This document shows positions 1 through 54,289 of a stretch of DNA of 54,289 bases, in pieces. The notes beneath the pieces are model-generated. The model worked only from the letters and a program-made list of their open reading frames with translations, was not told the DNA's origin and ran no database searches. The first letter of the stretch is position 1. The number at the start of each line of letters is the position of its first letter. The translations under genes were made by a program, and so were the position numbers. The stretch covers positions 1-54,289 of IMG/VR virus record IMGVR_UViG_3300038317_000129, one strand, 5' to 3'. This stretch comes from a virus. Its lineage: Duplodnaviria > Caudoviricetes.

Positions 1-86
1 TTGTGCTCCGGGCAGTACTGTTCGCCGTCCTCGCAGAGGTTCGGGCATCCGGGATAGCGGCAGGGCCGCTTCGGTTTCATTGGCAT
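1..86 (-). CDS. HNH endonuclease (phage packaging-associated), 5' part only
   Basis: MPMKPKRPCRYPGCPNLCEDGEQYCPEH with AGGAGG RBS; paralog of 41982..42341. Confidence 0.8.
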   Translation of the reverse strand, partial: MPMKPKRPCRYPGCPNLCEDGEQYCPEH

Positions 87-113
87 AAGCGCCGCCTCCT
101 TTCCGGGCAATAG

Positions 114-145
114 AAAAGCCCCGGAAGGACTGTCCTCCGAGGCTT
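114..145 (-). terminator. Hairpin plus U-tract between late promoter and HNH gene
   Basis: Minus strand AAGCCTCGGAGGACAGTCCTTCCGGGGCTTTT; homologous hairpin at 41928..41959. Confidence 0.55.
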
Positions 146-180
146 GGTACGGCTGTGCCGTTGTTTCATTCTTTTTTGCT

Positions 181-231
181 ATTATAACTATATCACATGT
201 CAATACTGCCATTCACTGACACGGACTGCCA
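181..231 (-). promoter_or_regulatory. Late promoter with three 10-bp-spaced activator repeats
   Basis: TG(G/T)CAGT at 225-231, 215-221 and 205-211; TATAAT at 181-186; directly after the late-activator gene. Confidence 0.65.
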
Positions 232-235
232 ACTT

Positions 236-646
236 TCATTCCGGGACGGAAAAGTTCTGCAGCGCCGAGCCGTGTATCCTGTAAACCGTGCGTTCCGACA
301 CGTTCAGCAGCGCGCTGATCTCTTCCCAGGAGCAATCGTTCAGATAACGGTACCTGAGTACCATCCTTTCTTCCTGATCCGGCATCCTGTCGATTACCCT
401 GCCGATTTCGGCTTTCAGCTTTACAAGCATCTGCAGCTTCTGGTCTATTTCACGCTGTGTCTCGTCAATCATTTCCAGCGCGTGAACAAACGGCGCTTCT
501 GTCGGGCGGTTCGGATTGTAATGCGCTTCAAAGCTGCTGCCGGACACTCTGGTTGAAAGATCGCGCCAGTAATCGACTTCTCTCAGCAGGCTGTTTATCT
601 GCGCGTCGAGATGCTTCGCCTGCTTCAAATACTCCTTGGCGGTCAT
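236..646 (-). CDS. Phage late transcriptional activator (DUF1492/ArpU/RinA-like, sigma-70 r4 HTH)
   Basis: MTAKEYL...LRYRYL..CSWEEIS..LNVS.RTV.RIHG.AL; located before HNH. Confidence 0.8.
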   Translation of the reverse strand: MTAKEYLKQAKHLDAQINSLLREVDYWRDLSTRVSGSSFEAHYNPNRPTEAPFVHALEMIDETQREIDQKLQMLVKLKAEIGRVIDRMPDQEERMVLRYRYLNDCSWEEISALLNVSERTVYRIHGSALQNFSVPE

Positions 647-870
647 TCGTCCACCTCCTTCTGAAGGGAGCGGATGAGCATCCCGCCGTCGACCGAAGTC
701 AGCACTTTGTACCAGTCCGACAGGAAGAACCTCTCAATGTTCTCTTTTTCGATCCTTGCGGATTTGTTTGAAGGGTTCAGCTTCAGCGCCTTCAGTGCAG
801 TTCTGTAATCCCTGACCGCCTGAAGAATAATGGCGTTCGCCAGATTCTCATAACTATCGATATCGCTCAT
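643..870 (-). CDS. Conserved phage hypothetical protein
   Basis: YENLANAIILQAV.DYR motif; paralog of 41219..41446; GGAGG RBS before ATG 870. Confidence 0.75.
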   Translation of the reverse strand: MSDIDSYENLANAIILQAVRDYRTALKALKLNPSNKSARIEKENIERFFLSDWYKVLTSVDGGMLIRSLQKEVDE

Positions 871-955
871 TCGCGCACCTCCCGTTAATTGCCAAAGGGA
901 ATGTGTAAGCGTTGGAGCGTTGATGAATTGAAGCAGTGTGCGTTGAAAGAAATGA

Positions 956-1378
956 TCAGCTGTTCTTTTTGCGCTGATAATAAGCCTGCGCCTTTTTCCG
1001 GTTGCGAACATTCCCGCATTCCGGATTACCGCAATATTTCTGCCTTGACCCGTTCTTTATAAACGGCTTTCCGCAGTTTGCGCAGACGGCGTATCCCGGA
1101 ACGCTGTCCTTCAGAATATCCTCCACTTCGTCAGCCGACCGCACCACAGCGGCTGTGCCTCCGGCGGAGATGATTTTTCTGATGACGGCTTCCTGCAGTT
1201 TCGTAGGGCTGCCTTTTTCCGTCTTGACCTCGAACCCGTAAAAGCGCCCGCCGATGCAGGCGATAATATCCGGGATTCCCGCCGTTCCGTACATGCCGCC
1301 GTGCTCCTTCCACGCGAAGCATCCCGGCACGGTTTTCAGATATTTCAGTATCGATCTTACAATATCCGACTCTCTCAT
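956..1378 (-). CDS. VRR-NUC nuclease with C-terminal zinc-finger extension
   Basis: GIPDI...FEVK...LQ motif; tail CANCG...KYCGNPEC..RNR. Confidence 0.8.
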   Translation of the reverse strand: MRESDIVRSILKYLKTVPGCFAWKEHGGMYGTAGIPDIIACIGGRFYGFEVKTEKGSPTKLQEAVIRKIISAGGTAAVVRSADEVEDILKDSVPGYAVCANCGKPFIKNGSRQKYCGNPECGNVRNRKKAQAYYQRKKNS

Positions 1379-1379
1379 T

Positions 1380-1556
1380 TGACACGTCCTCCTTTCGTCT
1401 GACAGATAAAATGCCGTAATTCCGCGGTTTCTGACACGTTTGACACGAAAAAACGCATTATCGCGTATGGAAGAAAATAAAAACGCGTATTGGCATATAT
1501 TTTTTCTGTATATATGGTGAGTTAGGAAACTCGTGTCAAACCTGTCAGACGTGTCA
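1380..1556. repeat. Putative replication origin: inverted TGACAC(G) iteron arrays around an AT-rich core
   Basis: TGACACG at 1380, 1432 and 1441; C(G/C)TGTCA at 1532, 1541 and 1550; 18-bp inverted repeat 1431-1448/1531-1548 with 1 mismatch; directly downstream of primase. Confidence 0.6.
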
Positions 1557-1558
1557 GA

Positions 1559-4048
1559 TCATCCTGGGAGATCGCATACCCTGATCCCGTTCAAAACGCG
1601 CCTTTTGCCAAGGCTGTCGATGCCGCGCTCTATGGCGGGATATGCCGTGGTGATCTGCTGCACGAAGTTCTTCTGTGCGTACGGCTTCATGCCGCATTCT
1701 TCGCAGTACGCCTTGTAGGCGTTGAAAAGCTCGGTCGAGCCGGCGGAATACGATGCGTCCATTTCGCAGCGGTCCTTTATAAACGAAAGCACGGAATCCG
1801 ACTCCTCGCGGTACTGCTGCAGCTCGTCGCGGTTCTTCTGCGTCTCCGAGAATTTGTACCTGTTGTTCATGAGCCGTTTCAGCCCTTCCAGGGCGAAAAG
1901 GAAAATGCCGTCCGCTTCCATGCGGAACTTGTCCAGAAGCTCCGGATCGCGTTTTTCCTGCGGCACGGCGTGATTGAAACGGATGATAATGAGCCTGCGG
2001 TAGAATCCCTCCGACCTGTCCCCGTAGTTCCTCGGTATGCTGTTGCATGAAAACAGGAGTCTTGCGCAGCACTGAAAGGAAAACGGGTTCTTGTTCTTTT
2101 TCTCCACGGTCAGGTAATCCTCGCCGACGAGCGCCTTGAAGATGCCGTTGTCGTCAATGTTCTTCGTGGGCAGGTCGGCGAAGATATTCGCCAGCTTGCC
2201 GAAAAGCTCCGCCGTCTTGAACCGCTCGTTCAGCGCCTGCCATGAAACATTCGAGACGTTCTTCTTGCCGAGCAGGACGTCGTTCAGGACTCTCAGCAGC
2301 ACGGACTTTCCCGCCGACGCCGCTCCCACAATGACAAAGCACTTCTGCGCGGAGTTGACGGGAATAAGGAAATACCCGAGCATCTCCTGTATCAGGCCGA
2401 CCTGCTCCATGTCGCCGTCCATCGATTCCTTCAGGAACTGCTTGAACAGCGGGCAGTCCGCCTTTTTGTCATATGTCACGTTCAGCTGAACCGTTGAATA
2501 ATAGTCCGGCGTATGCGGCGCAAGAGTGTCCTCCAGAACATTGTACAGACCGTTTTTCACATTGATGATGTACGGGTTCGCGTTCAGCTCCCGGATGTCC
2601 TTCTGCACAAGGAGCCGCCACTGTTTCTCGGCGTCGGCAATCTGGTTCATCTTCGTTTCCCGGACGAGCATCTTTTCCTGCACGAGCCGCTGCGCCTCCA
2701 TCTCGGACATTTCCACATAGACCCCGCCATGATAGATAAAATGCTGCTCTGCGGAATAGAACACATGCTCCTTTTCCGACATTTCCCTTGCGAGCACGCC
2801 CGGAAGGAATCTCAGCCCGCTGTCGGCCGGCTCGTACCAGTCCGGAAGCGACAGTCCGGCCTTTGCCTTCTTCGCCGCCTTTCCCGACTTGTACGCCTTG
2901 CTCTCCTCACGGTATATCTGCATCAGGGATTTCAGGAACGACGCCTTCAGATTAAAGTGCTTCTTTATTTCCTCGTTGATGAACACGTCCGCCATCACGG
3001 CGTCTTGATTATAGAGGTACTTCCGCACGAATCCCATCGCCGTCTGAAGGTCCTTTATCGCTTCTCCTTCCACAGGAAGTTCCTTTACGATTTCCGACAG
3101 CACCTCCGCCGTCATCGGCTGATAACACCACGCGGCGGGAGACTTGACCGGGCATTCTCCCTTCTCAAATTTCGGGCACTTGAATCCTTTCTCGCAGATG
3201 GTCCTGCACGTCATCGGGTTCGTGCCGCTCTCGAGAAAATGGTTGATCTTCTTCTGGGTATTGTTTTCCGAATAGCCCGGATACGGCGCGGACAGCTTGT
3301 GTATAAGCTCCGTCCCGCCCTCGAAGGGCGCGAGGTTCGTAATCATCGCGTACCAGTCATGCTCGGAGAGCGTCGCCGCATCGCCGCGGCAGTGCTGCAG
3401 GAACAGACAGGAGCGCATGACCTGTTCGAGTCCCTTCTCGTTCCCGCTTTTCTTCTCCGCCGGTTTCAGGTCAACTTCGGGCAGGACGTCCGCAAGCTGG
3501 TCCTGCGTGTACTTCCTCTCCGGATGGAAGCTGACGCACGTCACCTCGACCGGAGTTTCCTTCTTGCAGTGCAGGAACCCCGGCAGGCGCATAACCCTTG
3601 ATTTGTTGACGCACATCGGATCGCCGTCAAAGTGCTTCACAAGCTGCGTCTGTATCGTGCGGAACCGCTCCACTTTCGACGTCGAATCCATGAACCAGTA
3701 CACGTGGTATGACTTCTGGGTCCGTATGACCATGGAAGGCGGAAGCGGGAACGCGTCTATCTTTTTCTTCTGGTCCTCAAAGCTGTCGTTGTCCATCTCC
3801 ACGAACTGGGCGTTGATGCGTGTAATCGCGCCGTCGTCCTGCCCTCCGTAGTTCACGACGAAGAAAACGCCGCGGTCGAGCCTGTTGTGGTTCTTCAGCG
3901 TTTCCTCTATCGTCTTGTACTTCCCGCATTCGCAGGACAGTTTCGCTCCGGGAAAAGTCCCGCTCTTCTTGTCGTCAAAGACGCGGAAGCATACTGTGTC
4001 AGTTGGATTGAAAAGGCTTGATATAACATCAGCCGCTGTCACATTCAT
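1559..4048 (-). CDS. Phage/plasmid primase-helicase, P4 family (RepB-like primase N-term, D5-type SF3 helicase)
   Basis: FVEMD..SYHVYW..RVMRLPG primase motifs; Walker A GAASAGKS; D5_N-like INVKNGLYN. Confidence 0.85.
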   Translation of the reverse strand: MNVTAADVISSLFNPTDTVCFRVFDDKKSGTFPGAKLSCECGKYKTIEETLKNHNRLDRGVFFVVNYGGQDDGAITRINAQFVEMDNDSFEDQKKKIDAFPLPPSMVIRTQKSYHVYWFMDSTSKVERFRTIQTQLVKHFDGDPMCVNKSRVMRLPGFLHCKKETPVEVTCVSFHPERKYTQDQLADVLPEVDLKPAEKKSGNEKGLEQVMRSCLFLQHCRGDAATLSEHDWYAMITNLAPFEGGTELIHKLSAPYPGYSENNTQKKINHFLESGTNPMTCRTICEKGFKCPKFEKGECPVKSPAAWCYQPMTAEVLSEIVKELPVEGEAIKDLQTAMGFVRKYLYNQDAVMADVFINEEIKKHFNLKASFLKSLMQIYREESKAYKSGKAAKKAKAGLSLPDWYEPADSGLRFLPGVLAREMSEKEHVFYSAEQHFIYHGGVYVEMSEMEAQRLVQEKMLVRETKMNQIADAEKQWRLLVQKDIRELNANPYIINVKNGLYNVLEDTLAPHTPDYYSTVQLNVTYDKKADCPLFKQFLKESMDGDMEQVGLIQEMLGYFLIPVNSAQKCFVIVGAASAGKSVLLRVLNDVLLGKKNVSNVSWQALNERFKTAELFGKLANIFADLPTKNIDDNGIFKALVGEDYLTVEKKNKNPFSFQCCARLLFSCNSIPRNYGDRSEGFYRRLIIIRFNHAVPQEKRDPELLDKFRMEADGIFLFALEGLKRLMNNRYKFSETQKNRDELQQYREESDSVLSFIKDRCEMDASYSAGSTELFNAYKAYCEECGMKPYAQKNFVQQITTAYPAIERGIDSLGKRRVLNGIRVCDLPG

Positions 4049-4052
4049 CCGC

Positions 4053-4529
4053 TCACCTCCTCAAATCCTGTGTCGGCACGCCCTCAGCCTCAGACAGTAT
4101 CTTATCTCGGCTTCGGGCGGCCTCCTCAAAATATCTGACCGGGATATGCAGGCGCTTTGCTTCCTCAATTTCCCGCTCCATGCCGGACGAGATTTCTCCA
4201 AACGCCCATACCTCATCGCACATTGCGAGGAGCGCAAGCCCGAACAGGCAGCCAAGCTCCCGCTCCTCCGGCACGCCGTCGTCAAGCATCTGCGGATAGA
4301 GGAGATGGCTTGCTACTGGCATGTACCCGCTGTCTATCACGCGGCGGCAGTAACTGACAGCATCTCTGATATTCTTATTCGTGTCGCCGGCGTACTTTGA
4401 AGCCACATATATTTTTCTGCGGTGCCTGTCCGCGAAGCGCCTTTTCTGCTTCTGACGGTATTCCTTCATCAGGCTGCTCATTGCTGCTCCGGCTGTCGGG
4501 TCGCTGTATCCCTCACTGTTCCTGTACAT
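4053..4529 (-). CDS. DUF4406-like (nucleoside deoxyribosyltransferase-like) phage protein
   Basis: NSEGYSDPT, IYVASKYAGD, CDEVWAFG..S.GM..EI; paralog of 35987..36418. Confidence 0.7.
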   Translation of the reverse strand: MYRNSEGYSDPTAGAAMSSLMKEYRQKQKRRFADRHRRKIYVASKYAGDTNKNIRDAVSYCRRVIDSGYMPVASHLLYPQMLDDGVPEERELGCLFGLALLAMCDEVWAFGEISSGMEREIEEAKRLHIPVRYFEEAARSRDKILSEAEGVPTQDLRR

Positions 4530-4893
4530 GCGTCCCGCCCCCGCTTTCCATCATGCCAAGTGCCATGTTCTCCGCGTTCGAGCAGAGGACTGCGATTTTC
4601 TCAAGCTTCTCCTGCGCGGCGTTCTTGTACGCAGTCATCATCTTCGTATAAACTTCGCTGCCTTCTTCGCCCGTAAGCAGATAATCCGTGCTCACGCCGA
4701 AGAACTCCGCCATCGAAAGCAGCGTTTTCGCGCCCGGAAACGTCACGCCCCTCCGGTATTCCGATACCGTCTGCTGGCGTACCCCAAGGCCGTCGGCAAG
4801 CTCCTTCTGCGCCGTCCGTTTTCCTGTAACGGGATGCTTCTCCATAAGGCGGAGAAGCGTTTCCGTAAAATTGAATTCTCTTTTCCTGTCCAT
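4513..4893 (-). CDS. XRE-family HTH protein
   Basis: QKELADGLGVRQQTVSEYRRG...FGVSTDYLL. Confidence 0.75.
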   Translation of the reverse strand: MDRKREFNFTETLLRLMEKHPVTGKRTAQKELADGLGVRQQTVSEYRRGVTFPGAKTLLSMAEFFGVSTDYLLTGEEGSEVYTKMMTAYKNAAQEKLEKIAVLCSNAENMALGMMESGGGTHVQEQ

Positions 4894-4896
4894 TCT

Positions 4897-6828
4897 TCAG
4901 TCCTCCAGTTCATCCAGTGTCCCGAAAGTCATGCCCGCCGACGCTTCCGCCACGAGCGGGAGGTCGAACTCTGGAAACGGCCTCGGTTCCATGCATTCTT
5001 TAATGAAGGAAACCGCTTCCTTCAGCCTGTCTTCCGGAATGACAAATGTGAGTTCATCGTGTATCTGCAGAATAGGCTTCAGCCACGGGCGTTCCGGCAG
5101 GCCTTTCAGGAGCCTTCCGAGTGAAAGCTTGATGATGTCAGCCGCCGTTCCCTGGATCGGTGTGTTCATGCTGCACCGCTCCGCGAAGGACTTCCTGCCC
5201 CAGTCATCGGAACGGATTTCCGGCAGATAGCGTCTTCTGCCGAGCCATGTCTCCGAATACATTCTCCGCGCGGCTTCCGCTTTCGTTTCCTCCTGCCAGA
5301 CTGTCAGTGCCGGGTAGCCTGCCTTGAGATTTTCGATGATCTCCTCACACTCCCTTACGGATTTATCAACCCCCGCCTTGAACTTCAGCGTCCGCTGCAG
5401 TCCGCGAGGGAACAGCCCGTAAAATGTGCCGAAGTTCACATTTTTTGCGATCGTCCTGCGCTCCTTGTAATCCGGAGCGTGCTTGTCGTGCGCCTGCGCG
5501 TACGGAATATTGAAAATGACGGACGTGGTCGCGGCGTGGATGTCGCCGCCCGTCTTGTATGTGTCCATCATGATCCTGTCGCGGCAGTAGAACGCGCCCA
5601 CGCGCAGCTCGATCTGGCTGTAGTCGCAGGAGACAATCAGATGCCCTTCGGGCGCTTTCACGAAATTGCGGACGCCTATCGGGTCGCTGCCCTTCCTCGG
5701 CATATTCTGGAGATTCGGGGAACTGCAGCTGAACCTTCCAGTATCCGTGCTCAGAGAATAGAAGTTCGGATGTATCCGCATCGTGGCGGCGTCTATGTGC
5801 TTCATATAACCCGTGATGTATGTGGATGATATCTTGTTCCATTTCCTGTATTCCTGGACAAGCTCAAACAGCCGCGAAAGCTCCGGACGGTTCGTATCGC
5901 ACCATTCCTTCAGCTGAATCATGACAGCGTCGTCCGCTGCCGCGCGGCTCTTCTCCGTCGTGCGGAAAACGGGGAGCTTCAGCGTCTCGAACAGATACTT
6001 CTTGAAAGCGTTCGTGCTGCAATTGCTTCCTATATCAACGTCCCCGGCAATCCCGGCTATCTCAGTCCTGATTTTTTCCATCTCGCGGTCAGCTTCGGCT
6101 TTCCGCTCTTTCATGAGATCAATGTTCACCGGGACACCGTTGTACTTCATAATCCCGAGGTAAACGGATGTCGGGGATTCGATGTTCTCCACGATCCATC
6201 TGTGCTTCGGGAGGTATCTGTCAAACCATCTGTTGAAGATGCGCATGAGCCGCAGGGCGAAGTCCGAGTCGGCGCAGCTGTAGCGGATGGTTTCCGCATC
6301 CGCCGGGTCAAGCTCGTCAAAATGCCTGCCCTCCGTCACCGTCTCAAAGGACGGGAGCGGTTCGCCGCAAAGCTCCGACGCCAGTCTTTTCAGTCCCGAG
6401 TCGGAGAGCTTCCTGAACTCAGTCGGCGATTTCAGCGACATCTGGCTCGCCGCAATGGTGTCATATACAGGCGGCTGCGTGACGATGCCGTTCTTGTACG
6501 CGAACATCGACTCGAACGCCATGTTATGGGCGATTTTCGTAATCTTTGTATTAGTCAGGAAATCACGGAGGAACTTATAAAAAGTCTTTTCATCCATATT
6601 CTTTCCCGTCTTATGCGCAACGGGTATCATGATGCCCGTCCGTTCCCGGACGCTTATGCTCATGGTGCAGATATGGCTCTTCGCCGGATCAAGCGCGGCT
6701 TTCTCCTCATCACGGTAAATGTCGTCCGGCGCTGTTTCAAAGTCATAGGCGGCTTCATCCGCGTCTCCGATATAGTCAAGGATTTCCCGGAGCGTCGTGA
6801 CCGCCCTGTAGTCAGTCTTTGTTTCCAT
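4897..6828 (-). CDS. Family A DNA polymerase with 3'-5' exonuclease
   Basis: YDFET exo I; DYSQIELR (A), KNVNFGTFYG (B), QIHDEL (C); start placed at METKTDY. Confidence 0.9.
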   Translation of the reverse strand: METKTDYRAVTTLREILDYIGDADEAAYDFETAPDDIYRDEEKAALDPAKSHICTMSISVRERTGIMIPVAHKTGKNMDEKTFYKFLRDFLTNTKITKIAHNMAFESMFAYKNGIVTQPPVYDTIAASQMSLKSPTEFRKLSDSGLKRLASELCGEPLPSFETVTEGRHFDELDPADAETIRYSCADSDFALRLMRIFNRWFDRYLPKHRWIVENIESPTSVYLGIMKYNGVPVNIDLMKERKAEADREMEKIRTEIAGIAGDVDIGSNCSTNAFKKYLFETLKLPVFRTTEKSRAAADDAVMIQLKEWCDTNRPELSRLFELVQEYRKWNKISSTYITGYMKHIDAATMRIHPNFYSLSTDTGRFSCSSPNLQNMPRKGSDPIGVRNFVKAPEGHLIVSCDYSQIELRVGAFYCRDRIMMDTYKTGGDIHAATTSVIFNIPYAQAHDKHAPDYKERRTIAKNVNFGTFYGLFPRGLQRTLKFKAGVDKSVRECEEIIENLKAGYPALTVWQEETKAEAARRMYSETWLGRRRYLPEIRSDDWGRKSFAERCSMNTPIQGTAADIIKLSLGRLLKGLPERPWLKPILQIHDELTFVIPEDRLKEAVSFIKECMEPRPFPEFDLPLVAEASAGMTFGTLDELED

Positions 6829-6894
6829 ATATATATTTCTCCTATGGGAACGGCCGGAAGGAGAATGTTCCTCCCGGCGTTCACCCAATTACTT

Positions 6895-7653
6895 TTATTT
6901 CAGCGGTTCAATGATTTCCCCGGTTTCCGGATCGACGGCCGCCGCGTCCTCATATCCGGCAAGGGAAGCCACAGTAAGTCCGGCGGCGTAATGCTTCACT
7001 TGATCAACCAGCTCCGCCACGTTCTCCGCCTCATAGCTGTTCAGCAGCCGGTCGAACGAGAACACCGCCTGCGAATAGAGGATCCCCGAAGCGCTCGTCG
7101 CTTTCTTAAGGCTGATCCTTGTGACGATTCTCGACAGCTTTCTTCCCTTGGAGAGCTGGCGCTTGACGTATTTTGTGAACTCCTTCAGCGAACCCGTCGG
7201 CAGGGAGAGCGTGACGGGGAACATTTCGTTCTCCATCAGGATGTAGAGCATCCTGCGGTTCTTGCACGCCTTCGCCTGTCCCTCGCCGCTTCCGAAGCGG
7301 TTGTACGGGCATTCAGCGCAAAGTCCGCCCGGATCGCCTGTGCCGTTCACACCGTCAAAGGAGCCGCAGTCCGGCGGATTGCTCCCGCCCTGATACTTGT
7401 CCCTGTAGTAGGCGTAGGCGGGATGGTGCAGGAGTATGACCCCCTTGATTTCCTTCACCATCTCGGTGTCGTCGTCATCTCCCGGAATCTCGAACGCGGT
7501 CGCTCCTCCTGCCGGGATCTTCACCCTGTCAAAGGTCAGTTGCAGTCCGGCAAGATCGTCAGCCGCATCGGCAAGCGCGTCCGTATTGGCAAGCGCGGCG
7601 TATCCGCTCTGCACTGCCATTTCCGTTGTTTCAGTATTCTTTTTCACTGCCAT
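6895..7653 (-). CDS. Phage ssDNA-binding-like protein
   Basis: Replication-module position; Cys cluster (C..CPYN.FGS...C); acidic tail VDPETGEII. Confidence 0.5.
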   Translation of the reverse strand: MAVKKNTETTEMAVQSGYAALANTDALADAADDLAGLQLTFDRVKIPAGGATAFEIPGDDDDTEMVKEIKGVILLHHPAYAYYRDKYQGGSNPPDCGSFDGVNGTGDPGGLCAECPYNRFGSGEGQAKACKNRRMLYILMENEMFPVTLSLPTGSLKEFTKYVKRQLSKGRKLSRIVTRISLKKATSASGILYSQAVFSFDRLLNSYEAENVAELVDQVKHYAAGLTVASLAGYEDAAAVDPETGEIIEPLK

Positions 7654-7720
7654 ATCAGTGTCCTCCGTTTATTCAAAAGTCTTTGTTCATGTCATTGCCG
7701 CGTTGTTCTTCGTTCTGTGT

Positions 7721-8128
7721 TCAGCCCTTGCGGACGCCGACGGTCACTTTCTCGTATGCCGAGACATACGGCTCGAGCCACGCGGGGATTTCATCCGCGT
7801 TCGCGGCTTTCTGCTCCCGGACGAACGACGACAGCGTGTTGCTGTTGACCGTTTCAACGACAAGGGAGCCATAGCCGTTGTCCTTCAGCGCCTGCATCAG
7901 GTCGTCCCTGCACCCCGCGGCGGGCGAAGCAAAGAGCCTTGTGTTCAGGTAGAACGTGCTGCCGTTCCGCGAGAAGCGTTCCACTTCCTGCTCCGCCATC
8001 ATGTCTGACAGCTCACGGTCAAGCTGTTCGATCTCCGCGTTCGTCTCCTTTACCCGCACGTCGAGTTCCTTCTTCCTGTCCCTCGCGGCTTTGAGTCTGT
8101 CCGCCAGTTCAAAAATCTGATTGTTCAT
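7721..8128 (-). CDS. Phage hypothetical coiled-coil protein
   Basis: AGGAGG RBS; N-terminal coiled coil; replication-module context. Confidence 0.65.
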   Translation of the reverse strand: MNNQIFELADRLKAARDRKKELDVRVKETNAEIEQLDRELSDMMAEQEVERFSRNGSTFYLNTRLFASPAAGCRDDLMQALKDNGYGSLVVETVNSNTLSSFVREQKAANADEIPAWLEPYVSAYEKVTVGVRKG

Positions 8129-8145
8129 GGTGTATCGCACCTCCT

Positions 8146-8175
8146 TCTACTGCCTGCCGGAAAAATCAACCCCCT
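8146..8175 (-). promoter_or_regulatory. Element A-specific promoter repeat, copy 2
   Basis: 27/30 identical to 9891..9920; intergenic, just upstream of an RBS. Confidence 0.55.
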
Positions 8176-8187
8176 CCGCGTCCGTCC

Positions 8188-9633
8188 TCAGACGGAGAAC
8201 GGATCAAGGCCTTTCCGGTAGTCGTCGACCAGTGTTTTCGCGAGGTCTATCTTTTCGCGCAGGGAACGGAGTATTTTCCTGTCCACGGTTCCTTCGCATA
8301 CGAGATAGATGTAGTGGCAGTTTTCCTTCTGCCCGACTCTGTGTATCCTTGCCTTTGCCTGGTCGAAATTGCTCATGCTGTAGTCAAGTGAATAAAAAAC
8401 CATCGTGCTTGCGGCTGTGAGCGTGATGCCGAGTCCGGCCGCGGCAATCTGTCCCACGAACACCCGGCAGCTGTCGTCATACTGGAAGCGCCGGATCTCG
8501 CTGTCCCGGTCAGTTACTCCGCCTCTTACGGCCGCGTACCTGATTTTCTTCTTTTCAAGAAGCTCCTGGATGTCGTCCAGTTCCGGCACGAACCGCGCCA
8601 TGACGACGAGCTTTCTGCCTTCGTCCATCGCCGAATCAATAATGTCGGACAGCGCGTCGAGCTTTGCTGTGCTGACGTGGTACTCGCCAGTGTCGTCATC
8701 CTTGATATGCCCGCCGGTCACCTGCGAAAGGCGCAGGAGCTTTGTCAGGACATTCATCGCGGTCACCTCGCCGTTTTTCAGCTCGGCAAACGAGTCCTTC
8801 TCAAGCTGCTGATAAATCTTCATGGCCTTCGGCTCGAGCGTCACCGTCCTGACCTCCTCCGTAATTTCCGGCAGATCCAGGCACTCGTCCTTCGTCACAC
8901 GGTACGCGACGCTGTGAAGTCTCTGAAGGAAATCATCCAGCATCCACTTGCGAAAGCGCGGGATATGGTTCCCGTAGCCCACCATGTCAAAATATTTGTT
9001 GCGGAAGGCGTAGAAGCTCGTGCCGAAAATGCTGCTGTTCAGGAAGCGGTACTCCGAGAAAACGTCAAGCTCCTTGTTCGTGATCAGCGTCCCTGTCAGG
9101 AGCAGCTTGTACCTTGCCTTGTCGCCGAGGGCGTGCATCGCCTTGCTCTGCTTGGAGCGGTTCTCCTTGATTTTGTGCGCCTCGTCCGCAATCACGAGAT
9201 CCGCGTTGAACCGGAGAAGGTCGTCCGCGAGTATTCTTGCCGACTCGTAGTTCACAACGGCGATCTGCAGGCCTTCGCCGGATATTTCCTTCAGCTGCCT
9301 GCGCTTCTTCTCGCTCGTTCCCGTGAGAACCGTCAGCGTGTACGGAAAGTCCGCGAACTGCTCAAACTCGCTCTGCCAAACGCCGAGAATCGAAAGCGGC
9401 GCGACAACAAGGACACGGCTTATCTTTCCCGTCTGGAACAGAACTCCCGTTATCCCTATGGCGGTCAGCGTTTTTCCGCAGCCCATTTCCATCAGGAGCG
9501 CGACGCCACGGCTCCTTGAAGCGGACGGGATAAGCCCAAACTTTCCGCATGCAAAGTCGAAAGCGGCCTGCTGATGGGCGTAGGGCTGAACCTTCACAGG
9601 CATCGGAAGGGAAGTGTTAGTCGGCTTCGGCAT
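8188..9633 (-). CDS. SNF2-family helicase (phage)
   Basis: MEMGCGKT, DEAH, LTGT, QAKARIHRVGQ. Confidence 0.9.
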   Translation of the reverse strand: MPKPTNTSLPMPVKVQPYAHQQAAFDFACGKFGLIPSASRSRGVALLMEMGCGKTLTAIGITGVLFQTGKISRVLVVAPLSILGVWQSEFEQFADFPYTLTVLTGTSEKKRRQLKEISGEGLQIAVVNYESARILADDLLRFNADLVIADEAHKIKENRSKQSKAMHALGDKARYKLLLTGTLITNKELDVFSEYRFLNSSIFGTSFYAFRNKYFDMVGYGNHIPRFRKWMLDDFLQRLHSVAYRVTKDECLDLPEITEEVRTVTLEPKAMKIYQQLEKDSFAELKNGEVTAMNVLTKLLRLSQVTGGHIKDDDTGEYHVSTAKLDALSDIIDSAMDEGRKLVVMARFVPELDDIQELLEKKKIRYAAVRGGVTDRDSEIRRFQYDDSCRVFVGQIAAAGLGITLTAASTMVFYSLDYSMSNFDQAKARIHRVGQKENCHYIYLVCEGTVDRKILRSLREKIDLAKTLVDDYRKGLDPFSV

Positions 9634-9838
9634 GATCCGCACCTCCGCCCCGGATTTCCCTTATCTCGACGCCTTCCACGCTTTTTCCCGGTGTCAGCAC
9701 CAGAACCTCCGAGAAGTCGCCGAAGAGGATTTTCAGCAGCCTGCTCGGGAGAATCATCGTCGTGCCTGTGACCACGCGCTCTTTGTTCCCGCTGCGGTCA
9801 GCTATATTGATCCGCACTTTGTGTTTCAGATTTTTCAT
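9617..9838 (-). CDS. Small phage hypothetical protein
   Basis: GGAGG RBS; MKNLKHKVRINI; overlaps the SNF2 start. Confidence 0.65.
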   Translation of the reverse strand: MKNLKHKVRINIADRSGNKERVVTGTTMILPSRLLKILFGDFSEVLVLTPGKSVEGVEIREIRGGGADHAEAD

Positions 9839-9890
9839 GTAAGTCCTCCAGTCTCTGAATGTGTTCAGCAATTGAGGAATTCCGTCTTCC

Positions 9891-9920
9891 TCTACTGCCT
9901 ACCGAGAAAATCAACCCCCT
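9891..9920 (-). promoter_or_regulatory. Element A-specific promoter repeat, copy 1
   Basis: Minus strand AGGGGGTTGATTTTCTCGGTAGGCAGTAGA, immediately after the sigma-like gene. Confidence 0.55.
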
Positions 9921-9971
9921 GTGCGGGGACTGCCGGGGAGGACTCCGGCAGCCGGACCGGCGCGTCACGCG

Positions 9972-10595
9972 TCAGTCCTTCTTATCCGTCTTGCGGCGCT
10001 TCACGGGTTCTACGCCGAACGCCTTCTTCGCCGCCTTGCGGATCAGCTTGTTTTTGCGGTTGTTCATTGCCTGCGGAGTAACAGGCTTGCCGGTGCGTTC
10101 CGCTTCTTCCTGGCGGATCTGCTCCATCTGCTTGCACTCGCCGAAATGGGAGAAGAACAGATCCTGCTGTTCCGGCGTGAAGTCTTTCTCCACGACCTCG
10201 CGGATTTTGGCGGCGTCCGGGTTTTCCGGTGTTTCCCGCCTCTCGCAGTCGCCGGTCAGATCGGCATTGCGGTCCTCGATCTGGTTCCACGGATCTCCTT
10301 CGTCACCGTCTTCCGGATCAGATTCATACGCTTTCCGTCTTTTCTCGAATCCGGGATCACGGAGTTCCTCTTCGTAGCGGTCGTTCAGATCGCCGTCATG
10401 ATCCATCTGGTCGAGGAGAAGAATGATGTCCTGCGTCAGCCCGCCCTCGCCGGCTGTCAGGGTAATGGTGTCATAGCAGTGTTTTTCTTCATTCCAGCGG
10501 GCGTAGGTATAGCTCATGCAGTCGTCGCTGGCATGGTGTTCGCGGTCAGGGTTGTAACCGCTTGTGCGTTTCTTTGATTCGTCGTGCCTTGTCAT
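9972..10595 (-). CDS. Sigma-70 region 4-like phage early regulator
   Basis: C-terminal FTPEQQDLF...MEQI...VTPQAMNNRKNK helix-turn-helix pattern; first gene of the early operon; AAAGGAG RBS. Confidence 0.55.
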   Translation of the reverse strand: MTRHDESKKRTSGYNPDREHHASDDCMSYTYARWNEEKHCYDTITLTAGEGGLTQDIILLLDQMDHDGDLNDRYEEELRDPGFEKRRKAYESDPEDGDEGDPWNQIEDRNADLTGDCERRETPENPDAAKIREVVEKDFTPEQQDLFFSHFGECKQMEQIRQEEAERTGKPVTPQAMNNRKNKLIRKAAKKAFGVEPVKRRKTDKKD

Positions 10596-10727
10596 AAAAA
10601 AGCTCCTTTCAGATTCGGTAGAATCCGCAGGAGCCTTTTTCATCCGTAGAGACAAAAAACGGCTTGGATATAGTTCACCCATAGGGGTTTTGAACTAAAT
10701 CCAGGCCGTCAAACAGCTCTGCGGATT
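10596..10727 (-). promoter_or_regulatory. Structured 5' leader with RBS-sequestering hairpin and alternative pairing
   Basis: Hairpin 10596-10640 covers AAAGGAG; long hairpin about 10658-10709; 10719-10727 is complementary to 10622-10630. Confidence 0.55.
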
Positions 10728-10753
10728 TCTATGTTTAATTGTGAGTTGTGGTG

Positions 10754-10963
10754 TTAAGCCACTGTTTTCCTGCTTTTAACGCTAAAGTCGTTTGCGGTAA
10801 CTCTGGTAATTACCGTTACTATGCCTTGACGTTCAACAGTAAATGTTTCGCCGATTGCAAGGATCGTACTGGTTTTATGTCCTTTATAAAGACATTCAAT
10901 AAGCCCTGTTTCACGGCATGCCATACAGGCTAATCGTCCAAGACAATCATGGATCGGTATCAA
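10754..10963 (-). CDS. Small hypothetical protein
   Basis: AGGAGG RBS upstream; 69-aa ORF between ImmA and the sigma-like gene. Confidence 0.55.
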   Translation of the reverse strand: MIPIHDCLGRLACMACRETGLIECLYKGHKTSTILAIGETFTVERQGIVTVITRVTANDFSVKSRKTVA

Positions 10964-11019
10964 TCATGGACCACCTCCTTCTTAATACAGTACATAATCA
11001 TTATTCCCTGTTTAGCGTG

Positions 11020-11035
11020 TACGCTTATCTGCGTA
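11020..11035. promoter_or_regulatory. Palindromic operator TACGC-N6-GCGTA (early genes)
   Basis: TACGCTTATCTGCGTA; same motif at 12142, 18998 and 19075. Confidence 0.65.
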
Positions 11036-11081
11036 ATATCAGGCAAAAAAATAGGCTTCTGTTGCATTACTGCAGCAGAAG

Positions 11082-11747
11082 TCAAAGTAAGCTGCACTCT
11101 TTCAAACGTATTTCTACCGATTTTTTTGACACTTCAAAATAACCCGCCAAAGCACCAATGGCGCTTCTGTTGTCCTTGTCATACGCAACTCCAAGTCTCT
11201 CAGCTGCTTCCGTAAACGTGCTCTTTGGCATTAAAATCCTGGGAGCAATACCAATTGCTTGTGCTTCCATGATATTTTCGTCGTCCGTCGCTTCTGGCAA
11301 CTGCGAAACGTTGCATTTACAATATTTCGCATATCTGGGCAATACAAGATTCTGATACTTGTAGTAGTAGCGATGCTTATACCAGTGGACGCATTCATGT
11401 GCAAGTGTGTTGTTTCGGCAACCTGTGTTTGTTCTCTTTACTGCCTCAGGATCAACCAGAACAGTTCTTGCCTTAAACTCTCGTGTGTCATATAAACCTT
11501 CGTCTGGATCATACACCTCTACAAGGCCATCGGTAAAAATCGTCATGCCGTATATATCGAGCTCTTCAGTAAGACATATGTATTGTACATCAAGCCCCAG
11601 CCCATCCTTAGCAATTTGTTCAATTGGGACAGGCATGGGGTCTTTCAATGCTTTCGGATAATATTGCTCCAAGAACTCATTTGCTACTTCGTCATATTTG
11701 GATGGTGGTATAAACGGCACGAGTTTACGACTGTTGTAATCCATCAT
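11082..11747 (-). CDS. ImmA/IrrE-family Zn metallopeptidase
   Basis: NTLAHECVHW (HExxH), E.QA...ILMP, C-terminal FEVSKKSVEIRL. Confidence 0.9.
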   Translation of the reverse strand: MMDYNSRKLVPFIPPSKYDEVANEFLEQYYPKALKDPMPVPIEQIAKDGLGLDVQYICLTEELDIYGMTIFTDGLVEVYDPDEGLYDTREFKARTVLVDPEAVKRTNTGCRNNTLAHECVHWYKHRYYYKYQNLVLPRYAKYCKCNVSQLPEATDDENIMEAQAIGIAPRILMPKSTFTEAAERLGVAYDKDNRSAIGALAGYFEVSKKSVEIRLKECSLL

Positions 11748-12121
11748 TGTTCTCCATTCCGTTTGTCAATAATCTGGTTCACCTCCTGCCAGAAGTCGTC
11801 TCCGAGCCCCTGACTTTTTGCCCTTCGTAGTGCGACCCGCGCGTTTGGCAATGATTCGTCCATGATATAATCTGGCAGGTCTGGAGACACTTGTTTCCTT
11901 TCTCTCCCAGCAAGGTCGAGCATTTCTTCCCGTTCCTGTTCGTTCAGGTTCAAGGCTTGTGCAAGTTTTTCAAGGCCATCAATATCAGGCGGGTTCCTTC
12001 TTCCTTTAATGATATCAGACAGATATGTTACGGAAACACCGAGCTTTTCAGCTATCGGTCTTAGTTTGATATCCTTCTCTAATCGTTTACGTGCAATAAA
12101 TGCACCAAATTCGCCAGCCAT
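11744..12121 (-). CDS. XRE-family HTH repressor (ImmR-like)
   Basis: LRPIAEKLGVSVTYLSDIIKGRRNPP; ATGA overlap with ImmA. Confidence 0.9.
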   Translation of the reverse strand: MAGEFGAFIARKRLEKDIKLRPIAEKLGVSVTYLSDIIKGRRNPPDIDGLEKLAQALNLNEQEREEMLDLAGRERKQVSPDLPDYIMDESLPNARVALRRAKSQGLGDDFWQEVNQIIDKRNGEQ

Positions 12122-12140
12122 TTTAGTCCTCCTTTCGCTA

Positions 12141-12191
12141 TTACGCTTTTACGCGTAACTGTATTGTATCCTATCCTGCCGTAAATGTCAA
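12141..12191 (-). promoter_or_regulatory. SigA promoter of xre-immA with operator at the start site
   Basis: TTGACA (12186-12191), 17 bp, TACAAT (12163-12168); TTACGCTTTTACGCGTAA at 12141-12158. Confidence 0.75.
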
Positions 12192-12260
12192 GCCCTGTAC
12201 AGCCCTCTTCTTTGTTAATTATTCTAACTTGATTTTGAACATTATTTTTGATTTAGAGCA

Positions 12261-12289
12261 TTGATAAATCAATCGTGATGTGCTATAAT
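12261..12289 (+). promoter_or_regulatory. SigA promoter of the C5 methyltransferase
   Basis: TTGATA, 17 bp, TATAAT with extended TG. Confidence 0.7.
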
Positions 12290-12319
12290 TAGAACAAGTT
12301 AAAGGAAGGAGAACTGACC

Positions 12320-13774
12320 ATGCCGCAGCACGGAGGAAGACGAGAAGGGTCAGGTAGGACACCCCTGCCTGAGAATGAAAAGAAAATACCAAAAACTATA
12401 TACATTACGCCCACCCTTCAGACTGACATTGACAAATTTGCAGCTGGAAACAGCTTTTCTGAAAAGTGCATCGATCTCATCAGCGCGCAGATTTCCCGCA
12501 GAAAACGCACGCAGGATAAAACCGTCAAATTCATCGACCTTTTCGCGGGACTTGGCGGGATACGCCTTGGTTTTGAAAACGCATTTAAGGAAAAAGGCTT
12601 CGAACCCGTTTGCGTTTTTAGCAGCGAAATCAAGGATTATGCTGTAAAGGCATATAAAAACTATTTTGACGATGAAGAAGTCGCGGGTGACATTACTAAA
12701 ATCCCTGCAACCGACATTGAGGATTTTGATTTCCTGCTTGGTGGATTTCCGTGCCAGCCATTCTCGGCAGCTGGGTTAGGTCTCGGATTTGAGGATACTC
12801 GCGGCACGCTCTTTTTTGAAATTGAACGGATACTTAGGGAAAAGCAGCCTTATGGGTTTCTGTTAGAAAATGTTGAGGGACTTATAAACCATGACGATGG
12901 ACGAACCCTTTCCATTATTATCGACCACTTGAAAAAGCTGAACTATTATGTTTCTTACAGACTGATTGACAGCCAGTATTTTGGCTTGGCTCAGTCTCGA
13001 AAACGCGTATATATCGTAGGAACGAAGGATGCCCATATATCCTTAGATAACTTTGAAGAGCATACAGCGGTATTCGGCGACATCATGGAGCATGGTCTTC
13101 CTACCGTGGATTCGGAATTCACTCGAAAGCTGTTTTCGCATTTCACCCCAGCACAAGTGGTAGGGAAAGCGATTAAAGATAAACGCGGAGGAGCCGACAA
13201 TATCCACAGCTGGGAAATTGGTTTAAAAGGAGACACTACAGAAGAGCAGTCCAATTTCCTGAACCTCCTTCTTCTTGAACGCAGGAAGAAAAAGTGGGCA
13301 GCGGAAATCGGGATAGACTGGATGGATGGCATGCCGCTGACTGAGCAGCAAATATCGACCTTCTTCCAGCATGATGATTTAAAAGGCTTTCTCGACAACC
13401 TTGTAAATATGGGATATCTTACACTGGAATATCCGCGTAAGAGATATAAAGGCAGACGTGTACCGGATGAAACCAAGCCGAAGGGATACAACATTGTAGC
13501 AGGCAAATTGTCTTTTGAATTCACAAAAATACTTGACCCTGCTGAACTTGCGCCAACGCTCGTAGCGATGGATGTTTCCCATCTCGGCGTTGTTGACGGG
13601 AACGGTCTCCGTAGACTCTCAATCAGGGAAGGACAGCGGTTATGCGGGTTTCCGGAAGATTATGACTTATCCTTCTTAAAAGAAAGTGAGGCGTTTGACC
13701 TCCTTGGGAACACAGTCTGCATACCGGTTATCCAGGCAATTTCAGAACGGCTGGCGGACATGTACAGTAATTAG
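12320..13774 (+). CDS. DNA (cytosine-5) methyltransferase, M.NlaIV/M.NgoBV-like, with N-terminal DNA-binding extension
   Basis: DLFAGLGG, GFPCQ, ENV, QSRKR, LGNTV; TRD KDKRGG..NIHSW.I.LKG and EIGIDWMDGMPLT recalled from M.NlaIV (GGNNCC). Confidence 0.9.
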   Translation: MPQHGGRREGSGRTPLPENEKKIPKTIYITPTLQTDIDKFAAGNSFSEKCIDLISAQISRRKRTQDKTVKFIDLFAGLGGIRLGFENAFKEKGFEPVCVFSSEIKDYAVKAYKNYFDDEEVAGDITKIPATDIEDFDFLLGGFPCQPFSAAGLGLGFEDTRGTLFFEIERILREKQPYGFLLENVEGLINHDDGRTLSIIIDHLKKLNYYVSYRLIDSQYFGLAQSRKRVYIVGTKDAHISLDNFEEHTAVFGDIMEHGLPTVDSEFTRKLFSHFTPAQVVGKAIKDKRGGADNIHSWEIGLKGDTTEEQSNFLNLLLLERRKKKWAAEIGIDWMDGMPLTEQQISTFFQHDDLKGFLDNLVNMGYLTLEYPRKRYKGRRVPDETKPKGYNIVAGKLSFEFTKILDPAELAPTLVAMDVSHLGVVDGNGLRRLSIREGQRLCGFPEDYDLSFLKESEAFDLLGNTVCIPVIQAISERLADMYSN

Positions 13775-13781
13775 CTATCAC

Positions 13782-13811
13782 AGAGGCGGTTGCTCCTTTT
13801 GCACCGCCTCT
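13782..13811. terminator. Hairpin between convergent MTase and DUF3883 genes
   Basis: AGAGGCGGTTGC-TCCTTTT-GCACCGCCTCT followed by a T-rich tract. Confidence 0.6.
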
Positions 13812-14745
13812 ATATTTTTTGTACCCTGTATGAAGATGCGTTGACCATCCATTCTTCACCATCAAACACAACGGTGTAAGGGTCACGTATGAAAACCGGC
13901 TGATAGCCCGGTTCCTTCATCCTCGCATAATCGACAAGGCACAATACGTATTTGTTTGCCTTAATTTTGGCCACATCTGTTTCGTTCTCTGACCAGAAAA
14001 AGTGTGGGGAGCCAATGTAGCATTTCACTTCGATAAAACGGTCATAATGCGTTGATCCATTTGCTTCGTATGAAACAATATCATACCCGGCAGCTGTATC
14101 AAAATCAGAGATCCTCTTGATTTTCCCAGCCATCCCAGGAAGCCGGCTTTTTTCAAGACTAAGGACAAACTCCTCTGCCTCGAGTCCGCGACGGCTCTGT
14201 TCCTCCTGCTGCTTTAACAATTGTTCAAGCGTTATTTTCTTTTTACGACTACTTAATTGTTCCGCCCAGTCCGTTTCATAATCACCGGAAACGCTTATTT
14301 CTCCGTTTTCCTCTTTGTCCAGAGCACCGACCATTGTTAGGAAGTTCCGAATAGCCGCATAAGCTAATGGGAAAGCAGAGCGTTTGATGGTGAGATGACC
14401 TTTTTCGGCGTCAAATCCTGTAGCACCTGCATCAAATATCCCATCTTCAACGAGACGGTCTATACTTAGAGCCGCAAGATCTCCAATCGCCTCATCGCCG
14501 CTTTTGGCGGCAATCCCATTAAACTTGGCAGAAGGGAACACCATATCTGGCGTTGTTGACACTAATCCCAGGTATTCAAAAAAAGCCACAGCGCCCGGAC
14601 AGTTGACCACAATATTATTTTCCAAAGCGCATCTATTCCTGATCTCGTTCTTGCTAATTTTTTCTTTATCTGCCATTATCGAAATGAGGAACAGAACGCC
14701 ATTAACATTGCCTATGGAATTACATCTTTTTAGTTCTGTTAACAT
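13810..14745 (-). CDS. DUF3883 (NOV C-terminal) PD-(D/E)xK nuclease domain protein
   Basis: G..AEEFV...E, GYDI, RFIEVK, FFWSENE. Confidence 0.8.
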   Translation of the reverse strand: MLTELKRCNSIGNVNGVLFLISIMADKEKISKNEIRNRCALENNIVVNCPGAVAFFEYLGLVSTTPDMVFPSAKFNGIAAKSGDEAIGDLAALSIDRLVEDGIFDAGATGFDAEKGHLTIKRSAFPLAYAAIRNFLTMVGALDKEENGEISVSGDYETDWAEQLSSRKKKITLEQLLKQQEEQSRRGLEAEEFVLSLEKSRLPGMAGKIKRISDFDTAAGYDIVSYEANGSTHYDRFIEVKCYIGSPHFFWSENETDVAKIKANKYVLCLVDYARMKEPGYQPVFIRDPYTVVFDGEEWMVNASSYRVQKI

Positions 14746-16681
14746 ATTCCGCAATCAAGGCCTTGATATCGTCATCACCAGTCTCCAGCCCTGCATTTTC
14801 AAACAGCGGGATAGGCATGCTTTCGATAATTTCCCTGAGCCTTGTCTCCTTTTCGATTAGCCTGTTGTGGATAACTTCATCAATGGAATCCTCTGACAGG
14901 AGGTAATAATAATTTGTTTCTGTTCCCGGCTTTAGTCCGTATCTGTGGATGCGGTCCTTTGACTGAATGAAGTGCGCTGCGTTAAAGCTCCTTTCCATGT
15001 AGATGGCGTTATGGCAAGCCTTGTGCAGGGATATAGATTCCGAGACGGCAAATGGGTTCGCAATAATCACCTTGAAAGGGGAATCCGGCTTATGGAAATC
15101 AGCTATGATTTTTTCCCTTGTCTCAACTTCATCCTCGTCCTCATCACCTGTAGACACAGGCGTCGCCCCATATAATGTTTTACAGAGAATACCGTTTGAC
15201 AGGAGGTATTTTTCAAAGTCGAGTATATTCTGGATATAAATAGCCCAGACAACGACCTTCCCTCCCTCAGAAATAATCTCTTCAATTAGTTCACGTGCTT
15301 TTATAAACTTTGCCGGCGTTTCCAACGTGGCATATTGGAGGACATCAGCCACAAGGGAGGTATCTTCAGATACAGCCCCCGAATCAAAGCCCTCAAGGGA
15401 TGCGAAATTCTTTAGCGGAACACGGAGAAGGCTTGGATTCGTGGCCGCCTGCATCATGCGAAGCAGACGAGCCTTTACCAGATCCTGCCTGAACAAGTTG
15501 TCCTTGGTCGAAACGATATCGTCCATGTACTTTTTTTCTATCACATCGTATATTCTACGTTGCGCCTCGCCCATCGGAACAATAATGGGCTCATGCTCCG
15601 TAGCCGGAGGTATTCCCAAGTCGCTTTTTTTTACGCGGATAAAGAACGGCTCGATTGCCTGCAGTAATGTATTCACCCTTGGGTCATTATCCGACTTGCT
15701 CATATCCTTCAGTTGGTACACTTCAAACGGTATTATCTTCTTTGTCGGCCAGATGAACTTATAAAGGTTATAAAGATCCTCGTACCCATTCGGTGCCGGC
15801 GTACCAGTCAGGACGACCCTGGCAGAACAATATGAGGCAATGTCCAAAACACCGGCAGCGGTTACTCCACCGCTGGTATTCTTGATTTTATGGGCCTCGT
15901 CCAATACGACCATTACTTTATTATTCCGCAGAAAATAAACCAGCTCGTCTTTTAACGATGGGACAGAAGCATAGGACAGTAATGTGATCTTCGCTGGGAC
16001 TGGAGAATAAAGATACTGCTTTTTTTCTTCAATGGAAACCTTTCCGTTCAGCCTTTTTGTGGATGGTTCCTCCCCAAAGCATTCCTTGTATTCGAGTTCC
16101 CACGGACCAAATGCGCTGAGCGGCGAGATGATTAGCAACCGGTCAACGTATTTTTTGTCGTTCTCCGGAAGGTGTGACAGATAAGCGAATGCACCATAAA
16201 CAACGCTTGTCTTTCCAGCTCCGGGCACGGAAAAGTTACACGCGTTTTGTGAAAAAGCAAGATGATAAGCAGAAAGAAGCTGCAGTTCGTATAGACTCCT
16301 GTTAGGCAGATTTGTACTGACCGAATCAACGAATTGCTTAAAATCATCCTTGTTGCACTTGTTATCTCTGATCAGTCGTGCCTGTTCCGCAAATTCCCTG
16401 AATTTTTCCTCTTCGAGGGCATAGCTATTGACCGCCTCTGAAACCTCACCGGAATATAAAAGGTCTGCGTTTATATATCTGCACAACTTCTTGACTCGGT
16501 CGATACTTTTGTTGATCCCGTCACCAGCCTCAATAACAAGACCACCGTTTGTCTCTGTATACTTAAGGGTATCTTTCAAGTAGCGTAATGCACGTCTGTT
16601 ATTGAATATTGCCCCTATATCGCCGGTGATAATCAGAGAACTGTCGTCATTTCCATTTGATCCAATACACAGTTTCTTCAT
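14720..16681 (-). CDS. SNF2-family ATPase/helicase
   Basis: SVPGAGKT, LDEAH, LTGTP, QSKDRIHRYG. Confidence 0.9.
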   Translation of the reverse strand: MKKLCIGSNGNDDSSLIITGDIGAIFNNRRALRYLKDTLKYTETNGGLVIEAGDGINKSIDRVKKLCRYINADLLYSGEVSEAVNSYALEEEKFREFAEQARLIRDNKCNKDDFKQFVDSVSTNLPNRSLYELQLLSAYHLAFSQNACNFSVPGAGKTSVVYGAFAYLSHLPENDKKYVDRLLIISPLSAFGPWELEYKECFGEEPSTKRLNGKVSIEEKKQYLYSPVPAKITLLSYASVPSLKDELVYFLRNNKVMVVLDEAHKIKNTSGGVTAAGVLDIASYCSARVVLTGTPAPNGYEDLYNLYKFIWPTKKIIPFEVYQLKDMSKSDNDPRVNTLLQAIEPFFIRVKKSDLGIPPATEHEPIIVPMGEAQRRIYDVIEKKYMDDIVSTKDNLFRQDLVKARLLRMMQAATNPSLLRVPLKNFASLEGFDSGAVSEDTSLVADVLQYATLETPAKFIKARELIEEIISEGGKVVVWAIYIQNILDFEKYLLSNGILCKTLYGATPVSTGDEDEDEVETREKIIADFHKPDSPFKVIIANPFAVSESISLHKACHNAIYMERSFNAAHFIQSKDRIHRYGLKPGTETNYYYLLSEDSIDEVIHNRLIEKETRLREIIESMPIPLFENAGLETGDDDIKALIAEYVNRTKKM

Positions 16682-16695
16682 TCACTCAACATCCT

Positions 16696-17982
16696 TTACA
16701 GTCCGAGTATATCCTTGAACTTCGATACATATTCATCTAACGAAGATACACACGCACGCACCTTACTGTCGCTCATAAAACTCGCCTGGTCAACGTCTAC
16801 GACCGAAAGTGCCTGACACGCTTTCATAAGCTGCTGCAGAGGCTTGGCGGCGTTCGCGTGGTTATTTAGGATATCTATGCTCTGGACATAATTATCATCA
16901 AAAGAGTCCTCTACCTTCCGCTTCCACTGCTGGTCACGGGCCTTTAAAGCCCGACTCAGATCCGGTGGGTTCTTCGCCATTATATCTTCGACAGACTCTT
17001 CCTGGACGGAATCCGTAGCTGCGAAATGCCTATCACGGAACTGCTCCCATACTTCTTTCTTTGCAAAGAAGCTGGCGGCAGGGTTCTTGGCGGAAGGTGC
17101 TGAAATAATGTCTCGGAACTTTGTCTGTTCGAAATTGGCACGTATGTAATCAAACGCAATCAATTTCAAGTCAGAAACATCAGCTTCTGGATCGTAATCC
17201 CACATTGAAGCCACTCCGGCTTTATATTTTTTCAGCGCCGAATCGAGCTTTAGGAAGGAGTCCTCACTCTTCCCCAACTGAGTATACATACCCGAATATC
17301 CATATTCGTCCAGATACTCATCCATCAATTGGAGCGCAGACAGCATCGTGCGTACTTCTCCGGCTTTGCAATCCATCATCCCCGCAATATCATCGTCAGT
17401 AAAACCGGCGTCTTTCAGGTCCTTGCATTTCAGGTACTTCTCAATCGGGTTATAATCAACCTTGGCGTCCTCACCCATCTGGTAAGTGGTTTCCAGCGCA
17501 AGAATCTCTTTCTTGTCTGCACCTTCCGGGAGGATAATGGCAATAAAATATTGACAGTGGGTCTTCTCGTTGAATGGGATACTGTCGTCCGCCATTATAT
17601 TATTCAGCAAACTTGCACGGCGGTTACCATCAATAATCATACCATCGGCGGTCACGATACCGTGCCTTTGCTGATGCTCTTTCAGAAGACGTTCTTTGGT
17701 TTTCTTGTTCGCATCCGGCTTGGAGTCCCACAGGAATTTCTCTATAATTTTCTTATCCCCGGGGTCTTCGGGATCCAATTGGTGGTTCTGCCGTTCATAC
17801 GACTTGACAACGCTCCCGATCCTTCCGTTATATGGATTATAGACAAGATACTCCAGAGGAATTTCGTATGCGTCCAAGGTAATGATGCTGCCGTGATAGG
17901 TAATAGGAATACCGGTCCGGCACGCTTTCTCTGGGTGGTCGGTAAATTCTTTCAGTTTTGCTTTTCTCTCAGTAGCGTTCAT
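16696..17982 (-). CDS. ParB/Srx N-terminal domain protein
   Basis: YNPYNGRI and GIVTADGMIIDGNRR motifs; helical C-terminal region. Confidence 0.75.
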   Translation of the reverse strand: MNATERKAKLKEFTDHPEKACRTGIPITYHGSIITLDAYEIPLEYLVYNPYNGRIGSVVKSYERQNHQLDPEDPGDKKIIEKFLWDSKPDANKKTKERLLKEHQQRHGIVTADGMIIDGNRRASLLNNIMADDSIPFNEKTHCQYFIAIILPEGADKKEILALETTYQMGEDAKVDYNPIEKYLKCKDLKDAGFTDDDIAGMMDCKAGEVRTMLSALQLMDEYLDEYGYSGMYTQLGKSEDSFLKLDSALKKYKAGVASMWDYDPEADVSDLKLIAFDYIRANFEQTKFRDIISAPSAKNPAASFFAKKEVWEQFRDRHFAATDSVQEESVEDIMAKNPPDLSRALKARDQQWKRKVEDSFDDNYVQSIDILNNHANAAKPLQQLMKACQALSVVDVDQASFMSDSKVRACVSSLDEYVSKFKDILGL

Positions 17983-17999
17983 CTTTAATTCCTCCGCAG

Positions 18000-18929
18000 T
18001 TATAATTCGTCGATGTGGGCATCTATAATATCTTCCAATAGCCCCATATTCTTAAAATTCAAAACATAGTCCGAACACCTATGGATCTCTTTCAAATCTG
18101 CCTGCCTGCCAATCCAGCCAGCCCCATCCAGAAAGTTCACATAGATGATATTATTACCAGAAGCACGTTCTGATTTTATGACTTCCTCTGTTTTCCTTGC
18201 CGCTGTCTTTTTGCTACCCTGACTACTCGAAGTAGTTACGCTGTACGAAACGTCAAAGATAAGTTTCGGCTTATTTGGAGATTCTATGACGAAGCTGACG
18301 GCCCGGTCGAGTTTAGGCACGCGCACATTTTTCTGATACTCCAAGCCATATTTAGCACAGACACGTTTCAGTTCGTTTTCTACATCAGCAAGAACCGCAT
18401 CACCTATCATATTGCTGTATGTGCCTTCCAAGCTACGCTTCACAAGCTGGCGAACACTGTCTTCATCCTTTATTTTTGCGAGTGTATTGGCATCCATAGA
18501 CATATTTTCCAAATAGAATGCCGGGATGCAGGCCTGCATATTAGGATCGTTCTTCCCATTCCATATAAGGTTCAAGATACTTTCCATCATTACCGGGCTT
18601 TCCATCATTGCTGAACGGATCTTACTCAGCCCCCATTCTGTGCCGAAAACAAATCCACGGTCTTTCCGTATCATAGAAACCATGCGTTTGAACCTCTCCT
18701 CAGAAATCTCCATAACGGATGTAAGGCGATCCAACGCGTCCTTGTGATCGATAATATATTGTTTCAATGTTTCCTTGCTGGTAATCGTTTTCAATCCGAC
18801 GAGAATGTCCGCAGTCTGCGTATCGATCATATCCTTAATTGACTTCTCGCAGCCCTTATTGATATAAAACATCGTTGTCGAATTGAACAGTTCCTCGTAG
18901 GACAGCTTTTGTACATTGTTAACAGCCAT
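18000..18929 (-). CDS. DpnII/BanI-fold restriction endonuclease-like protein, probably with a degenerate active site
   Basis: SYSVTTSS and NFLDGAGWIGR motifs; RAVSFVI where D is expected. Confidence 0.65.
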   Translation of the reverse strand: MAVNNVQKLSYEELFNSTTMFYINKGCEKSIKDMIDTQTADILVGLKTITSKETLKQYIIDHKDALDRLTSVMEISEERFKRMVSMIRKDRGFVFGTEWGLSKIRSAMMESPVMMESILNLIWNGKNDPNMQACIPAFYLENMSMDANTLAKIKDEDSVRQLVKRSLEGTYSNMIGDAVLADVENELKRVCAKYGLEYQKNVRVPKLDRAVSFVIESPNKPKLIFDVSYSVTTSSSQGSKKTAARKTEEVIKSERASGNNIIYVNFLDGAGWIGRQADLKEIHRCSDYVLNFKNMGLLEDIIDAHIDEL

Positions 18930-18959
18930 TTCTGAACCCTCCATCGTTGTGATGTGTTA

Positions 18960-19013
18960 ATTATATCACGGCGAAGAGTGAAAGGCAATATACAAATTAC
19001 ACTTTTTTGCGTA
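18960..19013 (-). promoter_or_regulatory. SigA promoter of the four-gene operon with adjacent operator
   Basis: TTGCCT (18983-18988), 17 bp, TGnTATAAT (18960-18965); TACAC-TTTTTT-GCGTA at 18998-19013. Confidence 0.7.
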
Positions 19014-19074
19014 TTATCTAGCGTCCCATATTATCTGTTTTTTGTGCTTGTATATATCCCATCTTTTTTACGTA

Positions 19075-19090
19075 TACGCTTATAAGCGTA
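19075..19090. promoter_or_regulatory. Palindromic operator TACGC-N6-GCGTA (defence operon)
   Basis: TACGCTTATAAGCGTA, a perfect palindrome. Confidence 0.65.
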
Positions 19091-19128
19091 ACTATATCTC
19101 AAAAAAAATAAAACTTGAAACGTTTACA

Positions 19129-19620
19129 CTATGTTTCCTCATCCGTCGAATAAACATCCTCGGCAGATACAATCGTTTTTTCAAATATCGTTTCTTCTAT
19201 AACTTTTACACAACCATTTAAATCCTTTTTTATGTCTTTTCCCCAGAACCGTATTACAGTCCAATCAAGAGATGCTAATTCCTGATCAACCTTTTTGTCG
19301 CGTTCCATATTTTCTTCAATGTGACGGATCCAATAATCCGGATTCTTCCCGTGCGAAAGCCGTTCTTTCAGTTTATCCCAATCTTTTCCATGAAAGAACT
19401 CACTGTCACAAAAAATTGCTATCTTCTGTTTTGTTATCGCTATGTCTGGAGAACCCGGAAGTTTACTATAGTTCTTTCGATAGCGGTAACCATCGTGCCA
19501 TAAGCGCTTCCGAAGCAAGATTTCAATGCTGGTATCTTTGCTACGAATCTTCTGCATGTTCTTCCTGGTTTTTTCAGAAACCTTTCCGAACTGCCGCTCG
19601 ATTCTGCGCATAGACGACAC
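19129..19620 (-). CDS. vsr: Very short patch repair endonuclease
   Basis: NMQKIRSKDT..E, GSPDI, FCDSEFFHG, N..YW, WTVIRFW. Confidence 0.9.
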   Translation of the reverse strand: MSSMRRIERQFGKVSEKTRKNMQKIRSKDTSIEILLRKRLWHDGYRYRKNYSKLPGSPDIAITKQKIAIFCDSEFFHGKDWDKLKERLSHGKNPDYWIRHIEENMERDKKVDQELASLDWTVIRFWGKDIKKDLNGCVKVIEETIFEKTIVSAEDVYSTDEET

Positions 19621-19726
19621 CTCCTCGCCGAGCTTTCTTCATGTATTCATCCACACGGCTGTTATTAATTATTTACTGTTCTCCGCTATTATTTTAGTGG
19701 TTTATAATTCGCTTTTCTACATCATT

Positions 19727-19921
19727 TTATTCTATTGCACTCTTGCCGCTGTTGACCCACTCATCGAGCTCCGAGCACTTGAACTTCCAGAGCTTACCGA
19801 TCTGGTGCGCTGGCAAGTCCGGCTTTTTCTTTATCCATTTTCGCAGAGTGCCGGGTTTTATATTCAAGTATGTTGCAGCATCTTCAAGACTAATGTAACC
19901 ATCATCCAGTTTGTCTTTCAT
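19727..19921 (-). CDS. Excisionase-family (HTH_17/MerR-like) DNA-binding protein
   Basis: SLEDAATYL.I..GTLRKW...LPAHQIGKLWKFK.SELDEW. Confidence 0.85.
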   Translation of the reverse strand: MKDKLDDGYISLEDAATYLNIKPGTLRKWIKKKPDLPAHQIGKLWKFKCSELDEWVNSGKSAIE

Positions 19922-19994
19922 GCCCGCCTCCCAATCTCAGAAATCACACTAATTCTATTGTAACCCATTATAACACATCTGCGTCTGTTTTTTA

Positions 19995-20030
19995 GTCATT
20001 TCATGGCATTTGTTGGTATCAAGCGGCATT
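19995..20030. repeat. Four 10-bp-period hexamer repeats upstream of the HTH_17 gene
   Basis: GTCATT, GGCATT, GGTATC and GGCATT at 19995, 20005, 20015 and 20025. Confidence 0.5.
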
Positions 20031-20462
20031 TCATTCGACCCGTTCGGTTCCGAACCGATCCCTGATATAGCAGTCAAAGCAGCAGTACTTTCTGTTCCGA
20101 TTTCCATAGGCTGTGAACTTTTTCCCGCAGCATGCGCAGATAAACTCGTAGTTTGCTTTCCGGTTGATCTGGTTCCGGTTTTTGCTCCACCATTTCCTGC
20201 GGCACTTATCACAGCAGAATATTTTCTGTTTCCGCTTCGGATTCTGCTCGATCGGCGCTCCGCAGTTCCTGCAATGCGATAGTTTCACATCATTGTATGT
20301 GCCGGCCTGTGCTTCCTTCTTTGCTATTCCGGCAAAACCGTGCCGCCTGCAGTATGATTTTACAGTTTCGCGGTTAAGGCCGAGTTCCTTCGATATTTCT
20401 CCGTATCCGACGCCTTTTTTCCGCATTCTCTCTATTTTATCTTTCTGCGCTTCATTCATCAT
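20031..20462 (-). CDS. HTH plus zinc-finger protein typical of recombinase modules
   Basis: GYGEISKELGLNRETVKSYCRR; CRNCG, FCCDKC, CACCG, YCCFDC. Confidence 0.75.
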   Translation of the reverse strand: MMNEAQKDKIERMRKKGVGYGEISKELGLNRETVKSYCRRHGFAGIAKKEAQAGTYNDVKLSHCRNCGAPIEQNPKRKQKIFCCDKCRRKWWSKNRNQINRKANYEFICACCGKKFTAYGNRNRKYCCFDCYIRDRFGTERVE

Positions 20463-21882
20463 AAAATACCTCATTCCTTTTTCTGTCATATGTCGGGATT
20501 GGCTTTTCGCGTGTACTCCCATCGATTAAGCAGAACCGCAGCATCTTGTCCGGCAGTACGGTTATCTGCTTGATGGTAAGCGCCAGATCCTCTTCATCCG
20601 AAAGCATCCGGGATATATCCCGCTTCTTCAGTTTCTTAATCCACTCCCTTACGCCCGGAATCCTGTCTGCCGGAATGATGCCGACGAGAATATCCGTCAG
20701 CACATCTGCCAGCTTCCGCTCAAGCGCAATGTCCCTCGCCGTATCGTGAATCACATAATGGAGCGCCTTGTCCGCCACGTTATGCGTTTTGCACCGCGCT
20801 TCCTTTCTCCACCTGTTCCGGCACTGCCATATGATTTTCCGGTACTCATCGTTTGAATGCCACGGACGCGGTGTAAATGTTCCGCCACATTTCCCGCAGA
20901 TGAGCTTGCTGGAAAGCACAGTCACGCCGGAATACCGCTGATTGTTTTCAAAGCTGCGCTCCTTCATACGCTCCTGCACATAATCAAAAAGCCACGGGGA
21001 GATAATCGCCTCGTGGTCTTCTCTAACATAATACTGCGGCAGTTCGCCTTCGTTTTTCTTTACCTTCTTGGTCAGGTAATTGACTGTAAAGCTTTTTTGA
21101 AGTCTGCTGTCGCCCTTGTACTTTTCATTTGATAATATGCTGCGGACGGTGGAACTCCACCATTTCCCGTTTTCAGCGTTCGGCGTGTCAGCGCCTTCGT
21201 TCTGCATGATTCTGGCAATCTGCGGGGATGCGTAGCCCTGCAGGAAGAGGAAGAATATCCTCCGGACCTCATCAGCCTGTTCCTCGTTGACCACCATCGT
21301 GTATTTTTCATCGCCCTTGTCGTAGCCAAGGAAACGGCCGTAAGCAAGGCTCATCTTTCCATCGGCGAACCTCTTTCTCTGTCCCCATTTGACGTTCTCC
21401 GAAATCGACCGTGATTCCTCCTGGGCGAGGGAGGACATGATGGTCAGTAAAAATTCACCCTTGGAATCCAGAGTGAAAATGTTCTCTTTCTCAAAGTAAA
21501 CGCCGATTCCTTTTTCCTTCAGCTTGCGGATGATGGTGACCGTATCCACGGTGTTCCGTGCAAACCTCGATATGGACTTTGTCAGTACCAGATCGATGTC
21601 ACCGTTCAGGCAGGCGTCCACCATTCTGTTGAAGCCCTCGCGCCTGTTCGTGCTCAGTCCGGAAATCCCGTCGTCTACAAACACCTCCACGAACTCCCAT
21701 CCGGCATGCTGCAGTATTTTCTTTCTGTAATAATCAGTCTGCGCGGCGAGGCTCGATTCCTGATCTTCATGGTCGGTCGATACTCTTACGTAGGCCGCCA
21801 CGCGCTGTACTGCCTTTTCCGCTTCTTTCATCGTCGCCGGGCGCGGGACAGCATTGATACGTGTAACTACTCTATCTTTCAA
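20452..21882 (-). CDS. Large serine recombinase (integrase)
   Basis: YVRVST catalytic motif, KSISRFARN, LAQEESRSISEN, recombinase domain, Zn ribbon CGKCG. Confidence 0.93.
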   Translation of the reverse strand: MKDRVVTRINAVPRPATMKEAEKAVQRVAAYVRVSTDHEDQESSLAAQTDYYRKKILQHAGWEFVEVFVDDGISGLSTNRREGFNRMVDACLNGDIDLVLTKSISRFARNTVDTVTIIRKLKEKGIGVYFEKENIFTLDSKGEFLLTIMSSLAQEESRSISENVKWGQRKRFADGKMSLAYGRFLGYDKGDEKYTMVVNEEQADEVRRIFFLFLQGYASPQIARIMQNEGADTPNAENGKWWSSTVRSILSNEKYKGDSRLQKSFTVNYLTKKVKKNEGELPQYYVREDHEAIISPWLFDYVQERMKERSFENNQRYSGVTVLSSKLICGKCGGTFTPRPWHSNDEYRKIIWQCRNRWRKEARCKTHNVADKALHYVIHDTARDIALERKLADVLTDILVGIIPADRIPGVREWIKKLKKRDISRMLSDEEDLALTIKQITVLPDKMLRFCLIDGSTREKPIPTYDRKRNEVFYDE

Positions 21883-22069
21883 TTACATTCACCCCGTCTC
21901 CAATTTCCCCGTCCGCCACATCAACCTCAAGAAATGGTGGCTCGAAATGTTCCTGCAATTTCTTCAAAGCAAGCTGTGTCTCCCCGGAATCAATAACGCC
22001 ATCACGTTCCAGATTGGCAAGCAGCCATTTGCACACCCTGTATTCAACTTCTTTCGTTAGCAAGTTCAC
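21872..22069 (-). CDS. Small recombinase-associated protein (SHOCT-like)
   Basis: 65 aa; AAGGAG RBS; overlaps the recombinase start. Confidence 0.55.
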   Translation of the reverse strand: MNLLTKEVEYRVCKWLLANLERDGVIDSGETQLALKKLQEHFEPPFLEVDVADGEIGDGVNVIER

Positions 22070-22092
22070 TCACTCCTTTCATTTTCAGTATG

Positions 22093-22125
22093 ACATCTAT
22101 CACTCTGAATGCCCTGAAAGTCAAG
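22093..22125 (-). promoter_or_regulatory. Conserved 33-nt promoter motif upstream of the recombinase operon
   Basis: CTTGACTTTCAGGGCATTCAGAGTGATAGATGT; matches 46273..46305 and 47938..47970. Confidence 0.6.
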
Positions 22126-22333
22126 GAAACTGGCGATTCTAAAGGGATAACTTATTGTGAACACGCATAACGATTTATGCTTTGCACATCGTTACAGAAT
22201 AACCCTTCGTTAAGGAATTAAACGAAATCAAAGACACATCGTTCAACAGTTAAGAAAAACTGCCAGACTTGCACCACGCCTGGAAGATGCCGCTGAGCAG
22301 CAGAACTTGGACTTGAATCAGCAACTGGAAATG

Positions 22334-22371
22334 AAAAAAGCTCCTGCACACCGCATCGGTGGTCAGGAGCT
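22334..22371 (-). terminator. Intrinsic terminator just inside the element A boundary
   Basis: Minus strand AGCTCCTG-ACCACCGATGCGGTGTG-CAGGAGC-TTTTTT. Confidence 0.6.
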
Positions 22372-22422
22372 ACTGTTTTCATCATTTTTGATATTATGTA
22401 ACAAAAGAGCCGTCTGCGGAAA

Positions 22423-22833
22423 TCAGTCGGCTTGTATCATTTCGGTCACGGCTTCATCGATATAGATCATCTTGATTTTGCCAAGGTAGGTCTCCTGCAG
22501 GAGCTTCAGCACTTCCAAATTGTCGCCTTCAATATAAAGGTTTTCGGTTGTGTCGAAGTTGACGCTTTCCTCCCGGCAGGGGCGGAGCGTCTTATTGATC
22601 GGCGCGTTGGCAAGCAGGACGGACTTTTTCTTGTCCGGCCATGTGAACTGATAGCGCTCCTCGCGCCCCTCCACCACAAAGTCGGAAAGCTCCTGCTTGA
22701 GCATATCAAAATCCACCACCCGCGTGAGCTTGCCGTCCACCAGCGATTCGGTCACGCAGTTCGGGAAAAGCCGCGCGATTTTTTCAACGTTTTCGTCCAC
22801 TTTATTGATGCTGTGCATTTTCAGCTTGTCCAT
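22423..22833 (-). pseudogene. mod: Type III R-M methyltransferase (Mod), truncated at the DPPY motif
   Basis: ERYQFTWPDK, NLYIEGDNLEVLKLLQ, KIKMIYID then EAVTEMIQAD-stop instead of PPYNTG. Confidence 0.9.
22450..22465. other. Putative attachment junction (attL/attR) of element A
   Basis: Abrupt loss of mod homology after the Asp codon (22456-22458); recombinase about 570 bp away. Confidence 0.65.
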
Positions 22834-22847
22834 GGATCTGTTCCTCC

Positions 22848-23114
22848 TTATTCGTGGGTGTACCATGTTGAACATGGGCTTACGCTATATTCCGATACAC
22901 GGTAAAGCTGTTTCTCTCCGCTTTCAATACGCTGATAAGTGTCTTGCGTAGACTCAATATCGTAAGAATAAAAGATGTTTTCTGGGTCAACCGCTACTTT
23001 CAATCGACGAAGGACTCTGCCTACCGTGTCTCCATCTGTAGAAAAAACGCAATCTCCTTTTTCAAAACAGTCCTGTTTTGTTGTTAAAGTAAAAGCAAAG
23101 ATATCATCAGGCAT
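22848..23114 (-). CDS. Small hypothetical protein between DUF4391 and mod
   Basis: GGAGG RBS; start overlaps the DUF4391 stop; 88 aa. Confidence 0.55.
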   Translation of the reverse strand: MPDDIFAFTLTTKQDCFEKGDCVFSTDGDTVGRVLRRLKVAVDPENIFYSYDIESTQDTYQRIESGEKQLYRVSEYSVSPCSTWYTHE

Positions 23115-23733
23115 TTTCAATATCCTCCAGTTTTTTATTCAACTCTTGTAATTGCCGATACAGTTCAAATTTCTTTTTCGGCTGAACCTCGCTCTGCGTT
23201 CGTTTTTCCAGCTTCTCTATTTCTTTTTGCAGTTTCAGGATTCTTTCCTGCCGCTGTAAACGGGTATCAAAATCTTCACCCGGCAAAACTTCTGTTAAGC
23301 TGTCCCGCAACGCAATTTGCTCCAAAAAGCCCTGCCATACCGCGTCCAGCGTAAAGCCTTTCACTTGGAGCGTGATTTCGTCATCGGGCACCCATGCCGT
23401 GGTGTAGAGCTTCCCGTAATAAACCGCAAGCTGCGCTTTGTCCTCAAACCGCAGCAGAAACAGCAGCTTGTGCGGATTCTGCCGGGCAATGTTCTCTACG
23501 ATGCGCCCGTCAAACTGCTGCTTTTTCAATTCAACGGTCAGCACCAGTATCTCGTTAATTTCATCCCCTGCCTCCAGATTGAGCGTAGCGGCGGTCAGGG
23601 AGTTTGAGAGGGTGATGCGCTTGATGTCGGCAACAAATTTCTCCTTCAGGTCGCCGCTTAACGTCAGGTGTTGATAGAACGCCTCCTTTGGAAGCACACG
23701 TCCGACGGTCGTTGCGGAAGGCAGATGTATCAT
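23107..23733 (-). CDS. DUF4391 protein
   Basis: LP.AT.VGR.LPKEAFY N-terminus; EVQPKKKFELY C-terminal coiled coil; Type III R-M context. Confidence 0.85.
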   Translation of the reverse strand: MIHLPSATTVGRVLPKEAFYQHLTLSGDLKEKFVADIKRITLSNSLTAATLNLEAGDEINEILVLTVELKKQQFDGRIVENIARQNPHKLLFLLRFEDKAQLAVYYGKLYTTAWVPDDEITLQVKGFTLDAVWQGFLEQIALRDSLTEVLPGEDFDTRLQRQERILKLQKEIEKLEKRTQSEVQPKKKFELYRQLQELNKKLEDIENA

Positions 23734-26700
23734 TCGCTCATCACCACCAAAAAGCAGATCAGCTCAAAATCGTCCATCCCGCGGACATCACCGGAGAGAA
23801 AGGTCGTCTGTCCGCTGCCGAAAAAGCTGTCGATATCGCTTTCTTTTTTTACATCGATAATCGACGCGACCGCCTGCCGGAGCAGTTCGGAGATTCGCCG
23901 CATATCCTTGCCGTCCTTTGTTTCACGGTTGAAAACACGACAGGCGGACAGGTCCGGCTCTGTCTTGCCGCGGCAGAGGCGGCGCATCCGGTCGAGCGTG
24001 GCTTTCGGGTCGAGGTGGTTGCATATCACTTCGCCGTCGTCCCCGATATACACCATGTAAAACGGGTGCAGACGGTTCTGATTTTCAATATTGACGCCCG
24101 GGTTGATGTTTTTCAGCACGAATATCACGCCCGGTTTTTCCCCGCGCACCACGGCATTGATGCCGAACGGCGTGCGGTCAAGGCTGGGATGTTCTTTCAT
24201 ATAGGCCAGCAAATCCATGCGGAATTCGTTTAATCCCAAATCCATGATGGAAATGCCGGAGTTCATTTCCTCTAAATCCACTACTTCATTTTGCAGCTTT
24301 TCGAGCTGGGCGCGGCGGTAACGCAGGTCGCCGCTTTCGTCCTGATTGATATAGTCGTCGTCGCCCGTGGAGGTCATAACGGAAATGCGCATACGCGCCT
24401 CGACGCGCTCCTTGAGGTTAATATACTCGTCCAGCGATAAATCCGGCCAGAAGTTTACCAGCTGGATCACTGCGTTGCGGCTGCCGATACGGTCGATACG
24501 CCCGAAACGCTGAATGATGCGGACGGGATTCCAGTGAATGTCGTAGTTGATGCAGGTGTCGCAGTCCTGCAGATTCTGCCCTTCGGAAACGCAGTCGGTC
24601 GCAATGAGTATGTCGATAACGTTGTGGTCATTTGGCATAGTCAGCGATTTTTCTTTTGCGATCGGAGAAAAACAGGTCAAAACGGAATTGATGTCGCACG
24701 GGAAGTGCGGGATGGTCGTTCTGCCGTCCACACCGCCCGTGACAAGCGCCGTGTTCAATCCATACTTGTCCTTGATCACCTTGGAAAGATGTTCATACAA
24801 ATACTCCGCCGTATCCGCAAACGCGGTAAAAATCAGCACCTTCTTGTTGCCCTCGTTGATGGGATGCTCGATTTTGTCACAGACGACGCGAATAAGCTGG
24901 TTCAGCTTATAGTCGTACTGCGGCGTGATATCCTCAATCATCAAAATCAACAGTTGCAGCACCTCAAGATCGGACTGCAAATCACGCCGCCATGAAACAT
25001 AATCCATGTCGCGCAGGTCGATTTTGAATTTTTTGCCCACGCTGAACAGTTCGGTGTTTTGGTCGTCCAAATCAAAATCATCAGCCCCCGCGACATTTTG
25101 CACGGATATAGATGCACCCGGCTGGAATGCGTCAATCTGCTGCACCGTATCATAATAGGCATTATAAATGCGGGTGACGGTGAGCTTGAAGGAATGGACG
25201 GAGCTTTCCATTCGCTTAAGCAGGTTTATGTTCATCAGACGCTGAATACCGCGCTCACGTCCGCTCTGGGAAATGGTCTGGGCGTGTTTGGAGTCCGGGT
25301 CTATGTACTTGCTTATTTTGCTTGCAAGGATATATTTTGACGGCGTGTAAATGGAGAGATTCAGCTCCATCAACTGCGCATAAATTTCCTGATAATTGAT
25401 GGCATTCGGCTTGTCTGTCAGCTTTGGATAAAGTGAAATCGGTTTGTTCCGCTTCGGGAAGCTGCCTATTTCCGTTGTGTCATAATAACGCTGAATATGT
25501 TTGCGGGAGCGGGCAATCGTCACACTGTCCAGCACCTCGAAAAAGTCAAAATCGAGCCGCTTTAAGAGTGCGTCGGTCGTGCGCTCTTCCGGCTCCAGCT
25601 TTGTCCATGTGTTATAGACCTTTTGTGCCTGACGGAAGACGGAGTCGATATCGGTTTTCGTGTTCAGCTTGTCGTTGATCACATCGCTGTGACCTTCATA
25701 TGCCAGCGCAAGCTGATTGCGCAGGTCATAAAAGCGATTATTGACCGGCGTCGCGGAGAGCATCAACACCTTTGTCTTGACACCGGTGCGGATTACGCGG
25801 TTCATCAGCCTTGTGTAGCGGTTTTCTTTTTCGTTGTCTTCGCCCGTGGCGGCGCCGCCATTACGGAAGTTATGACTTTCATCGATAACCACCAGGTCGT
25901 AGTTCCCCCAGTTGATACGGTCAATTGGCAGTCCCATGACGGTGTCGCCGCGATCGCGGGAGAGGTCGGTATGATACAAAATATCATACCGCAGACGATC
26001 CTTCGCCAAAGGATTGTTGATTAGATTGCCGCGATAAGTCATCCAGTTATCCTTCAGCTTTTTCGGGCAGAGGACAAGGACGCTTTTGTTGCGGCCCTCA
26101 TAATACTTAATCACTGCCAGTGCGGTAAAGGTTTTGCCAAGACCGACACTGTCGGCAAGAATACAGCCGTTGTACTGCTCCAGCTTATTGATGATGGCAA
26201 GGGCGGCGTCCTTCTGAAAGTTATAGAGCTTATTCCAGATAAGGCTCTCCTTAAAGCCGGTCGCTTCATTCGGCAGAACGTCCTCAGTGATGTCCTCAAG
26301 AAACTCATTGAAAATATTGTACAACGTCATAAAGTAAATAAGCTCCGGCGCGTTTTCCTGATAGACGGCGGATATGCTGTCAACAACAAACTGCGTGACC
26401 TCCTGAAGCCGAGCTTCATCTTTCCACACAGCGTCGAAAAGTTCAATAAATGCGGAGCTTGCCGGAAACTCCATGCGGCTGACTATATTGCTGATATTAT
26501 TGCCGCGTTCGCAGCCCAAGTCAACGGTGGTAAAATTGTTGACCGGCATATATGTGTATCGATCGGCGGCGGATTCCACGTTGATAAAGTTGTTCATTCC
26601 ATCTCGGGTAATGTTTGATTTGAAGGTGGCTTTTTTCTGAATCCATGCCGCACATTCTCTTGCGATTGCTTTTTGCGTCAGCTCATTTCGGAGTTTAATT

Positions 26701-26963
26701 TCAAATTCCGTACCATAGATGCTCTTTTCGCGATGAAGACGCGGAATATAAAATTCACGCTTTTCCGTTGGCGTCTTTTCAGCGATGAATGTCGGTGAAG
26801 TAAAGATAAAGCGCAGCGATTCGATATCCTTGAGCTGCGTCTTTAATTCCTGATAGGCATAAATAGAAAAGCAGGCGGCGGCAATAGAAACACGGCTGCC
26901 CTTGGTAATTGTTTTTACAAGGTCATCTCTGACCACGTTTGTTGTATTATTGAAGACTTCCAT
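23730..26963 (-). CDS. Type III R-M-associated SNF2/DExH helicase
   Basis: ADSVGLGKT, DESH, LSATP, QRFGRIDRIG; N-terminal SIAAACFSIYAY. Confidence 0.9.
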   Translation of the reverse strand: MEVFNNTTNVVRDDLVKTITKGSRVSIAAACFSIYAYQELKTQLKDIESLRFIFTSPTFIAEKTPTEKREFYIPRLHREKSIYGTEFEIKLRNELTQKAIARECAAWIQKKATFKSNITRDGMNNFINVESAADRYTYMPVNNFTTVDLGCERGNNISNIVSRMEFPASSAFIELFDAVWKDEARLQEVTQFVVDSISAVYQENAPELIYFMTLYNIFNEFLEDITEDVLPNEATGFKESLIWNKLYNFQKDAALAIINKLEQYNGCILADSVGLGKTFTALAVIKYYEGRNKSVLVLCPKKLKDNWMTYRGNLINNPLAKDRLRYDILYHTDLSRDRGDTVMGLPIDRINWGNYDLVVIDESHNFRNGGAATGEDNEKENRYTRLMNRVIRTGVKTKVLMLSATPVNNRFYDLRNQLALAYEGHSDVINDKLNTKTDIDSVFRQAQKVYNTWTKLEPEERTTDALLKRLDFDFFEVLDSVTIARSRKHIQRYYDTTEIGSFPKRNKPISLYPKLTDKPNAINYQEIYAQLMELNLSIYTPSKYILASKISKYIDPDSKHAQTISQSGRERGIQRLMNINLLKRMESSVHSFKLTVTRIYNAYYDTVQQIDAFQPGASISVQNVAGADDFDLDDQNTELFSVGKKFKIDLRDMDYVSWRRDLQSDLEVLQLLILMIEDITPQYDYKLNQLIRVVCDKIEHPINEGNKKVLIFTAFADTAEYLYEHLSKVIKDKYGLNTALVTGGVDGRTTIPHFPCDINSVLTCFSPIAKEKSLTMPNDHNVIDILIATDCVSEGQNLQDCDTCINYDIHWNPVRIIQRFGRIDRIGSRNAVIQLVNFWPDLSLDEYINLKERVEARMRISVMTSTGDDDYINQDESGDLRYRRAQLEKLQNEVVDLEEMNSGISIMDLGLNEFRMDLLAYMKEHPSLDRTPFGINAVVRGEKPGVIFVLKNINPGVNIENQNRLHPFYMVYIGDDGEVICNHLDPKATLDRMRRLCRGKTEPDLSACRVFNRETKDGKDMRRISELLRQAVASIIDVKKESDIDSFFGSGQTTFLSGDVRGMDDFELICFLVVMSE

Positions 26964-26978
26964 GCCGCAACCCCCGTT

Positions 26979-27218
26979 CTATTTTTGAGAATTTGCCGCC
27001 TCGGCGCTGTCATCCGGCACGACTTCCATGATATCGCTAATGTCACAATTAAGCGCCGTGCAAATTTTCAATAGAACGGCTGTGGTGAGATTCTCGTTTT
27101 TCCCAAGTTTTGCAAGAGAAGCTGTGCTGATGCCGCTTCTTTCTTTCAGATCGGTACGGTTCATTTTTTTGTCGATTAGTAGCTTCCAGAGTTTATCATA
27201 GCTTATTGCTTTAGGCAT
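26979..27218 (-). CDS. Cro/C1-type HTH regulator
   Basis: ISYDKLWKLLIDK...SGISTASLAKLGKNE...CDISDIME. Confidence 0.9.
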   Translation of the reverse strand: MPKAISYDKLWKLLIDKKMNRTDLKERSGISTASLAKLGKNENLTTAVLLKICTALNCDISDIMEVVPDDSAEAANSQK

Positions 27219-27242
27219 CTAACTTTGCTCCTTTTAATCCGG

Positions 27243-29081
27243 TTAATTGGGCTTAGTTCTCAAAAATCCATAGCGCCCATTGTGATCATCCATTGTAAAT
27301 TCAATAAGGGTCGCCTTACTGTAATCGACATGCTCCGGAATCTCGTTTTCGGCAATGATTACCTGATTAGCACCACAATTTTCTATCATGTACTTAAACA
27401 AGGATTCTTTCATTCCGGGTGTAGCTTTTTCGTTTTCGGCCATTTGTATTTTTTTCTCTTTTAAAGAAAGAATCGGTGAATCTAAAACCAGAAGGTGAAG
27501 TGCATAGGTGCCATGCTCCTCCAGATATCTCATAAGGTTAAAAAGCATTATTGTGTTCAAAAATGCCCGGTAACCTTTACCCTCATTTCGCTTATGCTTC
27601 CCGCCAACAACCGCATCTGCTGTATCAATAGAGATGTACGCCTCTGGCCTGTTCGGATAAGCGCAATCCTTAACCATTTCACCAAAGCTGTCACTTAATA
27701 GTTTCCAAGCCGTTTTATCGAATTGCTTTTTTGCGTCAAACTTCAGGTCGCTGTCATCTTCTTCATTCTCTTTATTAAAAACATCGGCGCTGAGTTCGTT
27801 GGACATCCGCTCAATAGCGATCAACTCCTCTCTCGTTAAGAGGACTCTCTTATACGCATCTACGGTTTCACGTAGTTCAGCTGCTCTGGGACGTAATTTC
27901 CTATTAATGAGGTTCGTGATCGTATCATTTCTTGCGTTCAACCTTTTTAGCTGTGCTTCCAAAGCGGCTATGTCTGCCTCAGTATCCTTTTCGGTTACAT
28001 CTAAATCCCGCAGCTGTAAGGTTATTCGAGCAAGTTCCGCATTGGAAGCATCGATATATGATTCCCTTTGCTTATCAGTTTTCTTGATGGTTCCATCGCA
28101 GAATGGACATTTAACCGAACGCGTAATATTACTGGCTTTTCTGTCACCATCAGCAATGAATCTTAAGCGTTTCAAATCAGAGTTGTACTGCGACCGCAAG
28201 GTGTGATAACGGCCACGTAGAAATCGCGCCTCTTCAAGTTTTGCGCTGGCTGTATATATTTGTTCAAGCAGCCACCTGCTTTCTTCCGAGGCATCTACAA
28301 TTTCTTTTTCAACGCGTTCAATTTCGTCGAGGATAGATTCGATCTTTGCTGAAATATCGACGTCTGCCTCTTGAGCAATCGATTCTTCAATGGCGCCTTT
28401 TCTGTCAGTCAGTTCTTTGATTTTTTTGTTCAGGTAGATGATAACGCCGGTCTTCTGCGTTGCTTTCCTGTCGCGCTCTTCTTGACTCACCTCAGGCACC
28501 AATCTGTGAAGATCATCGCCGGTCATCATATACAACAAGGATGTAAGACTTGCTGTAATTTTCGAATATCCCGGCATATCAAATGCTGTACCTTCTCTAA
28601 AAATATGATTTTCATCGATATAGAAGAAATGTACCATTGTTCGGAAAGTCAGGTCGCCATCGTCAAGGTTTTGCTTCACGATAATTTTGGGCCTTTTCTT
28701 CATACCCATCAATTTAAGCAGCAAATCACTATAGTCCTTTGCGGATAGCTTATACTCACGGCTTTCGATTTCGGGCACATCTGTTGCGATCGTTACTGTT
28801 CCATCCCCGGTTTCGCCGTTTTTGCCATCAACAATTTTTCTCTGGGCAGAAAGACTATAGCCATCATCTGTTTCTAATGTCATAGATATCGTGTCATATC
28901 CGGTATCGGAAAAGGTAAACGGAATCTTCCCTCCAAACATAAAGTTTATACAATTCATGACGTGAGACTTACCTGTATTAGAGGGCCCGTGAATGATGTT
29001 AACACCGTCATTAAACTGAACAGAGGAATACTCTACGTTAGCGCCAGAAGCAGCTATCTGTTTGATGATAAATCTTCTCAT
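27243..29081 (-). CDS. ABC-3C/Lamassu SMC-like ATPase (LmuB-like)
   Basis: Walker A GPSNTGKS, coiled coils, CPFC Zn hook, EGKG signature, LVLDSP Walker B. Confidence 0.85.
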   Translation of the reverse strand: MRRFIIKQIAASGANVEYSSVQFNDGVNIIHGPSNTGKSHVMNCINFMFGGKIPFTFSDTGYDTISMTLETDDGYSLSAQRKIVDGKNGETGDGTVTIATDVPEIESREYKLSAKDYSDLLLKLMGMKKRPKIIVKQNLDDGDLTFRTMVHFFYIDENHIFREGTAFDMPGYSKITASLTSLLYMMTGDDLHRLVPEVSQEERDRKATQKTGVIIYLNKKIKELTDRKGAIEESIAQEADVDISAKIESILDEIERVEKEIVDASEESRWLLEQIYTASAKLEEARFLRGRYHTLRSQYNSDLKRLRFIADGDRKASNITRSVKCPFCDGTIKKTDKQRESYIDASNAELARITLQLRDLDVTEKDTEADIAALEAQLKRLNARNDTITNLINRKLRPRAAELRETVDAYKRVLLTREELIAIERMSNELSADVFNKENEEDDSDLKFDAKKQFDKTAWKLLSDSFGEMVKDCAYPNRPEAYISIDTADAVVGGKHKRNEGKGYRAFLNTIMLFNLMRYLEEHGTYALHLLVLDSPILSLKEKKIQMAENEKATPGMKESLFKYMIENCGANQVIIAENEIPEHVDYSKATLIEFTMDDHNGRYGFLRTKPN

Positions 29082-29539
29082 TCTCGCGGATCCTCCTCCA
29101 TCAATGACTTTGCTGACATTTTATTTATGTTGGAAATCAGTTCTCGTTCAGTTTTACCAGTGACACTTTTAATGACAAGCTGCGCATTCCGGCGATATTC
29201 TGCCGCATACTCGCTTTCCAGTGAATTGCAATAATCTTCGCCATCTGATGAAATGATATAAGCTATTCCGTCATTGAGATTCAACGCCTGTACCAATCCA
29301 TATAAGACCAAGGCTTTCAGGGCAGTTTTTACAGCTTCGCGTCTGGAAGCAAACTCACTGAATTTATACTGGTTGTCGCCATTTAGGTTAGCTTCCGTTA
29401 TATTAAACGTCTTTCCATATGTAGTCATAAAATCAATTGCATAAAGCATATCCAACGTCTGCGGATATTCATAGACATCCAAAAGGATTAGAAGACGAAG
29501 GGCATTTTCAAACGTTGTGTTAAACAGCTTGTTCGGCAT
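29078..29539 (-). CDS. ABC-3C middle component (MC2, LmuC-like)
   Basis: LFNTTFENALRLLILL, DF...YG, NLNG; overlaps both neighbours. Confidence 0.8.
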   Translation of the reverse strand: MPNKLFNTTFENALRLLILLDVYEYPQTLDMLYAIDFMTTYGKTFNITEANLNGDNQYKFSEFASRREAVKTALKALVLYGLVQALNLNDGIAYIISSDGEDYCNSLESEYAAEYRRNAQLVIKSVTGKTERELISNINKMSAKSLMEEDPRE

Positions 29540-30512
29540 TTTTTCTCACCCAGCCCTTCAATCTATCTTCCTTCACGAGAAAATGGCAAACCCCTTTCTT
29601 CTGCGGATTGCCTATCCAATCTGTATCCCGGCTTAACCAACATCTATCAACCCGTGTCAGCGATGCCTGCGCCATAACTTTGCGGAGACGTGTCATGCCA
29701 TCTTTGTAATCATCTTCCCAGACTTCCTTCACGCCCTCATATGTTTCGTCCTTCAGTATTTCAAACTGGTCAGGGTCATTTTTTCGATAGATATCACGCG
29801 TTCCCCGTCTAACAGCTTCAGCTGCAAAATAGTACCCGCGTTGTTCGCTGAAGTGCTTCTGATACTCGAGGTATTGAGGCAGTAAAGAAAGGTCGAAATT
29901 TTCAATATGCTCCAATTCACCATAAACATCAGCCAAGGCCATCGCATATTTTCGTTCTTCCATTATCACGTCATCTGGTATTTCGATAGGCTCCAACGGA
30001 TGCTTCTTATACTCTTCCAGTTCCTGAGAATTTTCTGTTATCGCATCCTGCGACAAGACGTTATCTCGTGTCAGTGAATATAGAAATACATTTGCCAAGA
30101 ACTCGGCAAGTGTATTTTTTTGCCCCCATTTCATCAATTCAGATTTCCTGCTGTCAGAAATTTGTTTGTCCGCTTTTATGACGCCTCTTAGATGAAATAT
30201 GACTTCATCCTCCATCCCCTCAAGGAAGCGGGATACGATCGATTTCTTAAAATACCCAACGATTGTATTCGCAACTCTTTGATCTGTGGAAGCGCTTCGA
30301 ATTGCACGGAGAGGATTTCCGCCTTTTTCTCGGTTCATGATTTTACTGGCCGTTCCTTTGCTGACAGTTATAGCGCATCCATTGCTATTTTCCAGTCCTA
30401 CAGGAAGCGCAACAGCATCGTACAGCAGCTCAATCAAATCCGGATCGGCAACAGTGTCCCGAAAAGCATTCTTTATTTCGATAAGCACTGTAGCAAAAAC
30501 AAGCTCGCTCAA
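29520..30512 (-). CDS. ABC-3C effector-position protein (CTD6-like C-terminus, LmuA-like)
   Basis: QR..YFAAE...GVCHFLV.E..L.W C-terminal domain; TTG start after GGAGG. Confidence 0.75.
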   Translation of the reverse strand: MSELVFATVLIEIKNAFRDTVADPDLIELLYDAVALPVGLENSNGCAITVSKGTASKIMNREKGGNPLRAIRSASTDQRVANTIVGYFKKSIVSRFLEGMEDEVIFHLRGVIKADKQISDSRKSELMKWGQKNTLAEFLANVFLYSLTRDNVLSQDAITENSQELEEYKKHPLEPIEIPDDVIMEERKYAMALADVYGELEHIENFDLSLLPQYLEYQKHFSEQRGYYFAAEAVRRGTRDIYRKNDPDQFEILKDETYEGVKEVWEDDYKDGMTRLRKVMAQASLTRVDRCWLSRDTDWIGNPQKKGVCHFLVKEDRLKGWVRKNAEQAV

Positions 30513-30529
30513 GAAAAACACCTCCAGAA

Positions 30530-30573
30530 TGGAAACTTCATGGTAACTTTACGGGAACTGCGCTGGAACGACT
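30530..30573. repeat. Four 11-bp-period direct repeats in the divergent promoter region
   Basis: TGGAAACTTCA, TGGTAACTTTA, CGGGAACTGCG, CTGGAACGACT; TATACT at 30591. Confidence 0.5.
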
Positions 30574-30771
30574 TTTACGGTTGCCGGCGATATACTTATG
30601 ACATCGGGCAGGAAACGACATTAAAACGGAATTTTCTATATATTATATCACACTTCCAACGAAAAGTAAATATAATATCTGCGAAAGCAAATAATTATTT
30701 TGCTAATTCCCGCTCGCAATAGCCACTGATTATACACCCGTGTAATCAAAAAGAACAATTTGCAGCCTGAC

Positions 30772-30885
30772 CATCGGAGGGAAGGATGCAAGCCGAAACG
30801 GAGACACCGTTAGGTTTGTATGCTTTCCTCTTTTGCATACCTCCGATGACCTCCGTTTCGAGACAACGAAAACGGAGGAATTTTT
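30772..30885 (+). promoter_or_regulatory. Structured 5' leader occluding the RBS of the sigma-like gene
   Basis: CCTCCGTTT (30850-30858) pairs with AAACGGAGG (30870-30878); alternative partner CGAAACGGAG (30794-30803). Confidence 0.55.
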
Positions 30886-31413
30886 ATGCAAACTCAAGAC
30901 AATCAGCGCAAAATCTACATCCGCAGCACCAAAACATGGGTGCCCGTAACCGAAGAAGTCTATCTCGCGTATTATCGCCCCATTTGGCGCACACAAAAGG
31001 CGGCACAGAAAGCCGGTCAGTGTTTCTGCCCCAAGGACAAGCTCTGGCTGTGTGACGGCGACTGTGCCATGTGCGAATATCGTGCCGCCGGTAATACGAT
31101 ATCGCTTGACGCACCGATAGAAAACGCCAATGGCGATGCGTTCAGTCTCGTCGAGACCATCGAGGACCCGACCGCAGACTTTGCTGATGTCCTTGTGGAC
31201 AGGCTTTTGCTTGAACAGCTTCTCGATGAGTTGGCGGAGCGTGACCCCGAAGGCAAACGTATTTGCGAGATCCTTATGGAAGGCTGCTCAAAAACTGAAA
31301 TCGCGGATACTCTCCAACGAGAGTTCGGCGGCGACTGGTATAAGTCCAAAGCGGTCTACCGTGAAAAGCAGGTCCTCGAACGACTGCGTAAACGCATCTT
31401 AGGACTCAAGTAA
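30886..31413 (+). CDS. Sigma-70 region 4-like phage early regulator
   Basis: PVTEEVY..Y.R, CDGDC..CEY, SLD, C-terminal HTH SKTEIA; first early gene. Confidence 0.7.
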   Translation: MQTQDNQRKIYIRSTKTWVPVTEEVYLAYYRPIWRTQKAAQKAGQCFCPKDKLWLCDGDCAMCEYRAAGNTISLDAPIENANGDAFSLVETIEDPTADFADVLVDRLLLEQLLDELAERDPEGKRICEILMEGCSKTEIADTLQREFGGDWYKSKAVYREKQVLERLRKRILGLK

Positions 31414-31422
31414 TCACTCCGT

Positions 31423-31467
31423 TTTGCCCTCTGCCAGAGCTTTCTGGTGGAGGGCAAACTTATTTTT
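31423..31467 (+). terminator. Intrinsic terminator after the sigma-like gene
   Basis: TTTGCCCTCTGCCAGA-GCTT-TCTGGTGGAGGGCAAA plus T-rich tail. Confidence 0.65.
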
Positions 31468-31473
31468 CTGATT

Positions 31474-31508
31474 TTTTGTACGATGGGCTTCCTTTTTTCC
31501 AGTGGGTA
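31474..31508 (+). promoter_or_regulatory. Element B-specific promoter repeat, copy 1
   Basis: TTTTGTACGATGGGCTTCCTTTTTTCCAGTGGGTA; 34/35 identical to 35911..35945. Confidence 0.65.
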
Positions 31509-31554
31509 GTGAGGACAGGAAAAAACGAAAAGTCCTCAGATTGGAGGAAGCCTT

Positions 31555-31761
31555 ATGAACGACAAGAGACAAATCAACGACACCGACGAGGAATTGATTG
31601 ACACCTTACTTGCAATCAGCGTCGTGTCCAAGCGGCTGGCGAGAAATCTTTCTATCCTCGCTGCCCAAAGCAAATCTAAGGAAGGAGGAAAATCAGATGA
31701 GCAAAATGAGCGAAATGGCTGCGACCATCGAAGAACTGCGCAACGCCGCTACTGCGATTAA
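31555..31761 (+). CDS. Small phage hypothetical protein
   Basis: GGAGG RBS; DEELIDTLLAISVVSKRLA motif. Confidence 0.65.
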   Translation: MNDKRQINDTDEELIDTLLAISVVSKRLARNLSILAAQSKSKEGGKSDEQNERNGCDHRRTAQRRYCD

Positions 31762-32005
31762 CCAAGCTGCCAACTGGCTGGCGGAGCAGTTCAGCGGCAA
31801 TGAGCCGGAACCTGAATCCGCGCCTGCCGAGCCAATGCTGACACTGGAACAGGTGCGGGCTGTGCTTGCGGACAAATCCCGTGCAGGCTTCACCGCTCAG
31901 ATTCGCTCTCTGCTCCAAAAACACGGTGCGGCGAAACTGTCGGAGATTGAACCTTCGCATTACGCCGACCTGCTCAAAGAGGTGGAGGGCTTGGGAAATG
32001 GGTAA
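31697..32005 (+). CDS. Conserved phage hypothetical protein
   Basis: MSKMSEM...TLEQVRAVLADKSRAG.TAQIR.LL.KHGA.KLS. Confidence 0.75.
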   Translation: MSKMSEMAATIEELRNAATAINQAANWLAEQFSGNEPEPESAPAEPMLTLEQVRAVLADKSRAGFTAQIRSLLQKHGAAKLSEIEPSHYADLLKEVEGLGNG

Positions 32006-33131
32006 ACACGCCATTCTCTCCGCATCCAGTGCTAACCGTTGGCTCCACTGCCCGCCGTCCGCCAGACTCTGCGAAGCCTACGAGGACAAGGGCAGTGACT
32101 ACGCCGCCGAAGGCACCGACGCTCACGCGCTGTGCGAATACAAGCTCCGGAAGGCACTGGGCATGGAAGCGACCGATCCGACCAAAAATCTGAGCTGGTA
32201 CAACTCTGAAATGGAAGAATGTGCCACTGGCTATGCGGCCTATGTGCTCGAACAGGTGGAAGCGGCAAAGCAGACCTGCGCCGACCCGATTGTTCTCATC
32301 GAACAGCGAGTGGATTTCTCCCGCTGGGTGGAGGGCGGCTTTGGCACTGCCGACTGCATCATTATTGCTGACGGAGTCCTCAAAATTGTGGACTACAAGC
32401 ACGGTAAGGGTGTTGAGGTCAGCGCCGTGGATAATCCGCAGATGATGCTCTACGCCCTTGGCGCTCTGGAGATTTTCGACGGCATCTACGACATCAATAC
32501 CATTCGCATGACAATTTACCAGCCGCGTAAATCAAACATCAGCGTATATGAAATGCAAAAATCCGACCTGCTTGGGTGGGCGGATACGGAACTAACCGAA
32601 AAGGCTCAGCTGGCCTATGGCGGTCAGGGAAAGTTTCACTGCGGCGAATGGTGCCGGTTCTGTAAGGCGAAAGCCGAGTGCAGAGAACGCGCCGCTGTCA
32701 ATCTGGAGCTCGCCCAGTATGAGTTTCAGTCTCCCGCTCTCCTTGATGATGATGAAATTGCAGATATACTCGGCAGGCTTGACGCCCTGACCGCCTGGGC
32801 GGCTGATGTGAAGGAATATGCGCTCCGGCAAGCGCTCAGCGGTAAGAAGTGGACCGGCTGGAAGCTGGTTGAAGGTCGCTCTAATCGCAGGTACACAAAC
32901 GAAACAGCTGTTGCCAGTGCTGTTGAAAGCATAGGCATTGACCCCTATGAGCACAAAGTGCTGGGCGTCACCGCCATGCAGAAACTGCTCGGCAAATCCC
33001 GCTTTGAGGAACTTCTTGCACCCTACATTGAAAAGCCGCAAGGCAAGCCGACGCTCGTGCCGGAGAGCGATAAACGTCCGGCAATCAACACCGCAAAAAA
33101 TGATTTTATGGAGGAAAACGATTATGAATAA
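31998..33131 (+). CDS. DUF2800 Cas4-like PD-(D/E)xK exonuclease
   Basis: HAILSASS..RW..C, EGT.AH, GTAD, DYKHG, C.FCK. Confidence 0.85.
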   Translation: MGKHAILSASSANRWLHCPPSARLCEAYEDKGSDYAAEGTDAHALCEYKLRKALGMEATDPTKNLSWYNSEMEECATGYAAYVLEQVEAAKQTCADPIVLIEQRVDFSRWVEGGFGTADCIIIADGVLKIVDYKHGKGVEVSAVDNPQMMLYALGALEIFDGIYDINTIRMTIYQPRKSNISVYEMQKSDLLGWADTELTEKAQLAYGGQGKFHCGEWCRFCKAKAECRERAAVNLELAQYEFQSPALLDDDEIADILGRLDALTAWAADVKEYALRQALSGKKWTGWKLVEGRSNRRYTNETAVASAVESIGIDPYEHKVLGVTAMQKLLGKSRFEELLAPYIEKPQGKPTLVPESDKRPAINTAKNDFMEENDYE

Positions 33132-33699
33132 CAGCACTACGAAAGTCAACAACCCGATGAAGGTCATCACCGGCCCCGATACCCGCTGGTCTTACGCCAA
33201 CGTCTGGGAGCCCAAGTCTATCAACGGCGGTACGCCGAAATACAGCGTCAGCCTGATTATTCCCAAGTCCGACACCAAGACGCTTGCCAAAATCAAGGCG
33301 GCTATTGAGGCGGCATACCACGAGGGCGAAGCAAAGCTCAAGGGCAACGGTAAATCTGTGCCTCCGCTGGCGGCACTCAAAACCCCGCTGCGCGACGGCG
33401 ACACCGAACGCCCCGATGATGAAGCCTACGCCAATGCCTACTTCATCAACGCCAACGCGACCACTGCTCCCGGCATTGTGGACGCCGACCGCAATCCGAT
33501 TCTGACCCGTTCGGAGGTTTACTCCGGCGTGTACGGCAGGGCAAGCATCAGTTTCTATGCTTTCAATTCCAATGGCAATAAAGGCATCGCCTGTGGGCTC
33601 AATAACCTGCAGAAAATCCGCGACGGGGAGCCTCTCGGCGGCAAGGCAAGCGCGGAGTCCGACTTTGCCACCGATGATGACGACGATTTTTTGAACTGA
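33124..33699 (+). CDS. DUF2815 ssDNA-binding protein
   Basis: RWSYANVWEP, PLRDGD, YSGVY, GLNNLQK.RDGEPL, acidic tail. Confidence 0.9.
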   Translation: MNNSTTKVNNPMKVITGPDTRWSYANVWEPKSINGGTPKYSVSLIIPKSDTKTLAKIKAAIEAAYHEGEAKLKGNGKSVPPLAALKTPLRDGDTERPDDEAYANAYFINANATTAPGIVDADRNPILTRSEVYSGVYGRASISFYAFNSNGNKGIACGLNNLQKIRDGEPLGGKASAESDFATDDDDDFLN

Positions 33700-33719
33700 G
33701 AAAGGAAAGGTGAAAATAC

Positions 33720-33902
33720 ATGACAACCTTACAGACCGTTTTAGTTACCGCCCTTATCGCCATCTGGCTCTGCATCAGTGTCGGGTTTCTTGTCTCTGTG
33801 ATTCAGAGCGCAATATATGACCGCAAGCGCGAAAAACGAGAGAAGGCGCAGGCAGCCCGCGACCTTGAATACCACGAAAAGCGCATGGCGGACTTTAAGT
33901 AA
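33720..33902 (+). CDS. Small single-pass membrane protein
   Basis: Hydrophobic N-terminal helix, charged tail, AAGGTG RBS. Confidence 0.6.
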   Translation: MTTLQTVLVTALIAIWLCISVGFLVSVIQSAIYDRKREKREKAQAARDLEYHEKRMADFK

Positions 33903-33912
33903 AACAGCAGGG

Positions 33913-33948
33913 ACAAAGCGGCAGAGCTTGCTTTGCCGCCTTGTTTCT
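33913..33948 (+). terminator. Hairpin/terminator
   Basis: CAAAGCGGCAGAGC-TT-GCTTTGCCGCCTTG-TTTCT. Confidence 0.5.
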
Positions 33949-33965
33949 ATTAAGGACGGTTGCTT

Positions 33966-35906
33966 ATGAAATCACTCAGTATCGATATTGAAACATATTC
34001 CAGTGTAAACCTTGCCAAATCAGGTGTTTACCGCTATGTCGAAGCACCGGATTTTGAAATTCTGCTGTTCGGCTATAGCGTGGACGGTAGTGCGGTGCAG
34101 GTCATCGACCTTGCCTGCGGTGAGAAAATCCCTACGGATATCCTCAACGCACTTACAGATGAAAGCGTGACAAAATGGGCGTTCAACGCCGGCTTTGAAA
34201 GAGTGTGCCTGTCGCGGTATATCGGTTTGCCGACCGGCGAGTATATTGCCCCTGCTTCGTGGCACTGCTCGATGGTATGGGCGGCGACGATGGGCTTGCC
34301 GCTTTCACTGGAGGGCGTCGGCGCGGTGCTGGGGCTGGAAAAGCAAAAGCTCACCGAGGGCAAAGAACTCATCAAGTATTTCTGCCAGCCCTGCGCTCCG
34401 ACAAAAGCCAATGGAGAACGCACCCGCAACCTGCCGGCTCACGCGCCGGAAAAGTGGTCGGCGTTCAAAAAATATAACGCCCGCGACGTGGAAACGGAAA
34501 TGTCCATTCAGGCGAGGCTCGCAAAGTATCCGGTACCGGACAGCACTTGGGAGGAATATCATCTCGACCAAAAAATCAACGACCGCGGCGTCTGCTTGGA
34601 TATAGAACTGGTGCGGCAGGCCATTCAAATGGACGGGCATTCCCGCTCCGAATTGACTGCGGCCATGAAAAAGCTGACTGAGCTGGATAATCCAAACTCG
34701 GTACAGCAGATGAAGCAGTGGCTTGCGGAAAACGGCATGGAAACGGACACGCTCGGCAAAAAGGCTGTGGCGGAGCTTTTGAAAACTGCGCCGCCAGAGC
34801 TTGCCGAGGTACTTGCTCTCCGTCAGCAGCTTGCGAAATCCTCCGTGAAAAAGTATCAGGCGATGGAAAACGCCGTCTGCGCCGACGGTCGTGCTCGCGG
34901 AATGTTCCAGTTTTACGGAGCCAACCGAACCGGCCGCTGGGCGGGCAGGCTTATTCAAATGCAAAACCTGCCGCAGAACCATCTGGAAGATTTGGCGGAA
35001 GCCCGCGCTCTTGTGCGATGCGGCGAATTCGATGCGCTAAAAATGCTCTACGAGGATGTGCCGGATACCCTTTCCCAGCTGATACGCACGGCATTCGTAC
35101 CGCAGGAAAATCGAAAATTCATTGTGGCGGACTTCTCCGCGATTGAAGCCAGAGTCATTGCGTGGCTTGCCGGCGAGCAGTGGCGGCAGGACGTTTTCGC
35201 CAAAGGCGGCGACATCTACTGCGCTTCGGCGTCTCAGATGTTTAAGGTGCCTGTTGAGAAGCACGGCATCAACGGTCACCTGCGGCAAAAGGGCAAAATC
35301 GCAGAGCTGGCGCTGGGCTACGGTGGCAGCGTCGGTGCGCTCAAGGCTATGGGCGCTTTGGAGATGGGCCTTCAGGAGGATGAGCTTCCCGCTCTGGTTT
35401 CCGCATGGCGGCAATCCAATCCCCACATTGTGAAATTCTGGTGGGCGGTTGACCGTGCTGTGATGGACGCCGTTATCCGTAAAACCACCACGAAAACACA
35501 CGGCATCGTATTCTCCGCCAGAAATGGAATGCTGTTTGTCACCCTGCCGTCTGGCAGGAGCCTTGCCTATGTGAAACCTCGCATCGGTGAAAACAAGTTC
35601 GGCGGCGACTGTATTACCTATGAAGGCATCGGCGGCACAAAGAAATGGGAACGGCTGGATTCCTACGGGCCAAAGCTCGTGGAAAACATCGTCCAAGCGA
35701 CCTCCCGCGATATCCTCTGCTACGCCATGCAGGCCCTTCGCCGCTGTGATATTGTCATGCACATCCATGACGAACTGGTCATCGAAGCTGATACGAGTGT
35801 TTCTTTGCAAGCCATCTGCGAACAAATGAGCCGAACGCCGCCGTGGGCAAAGGGGCTGCTGCTCCGCGCTGATGGATACGAAACGGATTTCTATAAAAAA
35901 GATTGA
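33966..35906 (+). CDS. Phage family A DNA polymerase
   Basis: SIDIET, DFSAIEAR, KIAELALGYG, HIHDE. Confidence 0.9.
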   Translation: MKSLSIDIETYSSVNLAKSGVYRYVEAPDFEILLFGYSVDGSAVQVIDLACGEKIPTDILNALTDESVTKWAFNAGFERVCLSRYIGLPTGEYIAPASWHCSMVWAATMGLPLSLEGVGAVLGLEKQKLTEGKELIKYFCQPCAPTKANGERTRNLPAHAPEKWSAFKKYNARDVETEMSIQARLAKYPVPDSTWEEYHLDQKINDRGVCLDIELVRQAIQMDGHSRSELTAAMKKLTELDNPNSVQQMKQWLAENGMETDTLGKKAVAELLKTAPPELAEVLALRQQLAKSSVKKYQAMENAVCADGRARGMFQFYGANRTGRWAGRLIQMQNLPQNHLEDLAEARALVRCGEFDALKMLYEDVPDTLSQLIRTAFVPQENRKFIVADFSAIEARVIAWLAGEQWRQDVFAKGGDIYCASASQMFKVPVEKHGINGHLRQKGKIAELALGYGGSVGALKAMGALEMGLQEDELPALVSAWRQSNPHIVKFWWAVDRAVMDAVIRKTTTKTHGIVFSARNGMLFVTLPSGRSLAYVKPRIGENKFGGDCITYEGIGGTKKWERLDSYGPKLVENIVQATSRDILCYAMQALRRCDIVMHIHDELVIEADTSVSLQAICEQMSRTPPWAKGLLLRADGYETDFYKKD

Positions 35907-35910
35907 GATG

Positions 35911-35945
35911 TTTTGTACGATGGGCTTCCCTTTTTCCAGTGGGTA
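35911..35945 (+). promoter_or_regulatory. Element B-specific promoter repeat, copy 2
   Basis: 34/35 identical to 31474..31508; intergenic. Confidence 0.65.
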
Positions 35946-35986
35946 TTAGAGATGAACAAGAAGCCCGTCGTGAAAGGAGTTTCTAA

Positions 35987-36418
35987 ATGAGTATAAACAA
36001 GTTTAACAGCGAGGGCTATTACGACCCGACCACCTATGAAGCCCTGTCTCTGATTGAAAAGGAGGAACGCGCACTGCGGGCTTTTCGGCCGATTGTCTAC
36101 ATATGCTCTCCGTTTTCTGGGGCTGTGGACGAGAATATTGCGGCGGCGCAGCGCTACAGCCGTTTTGCCGTGGACAATGGCTGCATACCCGTCGCGCCAC
36201 ACCTGTTGTTTCCGCAATTTCTTGATGACAACAATCCCACGGAACGCCAGCTTGGGCTATTCTTCGGCACCGCCATCATGAGCAAATGCGCCGAGGTGTG
36301 GGTATTTGGCAGCACCATCTCAGCCGGTATGGAGGCTGAAATCAAGCGTGCCAAGTGGAAAGATTACCGCTTGCGCTATTTTACAGAAAACTGCAAGGAG
36401 GTAACCGATTATGCGTGA
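35987..36418 (+). CDS. DUF4406-like phage protein
   Basis: NSEGYYDPT, YICSPFSG, CAEVWVFG. Confidence 0.75.
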   Translation: MSINKFNSEGYYDPTTYEALSLIEKEERALRAFRPIVYICSPFSGAVDENIAAAQRYSRFAVDNGCIPVAPHLLFPQFLDDNNPTERQLGLFFGTAIMSKCAEVWVFGSTISAGMEAEIKRAKWKDYRLRYFTENCKEVTDYA

Positions 36419-38750
36419 ATTAAACATCGCCTACGGCAACAACCGGCAGGCAAAGAGATGGGTAAACAAGACCATAAGGTTTGACGATTTGAAGGAACGG
36501 CTCAAAGTGACCATCCGCACCACCGAGTCCGCTGAGGAATATGCGAAGATGAGCCGCGCCCAGCGTGACACCGCCAAAGACCACGGCGGCTTTGTGGCTG
36601 GCGTGCTGAAGGGCGGCAGACGAAAGGTCGATACCGTGGAGAGCCGCTCGATGGCGGCGCTTGACGGCGACCGCATTGATAAAGCTTTCCTTAATGATTA
36701 CGAAACAATCTGCCCTTATACATCCGCACTGTACACCACCCACAGCAGCACGGAGGAAAATCCCCGTGTCCGGCTGGTGTTCCCGCTGACCAGGGATGTG
36801 ACACCGGAAGAGTTTGTGGCGGTATCCCGCTACCTCGCTCAGATGCTGGGCATCGACTATTTTGACGAATGCTCCTACCAGCCCAATCAGCTGATGTACT
36901 GGCCTTCCACGCCGGCTAACGGCTCCTTTGTGTATAAAGAGACGAACAGCGGCTGGCTTGACCCCGATGCGATCCTCGCAAAGCATCCGGAATGGATTGA
37001 CCCCACAAGACTGCCCACCTCTTCCAGAGAAAGCAAGGCGAATGCCATCACCCGGCAGAAGGTGCAGGATCCTCTGACAAAGGAAGGTGTTGTAGGGCTG
37101 TTCAACCGCGCCTATTATCCCATCGCAAAGGCACTGGAGGTATTCCTATCCGATGTATATGAGCCGACCGATAACGAGAACCGCTGGCATTTGATTGAAT
37201 CCAGCAGTATGGCCGGTGTGGAGATCAAGGAGGAAAAGTTCGTCTACAGCCACCATGCCAAGGACCCTGCATACCTCAAGCTGTGTAACGCATTTGATAT
37301 CGTCCGCATTCATAAATTCGGCGATTTAGAGGAAAAGGCGGCTTACAAGGCAATGTGCAACTTCGCCATGCAGCAGGATGAAGTGAAGCTGCTGGCGGCA
37401 AGCGAAAAAATGGCGGATGCCGAGACGGATTTCTCCGGCAGCGAGGATACCGACTGGCAGAAGCGTTTTCAGTACGAACCTCGCTCCACGGTGCTGAAGA
37501 ACAATCTCCACAACATCACGCTGATCCTCCAGAACGACCCGCAGCTCCAGAATATCGTATTCAACCAACAGTTGGACGGCATGGAGATTAAAGGCCCTGT
37601 CCCATGGCAGCATCCGTCTAAATATTGGCGGGATGCCGACGATGCCCAGCTGATCAGCTATGTGGATTCTCATTACGGTACATTTTCACAGCGCAACTAC
37701 CAAATTGCCGTAACCAAGGTGGCGGACGACCGCTCCTATCATCCCATTCGGGAGTATCTGGCGGCTTTACCGGAGTGGGACGGCATTTCCCGTGTGGATA
37801 CGCTTCTTATCGACTATCTGGGCGCACAAGACAACACCTATGTCCGCGCCGTAACGCGCAAGACTCTGTGTGCCGCCGTGTGCCGTGTGCAGGAGCCGGG
37901 TGTGAAGTTCGATACCATGCTGGTCTTGAACGGTCCTCAGGGCATTGGCAAATCTACCCTCATCTCCCGCCTTGCCGGCGAGTGGTTCTCAGACAGCTTG
38001 AATCTGAGCGATACCAAGGACAAGACCGCCGCTGAAAAATTACAGGGCTATTGGATTCTGGAGATCGGTGAGCTGGCGGGACTTCGCAAAGCCGAGGTGG
38101 AGACGCTGCGTTCCTTCCTTTCCCGGCAGAACGATATCTACCGCGCCGCATTCGGCAGACGGGCGACGCCGCATCCGAGGCAGTGCATTTTCTTCGGCAC
38201 TACCAACGCTGAATCCGGATATCTGCGGGACACCACTGGCAACCGCCGGTTCTGGCCTGTCAAAACGCCGGGCGGCGGCGCAAAGCACTCCTGGGAACTC
38301 ACCGATGAGGATATCCGCCAGATCTGGGCGGAGGTGCTGGTGCTTGTAAAGGACGGCGAAAAGCTGCATCTCGCTCCCGAAATGGAGACACTCGCCAAGG
38401 AAGAACAGCGGGAGGCTCTGGAATCCGATGAACGGGAAGGCTTAGTGCGCGAGTATCTTGAAACTCTTCTGCCAGAGGATTGGGAGAGCATGGATATTTT
38501 TGACCGCCGGTCCTTCCTCGCCGGAGTGAATAATATTGGACGTGTGGGTACGGTCGCCAGAACGCGGGTCTGCAACATGGAAATCTGGTGTGAGCTTTTC
38601 GGGAAGGATCAGGGCAGCCTTGGCCGCGCCGAATCCAACAACCTCACAGCCATGCTGACCAAACTCGGCTGGGTGCGCAAGGAGAAAAAGGAGCGCATCA
38701 AGCCATACGGAGCGCAGTTCGTTTTTGTTCCCGGCGATGTTCCTGACTGA
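36411..38750 (+). CDS. VapE (virulence-associated E) primase-helicase
   Basis: YTTHS..PRVRLV primase region; GPQGIGKST; GTTN; TGNRRF. Confidence 0.9.
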   Translation: MRELNIAYGNNRQAKRWVNKTIRFDDLKERLKVTIRTTESAEEYAKMSRAQRDTAKDHGGFVAGVLKGGRRKVDTVESRSMAALDGDRIDKAFLNDYETICPYTSALYTTHSSTEENPRVRLVFPLTRDVTPEEFVAVSRYLAQMLGIDYFDECSYQPNQLMYWPSTPANGSFVYKETNSGWLDPDAILAKHPEWIDPTRLPTSSRESKANAITRQKVQDPLTKEGVVGLFNRAYYPIAKALEVFLSDVYEPTDNENRWHLIESSSMAGVEIKEEKFVYSHHAKDPAYLKLCNAFDIVRIHKFGDLEEKAAYKAMCNFAMQQDEVKLLAASEKMADAETDFSGSEDTDWQKRFQYEPRSTVLKNNLHNITLILQNDPQLQNIVFNQQLDGMEIKGPVPWQHPSKYWRDADDAQLISYVDSHYGTFSQRNYQIAVTKVADDRSYHPIREYLAALPEWDGISRVDTLLIDYLGAQDNTYVRAVTRKTLCAAVCRVQEPGVKFDTMLVLNGPQGIGKSTLISRLAGEWFSDSLNLSDTKDKTAAEKLQGYWILEIGELAGLRKAEVETLRSFLSRQNDIYRAAFGRRATPHPRQCIFFGTTNAESGYLRDTTGNRRFWPVKTPGGGAKHSWELTDEDIRQIWAEVLVLVKDGEKLHLAPEMETLAKEEQREALESDEREGLVREYLETLLPEDWESMDIFDRRSFLAGVNNIGRVGTVARTRVCNMEIWCELFGKDQGSLGRAESNNLTAMLTKLGWVRKEKKERIKPYGAQFVFVPGDVPD

Positions 38751-38887
38751 TTTTTCGGGAACGGTGCGAATCAGGAACAGTTCCCGACTTCCGGCAGTGT
38801 TCCCAGGGGAGACTCTGGGAACGCCGTCAGGAACACACCGAATGTGCCGCCGCAAGGCTGCTTTACAGGCTCTGTTCCTGTGTTCCT
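38726..38887. repeat. Putative origin: clustered GTTCC/GGAAC repeats followed by an AT-rich stretch
   Basis: About ten GTTCC or GGAAC copies in both orientations at the end of vapE. Confidence 0.55.
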
Positions 38888-39000
38888 GAAAAAGCATATA
38901 AATTGGAAATGTATCAAAAAGACTATACAGAACCTGTAAATCACGCATATGCACGCGCGTAAGGATTTTCAGGTTTTTAAGAACACGGAGGTAAATCAAA

Positions 39001-39540
39001 ATGTCAATGTATGAAATAGACAGTGCATATGTCCGCAGGTGTCAGAAGCGGCTTCAGGAATGGGGAGCGCCTCTCTCCGGCTGGTATTGTGACTACATTT
39101 ACGATGTGGCCGATGAAGAGGAGGATGCAGACCATATTGAACTGTTCACCTGTGAACTCTGCGATTGTGCGCAAGTACGATTTGTTCATGTGATGAGCCA
39201 TGATGAGTATTTTGAACCTGTTGCAGTCGGCTGTATCTGCGCCGGAATTATGGAGGGCGATATCCTCGCCGCCAGAGAGCGTGAGCGGCTGATGAAAAAC
39301 CGAGCCAAACGGAAGCGCAGCTTTCCACGCCGTCGGTGGAGTAAGAACTGGTATGGAAACTATCAGCTGACTTATCAGGGCAGAAAGGTGTTTATCAACA
39401 ACAAGGGCAGCAATCGCTACAGCGTATGTGTAGATGGCAAGACCGCCTGGAGTTACAAGGGCAAACCCCTCGACAATTTTGTCTCTGCCGCCTACGCCGC
39501 TTTTGAGTTGGCCGACCCCATAGAAAGGATACGCCCATGA
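39001..39540 (+). CDS. Hypothetical protein with Cys/His motifs
   Basis: GGAGG RBS; CELC..RFVH...GCICA. Confidence 0.7.
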   Translation: MSMYEIDSAYVRRCQKRLQEWGAPLSGWYCDYIYDVADEEEDADHIELFTCELCDCAQVRFVHVMSHDEYFEPVAVGCICAGIMEGDILAARERERLMKNRAKRKRSFPRRRWSKNWYGNYQLTYQGRKVFINNKGSNRYSVCVDGKTAWSYKGKPLDNFVSAAYAAFELADPIERIRP

Positions 39541-39818
39541 GAGAAAAAGAGATTGAAAAGAAGCTGATTCTGGCTGTCAAACAGGCAGGCGGCATCTGCC
39601 CCAAGCTCATCTCTCCCGGTTTTGACGGTATGCCGGACCGTATGGTGTTGCTGCCGAATGGACGGATGGGCTTTGTGGAAGTCAAGGCTCCGGGTGAGAA
39701 ACCAAGACCGCTGCAGCTTTCCTGCCACAGGCTTTTGCGGCGGCTGGGCTTTCGAGTGTATGTGCTGGACGATGCGGAGCAGATCGGAGGGATACTGGAT
39801 GAAATACGAACCCCATGA
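39537..39818 (+). CDS. VRR-NUC nuclease
   Basis: GMPDR, FVEVKAPG, PLQ. Confidence 0.85.
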   Translation: MREKEIEKKLILAVKQAGGICPKLISPGFDGMPDRMVLLPNGRMGFVEVKAPGEKPRPLQLSCHRLLRRLGFRVYVLDDAEQIGGILDEIRTP

Positions 39819-41163
39819 ATATCAAAAATATGCAGTGGAGTACATCGAGACACACCCCGCCTCCGCTATCTTCCTGGATTGCGGTCTTGGGAAAACCAGC
39901 ATCACACTGACAGCCGTAGGTGATCTGCTGTTTGACAGCTTCGAAGTCCATAAAGTGCTGGTCATCGCACCTCTGCGTGTAGCACGAGACACATGGACGG
40001 CTGAAGCAGATAAGTGGGATCATCTCCAGAACCTCATATGCTCCGTGGCTGTCGGAACAGAAGCCCAGCGCCGGGTGGCATTGATGAGACGCGCCGACAT
40101 CTACATCATCAACCGGGAAAACGTCCAATGGCTCATGGATGAGAGCGGCATTCCCTTTGACTTCGATATGGTGGTGATTGATGAGCTGTCTTCCTTCAAG
40201 AATCACCAGACAAAGCGGTTTAAGTCGCTGTTAAAGGTCAGACCCAAGGTGAGCCGCATCGTAGGGCTGACCGGCACTCCCGCATCCAATGGTCTGATGG
40301 ATCTGTGGGCGGAGTTCCGCATCCTGGACATGGGACAGCGATTGGGCAGGTTTATCACAAAGTACCGCACCGATTATTTCACGCCAGATAAACGAAACGG
40401 CCAAATCATCTACTCCTACAAGCCCCTGCCGTATGCGGAAGATGCCATCTACCGGCAGATTTCGGACATCACCATTTCCATGAAGTCTGCTGACCACCTG
40501 CAGATGCCGGAACTGGTCAGCAGCGAATACACGGTCCAGCTTTCCGAGGATGAGCGAAAAAAATACACGGACTTGAAACAGGAACTGGTGCTGTCGCTGG
40601 GTGATGCGGAGATCACCGCTGCCAATGCCGCCTCCCTCTCCGGCAAGCTCTCCCAGATGGCGAACGGTGCAATCTATGATGACAGCGGCGAGACCATTCA
40701 AATCCACGACCGCAAGCTGGACGCGCTGGAGGACATCATCGAAGCCGCAAACGGCAAGCCGCTTCTGGTGGCTTACTGGTTCAAGCATGACCTGACCCGC
40801 ATTTCGGAAAGACTGCAAAAGCTGCATATCCCGTTCTCCCGGCTGGATGATGCCGCCAGTATCCGCAGATGGAACAATGGCGAGTTCCCGGTGGCACTGA
40901 TTCACCCTGCCTCCGCCGGTCATGGGCTGAATCTCCAGAGCGGCGGTTCGGCCATCGTGTGGTTTGGCCTGACGTGGAGCCTGGAACTTTACCAGCAGAC
41001 CAATGCCCGACTCTGGCGGCAGGGACAGACCGCAAAAACCGTGGTGGTACAGCACATCGTTGCCAAAGGCACGATTGACGAGCGGATTGTGAAAACTCTC
41101 TCCCAGAAGGAGCATACCCAGACGGCTCTAATTGACGCCGTAAAAGCGGACTTGAAAATCTGA
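39799..41163 (+). CDS. SNF2-family helicase (phage)
   Basis: CGLGKT, DELS, LTGTP, QTNARLWRQGQ. Confidence 0.9.
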   Translation: MKYEPHEYQKYAVEYIETHPASAIFLDCGLGKTSITLTAVGDLLFDSFEVHKVLVIAPLRVARDTWTAEADKWDHLQNLICSVAVGTEAQRRVALMRRADIYIINRENVQWLMDESGIPFDFDMVVIDELSSFKNHQTKRFKSLLKVRPKVSRIVGLTGTPASNGLMDLWAEFRILDMGQRLGRFITKYRTDYFTPDKRNGQIIYSYKPLPYAEDAIYRQISDITISMKSADHLQMPELVSSEYTVQLSEDERKKYTDLKQELVLSLGDAEITAANAASLSGKLSQMANGAIYDDSGETIQIHDRKLDALEDIIEAANGKPLLVAYWFKHDLTRISERLQKLHIPFSRLDDAASIRRWNNGEFPVALIHPASAGHGLNLQSGGSAIVWFGLTWSLELYQQTNARLWRQGQTAKTVVVQHIVAKGTIDERIVKTLSQKEHTQTALIDAVKADLKI

Positions 41164-41218
41164 GACAATCTATGAAAATCCGTGCCAATCCGAGAATCAA
41201 AATTTCGGAGGTACGAAT

Positions 41219-41446
41219 ATGAGCGATATCACGATTTACGAGAACCTGGCGAATGCCATCATTCTCCAGGCGGTCAAGGATTACCGGATGGCTTTGAAAT
41301 GTCTCAAAGCAAATCCGAGAAACAAATCCGCGCTGGCGGATAAAGGCGAAATAGAGAGCTTTTTTCGTTCGAATTGGTTTTCAGTACTTACGAGTGTAGA
41401 CGGCGGGATGCTGATCCGCTCCCTGCAGAAGGAGGCGGACGCATGA
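41219..41446 (+). CDS. Conserved phage hypothetical protein
   Basis: YENLANAIILQAVKDYR; paralog of 643..870. Confidence 0.75.
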   Translation: MSDITIYENLANAIILQAVKDYRMALKCLKANPRNKSALADKGEIESFFRSNWFSVLTSVDGGMLIRSLQKEADA

Positions 41447-41853
41447 CAGCCAAAGAATATCTGAATCAGGCGCGGCACCTGGACGCACTCATCAACTGCC
41501 GCCTGCGTGAGATTGACTACTGGAGGGATTTATCGAGCAGCGTCTCAGGCAGCAATTTTGAACCCCATTACAATCCAAACCGTCCGACAGAGGCGCCTTT
41601 CGTCCGATGCCTTGAGAAAATCGATGCAATCCAAAGGGATGTGGCGGAAAAGGTAGCGTATCTGGTGTGTCTCAAGGAAACCATCAACACGGCAATCGAC
41701 AAGCTCACCAGCCGTGAGGAGCAGCTGGTACTCCGTTACCGCTACCTGGACAACTGCTCTTGGGAGGAGATATCACGGATGCTGAACGTGTCGCTTCGCA
41801 CGGTACACCGCATACACGGGGCGGCTTTGCAGAATTTTATCGTCCCGGATTGA
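41443..41853 (+). CDS. Phage late transcriptional activator (DUF1492/ArpU-like)
   Basis: MTAKEYL...SWEEISRMLNVSLRTVHRIHG; paralog of 236..646. Confidence 0.8.
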   Translation: MTAKEYLNQARHLDALINCRLREIDYWRDLSSSVSGSNFEPHYNPNRPTEAPFVRCLEKIDAIQRDVAEKVAYLVCLKETINTAIDKLTSREEQLVLRYRYLDNCSWEEISRMLNVSLRTVHRIHGAALQNFIVPD

Positions 41854-41857
41854 AAGT

Positions 41858-41908
41858 TGGCACGGTTTGGCACAGTATGGCACACCCGTCCTGTGATATC
41901 ATTACAAT
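41858..41908 (+). promoter_or_regulatory. Late promoter with three TGGCAC repeats
   Basis: TGGCAC at 41858, 41868 and 41878; TACAAT at 41903. Confidence 0.7.
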
Positions 41909-41927
41909 AGCGAAGTAGAATGAAACG

Positions 41928-41959
41928 AGCCTCACGGGAGCAGTCCCGCGGGGCTTTTT
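41928..41959 (+). terminator. Hairpin plus U-tract before HNH
   Basis: AGCCTCACGGGA-GCAG-TCCCGCGGGGCTTTTT. Confidence 0.55.
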
Positions 41960-41981
41960 GTATGTCCGAAGGAGGTGCGCA

Positions 41982-42341
41982 ATGCCAAGGAAGCCAAAAC
42001 GCCCCTGCTCCTACCCCGGCTGCCCCAACCTCACGGACGGACAGTACTGCGAGGAGCATCAGCGGCTTGCCGCACAGCAGTACAACAAATACACACGCAG
42101 TCCCGATACAAACAAAAAGTACGGCAGAGCATGGAAGCGAATCCGCGACCGCTACGCCGCGGCGCATCCGCTGTGCGAGCAGTGTCTGAAGGAAGGCCGG
42201 CTGACGCCTGTGGAAGAGGTGCATCACATTCTGCCCGTCTCCCAAGGCGGTGACCACAGAGAAAGCAACCTTATGAGCCTCTGCCAGTCCTGCCACACAA
42301 AAATTCATCTTGAAATGGGCGACAGGCAGATCCGCGGCTGA
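41982..42341 (+). CDS. HNH endonuclease (terminase-associated)
   Basis: CEQC, VHH, N..SLC.SCH. Confidence 0.9.
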   Translation: MPRKPKRPCSYPGCPNLTDGQYCEEHQRLAAQQYNKYTRSPDTNKKYGRAWKRIRDRYAAAHPLCEQCLKEGRLTPVEEVHHILPVSQGGDHRESNLMSLCQSCHTKIHLEMGDRQIRG

Positions 42342-42445
42342 CGGGCGGGGGTATCAAAATCTCTACACCTGCTTCAAGCGGACAGCGGCGCGGGGCTTCG
42401 TGTACGAAAATTCCAGTTCAAACAGGGGATTAACCCCTGCCCGGC
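42342..42445. other. Probable cos packaging region
   Basis: Intergenic region between HNH and terS, the usual cos position; exact site not determined. Confidence 0.35.
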
Positions 42446-42475
42446 TGAACGCTGCCGGCAAAGGAGGTGCAAGTT

Positions 42476-43054
42476 GTGGCAAAAGACGGAACCTACCGAG
42501 GCGGCAGACGTGTCCGGGCCGGTGACAAGCCGGCTCCTGCCGCGGAGAAAATCAACAGCGGACACAAAGCGAGAATCATGAACAACGATGTGCCGGAGCT
42601 TGATTACGACGAGCTTGAAGCGGTCGACCTGCCGGAAGGCGCGGTACTCGAAGGCGCGGATATGCCAAAGCCCGATGAATACCTGTCGGCAAAGCAGAAA
42701 AACGGCCAGCCGCTCGGTGCGGACATCATCTACAAGGAAACCTGGCTGTGGCTGAAGGAACGCCGATGCGAGAACCTTGTAAACAAACGGCTCATCGAAT
42801 CCTACGCGCAGGCGTTTGCCCGGTATATCCAGTGCGAGGACGCAATCAGCACTTTCGGCCTTTTGGGAAAGCATCCGACGACCGGCGGCGTGGTGACGTC
42901 TCCGTTCGTGCAGATGTCGCAGCAGTATCAGAAAACAGCAAATCTCATCTGGTACGAAATTTTTGACGTGGTGAAACAGAACTGCACGGAAGATTTTGAG
43001 GGAAATCCGAATGACACGATGGAGCGCCTGCTCCGCGCCCGGAAAGGAATATAG
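42476..43054 (+). CDS. terS: Terminase small subunit (P27-like)
   Basis: AKDGT.RGGRR..AG.K, GLLGKHPTTG, SPFV.M. Confidence 0.8.
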   Translation: MAKDGTYRGGRRVRAGDKPAPAAEKINSGHKARIMNNDVPELDYDELEAVDLPEGAVLEGADMPKPDEYLSAKQKNGQPLGADIIYKETWLWLKERRCENLVNKRLIESYAQAFARYIQCEDAISTFGLLGKHPTTGGVVTSPFVQMSQQYQKTANLIWYEIFDVVKQNCTEDFEGNPNDTMERLLRARKGI

Positions 43055-44314
43055 ATGAACACACAAAGATTAGAACAGGTACCCATTGATAAGCTGGTGC
43101 CCTATGCCCGGAACGCCCGGACGCACAGCAGGGAGCAGATTGCACAGCTGAGAAGCTCCCTGCGTGAATTCGGATTCGTTTCTCCCGCGGTCATTGACCA
43201 CGACTATAACATTCTTGTCGGCCACGGCAGAATCAAGGCCGCCCGCGAGGAAGGCTATGAAACCGTTCCCTGCGTATTCGCCGAGAACCTTACGGACGCG
43301 CAAAAGCGGGCGTATATCCTTGCCGACAACCAGCTGGCGCTGAATGCCGGATGGGATGAGGAAATGCTGTCGGTCGAATTATCCGACCTGCAGGATAGCG
43401 CATTCGACCTCTCGCTTCTCGGCTTTGATGAAAAGGAGCTTGAGAAATTACTGGGCGGCGCAACCGATAAAGACATCGAGGATGACGACTTCGACCTGAG
43501 TGCCGCTTTGGAAAAGGCATCCTTTGCAGCGCCGGGCGACATCTGGACAGTCGGACGGCACAGGCTGATGTGCGGCGACGCCACCTCCGCCGATGATGTG
43601 GCAAAACTCATGGACGGAAAGCGTGCAAACCTCATCCTGACCGACCCGCCCTACGGCGTTTCCTTCAAGGCATCGGACGGCTTGACCATCCAGAACGACA
43701 GCCTGAAGGGCGAGGATTTTTACAATTTTCTGCTCTCGGCTTTCAAAAACATGGCGGACCATCTTGAAAAGGGCGGCGCGGCCTATTGCTTTCATGCGGA
43801 CACCGAGGGGCTGAATTTCAGAAAGGCATTCATTGATGCCGGGTTTCATTTGGCAGGCGTCTGCATCTGGGTGAAGAATTCCCTGGTGCTGGGACGCTCG
43901 GATTATCAGTGGCAGCACGAACCTGTGCTTTACGGCTTTCTGCAAAACGGCAGGCACCCGTGGTACGCCGACCGCAGGCAGACCACCATCTGGAATTATG
44001 ACAAGCCAAAGCGGAACAAGAATCACCCAACGTCAAAGCCGCTTGACCTGCTGGGCTGCCCGATTCAAAACTCCACGCAGGAAAATGCCGTCGTCATCGA
44101 CACATTCGGCGGTTCCGGCTCCACGCTGATGGCTTGCGAGCAGCTGAACCGCACCTGCATGATGATGGAGCTTGATCCGAAATACGCATCTGTCATTCTC
44201 CGCCGGTATGTGGAAAACACATCCGACACGGGAAATGTGTATGTAGTCCGAAACGGCAAAAAGCTGATGTATACAGACCTTGTCAAGGAGGTGGAACTGC
44301 CGGATGAAACTTAA
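43055..44314 (+). CDS. ParB-domain N4/N6 DNA methyltransferase
   Basis: PYARNARTH ParB-like N-terminus; TDPPY; HPTSKP; DTFGGSGST. Confidence 0.9.
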   Translation: MNTQRLEQVPIDKLVPYARNARTHSREQIAQLRSSLREFGFVSPAVIDHDYNILVGHGRIKAAREEGYETVPCVFAENLTDAQKRAYILADNQLALNAGWDEEMLSVELSDLQDSAFDLSLLGFDEKELEKLLGGATDKDIEDDDFDLSAALEKASFAAPGDIWTVGRHRLMCGDATSADDVAKLMDGKRANLILTDPPYGVSFKASDGLTIQNDSLKGEDFYNFLLSAFKNMADHLEKGGAAYCFHADTEGLNFRKAFIDAGFHLAGVCIWVKNSLVLGRSDYQWQHEPVLYGFLQNGRHPWYADRRQTTIWNYDKPKRNKNHPTSKPLDLLGCPIQNSTQENAVVIDTFGGSGSTLMACEQLNRTCMMMELDPKYASVILRRYVENTSDTGNVYVVRNGKKLMYTDLVKEVELPDET

Positions 44315-46235
44315 CCTGACGCTCGGCAGTCTCTTTGACGGTTCGGGCGGATTCCCGTTAGGCGGCTTGATTTCCGGGATTACCCCTCTGTGGGCATCGG
44401 AAATTGAGCCGTTTCCTATTCGGGTAACTACCAAAAGGATGCCATTCATGAGACACTGCGGCGATGTGTCCGTTATTAACGGCGCAGAACTTCCTCCCGT
44501 GGACATCATCACCTTCGGCTCGCCCTGTCAGGACATGAGTATTGCGGGCAAGCGTGAAGGTCTGGACGGCAACCGCTCCGGGCTTTTCTATGAAGCCGTC
44601 CGAATCGTAAAAGAAATGAGGTGTGCAACCGATGGAAAATATCCCCGATACATTGTCTGGGAGAATGTCCCCGGCGCGTTCAGTTCAAACAAGGGTGCGG
44701 ACTTCCAGTCCGTCCTCGAAGAAATCTGCTCGGTCAAGAGATACAAAATTGATACTCCTCGACCTGCGAAGTGGCCGACCGCCGGAGAGATTTTGGCAGA
44801 CGATTTCAGTCTCGCATGGCGGGTATTTGATGCGCAGTACTGGGGAGTGCCCCAGCGCAGAAAACGCATCTATCTTGTCGCAGATTTTGCAGGCGGATGT
44901 GCCGGAAAAATATTATTTGAGTCCGAAGGCGTGTCTGGGTATACTCCGCAGGGCTTCCGCTCGTGGCAAGGAACTGCCGGAACTGCTGAAAAAAGCACTG
45001 GAGCGGCAGGCACAATCTGCTTAAACGACCAGGGCGGAAGCCGCATGGATGTAACGGACGGCGTCACCTGCACCCTGCGGGCAGAGGCGCATCATCCGCC
45101 ATGCGTAATGGAATCGGCAGGCTTTTGCACCGAACATTCCGCACACAGCCGTTCAATCGGCTATGAAGAGGAAAAATCCCCTACGCTCCGTGCCGGAACG
45201 GTTCCTGCGGCGGTTTTTGAAAATCATTCACAGGATACACGCTACACAGGCCCGCTTGATGTGGCACAGACAGTACTTTCTACTTACGGCACGGGCGGAA
45301 ACAACCAGCCGCTCGTGGTGGAAACCTCAAAGACGCTGAAAATCCGAAGTGGCTGTGAGGGCGGCGGCAAGGGAGCCTTAATTCAGGAAAACAAATCCGC
45401 AACGCTCTCCTGCAACAATGACCAGACAGTGTTTGTGCCGTTTGTGAAAGGCACCCGTCCGCATGCTCCCGATGAGGGTCAGCAGTGGAAAAATTCCGAT
45501 ACGGCGAACACGCTGAACACACACGATGTCGGAGAATCACGGTGCAACGAACTGGCGGTCAAGGTTTATGGCATCTGCTCCAAGCAGAGTCACTCCATGC
45601 TGTCGGATAATCCTCACAGCGGTTTCTATGAAGCGGAAACTTCACGGACTCTGGATTCCGGCGGCGGCAACCCTGCCTGCAATCAAGGCGGCATGGCGGT
45701 GGTGTCGGTGCAGGGTTCCATGATTGGAAGATCCGACAAAAACGGCCCTCAGGGCAGCGGCGTGAATGAAGATGTGTCTTTTACGCTGGACGCCGCCGAC
45801 CGTCACGCTGTGGCATACTGCATGACCACCGGCTCCTATGCTCAGGCATTAAAGGAACAATTCCCAACGCTGATGGCGCGGGATTTTAAAGACCCGCCTG
45901 TTGTCAACGAAACAGAGCCTTGCTACATCGTCCGCAGGCTGACACCGACCGAGTGCGCAAGACTGCAGGGATTCCCGGACTGGTGGTGCAGTGACCTTGG
46001 TACGGAAAATCCGACTGCTGAGGATATTGCATTCTGGACGGATGTGTTTGAAACGCATCGGACGGTTATGGGGACATCCTCAAAGCCGAAGACCAGAAAC
46101 CAGATTATCAAATGGCTGAAAAATCCGCACTCCGATTCCGCTGAATACAAGATGTGGGGCAACGGCGTGGCGCTTCCCAACGTGGTGTTTGTGCTTTCCG
46201 GCATTGTGTATTACGCACAGCTTGAGGGCGAATAA
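44304..46235 (+). CDS. Phage DNA (cytosine-5) methyltransferase with long variable region
   Basis: SLFDGSGG, GSPCQD, ENV, PQRRKR, RRLTPTECARLQGFPD, GNGV. Confidence 0.9.
   Translation: MKLNLTLGSLFDGSGGFPLGGLISGITPLWASEIEPFPIRVTTKRMPFMRHCGDVSVINGAELPPVDIITFGSPCQDMSIAGKREGLDGNRSGLFYEAVRIVKEMRCATDGKYPRYIVWENVPGAFSSNKGADFQSVLEEICSVKRYKIDTPRPAKWPTAGEILADDFSLAWRVFDAQYWGVPQRRKRIYLVADFAGGCAGKILFESEGVSGYTPQGFRSWQGTAGTAEKSTGAAGTICLNDQGGSRMDVTDGVTCTLRAEAHHPPCVMESAGFCTEHSAHSRSIGYEEEKSPTLRAGTVPAAVFENHSQDTRYTGPLDVAQTVLSTYGTGGNNQPLVVETSKTLKIRSGCEGGGKGALIQENKSATLSCNNDQTVFVPFVKGTRPHAPDEGQQWKNSDTANTLNTHDVGESRCNELAVKVYGICSKQSHSMLSDNPHSGFYEAETSRTLDSGGGNPACNQGGMAVVSVQGSMIGRSDKNGPQGSGVNEDVSFTLDAADRHAVAYCMTTGSYAQALKEQFPTLMARDFKDPPVVNETEPCYIVRRLTPTECARLQGFPDWWCSDLGTENPTAEDIAFWTDVFETHRTVMGTSSKPKTRNQIIKWLKNPHSDSAEYKMWGNGVALPNVVFVLSGIVYYAQLEGE
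44632..45024 (+). CDS. Overprinted +1-frame ORF, M.EcoHK31I beta-subunit-like
   Basis: GAGGTG RBS 8 nt before ATG; LSQIL...VPEKYYLSPKACLGILRRA..RGKELP..L..AL. Confidence 0.6.
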   Translation: MENIPDTLSGRMSPARSVQTRVRTSSPSSKKSARSRDTKLILLDLRSGRPPERFWQTISVSHGGYLMRSTGECPSAENASILSQILQADVPEKYYLSPKACLGILRRASARGKELPELLKKALERQAQSA

Positions 46236-46272
46236 TCCGGCAGCTATTCTACAGCAAAATGTGCGGGAACCG

Positions 46273-46305
46273 CTTGCTATTCCATGCTTTTAGAGTGATA
46301 TATGT
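46273..46305 (+). promoter_or_regulatory. Conserved 33-nt promoter motif
   Basis: CTTGCTATTCCATGCTTTTAGAGTGATATATGT. Confidence 0.6.
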
Positions 46306-46334
46306 TACTACCAAATAGAAAGGTGGTAACGTTC

Positions 46335-46619
46335 ATGCAAAACGAAAGTTTTGAAAAAGCAGTGGAAAGTTTCATGGCACAGCGGATTGCCGACTGCGGA
46401 ATGCGCGGCAGTGACAGCCTGCAGGAAGCTTATCGGCAGTTTGAGCAGGCGGTGCGCACATTAAAATCCGTGCTTACCCCCGAACAAGCAAAAGCGTTTT
46501 TGAAATTGGAGGACGCGTATTCACTGGTTGACGGTGAAACGACAAACTGCTATTACCGTGCCGGATTTTCCGATGCGGTGCAATTTTTACTTGGATGGAG
46601 GGATGGAAAATGGAAATAA
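46335..46619 (+). CDS. Small hypothetical protein (DUF6809-like)
   Basis: LTPEQ...LEDAY...YRAGFSDA. Confidence 0.65.
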   Translation: MQNESFEKAVESFMAQRIADCGMRGSDSLQEAYRQFEQAVRTLKSVLTPEQAKAFLKLEDAYSLVDGETTNCYYRAGFSDAVQFLLGWRDGKWK

Positions 46620-47344
46620 GGTTCAATCGAACGGGCGCGGAGCGAAAAGCACTGGTCGCGGCAATCGGAGAGATTTTGGAAATGAAACCGAAATACTGTG
46701 GAATGCCGAGCGCGTCCTATCGTATCGGCGCTTTTAATGTTGACAAAAGCGGAACGGTTTCCTTTGATGAGCGGCAATGCGGCGCTGATGCTGAAAACCT
46801 CCTCCATGCCCTTGCGGACAGGGGTTTCACCGCCGAAAGGCTGCCCGACACTGCCGCAGAAACAGAGGGTGGGAACATATCCGAAAGAGCGGACGAAGCC
46901 GCAGAAAATGCGCCGCAGGGCGAAACGTCGGGGCTTACAGTGACGGTTCCGAGAGATACCCTTTCGGATACGGCCATTGAGAACCTAAAAAGAATTGCGG
47001 CTTCCAAATCCGCTTTGCTGAAAAAGGCGCTCGGAACAGACAGCCTTCGGATTGAAGTATCCGATGAGCAGGTGTCCTTCCCCTGGTTCGCACAGACGGA
47101 TGGGGATTCTGTAAAGGCATATACCCACCTTGTTGCGGCGCTTTGCGAAATGGCAAGGCACGCCAAGCGTGTAACTGCCACAGAAAAAGAAACCGAAAAC
47201 GAGAAGTACGCATTCCGCTGTTTTCTCCTCCGGCTGGGATTCATCGGAACGGAATACAAAGCAGAACGAAAAATCCTGCTGAAAAACCTCACGGGTTCCT
47301 CAGCGTTTAAGAATGGAGGTGCTGACCATGCGCTTTCCGAGTAG
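46610..47344 (+). CDS. Phage 'virulence-related' hypothetical protein
   Basis: G.ERKALV.AI, FPWF, ENEKYAFRCFLLRLGFIG, LTGSSAF. Confidence 0.75.
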   Translation: MEIRFNRTGAERKALVAAIGEILEMKPKYCGMPSASYRIGAFNVDKSGTVSFDERQCGADAENLLHALADRGFTAERLPDTAAETEGGNISERADEAAENAPQGETSGLTVTVPRDTLSDTAIENLKRIAASKSALLKKALGTDSLRIEVSDEQVSFPWFAQTDGDSVKAYTHLVAALCEMARHAKRVTATEKETENEKYAFRCFLLRLGFIGTEYKAERKILLKNLTGSSAFKNGGADHALSE

Positions 47345-47723
47345 AGAAATTGTCGAGCGTGTGCGCAAAGAATATCCCGCCGGCACGCGCGTGGAGCTTA
47401 TAAAAATGGATGACGTGCAGACCCCTCCCGCCGGCACAAAAGGCACGGTTATGGGCGTGGATGATACCGGCTCTCTTCTCATGAGATGGGACAATGGCAG
47501 CGGTCTGAATGTGGTTTACGGCGAGGATATCGTAAAGAAGCTCAATACCGTCACGACTATCTGCTGCAGGGAGAAAAAGGTATGGGATTCCCGCAAGGAA
47601 GCCGCCGATTTTTTCCTTGAGGCTATCGCAGGCTCGGAAGGTGCGGAATGCGAACGCTATACCACCATCTACGCCAAGTTGGTATCGGGACTGGAGGTGT
47701 GCAGCGATGACGCAGACAATTAA
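47328..47723 (+). CDS. DUF4314 protein
   Basis: YPAGTRVEL..MDD...P.GTKGTV.GVDD.G...WDNGSGL. Confidence 0.8.
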   Translation: MRFPSREIVERVRKEYPAGTRVELIKMDDVQTPPAGTKGTVMGVDDTGSLLMRWDNGSGLNVVYGEDIVKKLNTVTTICCREKKVWDSRKEAADFFLEAIAGSEGAECERYTTIYAKLVSGLEVCSDDADN

Positions 47724-47886
47724 GGAGCAGATACTCGAAATCCGCGACACGGGGCTTACAAATATGTTTGATGTGAACATGGTGCAGAGACTTGCCTATG
47801 AGCGTGATTTTTACGAACTGGTTACATGGCTGGAGGAACACCGAAAGGAATATGTCCGTTTCATTCTGACTGGCGAGGAGGAGTAA
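47707..47886 (+). CDS. DUF5049 protein
   Basis: QILEIRDTGLTNMFD...Y.RFILTG. Confidence 0.8.
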   Translation: MTQTIKEQILEIRDTGLTNMFDVNMVQRLAYERDFYELVTWLEEHRKEYVRFILTGEEE

Positions 47887-47937
47887 TATACACAATTCCC
47901 GCAGCGGATATTCGGCACATATATTTATCGGAAATGA

Positions 47938-47970
47938 CTTGCTATTCCGGGCGTTCAGAGTGATATATGT
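47938..47970 (+). promoter_or_regulatory. Conserved 33-nt promoter motif
   Basis: CTTGCTATTCCGGGCGTTCAGAGTGATATATGT. Confidence 0.6.
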
Positions 47971-48011
47971 ACATGCCGAAAGGCACATAACACTTTTCCA
48001 GGGAGGAACCC

Positions 48012-48179
48012 ATGATGGATTACAGGCAGATGATTCGAGAACAGCTTGGCGAAGGCTGGCACTTTATCAAAGCATACAACGCTTTTGAAAACGGTGAGAT
48101 GCGCATCATTGCGGCGGACGAAACCGGACGGGAGCACCGCTGCATTTTGGTCGACGGGAAGCTGACCGAGAAACCGTAA
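48012..48179 (+). CDS. 55-aa hypothetical protein (not in ORF track)
   Basis: GGAGG RBS; MMDYRQMIREQLGEGWHFIKAYNAFENGEMRIIAADETGREHRCILVDGKLTEKP. Confidence 0.6.
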   Translation: MMDYRQMIREQLGEGWHFIKAYNAFENGEMRIIAADETGREHRCILVDGKLTEKP

Positions 48180-48192
48180 GGAGGACGCGGCC

Positions 48193-48435
48193 ATGTGGAG
48201 CGAAGGCATTCTCACAGGCCCGGCAACGGGCAATAGGTACAAATACTGGGTAAAGCACTACGAAGAGCCGAGCGAGGCGTTCGGCATCGACGGCGGCAAA
48301 ATAAGCAAACTCACCATCCGCAAGCTGAACGACAACCGCGACGTCGTGAACTACGACAGGGGCTGGGACGTGCATTGTCCCGACGATTACGAGGTCAAGG
48401 CGGTATACGCCGCCATCCTCGAAAAGTACAACTAA
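48193..48435 (+). CDS. Conserved phage hypothetical protein
   Basis: MWSEG..YWVKHYEEPS..GIDGGKISKL..NYDRGWD. Confidence 0.75.
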   Translation: MWSEGILTGPATGNRYKYWVKHYEEPSEAFGIDGGKISKLTIRKLNDNRDVVNYDRGWDVHCPDDYEVKAVYAAILEKYN

Positions 48436-48545
48436 CCACGAAAACAGCAGAGGACACCCCATACGGGGCTGTCTCTCGTACAGATAAATTTTGAAGGACT
48501 GCCGATGGCGGTCTATTTTTATGTCCGGAAAGGAGGCGGTGCGCC

Positions 48546-50147
48546 ATGCGAAAGCTGAAGAAATACAAGCCTACCAGATTCATGGCAAAAACCTCGCGCT
48601 ACGATGAAAAAGCCGCGGATTACGCCGTCCTGTTCATTGAATCCCTCTGCCACACCAAAGGCACCTGGGCGGGCAAGCCCTTTGAGCTCATTGACTGGCA
48701 GGAGCAGATTGTGCGGGACATCTTCGGTATTTTGAAAAAGAACGGCTACCGGCAGTTCAACACGGCATACATCGAGATACCGAAGAAACAGGGCAAATCG
48801 GAACTGGCGGCCGCGGTTGCGCTGCTCCTCACCTGCGGCGACGGCGAGGAGCGCGCCGAGGTGTACGGCTGTGCCTCCGACCGGAATCAGGCGAAAATCG
48901 TATTTGATGTTGCCGTGGACATGGTGCGCTTTTGTCCTGCGCTTGCCAAGCGCGTGAAAATACTGGAATCGCAGAAGAAACTGGTGTATAAGCCGACCAA
49001 CAGCTTCTACCAGGTGCTTTCGGCGGATGTGGCGAACAAGCACGGCTTCAACACCCACGGCGTGATATTCGATGAACTGCACACCCAGCCCAACAGAAAG
49101 CTGTTTGACGTCATGCTGCAGGGCTCCGGAGACGCAAGGATGCAGCCGCTGTACTTTCTGATTACGACGGCGGGCAATGATACAAATTCTATCTGCTATG
49201 AGGTGCATCAGAAAGCCCTGGACATCCAGGCAGGACGCAAGGTCGACCCCACCTTCTATTCCGTGATTTACGGTGCGGCGGAAAATGAGGACTGGACGGA
49301 TCCGGAGGTCTGGAAGAAAGCCAACCCTTCCCTGGGCATCACGGTCGGCATCGACAAGGTGAAAGCTGCCTGTGATTCCGCAAAGCAGAATCCCGGCGAG
49401 GAGAACGCGTTCCGTCAGCTGCGTCTCAATCAGTGGGTGAAACAGTCGGTGCGCTGGATGCCGATGGATAAGTGGGACGCCTGCGCATTCCCGGTCGATG
49501 AGGAAAGCCTTGAAGGCCGCGTCTGCTACGGCGGCCTTGATCTCTCCAGCACAACGGACATTACGGCTTTTGTTCTGGTGTTCCCGCCGCAGGATGAAGC
49601 GGACAAATACAGCGTCCTTCCGTACTTCTGGATTCCGGAGGAAACGGTCGCTCTGCGTGTCCGCCGTGACCATGTTCCCTATGACTTATGGGAGCGGCAG
49701 GGACTTATCATGACCACGGAAGGCAATGTCGTGCATTACGGCTACATCGAGAAATTTATTGAGCGGCTCGGAGAGCGTTTCAATATCCGGGAGATCGCTT
49801 TTGACCGATGGGGTGCTGTGCAGATGGTGCAGAACCTTGAGGGCATGGGCTTTACGGTCATTCCGTTCGGGCAGGGATTTAAGGATATGAGTCCGCCCAC
49901 CAAGGAACTGATGAAGCTGGTGCTGGAAGAGAAAATCGCCCACGGCGGTCACCCAGTTCTCAGATGGAATATGGACAACATCTTCATCCGCACCGACCCC
50001 GCCGGCAACATCAAGGCGGACAAGGAGAAATCCACAGAGAAAATTGACGGCGCGATTGCCACGATTATGGGGCTTGACCGTGCCATTCGCTGCGGGAACG
50101 ACACGGGTGAAAGCGTATACGACACCAGAGGGCTTCTGGTGTTTTGA
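48546..50147 (+). CDS. terL: Terminase large subunit
   Basis: IPKKQGKS Walker A, IFDELH, ITTAG, GLDLS, KIDG. Confidence 0.95.
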   Translation: MRKLKKYKPTRFMAKTSRYDEKAADYAVLFIESLCHTKGTWAGKPFELIDWQEQIVRDIFGILKKNGYRQFNTAYIEIPKKQGKSELAAAVALLLTCGDGEERAEVYGCASDRNQAKIVFDVAVDMVRFCPALAKRVKILESQKKLVYKPTNSFYQVLSADVANKHGFNTHGVIFDELHTQPNRKLFDVMLQGSGDARMQPLYFLITTAGNDTNSICYEVHQKALDIQAGRKVDPTFYSVIYGAAENEDWTDPEVWKKANPSLGITVGIDKVKAACDSAKQNPGEENAFRQLRLNQWVKQSVRWMPMDKWDACAFPVDEESLEGRVCYGGLDLSSTTDITAFVLVFPPQDEADKYSVLPYFWIPEETVALRVRRDHVPYDLWERQGLIMTTEGNVVHYGYIEKFIERLGERFNIREIAFDRWGAVQMVQNLEGMGFTVIPFGQGFKDMSPPTKELMKLVLEEKIAHGGHPVLRWNMDNIFIRTDPAGNIKADKEKSTEKIDGAIATIMGLDRAIRCGNDTGESVYDTRGLLVF

Positions 50148-50166
50148 GGAAGGAGCGTGATGAGAA

Positions 50167-51582
50167 ATGAGTATATTTTCGGGACTGTTCAAATCAAGGG
50201 ACAAACCTGAAAACAGGACTTCGGGCAGCAGCTATGCCTTTTATCTCGGCGGTTCTTCCTCCGGCAAGCTGGTGACCGAGCGCTCTGCGATGCAGATGAC
50301 GGCGGTGTATGCCTGCGTGCGCATCCTGTCGGAGGCGATTGCGGGGCTTCCCCTCCACCTCTATCGTTACAAGGAGGACGGCGGCAAGGAAAAAGCCATC
50401 AGTCATCCGTTATACCTTCTGCTCCATGACGAGCCGAATCCGGAGATGAGTTCATTCGTGTTCCGTGAAACGCTGATGACTCATCTTTTGTTATGGGGAA
50501 ACGCCTATGCCCAGATTATCCGCAACGGCAAAGGACAGGTCATTGCCCTGTATCCGCTGATGCCGAATAAAATGACGGTCAACCGGGACACGAACGGACA
50601 GCTGTATTACCAGTACCAGCGGTCGTCCGATGAGGCGCACACCATGAAGGGCAGTATGGTGATTCTTCAGCCTTCCGATGTGCTGCATATTCCGGGGCTT
50701 GGCTTTGACGGGCTGGTGGGCTATTCGCCCATCGCAATGGCAAAGAACGCCATCGGGCTTGCGATCGCCACAGAGGAATACGGCAGCAAGTTCTTCGCCA
50801 ACGGCGCGGCGCCGAGCGGTGTCCTGGAGCATCCCGGGACTATTAAAGACCCCAGCAAGGTGCGTGAAAGCTGGCAGCAGACCTTCGGCGGCTCGGCGAA
50901 CAGCAACAAGATCGCCGTGCTGGAGGAAGGCATGAAATACACGCCCATCTCCATTTCACCGGAGCAGGCGCAGTTTCTGGAAACACGCAAGTTCCAGATT
51001 AACGAGATCGCGCGGATCTTCCGTGTGCCGCCGCATATGGTCGGCGACCTGGAAAAGTCCAGCTTCTCCAACATTGAACAGCAGAGTCTGGAGTTTGTGA
51101 AGTATACGCTGGACCCGTGGGTCATCCGCTGGGAGCAGTCCATTCAGCGCCGTCTCCTGACTCCCGATGAAAAGAAAGCCTATTTCGTGAAATTCAATGT
51201 GGAGGGCCTGCTCCGCGGCGACTACGCCAGCCGCATGAACGGCTACGCCACGGCAAGGCAGAACGGCTGGATGTCGGCAAACGATATCCGGGAACTGGAG
51301 AACCTCGACCGCATCCCGAAAGAGGACGGCGGCGATCTGTATCTCATCAACGGCGCCATGACCAAGCTTGCCGATGCCGGCGCTTTCGCCGGTACAGACA
51401 ACAACAGAGAGGAGGAACAATCCGATGAATACCAATCTACAGAACCAGAATCAGCACCAGACGCGGGTACAGAGTCTGAAGTCCGCATCAGAAAACGGGC
51501 GCGAAATGCCGGCGGCGGCTCGCCGCTTTTGGAAGTGGAAGAATCAGACGGGCGAAGAGCCGTCCGCAGAGCGGGTTCTTGA
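50167..51582 (+). CDS. HK97-family portal protein
   Basis: VYACVRILSE.IA.LP, LLWGNAYA, IARIFRVPP, FSNIEQQ. Confidence 0.93.
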   Translation: MSIFSGLFKSRDKPENRTSGSSYAFYLGGSSSGKLVTERSAMQMTAVYACVRILSEAIAGLPLHLYRYKEDGGKEKAISHPLYLLLHDEPNPEMSSFVFRETLMTHLLLWGNAYAQIIRNGKGQVIALYPLMPNKMTVNRDTNGQLYYQYQRSSDEAHTMKGSMVILQPSDVLHIPGLGFDGLVGYSPIAMAKNAIGLAIATEEYGSKFFANGAAPSGVLEHPGTIKDPSKVRESWQQTFGGSANSNKIAVLEEGMKYTPISISPEQAQFLETRKFQINEIARIFRVPPHMVGDLEKSSFSNIEQQSLEFVKYTLDPWVIRWEQSIQRRLLTPDEKKAYFVKFNVEGLLRGDYASRMNGYATARQNGWMSANDIRELENLDRIPKEDGGDLYLINGAMTKLADAGAFAGTDNNREEEQSDEYQSTEPESAPDAGTESEVRIRKRARNAGGGSPLLEVEESDGRRAVRRAGS

Positions 51583-52237
51583 ACTGTACGGCACGATTGC
51601 CGAGGAAAGCTGGTTTGATGACGATATCACACCGGCTGCGTTCCGCGCGGAACTTTTCGCGGGAAGCGGCCCCATCACCATCTGGATCAATTCACCCGGC
51701 GGAGACTGCATCGCCGCCAGCCAGATTTATACCATGCTGATGGACTACAAGGACGATGTGACCGTCAAGGTGGACGGCATCGCGGCGTCCGCGGCTTCGG
51801 TCGTGGCGATGGCGGGAACCAAAGTGCTGATGGCGCCCACCGCCCTGATGATGATTCACAACCCGGCAACGATGGCGTTCGGCGACCACGCCGACATGGC
51901 AAAGGCAATCGATATGCTCTCCGAAGTCAAGGAAAGCATCATCAACGCCTATGAAATCAAAACGGGGCTTTCCCACGCACAGCTTTCACACATGATGGAC
52001 GACACCACCTGGATGAACGCCAAAAAGGCCATCGAACTCGGCTTTGCGGACGATATCCTGACGGATGAAAAGCGCGGATCCGCAGCGGACACCGAGGGAT
52101 ATGCGTTCTCCGCCTCAGCGGTGGAACGTTCCCTCATGAATAAGCTTTCCGGCAAAGCCTTCCGCAAGCCGGAAAAACAACCCAAAGGGCGCCCGGTCGA
52201 TGAACTGAAGGCGTCCCTTTACAAAAAACTGCTGTAA
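51425..52237 (+). CDS. ClpP-like head maturation protease
   Basis: INSPGGD, GIAASAAS, MIHNP, TWM.A..A..LGFAD. Confidence 0.9.
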   Translation: MNTNLQNQNQHQTRVQSLKSASENGREMPAAARRFWKWKNQTGEEPSAERVLELYGTIAEESWFDDDITPAAFRAELFAGSGPITIWINSPGGDCIAASQIYTMLMDYKDDVTVKVDGIAASAASVVAMAGTKVLMAPTALMMIHNPATMAFGDHADMAKAIDMLSEVKESIINAYEIKTGLSHAQLSHMMDDTTWMNAKKAIELGFADDILTDEKRGSAADTEGYAFSASAVERSLMNKLSGKAFRKPEKQPKGRPVDELKASLYKKLL

Positions 52238-52256
52238 AGCAAGGAGGATTTTTATC

Positions 52257-53450
52257 ATGACGATTACCGAAATGAGAAACAAAAGGACCAAGCTGTGGAA
52301 TACGATGGAGGGCTTCCTCGATACCCACAGGAACGACATGGGCGTGCTTTCCGCAGAGGATGACGCCGCCTATGCCAAGATGGAGCATGACCTGGACAGC
52401 CTCACCAATGAAATCAAGCGCATGGAGCGCCGGGACGCCATCGAAGCGGAACTGAACAAGCCTGTGAACAGCCCTATTACCGAAGCGCCAGAACGTGCCG
52501 CGTCCCTCAAGCCGGAGAAAGCCGGCAGAGCCTCCGATGCCTACAAAGAGGACTTTGACCGCCACCTGCGCGGCAAAATCCAGCTGCACAACGTCCTGTC
52601 CGAGGGTGTGGACGCGGACGGCGGCTATCTGGTGCCGACGGAATTTGAAACCCAGATTGTCACCGCCCTTACAGCAGAGAACGTAATCCGCTCCCTCGCC
52701 AAGGTTATCACCACACAGCACGAACGCAAGATTCCCATTGCCACGGGGCACTCCACGGCACAGTGGACTGCGGAGAACGCCGCCTACACCGAGAGCAATC
52801 CGACCTTCGGGCAAAAGCAGATTGATGCCTTCAAGCTGACCGACCTCTGCCGCGTCAGCGTGGAGCTTCTGCAGGATTCCGCATTCGATATTGAAGAATA
52901 CCTCATGAATGAATTTGCCAGAGCCTTCGGCATCGCCGAGGAGGAAGCCTTCTGCGTGGGCACCGGAACGAACCAGCCCACGGGGATCTTTACCGAAAAC
53001 GGCGGCGCGGTCGGTGTGACCGCGGCGGCGCAGAACGCCATCACGGCGGATGAACTGATCAGCCTTGTGTATGCGCTGAAATCTCCGTACCGCAGAAACG
53101 CCAAGTTCCTCATGAACGACGCGACCATTTCCGCTATCCGCAAGTTGAAGGATTCCAACGGCGTGTATCTGTGGCAGCCCTCCCTGCAGGCGGATGAACC
53201 TGACAAGCTGCTCGGCTACGATTTGTACACCTCTCCTTACGCGCCGGCAATTGCGGCAGGCGCCTATACCGTGGCGTTCGGCGATTTCAAGAACTACTGG
53301 ATCGGCGACCGCGCAGGCCGTACCGTTCAGCGTCTGAACGAACTGTATGCCACCAACGGGCAGATCGGCTATGTGGCTACGGAGCGTGTGGACGGCAAGG
53401 TGATTCTGACAGAGGGCATCCAGCTTCTGCAGATGAAGGCAGGCTCTTAA
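52257..53450 (+). CDS. Major capsid protein (HK97 fold)
   Basis: DGGYLVP, VSVELLQDS, G.G..QPTG, LKD.NG.YLW, FGDF. Confidence 0.93.
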   Translation: MTITEMRNKRTKLWNTMEGFLDTHRNDMGVLSAEDDAAYAKMEHDLDSLTNEIKRMERRDAIEAELNKPVNSPITEAPERAASLKPEKAGRASDAYKEDFDRHLRGKIQLHNVLSEGVDADGGYLVPTEFETQIVTALTAENVIRSLAKVITTQHERKIPIATGHSTAQWTAENAAYTESNPTFGQKQIDAFKLTDLCRVSVELLQDSAFDIEEYLMNEFARAFGIAEEEAFCVGTGTNQPTGIFTENGGAVGVTAAAQNAITADELISLVYALKSPYRRNAKFLMNDATISAIRKLKDSNGVYLWQPSLQADEPDKLLGYDLYTSPYAPAIAAGAYTVAFGDFKNYWIGDRAGRTVQRLNELYATNGQIGYVATERVDGKVILTEGIQLLQMKAGS

Positions 53451-53471
53451 TCAAGGAAGGAGGCGGCGGGA

Positions 53472-53789
53472 ATGGCACTGGAAACCTTGCTTGAGAAAGT
53501 CAAAGCGAATCTGATTCTCTCGCATACACAAGACGACGAGCTTCTGCAGATGTACATCACCGCCGCCGTCCGTTATGCCGAAAGCTATCAGCACGTTTCG
53601 GCGGGCTATTATGAGGAAAACGAGATGACACCAACTACCGAACAGGCAGTCATCATGCTGGCAAGCCATTTTTATGAAAGCCGCGACGGTTCCACCGGCG
53701 GCTTTTTTGCCGATTCCGTGCAGGCGGGCCGGCAGGTCTGGGATACGGTCAATCTGCTGCTGCGGCTTGACCGGGATTGGAAGGTATGA
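53472..53789 (+). CDS. Head-tail connector protein
   Basis: KVKANL...DD.LL..YI.AA..YAE, QAVIML..HFYE.R. Confidence 0.85.
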   Translation: MALETLLEKVKANLILSHTQDDELLQMYITAAVRYAESYQHVSAGYYEENEMTPTTEQAVIMLASHFYESRDGSTGGFFADSVQAGRQVWDTVNLLLRLDRDWKV

Positions 53790-53878
53790 GAGTCTTGCAA
53801 GCAAGACTCGCGAGTTTTATGCTTTTCGGCGTAAACGCTTGCCGAAATTTTGCTTCGCAAAACCGCATAAAACATCGC
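53790..53878. other. Highly structured intergenic insertion (hairpin plus three-way junction)
   Basis: GAGTCTTGC/GCAAGACTC; GTTTTATGC/GCATAAAAC enclosing TTTCGGC/GCCGAAA and TTTTGC/GCAAAA. Confidence 0.55.
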
Positions 53879-53896
53879 AGATAAGGAGTGTTTGAA

Positions 53897-54232
53897 TTGT
53901 CTTTTGGAAAAATGAACAGCTTCATTGACCTCATCTCCAACGCGCCGGTCAAGGACGAGGATGGCTTTGTTACGCAGGGCGACACGGTTCTCGCCTCGGT
54001 TCGCGCCTACAAAGAGGACCGCAACGGCTCGGAGCGCTGGGCGAACAGGGCGGTGTTTTCCGAAGCGTCCGTGCTGTTCCGTTTCCGCAAAATCCCCGGC
54101 GTCGAGGTCAGCCCGGCGCACTTCATAGTCTGTGAAGAAAAGCGCTATCGGATTACCAGCGCGGAGGACGTGCGCGGGCGCGGGATGTATGTGGAGTGCC
54201 TGTGCGAGCTGGTGGAAGGGAGTGTGAATTGA
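53897..54232 (+). CDS. Head-tail adaptor (head closure) protein
   Basis: TTG start after AAGGAG; SFGKMN..I, LFRFR.IPG, Y.I.S.EDV.GRGMY.E. Confidence 0.8.
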   Translation: MSFGKMNSFIDLISNAPVKDEDGFVTQGDTVLASVRAYKEDRNGSERWANRAVFSEASVLFRFRKIPGVEVSPAHFIVCEEKRYRITSAEDVRGRGMYVECLCELVEGSVN

Positions 54233-54233
54233 T

Positions 54234-54289
54234 ATGGCACGAATGGAAATGAAGATGCCGGAGGACTTTCTTTTGAAAGTTTCCCGGCT
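54234..54289 (+). CDS. HK97 gp10-like protein, 5' end
   Basis: MARMEMKMPEDFLLKVSR; position after the adaptor. Confidence 0.55.
   Translation, partial: MARMEMKMPEDFLLKVSR

Follow-up and report, generated by a model that had tools for sequence, protein, structure and literature searches.

Gene content of the block

Between 11 and 20 kb of the window (the whole 54,289-base stretch of DNA that was analysed) lies a block made up of the xre-immA pair, a C5 methyltransferase gene and a four-gene operon encoding a restriction-endonuclease-like protein (RE-like), p428, a SNF2-family helicase and a NOV_C protein (Table 1). Its GC content is 39-47%, against 51-58% in the early genes. The adjoining xre and immA genes have the same orientation and share 4 nt, with the immA start codon over the xre stop codon, and the replication genes follow p69, extending down to position 236. 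The methyltransferase gene points towards the RE operon and away from xre. The true start of RE314 is probably the ATG at 18929, behind a GGAGGG ribosome-binding site. Searches with p428 gave no match in Pfam, PADLOC, NCBIfam or PHROGs, none that was meaningful in the PDB, and unnamed clusters only in the Atlas. Finally, the vsr gene upstream of the cassette is accessory and optional, with a homologue in some relatives only (L004-6, L009, L037 and L041).

Table 1. Genes and predicted control elements in and around the block
Feature	Coordinates	Strand	Description and evidence
p69, first early gene	10754..10963	-	TTG start; homologues at same place in relatives
Operator between immA terminator and early genes	11012..11035	-	exact match, TACGCAGATAAGCGTA-CAC-GCTAA
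Intrinsic terminator after immA	11045..11081	-	hairpin and T tract, by folding
immA	11082..11747	-	221-aa M78/COG2856 zinc metallopeptidase; Pfam Peptidase_M78 6.4e-8; PADLOC capP 9.9e-10
xre	11744..12121	-	125-aa XRE-family HTH protein, DdrO/CapH/ImmR type; Pfam HTH_3 6.7e-11
Operator at xre transcription start	12134..12157	-	exact match, TACGCGTAAAAGCGTA-ATA-GCGAA
P_xre promoter	12163..12191	-	TTGACA-17-TACAAT
Methyltransferase promoter region	12229..12289	+	TTGATA-17-TATAAT at 12261-12289; own direct repeats TTGATTTTGAACATT / TTGATTTAGAGCATT
C5 cytosine DNA methyltransferase	12320..13774	+	Pfam DNA_methylase 2.6e-74; NCBIfam dcm 1.1e-97
NOV_C (DUF3883-like), last operon gene	13810..14754	-	Pfam NOV_C 1.3e-12; PADLOC PD-T4-1 2.1e-13
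SNF2-family helicase	14720..16681	-	Pfam SNF2-rel_dom 5.7e-21; partial PADLOC ZorD/DrmD-like matches
p428	16696..17982	-	75-92% identical in relatives
RE314, restriction-endonuclease-like	18000..18944	-	Pfam RE_BanI 1.6e-9, DpnII 1.4e-7; PADLOC REase_II 2e-7
P_RE promoter	18960..18988	-	TTGCCT-17-TATAAT, TG before -10
Proximal weak operator, centred at about -51 of P_RE	18998..19013	-	one-mismatch match, TACGCAAAAAAGTGTA
Distal full operator, centred at about -128 of P_RE	19067..19090	-	perfect 16-bp palindrome TACGCTTATAAGCGTA plus degenerate third half-site
vsr (very-short-patch repair endonuclease)	19129..19620	-	Pfam Vsr 6.6e-24; NCBIfam vsr 6.9e-35

The XRE and ImmA proteins

The best relative of XRE in the PDB is DdrO (E 1e-6, residues 12-91). 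Among the PADLOC models, XRE matched capH (5.1e-5) and Control_protein (5.6e-5), the latter over residues 5-63 only and no better than capH or generic HTH models. The HEXXH zinc motif of ImmA reads HECVH, and among 39 homologues H117 and H121 are invariant and E118 is nearly so. The predicted model of ImmA (pLDDT 87.1) found CapP as its best PDB match (7t5t, E 3.1e-6), with PprI/IrrE also among the best; the TM-score against CapP was 0.53 when normalised to the query and 0.43 when normalised to the target (221 and 278 aa, respectively), and the PADLOC capP match spans positions 60-153 only of the 242-position profile. In CapP and IrrE, a GAF domain is the sensor of single-stranded DNA. The ImmA model has no C-terminal GAF domain, but consists of the peptidase and a helical linker, with helices only after residue 155, which rules out the full CapP architecture (peptidase, HTH-like linker and C-terminal GAF). 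No homologue of the other HTH genes of the window, xre126 and hth163, occurs in the related loci.

Distribution of the operator motif

Throughout the window, exact copies of TACGC-N6-GCGTA occur only at 11020-11035, 12142-12157 and 19075-19090, that is, three copies against 0.01 expected, and at least three were found in none of 100 shuffles. When one mismatch was allowed, there were six matches against 1.08 expected, a number reached in none of 100 shuffles. These include a copy at 18998-19013 (TACACTTTTTTGCGTA); those at 1452 and 53818 can be attributed to chance, and their positions are not comparable to the rest. An original prediction, made from the sequence of the window, had placed the three exact copies and the one-mismatch copy at these same positions, and its remark that TT follows TACGC or TACAC on the + strand is true of all four sites. 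It had also been right about their settings: the copy at 12142-12157, said to lie at the xre start just past the -10, begins 5 nt after the P_xre -10; the one-mismatch copy ends 9 nt upstream of the P_RE -35, as had been noted; and no copy with at most one mismatch falls over the -35/-10 of the methyltransferase promoter (12261-12289).

Comparison with 102 related loci extended the full operator to 24 bp, TACGC-N6-GCGTA-N3-GCKWA. The third half-site is common to all three operator classes and is oriented like the downstream gene; at xre, it extends into the ribosome-binding site. Across relatives the half-sites are constant, and the A/T-rich spacer is variable with its position kept. A motif scan of homologous loci, which had been proposed as a check, was carried out with the relaxed motif T[AT]CGC-N6-GCG[AT]A on the window and on the fetched loci with an XRE match (about 1.49 Mb in total). 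All 109 matches lay at the three control positions: 55 at P_xre, just past the -10 of the xre promoter, 36 behind immA, just past its terminator, and 18 upstream of the RE gene. With at most one mismatch, the P_xre operator is found at the same position in 41 of the 43 loci with an XRE of 70% identity or more, and the post-immA operator in 32 of the 41 related loci with DNA there (18/18 in viral loci). Judged by this comparison, TACGC-N6-GCGTA appears to be a genuine operator.

The surrounding control elements are also conserved. P_xre is kept in relatives as TTGACA-17-TATAAT, and a hairpin with a T tract stands in the same place after immA, with stem sequences that differ. No sigma-70-type promoter for the early genes was found in the stretch from the immA terminator to p69.

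Clades that keep the XRE recognition helix YLSDIIKGRR also keep TACGC-type sites. In locus L083, where XRE reads ...DIEKSRR, the palindrome at the same spot is TTAGC-N6-GCTAA, and more distant XRE clades have other palindromes. This joint change of palindrome and recognition helix supports XRE as the protein that would recognise the operator. Furthermore, among loci with upstream DNA, the methyltransferase gene and the RE operon are present with every XRE that is at least 71% identical. The block is conserved in many Bacillota, among them cultured strains and one deposited prophage of Streptococcus, and is found both in prophages and in non-phage contexts. Thus, the proposal of a single XRE operator common to the switch, the early genes and the restriction-like operon is strengthened by the exclusivity of the motif, its kept position and its co-variation with the helix. 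The description of the pair as a prophage switch only has to be given up, because in this clade the pair always stays with the restriction-modification (R-M) block, even without phage genes downstream.

Sites upstream of the restriction-like operon

In relatives of P_RE, ATTGCC and TGnTAnnnT are conserved. Exactly 9 nt separate the proximal element from the downstream -35 in all 24 distinct related architectures; the element has at most one mismatch in six of them, two in 16 and four in two. The distal palindrome (19075-19090) lies 39 nt past the vsr stop codon in the window; of the 24 architectures, 16 have a distal site with at most one mismatch farther upstream than the proximal element, at a spacing of 76-78 bp in only 11 of these 16, and seven lack it (at least three mismatches). 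Neither site overlaps the core promoter, both being upstream of the -35. The position of the proximal element, a putative repressor site, matches in 24/24 architectures the geometry known from CapH/CapP, where the repressor site precedes the -35 of a defence promoter. In the proximal element, an A6 spacer and GTGTAAT are strictly conserved, and a GGTTCTC box lies upstream in some relatives; these features could represent an UP element, a second promoter or the site of another protein. As the proximal copy is degenerate, the distal one is missing in seven architectures, the spacing is variable and the core promoter is left free, control of the RE operon may be weak, optional or opposite in sign. 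The original prediction had expected restriction to be induced with the prophage while methylation stayed on independently. The methylation side of this split agrees with our results, the methyltransferase promoter having its own repeats and no operator, but induction of restriction together with the prophage is not carried by the geometry of the sites.

Discussion

The ImmR/ImmA pairs of ICEBs1 and phage phi105 are described as an HTH repressor with an anti-repressor metalloprotease (bioRxiv 10.1101/2022.04.27.489752; PMC11318856). The locus resembles them in having, at the head of a mobile element, an XRE-type repressor gene whose 3' end overlaps an M78/COG2856 HEXXH protease gene, with an apparently autoregulated promoter, in the lysogeny-switch arrangement of Bacillota prophages. 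The motif frequencies at P_xre and behind immA (41/43 and 32/41 loci) are consistent with ImmR/ImmA-type operators at the pair's own promoter and at the entry to the early genes. However, xre-immA is here co-directional with the early genes, with a terminator and an operator between them, and faces no divergent lytic promoter; the operator set reaches a restriction-like operon about 7 kb away, and the pair stays with that operon even where phage genes are missing. Similarly, CapH/CapP (Lau et al., 2022) combines an HTH protein and a Zn-metallopeptidase beside a defence operon, with an operator that precedes the -35 of the defence promoter, and the PADLOC capP and capH models match our pair. 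In contrast to CapH/CapP, the same operator here would also gate prophage early genes. A layout with regulators divergent from the defence operon across a shared promoter region can be ruled out, the methyltransferase gene being the divergent one and P_RE lying 6.8 kb away. We class the xre-immA system as a bridge between ImmR/ImmA and CapH/CapP.

Two further systems share some of these features. In Deinococcus, DdrO is the closest solved relative of XRE, PprI/IrrE is among the fold matches of ImmA, and the regulon is likewise defined by a palindromic operator, but DdrO/IrrE controls a chromosomal DNA-damage regulon rather than a mobile defence or prophage module, and IrrE has a GAF domain. 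The controller (C) proteins of type II R-M systems are also small XRE-type HTH proteins, with palindromes upstream of the restriction promoter and a methyltransferase that is expressed independently, and their PADLOC model, Control_protein, is weakly matched by XRE. C genes lie directly upstream of the R gene, are co-transcribed with it and have no protease partner. This gene layout is ruled out here, where xre is paired with immA and the methyltransferase gene lies between xre and the RE operon.

We propose that XRE binds the 24-bp operator, presumably as a dimer or a dimer of dimers, at three control points of one portable block. Bound where transcription from its own strong promoter starts, XRE would autorepress xre-immA. 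Behind the immA terminator, it would gate transcription entering the co-directional prophage early operon, most likely by obstructing read-through from P_xre, given that the early genes show no visible promoter of their own; the report on C.Kpn2I describes a C-protein that is able to act as a transcription roadblock (PMC6237814). At the third point, the full site and the weak site would hold down P_RE, an extended -10 promoter that is strong in itself. CapH is described as acting in much the same manner: it binds a 22-bp conserved region that precedes the -35 and represses until CapP cleaves it (bioRxiv 10.1101/2022.04.27.489752). From the protein families, we infer that a stress or infection signal would lead ImmA, the product of the neighbouring gene, to cleave XRE, whereupon transcription of xre-immA, the early genes and the restriction operon would rise together. 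The methyltransferase would be transcribed from a separate promoter that lacks an XRE site. Taken as a whole, with one XRE operator at three points and ImmA-cleavable repression that includes the RE operon, this comparative model is in our view the probable one, and we hold it with moderate confidence.

The direction of control at P_RE could be the reverse. With the same operator and the same XRE, a C-protein-like activation would turn the RE operon on only after XRE had built up, with methylation coming first in a new cell, and once ImmA had cleaved XRE, restriction would be turned off (restriction alleviation) as the early genes came on. Sites centred at about -51 and -128, upstream of the -35 and off the core promoter, would suit an activator, as would a -35 (TTGCC) that is non-consensus yet strictly conserved, the similar scores of XRE on the Control_protein and capH models, and an independent methyltransferase promoter like that of C-dependent systems. 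Furthermore, prophage defence genes are usually expressed in lysogeny, which is a poor fit with tight repression by the lysogeny repressor. However, in nearly all relatives P_RE combines TG with a good -10 and should need no activator, the gene order and lone controller typical of C proteins do not apply here, and CapH, the closest defence-linked relative, is described as repressing from a site upstream of the -35. Thus, we favour repression and regard activation as unlikely.

It is rather less likely still that XRE binds the full operators while those behind terminators (after immA, and after vsr or the element edge) act only as insulators against read-through, with P_RE constitutive, the proximal copy no XRE site and the RE operon not meaningfully co-regulated with induction. 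Both full sites do lie directly past terminators or an element boundary, in the orientation of transcription, the distal one is dispensable in seven of the 24 architectures, and the proximal element is off-consensus in most relatives and has a conserved spacer, unlike true sites. Nevertheless, its GTGTA half-site variant is used in bona fide post-immA operators (L017 and L047), most of the 24 architectures retain the 5+6+5 geometry and the CGC core, and the distal and proximal sites stay 76-78 bp apart in 11 loci although the intervening sequence diverges. We consider it very improbable that the palindromes are not XRE sites at all, but leader RNA hairpins, terminator-like elements or sites of another protein such as a recombinase or the N-terminal extension of the methyltransferase. 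The stretch at 12141-12158 was flagged as a terminator-like hairpin and folds into a small one, but compensatory half-site changes were never seen: changes are one-sided only (TTCGC with GCGTA, or TACGC with GCGAA) and would break the pairing. An Rfam search gave no match, the sites are kept in XRE-ImmA loci without the methyltransferase and RE operon, and the palindrome changes with the XRE recognition helix.

Repressor-protease pairs are known separately for the induction of prophages and integrative elements (ImmR/ImmA) and for defence operons (CapH/CapP), and here one pair seems to serve both roles through one operator. A bolder, tentative reading is that a portable R-M-like block carries its own protease-cleavable repressor, and that this repressor would also be the master switch of any prophage that hosts the block, setting the level of the restriction-like nuclease/helicase operon, gating a promoterless early operon by blocking read-through behind a terminator, and tying defence and induction to one signal; the block would then be a living intermediate between ImmR/ImmA and CapH/CapP. 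If true, this would bear on how defence regulators arise from phage switches or phage switches from defence regulators, and on how a prophage times potentially self-damaging restriction relative to its own induction. It would also mean that a terminator and an operator can stand in for a dedicated early promoter. In addition, an uncharacterised four-gene restriction-like system comes with a ready-made regulatory handle for experiments.

The same arrangement can be followed in the deposited Streptococcus phage Javan191 (MK448700.1), which encodes the RE-like protein, p428, SNF2, NOV_C, the C5 methyltransferase, XRE (80% identical) and ImmA (67%). In contrast to our window, that record leaves xre unannotated and does not show immA as one gene. 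It begins at the RE gene, with any operators upstream of that gene outside it, and it contains an exact P_xre operator and a post-immA operator with one mismatch, followed by a p69 homologue.

A common operator at three positions

A pattern scan of the window found three exact copies of the palindrome TACGC-N6-GCGTA, at 11020, 12142 and 19075, where 0.01 is expected by chance, and none of 100 shuffles of the window reached three or more. With one mismatch allowed there are six copies against 1.08 expected; beyond the three exact ones, a fourth in a relevant position lies at 18998-19013, and the last two, at 1452 and 53818, are no more than chance gives. The scan covered the complete IMG/VR record, of which the window leaves no additional genome sequence. 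The original prediction had used these copies to link the xre-immA switch with the restriction-like operon, and its placements all agree with the gene map and promoter scans: the 12142 copy begins 5 nt past the -10 of xre, the 11020 copy has the immA terminator on one side and the first early gene on the other, a gap of 9 nt separates the 18998 copy from the -35 of the RE-like gene downstream of it, and no copy covers the methyltransferase promoter, P_MTase. GC content is 39-47% in the 11-20 kb block versus 51-58% in the early genes, and an Rfam search of the window gave no match.

Genes, promoters and terminator around the xre-immA switch
Feature	Position	Strand	Remarks
Large serine recombinase	20452-21882	-	
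HTH protein	20031-20522	-	
vsr	19129-19620	-	
P_RE	18988-18960	-	TTGCCT-17-TATAAT, TG before -10; promoter scan
RE-like gene	18000-18944	-	operon gene 1 of 4; C-terminal half BanI/DpnII-type
p428	16696-17982	-	operon gene 2 of 4; no known family
SNF2 helicase	14720-16681	-	operon gene 3 of 4
NOV_C protein	13810-14754	-	operon gene 4 of 4
C5 methyltransferase	12320-13774	+	convergent with RE-like operon
P_MTase	12261-12289	+	TTGATA-17-TATAAT; promoter scan
P_xre	12191-12163	-	TTGACA-17-TACAAT; promoter scan
xre	11744-12121	-	
immA	11082-11747	-	M78 peptidase with HECVH
Terminator after immA		-	hairpin and T-tract
Phage replication genes	down to 236	-	p69, SNF2, PolA, D5-type primase, resolvase-like, sigma-like

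Close relatives of XRE number in the hundreds, with 793 proteins at E <= 1e-5, and we compared 31 viral loci, 71 genome loci and one GenBank phage. Among the 43 sequences with an XRE at least 70% identical, the window included, the methyltransferase adjoins xre in 41; the two without a methyltransferase match (L036 and L038) are short contigs that start about 300 nt upstream of xre. The site at the xre promoter, P_xre, is kept with at most one mismatch in 41 of the 43 (35 exact, six with one mismatch) and has two mismatches in L044 and L056. Behind immA, 32 of the 41 sequences with DNA there have such a site (27 exact, five with one mismatch), including all 18 viral loci of this clade; it is absent from nine (L036, L042, L044, L049, L051, L054, L056, L057 and L063). 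Across related loci the A/T-rich spacer is variable and the half-sites are constant. Together, the window and the loci with an XRE match (about 1.49 Mb in total) contain 109 matches to a relaxed motif, T[AT]CGC-N6-GCG[AT]A: 55 fall at P_xre, 36 follow immA, 18 precede the RE gene, and none lies outside these three places. Furthermore, position counts revealed a third half-site (GCGAA, GCTAA or GCGTA) 3 nt downstream in all three classes, invariably towards the downstream gene. This extends the operator to a full length of 24 bp, TACGC-N6-GCGTA-N3-GCKWA.

The restriction promoter

At P_RE, the promoter of the RE-like operon, the comparison took in the 26 sequences that include 260 nt or more of DNA before the RE gene; they represent 24 distinct architectures. 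The promoter core is kept in relatives (ATTGCC, 17-18 nt, TGnTAnnnT), and all 24 architectures have a proximal 16-bp element separated by 9 nt from the -35 downstream of it, with at most one mismatch to the palindrome in six, two in 16 and four in two. The two-mismatch elements are mostly TCCGC-AAAAAA-GTGTA; genuine post-immA operators in two related loci (L017 and L047) also use GTGTA as third half-site, so this is a tolerated half-site variant. The proximal element differs from true sites in its conserved A6 spacer, and in nine relatives a GGTTCTC box stands just upstream of it, so part of its conservation may serve the promoter itself. The distal, full operator has at most one mismatch in 16 architectures, two in one and at least three in seven. 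Proximal-distal spacing is 76-78 bp in 11 of the 16 and 58-74 bp in the remaining five, and the DNA separating the two sites is poorly conserved.

The longer box GGTTCTC[AT]AAAAAAT occurs about 20 nt upstream of the proximal operator in L004-L006, L009, L037, L041, L042, L046 and L063, and not in the window. Such a box and GTGTAAT could form a second promoter, TTCTCA-18-TGTAAT, which was rejected as a general feature upstream of P_RE because it fits the nine relatives and not the window. In L052 and L054, GAGGATACAGATT-like repeats lie 10-120 nt upstream of the distal operator, just outside, and in L054 they adjoin a host tRNA-U5-methyltransferase-like gene; they may be recombinase arm sites at the element's edge.

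XRE and ImmA as the candidate regulators

Of the window's HTH genes, xre alone goes with the motif in all loci; those at 4513-4893 and 20031-20522 have no homologue among these loci. In the 54-62% XRE clade, the motif is kept at P_xre without the methyltransferase and RE operon, and the recognition-helix segment YLSDIIKGRR is kept as well. Where the helix reads ...DIEKSRR (L083), TTAGC-N6-GCTAA occupies the equivalent place past the -10, and other inverted repeats stand at the xre promoter position in clades still further away (FLTDVEKDRR, YMSNIENDRR); guessed patterns found no post-immA copies of the alternative palindromes in these distant clades. Qualitative co-variation of this kind would be expected of a repressor-operator pair. 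An RNA structure reading is disfavoured because compensatory changes between half-sites never occur in related loci. The best solved relative of XRE is DdrO (E 1e-6, residues 12-91), a substrate of the IrrE protease.

The predicted structure of ImmA, built from 39 homologues, has a mean pLDDT of 87.1, and in the PDB it matches CapP (7t5t, E 3.1e-6) and PprI/IrrE best. With a length of 221 aa and nothing but helices modelled past residue 155, the protein has no GAF domain; its architecture is ImmA-type, not CapP-type.

A model of regulation and its alternatives

How might one operator act at three places? We lean, with moderate confidence, towards repression by XRE at all three, relieved at all three by ImmA cleavage. 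At P_xre, autorepression from the start-site operator would be the straightforward reading, because the promoter is near-consensus and the operator covers its start site. From the immA terminator to the first early gene, a consensus scan and inspection of 18 aligned loci by eye revealed no conserved -35/-10; -10-like hexamers near the third half-site are inconsistently placed in the post-immA regions, some of which have a ribosome-binding site within about 12 nt past the operator. Given the lack of a recognisable early promoter and this close ribosome-binding site, we propose that read-through from derepressed P_xre would feed the early operon and that, in a lysogen, XRE on the operator behind the immA terminator would form a roadblock, for which an R-M controller protein provides a precedent (PMC6237814). 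At P_RE, XRE at about -51 and -128 would repress in a CapH-like manner, perhaps as a dimer of dimers that loops the DNA. CapH, a dimer or tetramer, is reported to bind a conserved 22-bp region upstream of the CBASS promoter -35 until ssDNA-activated CapP cleaves it and repression ends, and CapH/CapP-like pairs also occur with other defence systems, DISARM included (Lau et al., bioRxiv 10.1101/2022.04.27.489752).

From the same sites XRE could instead activate P_RE, as a C protein would, which would reverse the original prediction; P_RE, judged by its extended -10, should be active without help, and we consider activation unlikely. Such a promoter might also be constitutive, with the operators serving for insulation only, an arrangement that we regard as quite improbable. 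That the palindromes are not XRE sites at all is very hard to credit beside the co-variation of helix and palindrome. Methylation may be independent of XRE, to judge by the missing operator at P_MTase and the separate repeats there.

Six runs labelled metatranscriptomic, one of them probably DNA according to its record, contain 20-62% of sampled words of 10700-19300. The four that were mapped consist of low-depth assembled contigs without starts, ends or strand, and one contig crosses the divergent promoter region, hence possible DNA carry-over. We set these runs aside as expression evidence; uncovered parts, among them the early genes in a single run, are uninterpretable, and other early genes are also found with the block.

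Carriers, cargo and relation to known systems

A large-terminase gene is present in all five related IMG/VR records, and in G001, the sole record with coordinates compared, it lies downstream of the early genes in the same direction. Streptococcus phage Javan191 (L106, MK448700.1) carries the whole block and both operators heading early genes, with an intact immA homologue (67% identity over 217 aa). Together, these carriers place the block of a prophage between the element's end and the early operon. In the Javan191 record (6769-7790), xre is unannotated and the immA homologue is annotated merely as short unrelated ORFs.

The early genes behind the block vary among loci that have it in common, and several carriers have neither phage genes nor a post-immA operator behind immA. 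The block lies within a split type I R-M locus of the chromosome in L063 (Streptococcus sp.) and in a chromosomal island adjoining the tRNA-U5-methyltransferase-like gene in L054; it is followed by mobilisation, RepA_N and tyrosine-integrase genes in L044 (Sellimonas catena) and by an IS3 transposase in L051. Upstream of the RE gene, the distal operator is still exact in L044, L054 and L063, and L051 has the two-mismatch proximal element only. Among cultured carriers, Heyndrickxia shackletonii LMG 18435 has the block at the head of a prophage, and in Sellimonas catena JCM 35622 its surroundings are not those of a phage.

The four-gene operon (13810-18944) is 58-92% conserved in about 40 loci from Lachnospiraceae, Oscillospiraceae, Bacillaceae, Clostridium and Streptococcus. 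PADLOC models called no known system for it and the C5 methyltransferase (sometimes with vsr), and p428 has no family in any library searched, no PDB relative and unnamed Atlas clusters only. Together, the operon and methyltransferase probably constitute an ATP-dependent restriction system that has yet to be described.

In the 50-62% XRE clade, xre-immA likewise heads DUF2800/PolA-type phage early genes; the upstream cargo comprises SNF2 with N6/N4 methylase and ResIII, type I, Eco57I-like, AlwI or Mrr genes, and no operator motif was found at this R-M/defence cargo. Varied cargo stands upstream of xre in L026, L058, L060, L066, L067, L075, L083, L086 and L090. It includes restriction genes (type I, type IIG, type III-like with SNF2, AlwI and Mrr), and an AAA_17 gene and two unknown genes frequently accompany it in the distant clade. 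The slot just upstream of the switch is a cargo hotspot of distant-clade prophages. We infer that xre-immA was ancestrally a phage switch next to this hotspot; in one clade, R-M-like cargo would have gained operator copies and become fixed to the switch, and the combined block would afterwards have spread, in some cases with phage genes and in others without them.

Both ImmR/ImmA switches and CapH/CapP defence regulators are known already, and earlier work describes Lachnospiraceae prophages that combine ImmR/ImmA-like switches with R-M cargo (PMC11318856). A full-text literature search found no report of an XRE/ImmA operator common to prophage early genes and an R-M-like operon, and no description of the xre-immA/methyltransferase/RE-like block; the nearest case is that of C.Csp231I, which engages in accidental cross-talk with the Rac repressor (PMC6765115). 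The shared operator and the block are solidly real and widely conserved, and with the functions that we would assign to them they offer a testable bridge between ImmR/ImmA and CapH/CapP systems.

The methyltransferase promoter and the rest of the record

In the P_MTase region (12229-12289), direct repeats, TTGATTTTGAACATT and TTGATTTAGAGCATT, lie 19 nt from each other, and there are also inverted arms at 12239-12255 and 12265-12281; relatives keep a related box, AATGCCCWAAATCAAG. The methyltransferase may autoregulate its own promoter. A 69-aa N-terminal extension (within 12320-12532) precedes its Pfam domain. A ribbon-helix-helix fold, at first supposed for this N-terminus, was discarded, as Pfam at E <= 10 gave no match to residues 1-71 and hence no DNA-binding domain was found.

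IMG/VR lists the record as linear, with a CheckV completeness estimate of 100%. It contains two different partial phage genomes head to head (1-22400 and 30886-54289). In the left phage the replication genes lie on the minus strand, and its genome is cut off by the left end of the record; the right phage carries DUF2800, PolA, VapE, terminase (48546), portal (50167) and major head protein (52257) genes and is cut off by the right end. A defence island (22423-30521) separates them, with Lamassu LmuA/C/B at 27243-30521 and an HKD+SNF2 protein with DUF4391 at 23107-26963. At 22423-22875, a 150-aa fragment matches the N-terminus only of a type III methyltransferase; its position, about 540 nt from the serine recombinase gene, suggests that the left phage integrated into a type III methyltransferase gene.

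What the first reader, a model, noticed from the sequence alone, without database searches (positions are those of the whole stretch)
12320..19620. Candidate undescribed ATP-dependent 5mC restriction-like system: C5 MTase + Vsr + REase-fold + ParB + SNF2 + DUF3883
Seen: a tight four-gene operon (gaps of 17 and 14 nt, then a 26-nt overlap) in visibly more AT-rich DNA than the phage modules. It encodes a DpnII/BanI-fold protein, a ParB/Srx-domain protein (IDGNRR), an SNF2 ATPase and a DUF3883 PD-(D/E)xK nuclease. It converges on a C5 MTase and has vsr upstream. Established: M.NlaIV/M.NgoBV-type MTases normally pair with a single Type II REase. Helicase-assisted 5mC systems (CglI, NgoAVII) use a PLD nuclease and SF2 subunits, and DISARM II and Hma have different components. 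I do not recall this set as a named system. Inference: unmethylated sites are read by the REase-fold subunit, the ParB-like protein acts as an NTP-dependent clamp or loader, SNF2 translocates and DUF3883 cuts.
Basis: partly seen in the sequence, partly recalled or inferred. Interest (0 to 1): 0.88.

Follow-up and report, generated by a model that had tools for sequence, protein, structure and literature searches.

The report
ParB–SNF2–nuclease cytosine-methylation restriction cassette
A temperate phage carries a conserved, unnamed gene cassette that pairs a cytosine DNA methylase with a ParB-like clamp protein, an SNF2 motor and one or two nucleases, which looks like a widespread but so far undescribed kind of restriction-type defence system.

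Summary
Window 11082-19620 carries intact genes for a C5 methylase, a DUF3883/NOV_C nuclease, an SNF2 ATPase, a ParB-fold protein, a DpnII/BanI-like protein and Vsr, with the stated gaps and overlap, in AT-rich DNA.

The genes co-occur widely. In 80 metagenome loci, SNF2 follows the ParB-like gene in 71 of 72 testable cases. DUF3883 follows SNF2 in 61 of 62.

The core is methylase + ParB-like + SNF2 + DUF3883. The DpnII-like gene lies just upstream of ParB in 40 of 73 loci. In 30 of 73 a longer methylase sits there instead. The ParB-like+SNF2 pair also sits beside MutH/Sau3AI-like and Type III restriction genes.

A fold model supports ParB-SNF2 binding: score 0.74, best control 0.14.

A palindrome, TACGC-N6-GCGTA, recurs at the cassette's promoters. 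It ties an HTH/M78 regulator pair to the cassette.

No PADLOC 2.0.0 model hits the ParB-like protein, and seven literature searches found no name for the system.

My reading is one NTP-dependent, methylation-based restriction system, confidence 0.6. The mechanism is inferred and nothing here was tested biochemically. Novelty: a new variant of a known kind. Interest 0.78.

The parts
11020..11035 (.). Palindromic box TACGC-N6-GCGTA (exact), about 50 nt downstream of the M78 gene
   Evidence: The position is conserved in 20 of 23 testable clade-1 loci (my tally).
11082..11747 (-). M78/IrrE-ImmA-type metallopeptidase gene (221 aa)
   Evidence: Pfam Peptidase_M78 E 6.4e-8. PADLOC capP E 9.9e-10. 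Kept next to the cassette in all 10 genome loci that reach that far.
11744..12121 (-). Xre-type HTH regulator gene (125 aa); overlaps the M78 gene by 4 nt
   Evidence: Pfam HTH_3 E 6.7e-11. PADLOC HTH_VI, capH and Control_protein hits.
12142..12157 (.). Palindromic box TACGC-N6-GCGTA (exact), 21 nt upstream of the HTH start codon and downstream of the HTH promoter-like site
   Evidence: Conserved in 22 of 23 testable clade-1 loci (tally).
12163..12191 (-). Promoter-like site for the HTH-M78 genes (TTGACA-17-TACAAT, 11 of 12 matches)
   Evidence: One of the three best hits in the 10 kb scanned.
12261..12289 (+). Promoter-like site for the MTase gene (TTGATA-17-TATAAT with TG, 11 of 12 matches)
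12320..13774 (+). C5 cytosine DNA methyltransferase (484 aa)
   Evidence: Pfam PF00145 251 bits and TIGR00675 327.6 bits. The motifs FAGLGG, PCQ, ENV, QSRKR and GNTV are read directly; their names are from my recall.
13810..14745 (-). DUF3883/NOV_C PD-(D/E)xK nuclease (311 aa), with an N-terminal region of about 170 aa of unknown fold
   Evidence: Pfam NOV_C 48.1 bits. E191, D222 and E239-V-K241 are invariant in 14 sequences down to 30% identity.
14720..16681 (-). SNF2-family ATPase (653 aa), with a lineage-specific N-terminal region of about 150 aa
   Evidence: Pfam SNF2-rel_dom and Helicase_C. GAGKT, DEAH and TGTP are invariant in 17 sequences. Residues 29-38, 62-65 and 318-338 form the predicted ParB interface.
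16696..17982 (-). ParB/Srx-fold protein (428 aa): N-terminal NTP-binding-type domain with an invariant GNRR, an HTH domain and a helical C-terminal domain
   Evidence: Residues 222-226, 256-274 and 320-324 form the predicted SNF2 interface.
18000..18929 (-). DpnII/BanI-like restriction-endonuclease-fold protein (309 aa; an alternative start at 18944 gives 314 aa)
   Evidence: Pfam RE_BanI and DpnII. The AF2 model (pLDDT 76) weakly matches BstEII, BsoBI and EcoT38I. E173, D182, D231 and D273 are invariant across both clades.
18960..18988 (-). Promoter-like site for the four-gene restriction operon (TTGCCT-17-TATAAT with TG, 10 of 12 matches)
18998..19013 (.). Box variant TACAC-N6-GCGTA (1 mismatch), abutting the -35 of the operon promoter
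19075..19090 (.). Palindromic box TACGC-N6-GCGTA (exact), about 130 nt upstream of the DpnII-like gene
   Evidence: A box lies 57-163 nt upstream (main site 124-163 nt) in 20 of 24 testable clade-1 loci (tally).
19129..19620 (-). Vsr very-short-patch T:G mismatch endonuclease (163 aa from a GTG start)
   Evidence: Pfam Vsr 84 bits and TIGR00632 119.9 bits. Present in 7 of 17 genome loci and 34 of 80 metagenome loci.

Best explanation
The cassette (window 11020-19620) is a single, mobile, NTP-dependent restriction-modification-type defence system carried as cargo by a temperate phage.

Shown by comparative genomics:
- The conserved core is a C5 cytosine methyltransferase, a ParB/Srx-fold protein, an SNF2 ATPase and a DUF3883 PD-(D/E)xK nuclease.
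- The DpnII/BanI-like protein is an accessory subunit found in about half of the family.
- Vsr and an HTH/M78 regulator pair are frequent add-ons.

Inferred mechanism:
- The methylase marks host DNA with 5mC. Vsr repairs the T:G mismatches that 5mC deamination causes.
- Unmethylated sites are recognised by the methylase/REase-fold module. This is the DpnII-like protein in this window. In the other architecture it may be the roughly 200-aa C-terminal extension of a longer methylase.
- The ParB-like protein binds DNA through its HTH domain. It acts as a nucleotide-gated switch or clamp.
- Its helical C-terminal domain recruits the N-terminal domain of the SNF2 motor.
- SNF2 translocates on the foreign DNA and DUF3883 cuts it, possibly together with the DpnII-like nuclease.
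- The Xre-type HTH protein binds TACGC-N6-GCGTA boxes at its own promoter and upstream of the restriction operon. It would then time or gate restriction in the way C-proteins do. The M78 peptidase would be a signal-responsive antagonist, as in ImmR/ImmA or CapH/CapP.
For: 1. Co-occurrence.
- In 17 genome loci the order DpnII-like, ParB-like, SNF2, DUF3883, convergent MTase, HTH, M78 is kept wherever the contig reaches. All five restriction/modification genes are present in 11 loci. SNF2 and DUF3883 follow ParB in 14 of 14 loci that extend past it.
- Record titles name hosts from Lachnospiraceae, Oscillospiraceae, Streptococcus, Bacteroidaceae and others.
- A second clade (ParB 56-63% identical, DpnII-like 33-42%, DUF3883 35-37%) keeps all five genes in a different order: MTase, DpnII-like, ParB, SNF2, DUF3883, all on one strand. 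This is 4 of the 5 loci L032-L035 and L037; L037 ends inside ParB.
- In 80 metagenome loci (the best 80 of 468 confirmed), SNF2 directly follows ParB in 71 of 72 testable cases. DUF3883 follows SNF2 in 61 of 62. A C5 MTase is present in 67 of 80.

2. The MTase is tied to the trio and not only to the DpnII-like gene. In 30 of 73 loci a C5 MTase abuts ParB with no DpnII-like gene.

3. The DpnII-like subfamily was not found apart from the trio. All 17 of 17 viral loci found with its profile are contigs already found with ParB.

4. Active-site motifs are conserved in SNF2, DUF3883 and the MTase.

5. The ParB fold with an invariant GNRR is supported.

6. The co-fold of SNF2 with ParB residues 1-345 scored ipSAE 0.74, 0.66 and 0.75. 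The best of 3 controls scored 0.14. That mark was reached by 58 of 80 solved complexes and 2 of 110 mismatched pairs. The runs agree in at least 90% of contacts and the partner pLDDT is at least 77. My own alignments were used, so these counts hold only roughly. The interface includes ParB positions near the nearly invariant W261 and D268.

7. Regulation.
- The three best promoter-like hits in 10 kb fall in the three expected intergenic regions.
- TACGC-N6-GCGTA with up to 1 mismatch occurs 6 times in the window against 1.08 expected; 0 of 100 shuffles reach 6. All 3 exact copies lie in the cassette.
- Box positions are conserved in clade-1 loci.

8. Defence context.
- The DNA is AT-rich.
- It lies beside a serine recombinase, a Lamassu system and an HKD+Snf2 gene.
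- A distant relative is Tn7-like cargo.
Against: - There is no functional evidence of any kind: no methylation motif, no restriction phenotype and no nucleotide binding.
- The ParB-like+SNF2 pair also accompanies complete Type III Mod/Res systems, whose Res subunit has its own motor. It also accompanies sigma-like proteins with no annotated methylase or nuclease nearby. The pair may therefore have a more general or different role than 'motor for the nuclease'.
- The ParB HTH region is well conserved across relatives whose methylases differ greatly (consensus). This argues against ParB as the sequence reader and leaves site recognition in the no-REase architecture unexplained.
- The DpnII-like protein lacks a canonical (D/E)xK lysine that I could identify. 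Its model is only moderately confident (pLDDT 76; Foldseek E 2.6e-3 at best).
- Many loci come from related phages, so the counts are not independent events.
- The HTH/M78 pair could belong to the phage backbone and not to the cassette. It is absent beside some clade-2 cassettes.
Confidence: 0.6

Rival explanations
1. There are two independent systems side by side. One is an ordinary Type II R-M system (C5 MTase + DpnII/BanI-like REase + Vsr). The other is a separate ParB-like/SNF2/DUF3883 defence system. They travel together only because defence genes cluster.
For: - The DpnII-like protein passes Pfam cut-offs for two Type II REase families. NCBI names its homologues 'DpnII family type II restriction endonuclease'.
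- The trio exists without it in 30 of 73 loci.
- The nuclease slot is modular: DpnII-like, MutH/Sau3AI-like or none.
Against: - In the loci without the DpnII-like gene, a C5 MTase still directly abuts ParB (30 of 73). The methylase therefore goes with the trio.
- The DpnII-like subfamily was never found without the trio (17 of 17 viral loci; 16 of 16 genome loci that hold it).
- All genes persist through a rearrangement and down to 33-37% identity.
- Spacing is operonic, with 17-nt and 14-nt gaps and a 26-nt overlap.
Confidence: 0.2
2. ParB-like+SNF2 is not the restriction motor. It is a general accessory module for mobile R-M systems. It might control when restriction starts after entry into a new host. 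It might help the methylase reach all sites. It might strip protective proteins from incoming DNA.
For: - The pair is found with three unrelated restriction chemistries, including Type III systems that already have a motor.
- It is also found with sigma-like DNA-binding proteins on enterococcal plasmids and Mu-like phages.
- Most carriers seen are mobile: phages, Tn7-like cargo and plasmids.
Against: - In the largest group the only nuclease present is DUF3883. It overlaps the end of SNF2 (61 of 62).
- SNF2-DUF3883 fusions act as the helicase-nuclease component in Hma. This rests on a table row in PMC11232893 and on the HEPN paper's remark about SNF2 fused to DUF3883 in R-M operons (PMC3710099).
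Confidence: 0.15
3. The cassette is not a defence system. It serves the phage itself, for example in partition or silencing by a ParB/KorB-like clamp, in replication, or in epigenetic marking of phage DNA.
For: - The best structural matches are partition and silencing ParB proteins.
- The window also has phage replication genes nearby, including a second SNF2 helicase.
Against: - No ParA-like gene was seen in any neighbourhood examined.
- The cassette also occurs as Tn7-like cargo and in chromosomal contigs with different flanks.
- Conserved nuclease active sites, a methylase and Vsr fit restriction.
- The DNA is AT-rich cargo beside other defence systems.
Confidence: 0.05

Closest known systems
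Hma (HmaA SNF2 helicase-DUF3883 nuclease, HmaB DUF1156 methylase, HmaC DUF499 ATPase)
   Same: A methylase works with an SNF2-type motor and a DUF3883 nuclease plus one further NTP-binding component. Here SNF2 and DUF3883 are adjacent, overlapping genes instead of one fusion.
   Different: - The methylase is C5-cytosine, not DUF1156.
- The extra component is a ParB-fold protein, not a DUF499 ATPase.
- The cassette's SNF2 gave no HmaA hit among its 25 PADLOC families.
- Hma's composition is taken from one table row in PMC11232893.
MANTIS / Gao_RL (MtsA AAA+ ATPase, MtsB, MtsC N6 methylase, MtsD helicase-nuclease)
   Same: The logic is similar: a methylase-centred recognition module with an NTPase partner triggers a separate helicase-nuclease against unmethylated DNA. 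This is from the abstract and passages of bioRxiv 10.64898/2026.09.23.753747.
   Different: - The protein families differ throughout: AAA+ versus ParB fold, N6-adenine versus C5-cytosine, and a SauUSI-like PLD nuclease versus PD-(D/E)xK.
- That paper does not contain the word ParB.
DISARM class 2 (DrmA, DrmB, DrmC, DrmE, DrmMII)
   Same: A C5 methylase (PADLOC DrmMII hit, E 2.1e-52, though MTase_II models score higher) is combined with helicase components. SNF2 gives weak partial DrmD hits.
   Different: No DrmA/YprA helicase, DUF1998 or PLD protein is present. DISARM has no ParB-fold protein and no DUF3883.
Type II R-M with helicase subunits (CglI, NgoAVII) and LlaJI/SpyI-type C5 systems
   Same: C5 methylation is coupled to NTP-dependent, multi-subunit restriction. 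A phage with a similar replication gene set (family-A polymerase, D5-type primase, SNF2 helicase, serine recombinases), Phi1207.3, carries the LlaJI-like SpyI cassette among its cargo genes (gene table of PMC4260502).
   Different: Those systems use PLD/B3 or McrBC-like subunits (CglI and NgoAVII are from my recall). None has a ParB-fold or DUF3883 component.
ParB-CTPase-fold proteins (ParB, KorB, Noc) and ParB-domain restriction enzymes (GmrSD, DndB)
   Same: The fold is an N-terminal ParB/Srx domain followed by an HTH, with a Box-II-like GNRR. ParB-fold domains are known in restriction contexts (passages of PMC5512222, and PMC12839542).
   Different: - No ParA partner is present.
- There is no DUF262, HNH or DUF1524 hit.
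- An asparagine stands where, by my recall, ParB has the catalytic glutamate of GERR.
- The protein is obligatorily paired with SNF2. The 2025 survey of the fold does not mention SNF2 (0 occurrences in PMC12704722).
C-protein controlled R-M systems; ImmR/ImmA and CapH/CapP regulator pairs
   Same: An Xre-type HTH gene has a palindromic box at its own promoter and upstream of the restriction operon. It is paired with an M78 peptidase.
   Different: By my recall, classical C-proteins have no peptidase partner. CapH/CapP are described with CBASS and other systems. Binding and cleavage are untested here.

Membership tests
Type II restriction-modification (C5 MTase + stand-alone REase) | C5 cytosine methyltransferase with the conserved catalytic motifs | tested here: met
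   PF00145 251 bits and TIGR00675 327.6 bits. The PCQ, ENV and other motifs are visible.
Type II restriction-modification (C5 MTase + stand-alone REase) | REase belonging to a known Type II family | tested here: met
   RE_BanI 37.6 bits (cut-off 28) and DpnII 31.6 bits (cut-off 23), covering the C-terminal half only. Weak structural matches to BstEII and BsoBI.
Type II restriction-modification (C5 MTase + stand-alone REase) | MTase and REase suffice as a two-gene unit (the REase occurs with its MTase alone) | tested here: not met
   This REase subfamily lies next to ParB-like in 17 of 17 viral loci and in 16 of 16 genome loci that hold it. SNF2 and DUF3883 follow wherever the contig continues. 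The searches were limited by their patterns.
Type II restriction-modification (C5 MTase + stand-alone REase) | Mg-dependent, NTP-independent site-specific cleavage | not testable with these tools
   This needs biochemistry.
Hma | HmaA: SNF2 helicase fused to a DUF3883 nuclease | tested here: inconclusive
   Both domains are present but as two overlapping genes. The cassette's SNF2 gave no PADLOC HmaA hit.
Hma | HmaB DUF1156 methylase and HmaC DUF499 ATPase | tested here: not met
   Neither domain was found among the cassette proteins.
DISARM | DrmA helicase + DrmB (DUF1998) + DrmC (PLD) core | tested here: not met
   There are only partial DrmD/DrmA helicase-lobe hits on SNF2 (E 1e-9 to 5e-6). 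No DUF1998 or PLD protein is present.
MANTIS / Gao_RL | AAA+ MtsA, MtsB, N6 MTase MtsC and helicase-PLD MtsD | tested here: not met
   No such PADLOC or Pfam hits. The composition is taken from the preprint's abstract.
GmrSD-type Type IV enzymes | DUF262 ParB-like NTPase domain with a DUF1524/HNH nuclease domain | tested here: not met
   The ParB-like protein has 0 Pfam families, and no HNH protein is in the cassette.
ParB/Srx (ParB-CTPase fold) superfamily | ParB N-terminal fold with an arginine-rich Box II, followed by an HTH | tested here: met
   AF2 pLDDT 93.8. Foldseek finds KorB, Spo0J, ParB and Noc with probability 1.00. G119, N120, R121 and R122 are invariant in 52 sequences. 20 of 52 members hit PF18763 weakly.
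ParB/Srx (ParB-CTPase fold) superfamily | Nucleotide binding, and which nucleotide | not testable with these tools
   PMC12704722 reports that neither sequence nor AlphaFold3 predicts the specificity. I saw this in the heading of its section 9 and in passages.
ParABS partition systems | Adjacent ParA ATPase and parS sites | tested here: not met
   No ParA-like protein was seen in the window's cassette or in the neighbours scanned.
C-protein / ImmR-ImmA / CapH-CapP type regulation | Xre-type HTH with a palindromic operator at its own and the regulated promoter; M78 peptidase partner | tested here: inconclusive
   The domains are present. The palindrome is enriched and positionally conserved. 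Binding and cleavage were not tested. The pair could instead belong to the phage backbone.

The most novel reading that the evidence does not exclude
A ParB-CTPase-fold protein acts as a nucleotide-gated DNA clamp that licenses restriction. It would couple site recognition by interchangeable methylase/nuclease modules (C5 MTase with DpnII-like, MutH/Sau3AI-like or no REase; Type III Mod/Res) to a dedicated SNF2 motor. ParB-like+SNF2 would then be a previously unrecognised, portable 'clamp-and-motor' module of prokaryotic immunity. It would be the first role of the ParB switch in discriminating self from non-self DNA.
Probability: 0.3. Interest if true: 0.9.

Novelty: new variant of a known kind. 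Interest (0 to 1): 0.78.

Why it matters
Methylation-based defence beyond the classical R-M types (BREX, DISARM, Hma, MANTIS) is an active field, and how self is told from non-self is often unclear. This cassette adds a large, cross-phylum family:
- 1271 clusters at 50% identity match the ParB-like protein at E up to 0.001.
- 468 metagenome loci were confirmed before the cap.

Its constant feature is a ParB-fold protein paired with an SNF2 motor. ParB-fold proteins are known as CTP-gated sliding clamps in chromosome segregation and gene silencing. Finding one built into restriction systems of several types would give a directly testable link between nucleotide-gated clamps and immunity.

It would also explain a common 'hypothetical protein' in gut and food-fermentation bacteria and in their phages.

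Because the system is phage-borne, it bears on superinfection exclusion. It also bears on how mobile R-M systems establish themselves safely in a new host.

Tried and rejected
- Near-identity DNA searches of 12320-19620 in the phage and plasmid collections found nothing.
- PF27581 and PF26568, listed for some homologues, are not in the local Pfam copy.
- The genome search could not draw relatives because the window is a virus record.
- Profile searches of PDB sequences gave only chance hits for the ParB-like and DpnII-like alignments.
- The ESM Atlas gave only 'hypothetical protein' clusters for ParB-like. It gave nothing above 0.80 for the methylase extension.
- hhalign of the roughly 200-aa C-terminal extension of the long methylases found no relation to the DpnII-like, ParB-like, DUF3883 or SNF2 alignments (probability 0.5 or less). 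I therefore dropped the idea that the extension is a fused remnant of the DpnII-like protein.
- I considered the 16-bp palindrome as a parS-like loading site for the ParB-like protein. I prefer the Xre-type HTH as its binder. The geometry (5-bp half-sites spaced by 6) and the position about 20 nt before the HTH start fit an autoregulated repressor. This is not excluded.
- RNA evidence:
  - Contigs at 99% identity or more from three RNA-labelled libraries of two studies cover pieces of every gene at low depth. A fourth run is labelled RNA but is probably DNA.
  - Such libraries can hold DNA, and one contig spans the divergent promoter region. I draw no conclusion on transcription.
- Supplementary files of the Aravind-lab and defence-discovery papers were closed. 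A listing of this gene neighbourhood there cannot be excluded.

Full report
**1. What is in the window.**

The ORF map gives these genes:
- An M78 peptidase gene (11082-11747) and an Xre-type HTH gene (11744-12121), both on the minus strand.
- A C5 methyltransferase (12320-13774) on the plus strand.
- Converging on the methyltransferase, a minus-strand operon:
  - a DpnII/BanI-like protein (18000-18929, or 18944);
  - a 428-aa protein with no family hit (16696-17982);
  - an SNF2 ATPase (14720-16681);
  - a DUF3883/NOV_C protein (13810-14745).
- Vsr (19129-19620) and a large serine recombinase (20452-21882) lie further upstream on the minus strand.

The overlap depends on taking the ATG at 14745, which is the start found in the protein collection.

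Pfam, NCBIfam and PADLOC confirm every assignment except ParB.

GC is 0.39-0.47 between 11 and 20 kb and 0.50-0.58 in the flanks.

**2. The ParB claim.**

The 428-aa protein has no Pfam, NCBIfam or PADLOC hit. An alignment of 52 relatives (25-58% identical to it) has these invariant positions: G119-N120-R121-R122, N49, N52, R54, Q104 and others.

AlphaFold2 on this alignment gives pLDDT 93.8 and pTM 0.89.

Foldseek against the PDB returns, as its best matches:
- KorB of RK2;
- Thermus Spo0J;
- Myxococcus and Caulobacter ParB bound to cytidine nucleotides;
- Noc.

Probability is 1.00, E-values are 9e-4 to 9e-3, and TM normalised to the target is 0.34-0.59. The matches cover the N-terminal domain and the HTH.

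Twenty of the 52 members give weak hits to PF18763 (ddrB-like ParB) and five to HTH_ParB.

The protein is therefore a member of the ParB/Srx-fold superfamily, with a long helical C-terminal part that has no match. By my recall, N120 stands where canonical ParB has the glutamate of GERR needed for CTP hydrolysis. I did not test this.

**3. The other proteins.**

- **SNF2.** GAGKT, DEAH, TGTP and the motif VI arginines are invariant in 17 sequences down to 31% identity.
- **DUF3883.** E191, D222 and E239-x-K241 are invariant in 14 sequences down to 30% identity. This is a standard PD-(D/E)xK signature.
- **Methylase.** It shows the usual C5 motifs.
- **DpnII-like protein.**
  - It has 270 detectable relatives of similar length. 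NCBI names some of them 'DpnII family type II restriction endonuclease'.
  - Its model is moderate (pLDDT 76). It matches BstEII, BsoBI and EcoT38I only weakly (E 2.6e-3 to 1e-2).
  - Across two clades at 33-42% identity, E173, D182, D231, D273, D283 and D292 are invariant. D213 is not.
  - I cannot say whether it cleaves DNA.

**4. Co-occurrence.**

A pattern scan of one genome per species found 17 loci. tblastn with the window's proteins gave these results:
- The DpnII-like gene lies directly upstream of ParB in 16 of 17 loci.
- SNF2 and DUF3883 lie directly downstream in 14 of the 14 loci that continue past ParB.
- The convergent methylase is present in the 11 clade-1 loci that reach it.
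- HTH and M78 are present in the 10 loci that reach them.
- Vsr is present in 7 of 17.

Record titles name Lachnospiraceae, Oscillospiraceae, Streptococcus, Bacteroidaceae, Anaerostipes, Galactobacillus, a spirochaete and others.

The viral collection gave 29 loci:
- Fourteen have the window's order.
- Five form a second clade (ParB 56-63% identical). Four of them keep all five genes in the order MTase, DpnII-like, ParB, SNF2, DUF3883 on one strand. L037 ends inside ParB.

A profile of the DpnII-like protein found 17 viral loci. All 17 are contigs already found through ParB.

The metagenome scan confirmed 468 stretches before its cap and kept 80. I classified these with HMMs built from my own alignments:

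| Feature | Count |
|---|---|
| SNF2 directly follows ParB | 71 of 72 testable |
| DUF3883 directly follows SNF2 | 61 of 62 testable |
| Gene just upstream of ParB is DpnII-like | 40 of 73 |
| Gene just upstream of ParB is a C5 methylase | 30 of 73 |
| Gene just upstream of ParB is something else | 3 of 73 |
| A methylase somewhere in the locus | 67 of 80 |
| Vsr in the locus | 34 of 80 |

Of the three 'something else' loci, one is a truncated methylase (L104). One has its methylase downstream (L094).

Many loci come from related phages and the collections overlap. These are counts of loci, not of independent events.

**5. A second architecture.**

Where the methylase abuts ParB, it is 541-570 aa long. 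The C5 domain ends near residue 340-365, and about 200 further residues have no Pfam match. This extension shows no profile similarity to the DpnII-like protein (hhalign probability 0.1) and no Atlas lead.

The DpnII-like subunit is therefore dispensable for the family. The methylase goes with the ParB-SNF2-DUF3883 trio.

**6. The ParB-like+SNF2 pair in other company.**

- L036 and L038 have a C5 methylase with a MutH/Sau3AI-like nuclease next to ParB-like+SNF2, without DUF3883.
- L103 has MutH-like, methylase, ParB, SNF2 and DUF3883.
- Six viral loci of one lineage have Type III Mod, Res, ParB-like and SNF2 in a tight operon; L045 ends within ParB-like.
- More distant ParB-like proteins sit with a large protein carrying RNA-polymerase alpha-CTD and sigma region 4 domains, and with a helicase. 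This is seen on Enterococcus faecalis plasmids and, more distantly, in loci with Mu-type transposase genes, where no helicase was detected.

The constant unit is ParB-like+SNF2. In the restriction-linked versions there is always a methylase and at least one PD-(D/E)xK-type nuclease.

**7. Do ParB-like and SNF2 touch?**

I co-folded full SNF2 with ParB residues 1-345, each with its alignment.
- Scores were ipSAE 0.74, 0.66 and 0.75, against 0.14 for the best of three controls.
- That mark was reached by 58 of 80 solved complexes and 2 of 110 mismatched pairs in the tool's calibration.
- The runs agree in at least 90% of contacts, and the partner's pLDDT is at least 77.
- My own alignments were used, so the calibration holds only roughly.

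The interface joins SNF2 residues 29-38, 62-65 and 318-338 to ParB residues 222-226, 256-274 and 320-324. This is the start of ParB's family-specific helical domain, near the nearly invariant W261 and D268. The model supports binding; it does not show it.

**8. Regulation.**

The three best promoter-like matches in 10600-20600 fall in the three intergenic regions where promoters are expected:
- upstream of the methylase (12261-12289, plus strand);
- upstream of the HTH gene (12191-12163, minus strand);
- upstream of the restriction operon (18988-18960, minus strand).

Overall the scan found no more sites than in shuffles (16 against 18.7). Only the placement is suggestive.

A palindrome, TACGC-N6-GCGTA, occurs exactly at 11020, 12142 and 19075. 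A copy with one mismatch at 18998 abuts the operon's -35. With up to one mismatch the window has 6 copies against 1.08 expected. None of 100 shuffles reached 6.

In clade-1 loci the box recurs at the same three places (my tally, loci not independent):
- 57-163 nt upstream of the DpnII-like gene (main site 124-163 nt), in 20 of 24 testable loci;
- 14-52 nt (mostly 21-23 nt) before the HTH start, in 22 of 23;
- 49-71 nt after M78, in 20 of 23.

It is absent from clade 2 and from more distant loci, whose HTH proteins are only 39-42% identical. I take the box as the operator of the HTH protein. That ties the HTH/M78 pair to the restriction operon.

Identity also drops sharply just past M78. In L002, for example, M78 is 83% identical and the next gene 43%.

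The alternative is that HTH/M78 is the phage's own ImmR/ImmA-type switch. This is not excluded. The genes downstream are phage replication genes, and some clade-2 cassettes lack the pair nearby.

**9. Context.**

The window is a virus record (message).
- It has a primase/D5 helicase, a family-A polymerase and a replicative SNF2 helicase at 1.5-9.6 kb.
- By position, structural genes lie beyond 31 kb. I did not annotate them.
- Between 22 and 31 kb lies more defence cargo:
  - a truncated Type III methylase;
  - DUF4391 with an HKD+Snf2 protein (PADLOC C3a139, E 2.7e-122);
  - a complete Lamassu set (LmuA, LmuC, LmuB).

In L016 a distant version is cargo next to a TnsD-like gene.

The S. equi prophage Javan191 in GenBank carries the cassette annotated as hypothetical proteins, an SNF2 helicase and a cytosine methyltransferase.

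Phi1207.3 of S. pyogenes has a similar replication gene set. It carries the LlaJI-like SpyI cassette among its cargo genes, according to its gene table (PMC4260502).

**10. Is it named?**

- PADLOC-DB 2.0.0 (2023) has no model that hits the ParB-like protein of this window, of the long-methylase architecture or of the Type III-linked form.
- The other proteins hit only domain-level or generic models: PD-T4-1, TmtA and PDC-S36 for the DUF3883 domain; ZorD, DpdE and DrmD for the helicase lobes; REase_II, MTase_II and Vsr.
- Sources name the proteins 'hypothetical'.
- Seven full-text searches and reading of passages in ten papers found no description of this gene set.
  - The papers are PMC12839542, PMC3710099, PMC11232893, PMC5512222, PMC11529989, PMC10853773, PMC13069673, PMC12704722, the MANTIS preprint and PMC4260502.
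  - The 2025 survey of the ParB-CTPase fold does not contain the word SNF2.
'Unnamed' is therefore provisional.

**11. Mechanism.**

The shown and inferred steps are set out under Best explanation. The weakest link is site recognition.

The ParB HTH segment is strongly conserved across relatives whose methylases are only about 35% identical (consensus). ParB is therefore unlikely to read the methylase's target. The methylase itself, its extension or the REase-fold partner would have to.

The association with Type III systems also leaves open that ParB-like+SNF2 is an accessory or control module and not the motor of cleavage.

**12. Verdict.**

  - the core is MTase, ParB, SNF2 and DUF3883;
  - the DpnII-like subunit is optional;
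  - there is an HTH/M78 control layer with conserved boxes.
- I rate it a new variant of a known kind: methylation-based, motor-nuclease defence.
- There is a real chance (about 0.3) that the ParB-SNF2 module is a new principle.

Noticed in passing
window 27243-30521 (-): A complete Lamassu-type system. PADLOC hits: LmuA (29520-30521, E 4.5e-49; Pfam CTD6 of ABC-3C systems), LmuC (29078-29539, E 3.7e-48) and LmuB (27243-29081, E 6e-163). It lies in a second AT-rich stretch with GC 0.42-0.46.
   Followed up: partly
window 23107-26963 (-): A DUF4391 protein (208 aa) is followed by a 1077-aa protein that matches PADLOC C3a139 'HKD+Snf2' end to end (E 2.7e-122). This is probably a further helicase-nuclease defence gene pair.
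   Followed up: partly
window 22423-22875 (-): A 150-aa ORF matches only the first ~120 positions of Type III methyltransferase models (PDLC03634, E 2.3e-54). It looks like a truncated Mod gene with no Res gene beside it.
   Followed up: no
window 20452-21882 (-): A large serine recombinase (Resolvase, Recombinase and Zn_ribbon_recom domains) lies next to the cargo region. Contig L008 holds it at 99.8% identity together with Vsr and the start of the cassette.
   Followed up: no
L144 (E. faecalis plasmid NZ_CP098027.1) 4366-10041; L043 7410-12061; L046 4961-8429: A distant ParB-like protein sits beside a large 'sigma factor-like' protein with RNA-polymerase alpha-CTD and sigma region 4 domains. 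On the plasmid a DEAD/DEAH helicase 36% identical to the Type III-linked SNF2 follows. In L043 the ParB domain is fused to a Swt1-like HEPN domain. No methylase or nuclease is annotated beside the trio. 69 plasmid records match, 52 of them Enterococcus.
   Followed up: partly
L111 6374-7999 and 27 similar loci: The methylases that abut ParB directly carry a C-terminal extension of about 200 aa. It has no Pfam hit, no profile similarity to any cassette protein and no Atlas lead. Its role is unexplained; it may dock the trio or help read the site.
   Followed up: yes
L016 2438-12168: In a spirochaete contig the system lies next to a TnsD/TniQ gene, so it is probably Tn7-like cargo. It comprises Vsr, a C5 MTase, ParB-like, SNF2 and DUF3883, with no DpnII-like gene. 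The methylase and SNF2 reading frames are broken, and the methylase end runs into the ParB frame (739-aa ORF). This is either decay or assembly error.
   Followed up: partly
L032 4972-5901; L041 6888-7949: Two signs of decay in relatives. The DpnII-like gene of L032 has an in-frame stop. The SNF2 gene of the Type III-linked locus L041 is interrupted by an rve/HTH_38 transposase gene.
   Followed up: no
window 17987 (between the DpnII-like and ParB-like genes): Contigs of two public runs carry 4 extra bases in the 17-nt spacer and are otherwise at least 99% identical. This is a natural spacer-length variant between the two genes.
   Followed up: no
window 12239-12281: An imperfect 17-nt inverted repeat (76% complementary, 9 nt apart) overlaps the -35 of the methylase promoter-like site. 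It is a different sequence from the TACGC box and has no assigned binder.
   Followed up: no

Follow-up and report, generated by a model that had tools for sequence, protein, structure and literature searches.

How does a Type III modification gene come to break off, in frame, within the codons of its catalytic motif, and what would such a break mean for the cell that carries it? No barrier to phages and gene transfer is more common than restriction-modification (R-M) systems, and a mod gene broken in this way lies, beside a large serine recombinase gene, in the stretch of DNA analysed here, a 54,289-bp IMG/VR record that was taken whole and that we call the window. The record contains two partial prophages head to head, with one set of head genes, four SNF2 genes and two PolA genes, and no tRNA genes were found in it. 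CheckV rates it as 100% complete, which is misleading: two incomplete prophages meet here at a true attL. The left-hand prophage, phage A, is transcribed leftward throughout, its C5 methylase excepted, and is made up as follows, reading away from the junction:

1..22456, no strand assigned: partial temperate phage A, comprising integrase, cargo, and lysogeny and replication arm, with the late genes beyond the record end
21872..22069, minus strand: 65-aa ORF between attL and integrase, no Pfam or PHROG match
20452..21882, minus strand: large serine recombinase (integrase) of phage A, 476 aa (profile search)
between integrase and Vsr, minus strand: HTH protein (profile search)
19129-19620, minus strand: Vsr (profile search)
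18000-18944, minus strand: Type II REase-like gene (profile search)
after the REase-like gene, minus strand: 428-aa ORF
14720-16681, minus strand: ZorD-like SNF2 gene (profile search)
13810-14754, minus strand: NOV_C/PD-T4-1-like protein (profile search)
12320-13774, plus strand: C5 MTase (profile search)
11082-12121, minus strand: HTH and M78 peptidase
between the HTH/M78 pair and PolA, minus strand: a further SNF2 gene
4897-6888, minus strand: PolA
1559-4048, minus strand: D5-type primase
between the primase and the DUF1492 gene, minus strand: resolvase-like nuclease
236-646, minus strand: DUF1492 sigma-like regulator

We call A a phage on the strength of its lysogeny and replication genes and its relatives; the record holds none of its structural genes, and its 22 kb gave no megablast match among the INPHARED phages. 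At the left end of the window, positions 1-121 match at least 8 different contigs of the MAG G010 at 75-89% identity, and an independent contig from sequencing run X9 stops at about the same place, where repeated conserved phage sequence probably breaks assemblies. Contigs from runs X2 and X5 skip 126 nt within the Vsr-like gene (19251-19378), the shorter side being only 21 nt, and are probably homologues of other organisms. To the right of the junction lie the broken gene, the island to which it belongs and the second phage:

22423..22833, minus strand: truncated Type III mod ORF, made of Mod residues 1-126, 10 phage-encoded codons and a stop
within 22848..26963, minus strand: 90-aa ORF upstream of mod
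23107-23733, minus strand: DUF4391 gene upstream of mod (profile search)
23730-26963, minus strand: 1077-aa SNF2 helicase upstream of mod (profile search)
27243..30521, minus strand: Lamassu / ABC-3C (LmuB ATPase, MC2, CTD6 effector), part of the mod island
30886..54289, plus strand: partial phage B, oriented rightward with replication genes first and TerL, portal and capsid last, truncated where the record ends; its contents are DUF2800 nuclease, Gp2.5-like SSB, PolA, VapE primase, SNF2, ParB-N6/N4 MTase, C5 MTase, TerL, portal and capsid

Phage B also has nucleoside 2-deoxyribosyltransferase-like, ParB-fused N6/N4 methylase, 651-aa C5 methylase and amidoligase-like genes (35987-36418, 43055-46235, 46595-47344), and these may constitute a DNA-modification or anti-restriction set.

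The minus-strand ORF 22833..22423 translates as MDKLKMHS...LGKIKMIYID, followed by EAVTEMIQAD and a stop. This agrees with the original prediction, made from the letters of the sequence, in which Mod was read as KIKMIYID and then EAVTEMIQAD-stop, with the break right after the Asp codon; that codon is 22458..22456, within an ATCGAT at 22456-22461. Integration in the DPPY codons of a Type III mod gene, the central claim of that prediction, is borne out by comparison with intact relatives: residues 1-126 of the stub are 100% identical to the 625-aa proteins P0003 and P0004, both of which go on as PPYNTGNDF, and 22456/22457 is also where the window's DNA homology to L002, L003 and L004, loci with intact mod, comes to an end. 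P0003 is built as a Type III Mod should be, with the DPPY of a beta-class N6-adenine methylase placed before the target-recognition domain and SAM motifs, and the window has only residues 1-126 of it; P0003 carries PF01555 and matches PADLOC MTase_III over positions 2-620 of 621 (4e-250). Longer relatives of Mod gave about 8,000 matches, and among the best 120 listed PF01555 is present in 120/120. The stub itself has no Pfam match, because the methylase domain starts at DPPY. The Mod encoded in the window is truncated before its catalytic motifs.

Profile search found no Res subunit in the window. In the 85% identical island of L129, res directly follows mod (REase_III 7.6e-287, with ResIII and RE_endonuc), so that the window holds the disrupted remnant of a Type III R-M system. 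The intact island, as found in L002 and L004/L129, runs Lamassu, SNF2, DUF4391, (a small ORF), mod, (a 281-aa ORF in L002) and a 1041-aa Type III res, and the island in the window is 84-88% identical at the nucleotide level to L002, L003 and L004 up to about 30,900. Its Lamassu / ABC-3C trio is complete, with an LmuB-like ATPase matching at 6e-163 in profile search, and adjoins the SNF2-DUF4391-mod cassette upstream; the two travel jointly in L002 and L004/L129 (~85% nucleotide identity). The island may be cargo of phage B or host DNA: it is present with unrelated flanks in L002 and L004/L129, window 30886-31413 has no counterpart at the protein level in the flanks of L129 and L002, and no portal gene is found in the records of L002, L003 and L004. 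As a side observation, a conserved SNF2 helicase of 1077-1098 aa (PADLOC candidate 'HKD+Snf2') and DUF4391 stand ahead of mod-res (window 22848-26963; L002 6101-15921; L129 5394-14622), and SNF2-DUF4391-mod-res apparently form a single operon, a five- or six-gene Type III variant. The small ORF between DUF4391 and mod varies, being 90 aa long in the window, 105 aa in L129 and absent from L002.

A record that sets two incomplete phages head to head and is nonetheless rated 100% complete raises the suspicion of a chimera, formed at a short sequence shared by two phages, and metagenome assemblers do make such joins. Another way to view the stub is as the decayed remnant of a mod gene, cut by deletion or illegitimate rearrangement beside an old and immobile prophage, and the mod 3' half and res are indeed absent from the record. 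We aligned contigs of four public runs to window positions 18000-27000. In X9, which comes from a different study, one 26,376-nt contig spans 18000-22566 with 24 differences, of which at least 15 lie in 22462-22549, mostly at three-base spacing and all within 105 nt of mod, against at most 9 over the 4.46 kb of phage DNA; further on, the contig runs into DUF4391/SNF2 sequence that has diverged. We read it as the same phage at the same nucleotide of another mod allele. In X11, from another study, a contig matches 20971-22458 with one difference and then has 28 nt encoding ...SSIKCIYID in frame with the Asp, which by eye looks like a third mod-like allele. In X2, a 5,248-nt contig is identical over 18000-22459 before passing into other DNA, and beside 22432-22458 this extension completes a symmetric site, with two 25-nt half-sites around TC (GA in the mod sense). 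Contigs of X5 cover both sides near-identically, at low depth, and none bridges the junction. The phage side is 99.8-100% identical between studies and the right-hand partner changes, a pattern that marks the left side as a constant mobile unit and the right side as variable.

The chimera was therefore a reading that we could hardly credit: the independent X9 contig bridges the junction, the same break occurs in seven other loci from other samples (described below), and the existence of an empty attB and of an attP-type form is consistent with conservative exchange at a single dinucleotide. The decayed remnant is scarcely more believable, given a stub 100% identical to a living intact allele, a phage side that stays constant across studies as its partner changes, and a break at one nucleotide each time. 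The X9, X11 and X2 contigs exclude both the assembly chimera and the immobile relic.

The same contigs allow the attachment sites to be reconstructed, as that prediction had proposed. The partner arm in X2 (30 nt) recurs in L260, where it is joined via GA-T to CCAGCATGCGGTAGCGG, encoding D/PACGSGS (the slash marks the break) of a Type I hsdM gene whose 3' part matches N6_Mtase at profile positions 51-308. Since the X2 arm is shared with L260 at hsdM, it belongs to the element (as the P arm), which makes the X2 junction attP-type; this junction could come from phage DNA that is free or concatemeric, or from the boundary between elements lying in tandem. Beside the P arm in L260, which is identical to the X2 arm, lie tandem recombinases, GmrSD and a glyoxalase gene. 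The unoccupied site is found in a contig of MAG G010, L341, the first 194 nt of which equal window 22649..22456 (194/194), with identity stopping exactly at 22456; the contig continues CCGCCCTATAAC... and encodes Mod residues 63-625 at 99% identity. It is best read as the empty attB of the window's own mod allele. The intact allele and the attP-type junction both come from other data sets than that of the lysogen, and the presence of these two forms in other samples fits reversibility; contig data cannot show excision in a given cell.

Searches for further copies gave no exact match for a 27-mer of the P' arm in viral_contigs, none for a 30-mer of the P arm in 259 loci, and none, with up to 2 mismatches, for a 23-mer of the P arm in MAG G010, to which the left 6 kb of phage A has weak or short matches only. 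The record does not reach the far end of phage A, where the mod 3' half would lie, and its only PF01555 match is the ParB-methylase of phage B; a mod 3' half joined to phage A was not found for this allele. The 5' half of mod is seen at the attL of the window, and attR is known only from related elements, with attR-type halves in L132, L134 and L260.

The integrase starts 574 bp from the break, where a large serine recombinase had been predicted at about 570 bp inward, and has the full domain set of that family in the expected order: Resolvase PF00239 (7.6e-36, residues 28-176), then Recombinase PF07508 (2.2e-18), then the zinc ribbon Zn_ribbon_recom PF13408 (4.4e-11), in the ORF 21882..20452. 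A profile search of this protein found no DUF4368. The elements of the attachment site, with half-sites counted as 25 nt from the GA in all junctions compared, are these:

22457..22458, minus strand: putative crossover dinucleotide, GA of the Asp codon (TC on the plus strand), from the geometry of the junctions
22432..22456, minus strand: P' half-site of the phage attachment site, TGAAGCCGTGACCGAAATGATACAA in the mod sense
22459..22483, minus strand: B half-site, formed by the codons of mod for (G)KIKMIYI; L341, the contig with the empty site, has the identical sequence

Phage-side sequence is constant to 22458 in X11 and to 22459 in X2, and in L189, L264, L266 and L267 the base after GA is a G from the phage arm, changing Asp to Glu; this geometry would centre the exchange on the GA of the Asp codon. 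Read as mirror images, the P and P' half-sites agree at 14/25 positions, a score reached by 2/5000 shuffles, and they form imperfect inverted halves around the 2 bp of the inferred crossover, without long direct repeats. Each attP half-site ends in TTGTATYA/TRATACAA and has GCCGT near its centre, and the distal motif TTGTATYA/TGATACAA lies 17-25 nt from the GA in all arms, on both sides of every junction. A near-identical P' arm is present in L180, L261, L184, L182 and L191. The B half-site differs in the X9 and X11 alleles that bear the same phage, and in a shuffle test the attB half-sites, taken in register, had no likeness to attP or to each other beyond chance, with the exception of P vs B_mod (12/25 identical, reached by 95/5000 shuffles). 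That the mod and hsdM attB half-sites are not recognisably alike in register counts against the explanation we prefer. The ATCGAT palindrome, to which the original prediction had drawn attention, was rejected as a site feature and is incidental: other junctions read ATAGAT, ATTGAT or ATTGAG.

The mod gene is broken at the same codon in other records, five of them attL-type (L005, L007, L008, L184, L189) and two attR-type (L132, L134). Among 61 viral-contig loci with a Mod N-terminus, three (L005, L007, L008) stop at residue 126 and continue with another tail (IKTPRLIQFN...), with tandem serine recombinases 2.3 kb away. A C-terminal Mod query returned 44 loci, 42 of which were screened, and two of these (L132, L134) start at residue 125/126 with a P-type arm before it; the element end has tandem recombinases in L132, and McrBC and Schlafen/AlbA genes in L134. 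Two of the 80 metagenome loci kept for the integrase query (L184, L189) have the arrangement of the window, Mod 1-126, about 500 bp and then an integrase, which is 65% (L184) or 62% (L189) identical to that of phage A. The Mod fragment gave no tblastn match in 66 viral loci with integrase relatives. Judged from the sequences, the break at the Asp codon of mod is not a matter of chance.

Several of these loci have further features of their own. In L132 (9998-16610), two mod genes stand in tandem before one res; an element with tandem recombinases interrupts the first of them at DPPY, and the other is intact. Element ends beside methylase 3' halves carry defence genes, namely McrBC, Schlafen/AlbA_2 and a DEAD helicase in L134 (2075-9771) and GmrSD in L260 (3655-7081). 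Two ATG codons contributed by the P arm of L260 (7200-7260; MLHCINDMTATD/PACGSG...) stand in frame before the 3' half of the target, which therefore forms a 5'-truncated methylase ORF with a phage-derived start at attR.

We then consider whether the integrase family as a whole has a preference for such genes. Relatives were examined at 28 loci with an integrase at least 59% identical to that of the window (L063, L064, L180-L189, L191, L193, L261-L274), and were sorted by what lies at the junction:

no readable junction: L064, L181, L187, L188, L193, L273 (n=6)
attP-type, no recombinase in the 2-9 kb upstream: L185, L268, L269, L271, L272 (n=5)
DNA N6-methylase gene, verified by profile or homology: 9 loci, 8 distinct junctions
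 verified target mod: L184, L189
 verified target HsdM_N + N6_Mtase, cut at profile position about 42-54: L180, L191, L264, L266
 verified target MmeI_N + MmeI_hel: L182
 verified target a 272-aa N-6 methylase: L186 = L063
methylase-like, weak or by eye: L183 (N6_Mtase 5e-4, below cut-off), L265, L267, L270, L261 (FxTP...D/E at the break) (n=5)
not methylase or no match: L262, L263, L274 (n=3)

Thus, 9 of the 17 readable non-attP junction loci are in verified methylase genes, and in every verified case the break falls at the Asp (or Glu) before a Pro in motif I (D-P-x-C-G-x-G) or motif IV (DPPY). Integrase relatives at 50-79% identity sit at the motif I Asp-Pro in Type I hsdM, MmeI-like and small N6-methylase genes, and a 50% relative with an L005-type arm (L066/L194) is likewise in hsdM. 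For the L186 target, 101/101 homologues carry PF02384, and the intact form reads ...VSVND/PCCGAG. NCBIfam gave no match for 7 target ORFs, and Pfam none for the targets of L267, L270, L263 and L274. In L262 (Selenomonas bovis), an 82% relative of the integrase, with a 65-aa ORF in the position matching the window's 21872..22069 ORF, occupies an intergenic site after a SRAP-like gene, which is not a methylase. The integrase of L261 is 100% identical to the window's and abuts a different 42-nt partner (...TEINKVYD at the break), so phage A is not restricted to mod; no copy of this partner other than that in L261 was found in G010, and viral_contigs gave no match to a 29-mer taken from it. A 51% relative in L190 (7827-9206) lies just downstream of an ORF that by eye has a RumA-like rRNA methyltransferase C-terminus, a setting reminiscent of streptococcal ICEs in which single serine integrases target rumA.

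P' arms that are almost the same lead into different genes (MmeI-like in L182 vs hsdM in L191; mod in the window vs hsdM in L180), the B arms differ widely, and three junction partners are not methylases or have no match. This is what might be seen if the recombinase were relaxed, multi-targeting or transposon-like, needing little beyond GA(T)CC, with the methylase pattern arising from a small and homology-selected sample. We think this improbable. Three different mod alleles are entered by phage A at one and the same codon, the 9/17 share of verified methylases is far above any plausible genomic share, and the integrase is without DUF4368, the domain which, in the available text of Durrant et al. 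2022, is carried by the multi-targeting serine recombinase clade (PMC10083194).

A stronger alternative is that the choice of target is neutral. Methylase motifs are conserved, widespread, non-essential and often on mobile DNA, and could serve simply as a safe harbour, with loss of restriction as a side effect and no regulated switch. Serine-integrase elements are described, in what is available of one study, as disrupting the dispensable conserved genes rumA, hsdM and mutT (PMC4701971), the same phage occurs in at least two kinds of partner (the window vs L261), one relative (L262) is at a non-methylase site, and no regulatory link to defence is visible in the sequence. The verified targets, however, are all R-M methylases (I, IIG/L-like, III) or a small N6-methylase, from families that share little nucleotide similarity, and conservation of a single site is therefore hard to invoke; the inserted elements also carry replacement defence genes at their ends. 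We regard neutral choice as a serious contender that nevertheless falls somewhat short of an even chance.

The explanation we favour, with a probability of roughly 0.8, is that the serine integrase of phage A joined its attP to an attB in motif IV of mod, that this silences the system reversibly, and that the same clade targets the Asp-Pro codons of other methylases. Recombination of the phage attP with the mod attB, with a 2-bp crossover at the GA of the Asp codon, would make 22456-22458 the attL, and would leave a 126-residue Mod stub without any methylase motif. An entire prophage would then stand between the promoter and both the catalytic portion of mod and the res gene that follows it. 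Type III Res has no activity outside a complex with Mod, the HsdR of Type I systems depends on HsdM/HsdS to act, and MmeI-type enzymes need their own methylase and specificity part; because each of these depends on the methylase part, loss of the methylase should silence restriction rather than lead to self-cleavage. The system would thus be switched off without self-restriction, while phage A would supply its own Type II R-M/Vsr and other defence-type genes. Recombination by serine integrases is conservative, with excision requiring a directionality factor, and because the exchange is conservative, excision would rebuild an intact mod. The expected attR of phage A would read P arm, GA, TCCGCCCTATAAC..., and lead into mod residues 127-625 and res, and members of the same integrase clade would use as landing sites the Asp-Pro codons within methylase motifs, whether the gene is Type I, MmeI-like or Type III.

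The original prediction went further, holding that one element disarms the R-M system of another while bringing its own defence. Of this, the site-specific insertion in mod and the separate cargo (C5 methylase, REase-like gene, Vsr, ZorD-like SNF2 and NOV_C/PD-T4-1-like protein) were found, and the disarming itself is what we would expect of a Mod cut in this way. Whether the phage profits from silencing and replacing the resident system, with excision used as a switch, is a further step: set against the neutral safe harbour, we would place such an adaptive reading somewhere between doubtful and evenly balanced. We propose only tentatively, and would sooner doubt than assert, that the integrase clade, in phages and in small tandem-recombinase defence cassettes, is specialised for the Asp-Pro of motif I or IV as a strategy of anti-restriction and defence replacement. 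The targeted classes (Type I, MmeI-like, Type III) would be those in which methylase loss also abolishes restriction and the host survives, and the incomer would silence the resident system, install its own, and be able to return the old one on excision. As part of the same proposal, a Mod starting at DPPY with all catalytic motifs might still be made at attR, as an orphan methylase uncoupled from Res.

If it is routine for temperate phages and defence cassettes to enter Type I, IIG/L-like and Type III methylase genes, then lysogeny would itself reset which DNA a cell accepts, defence islands would turn over as one element knocks out another, and methylomes could flip with prophage excision. 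An integrase family with a natural attB in widespread sequence constrained by a protein motif would also be useful for genome engineering of non-model anaerobes. The locus serves, too, as a warning about viral records rated '100% complete', since such a record may consist of two partial prophages that meet at a true integration junction.

The closest known parallel is that of the streptococcal ICEs, for which the available text of Ambroset et al. 2016 describes serine-integrase triplets, insertion into and disruption of hsdM, repeats of 2-8 bp, and a suggestion that excision occurs when the gene is needed (PMC4701971). Both there and here, a large serine recombinase element disrupts an R-M methylase gene that excision could restore, and the tandem recombinase genes beside the target recall those in L260, L132 and L005/7/8 (PMC4701971). 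Unlike those elements, which in that account are conjugative and use Type I hsdM, the element in the window is a phage of Clostridia from anaerobic digesters and fermentation, with a single integrase and a Type III mod gene entered at DPPY. Neither the motif I/IV Asp-Pro position nor a range of targets that takes in Type I, MmeI-like and Type III genes appears in the streptococcal account, as far as its available text goes (PMC4701971). Durrant et al. 2022 likewise, in the portion available, report no enrichment of targets in defence genes; closely related integrases in several target genes are common to DUF4368 recombinases and to the relatives described here, whose targets, unlike the AT-rich generic sites of the former, belong to one functional gene class (PMC10083194).

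Cassettes of the SCCmec type (ccrAB) insert at the 3' end of rlmH, an rRNA methylase gene that is not inactivated. As in the present elements, large serine recombinases occur in tandem there, the target is a methyltransferase gene, and several elements are arrayed at a single site, whereas insertion here is in the catalytic or SAM-binding motif of DNA methylases, which it truncates. The phage phi10403S/A118 in comK is a gene-interrupting prophage that exemplifies 'active lysogeny'. For SPbeta in spsM and skin in sigK, the available texts describe a prophage that splits a host ORF, which a serine integrase and a directionality factor rebuild precisely (PMC5499854, PMC5025042). The targets of SPbeta, skin and phi10403S are developmental or competence genes with regulated excision, whereas the gene interrupted here is one of defence, and neither a directionality factor nor regulation was found for it. 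Among open-access full texts, we found no prophage inside a Type III mod gene and no Asp-Pro motif position as a common landing site. Thus, gene-interrupting serine-integrase elements, and an ICE in hsdM, are already known, whereas the use of Type III mod at DPPY as a target appears to be new, and the wider link between one integrase clade and restriction methylase genes is possibly general.
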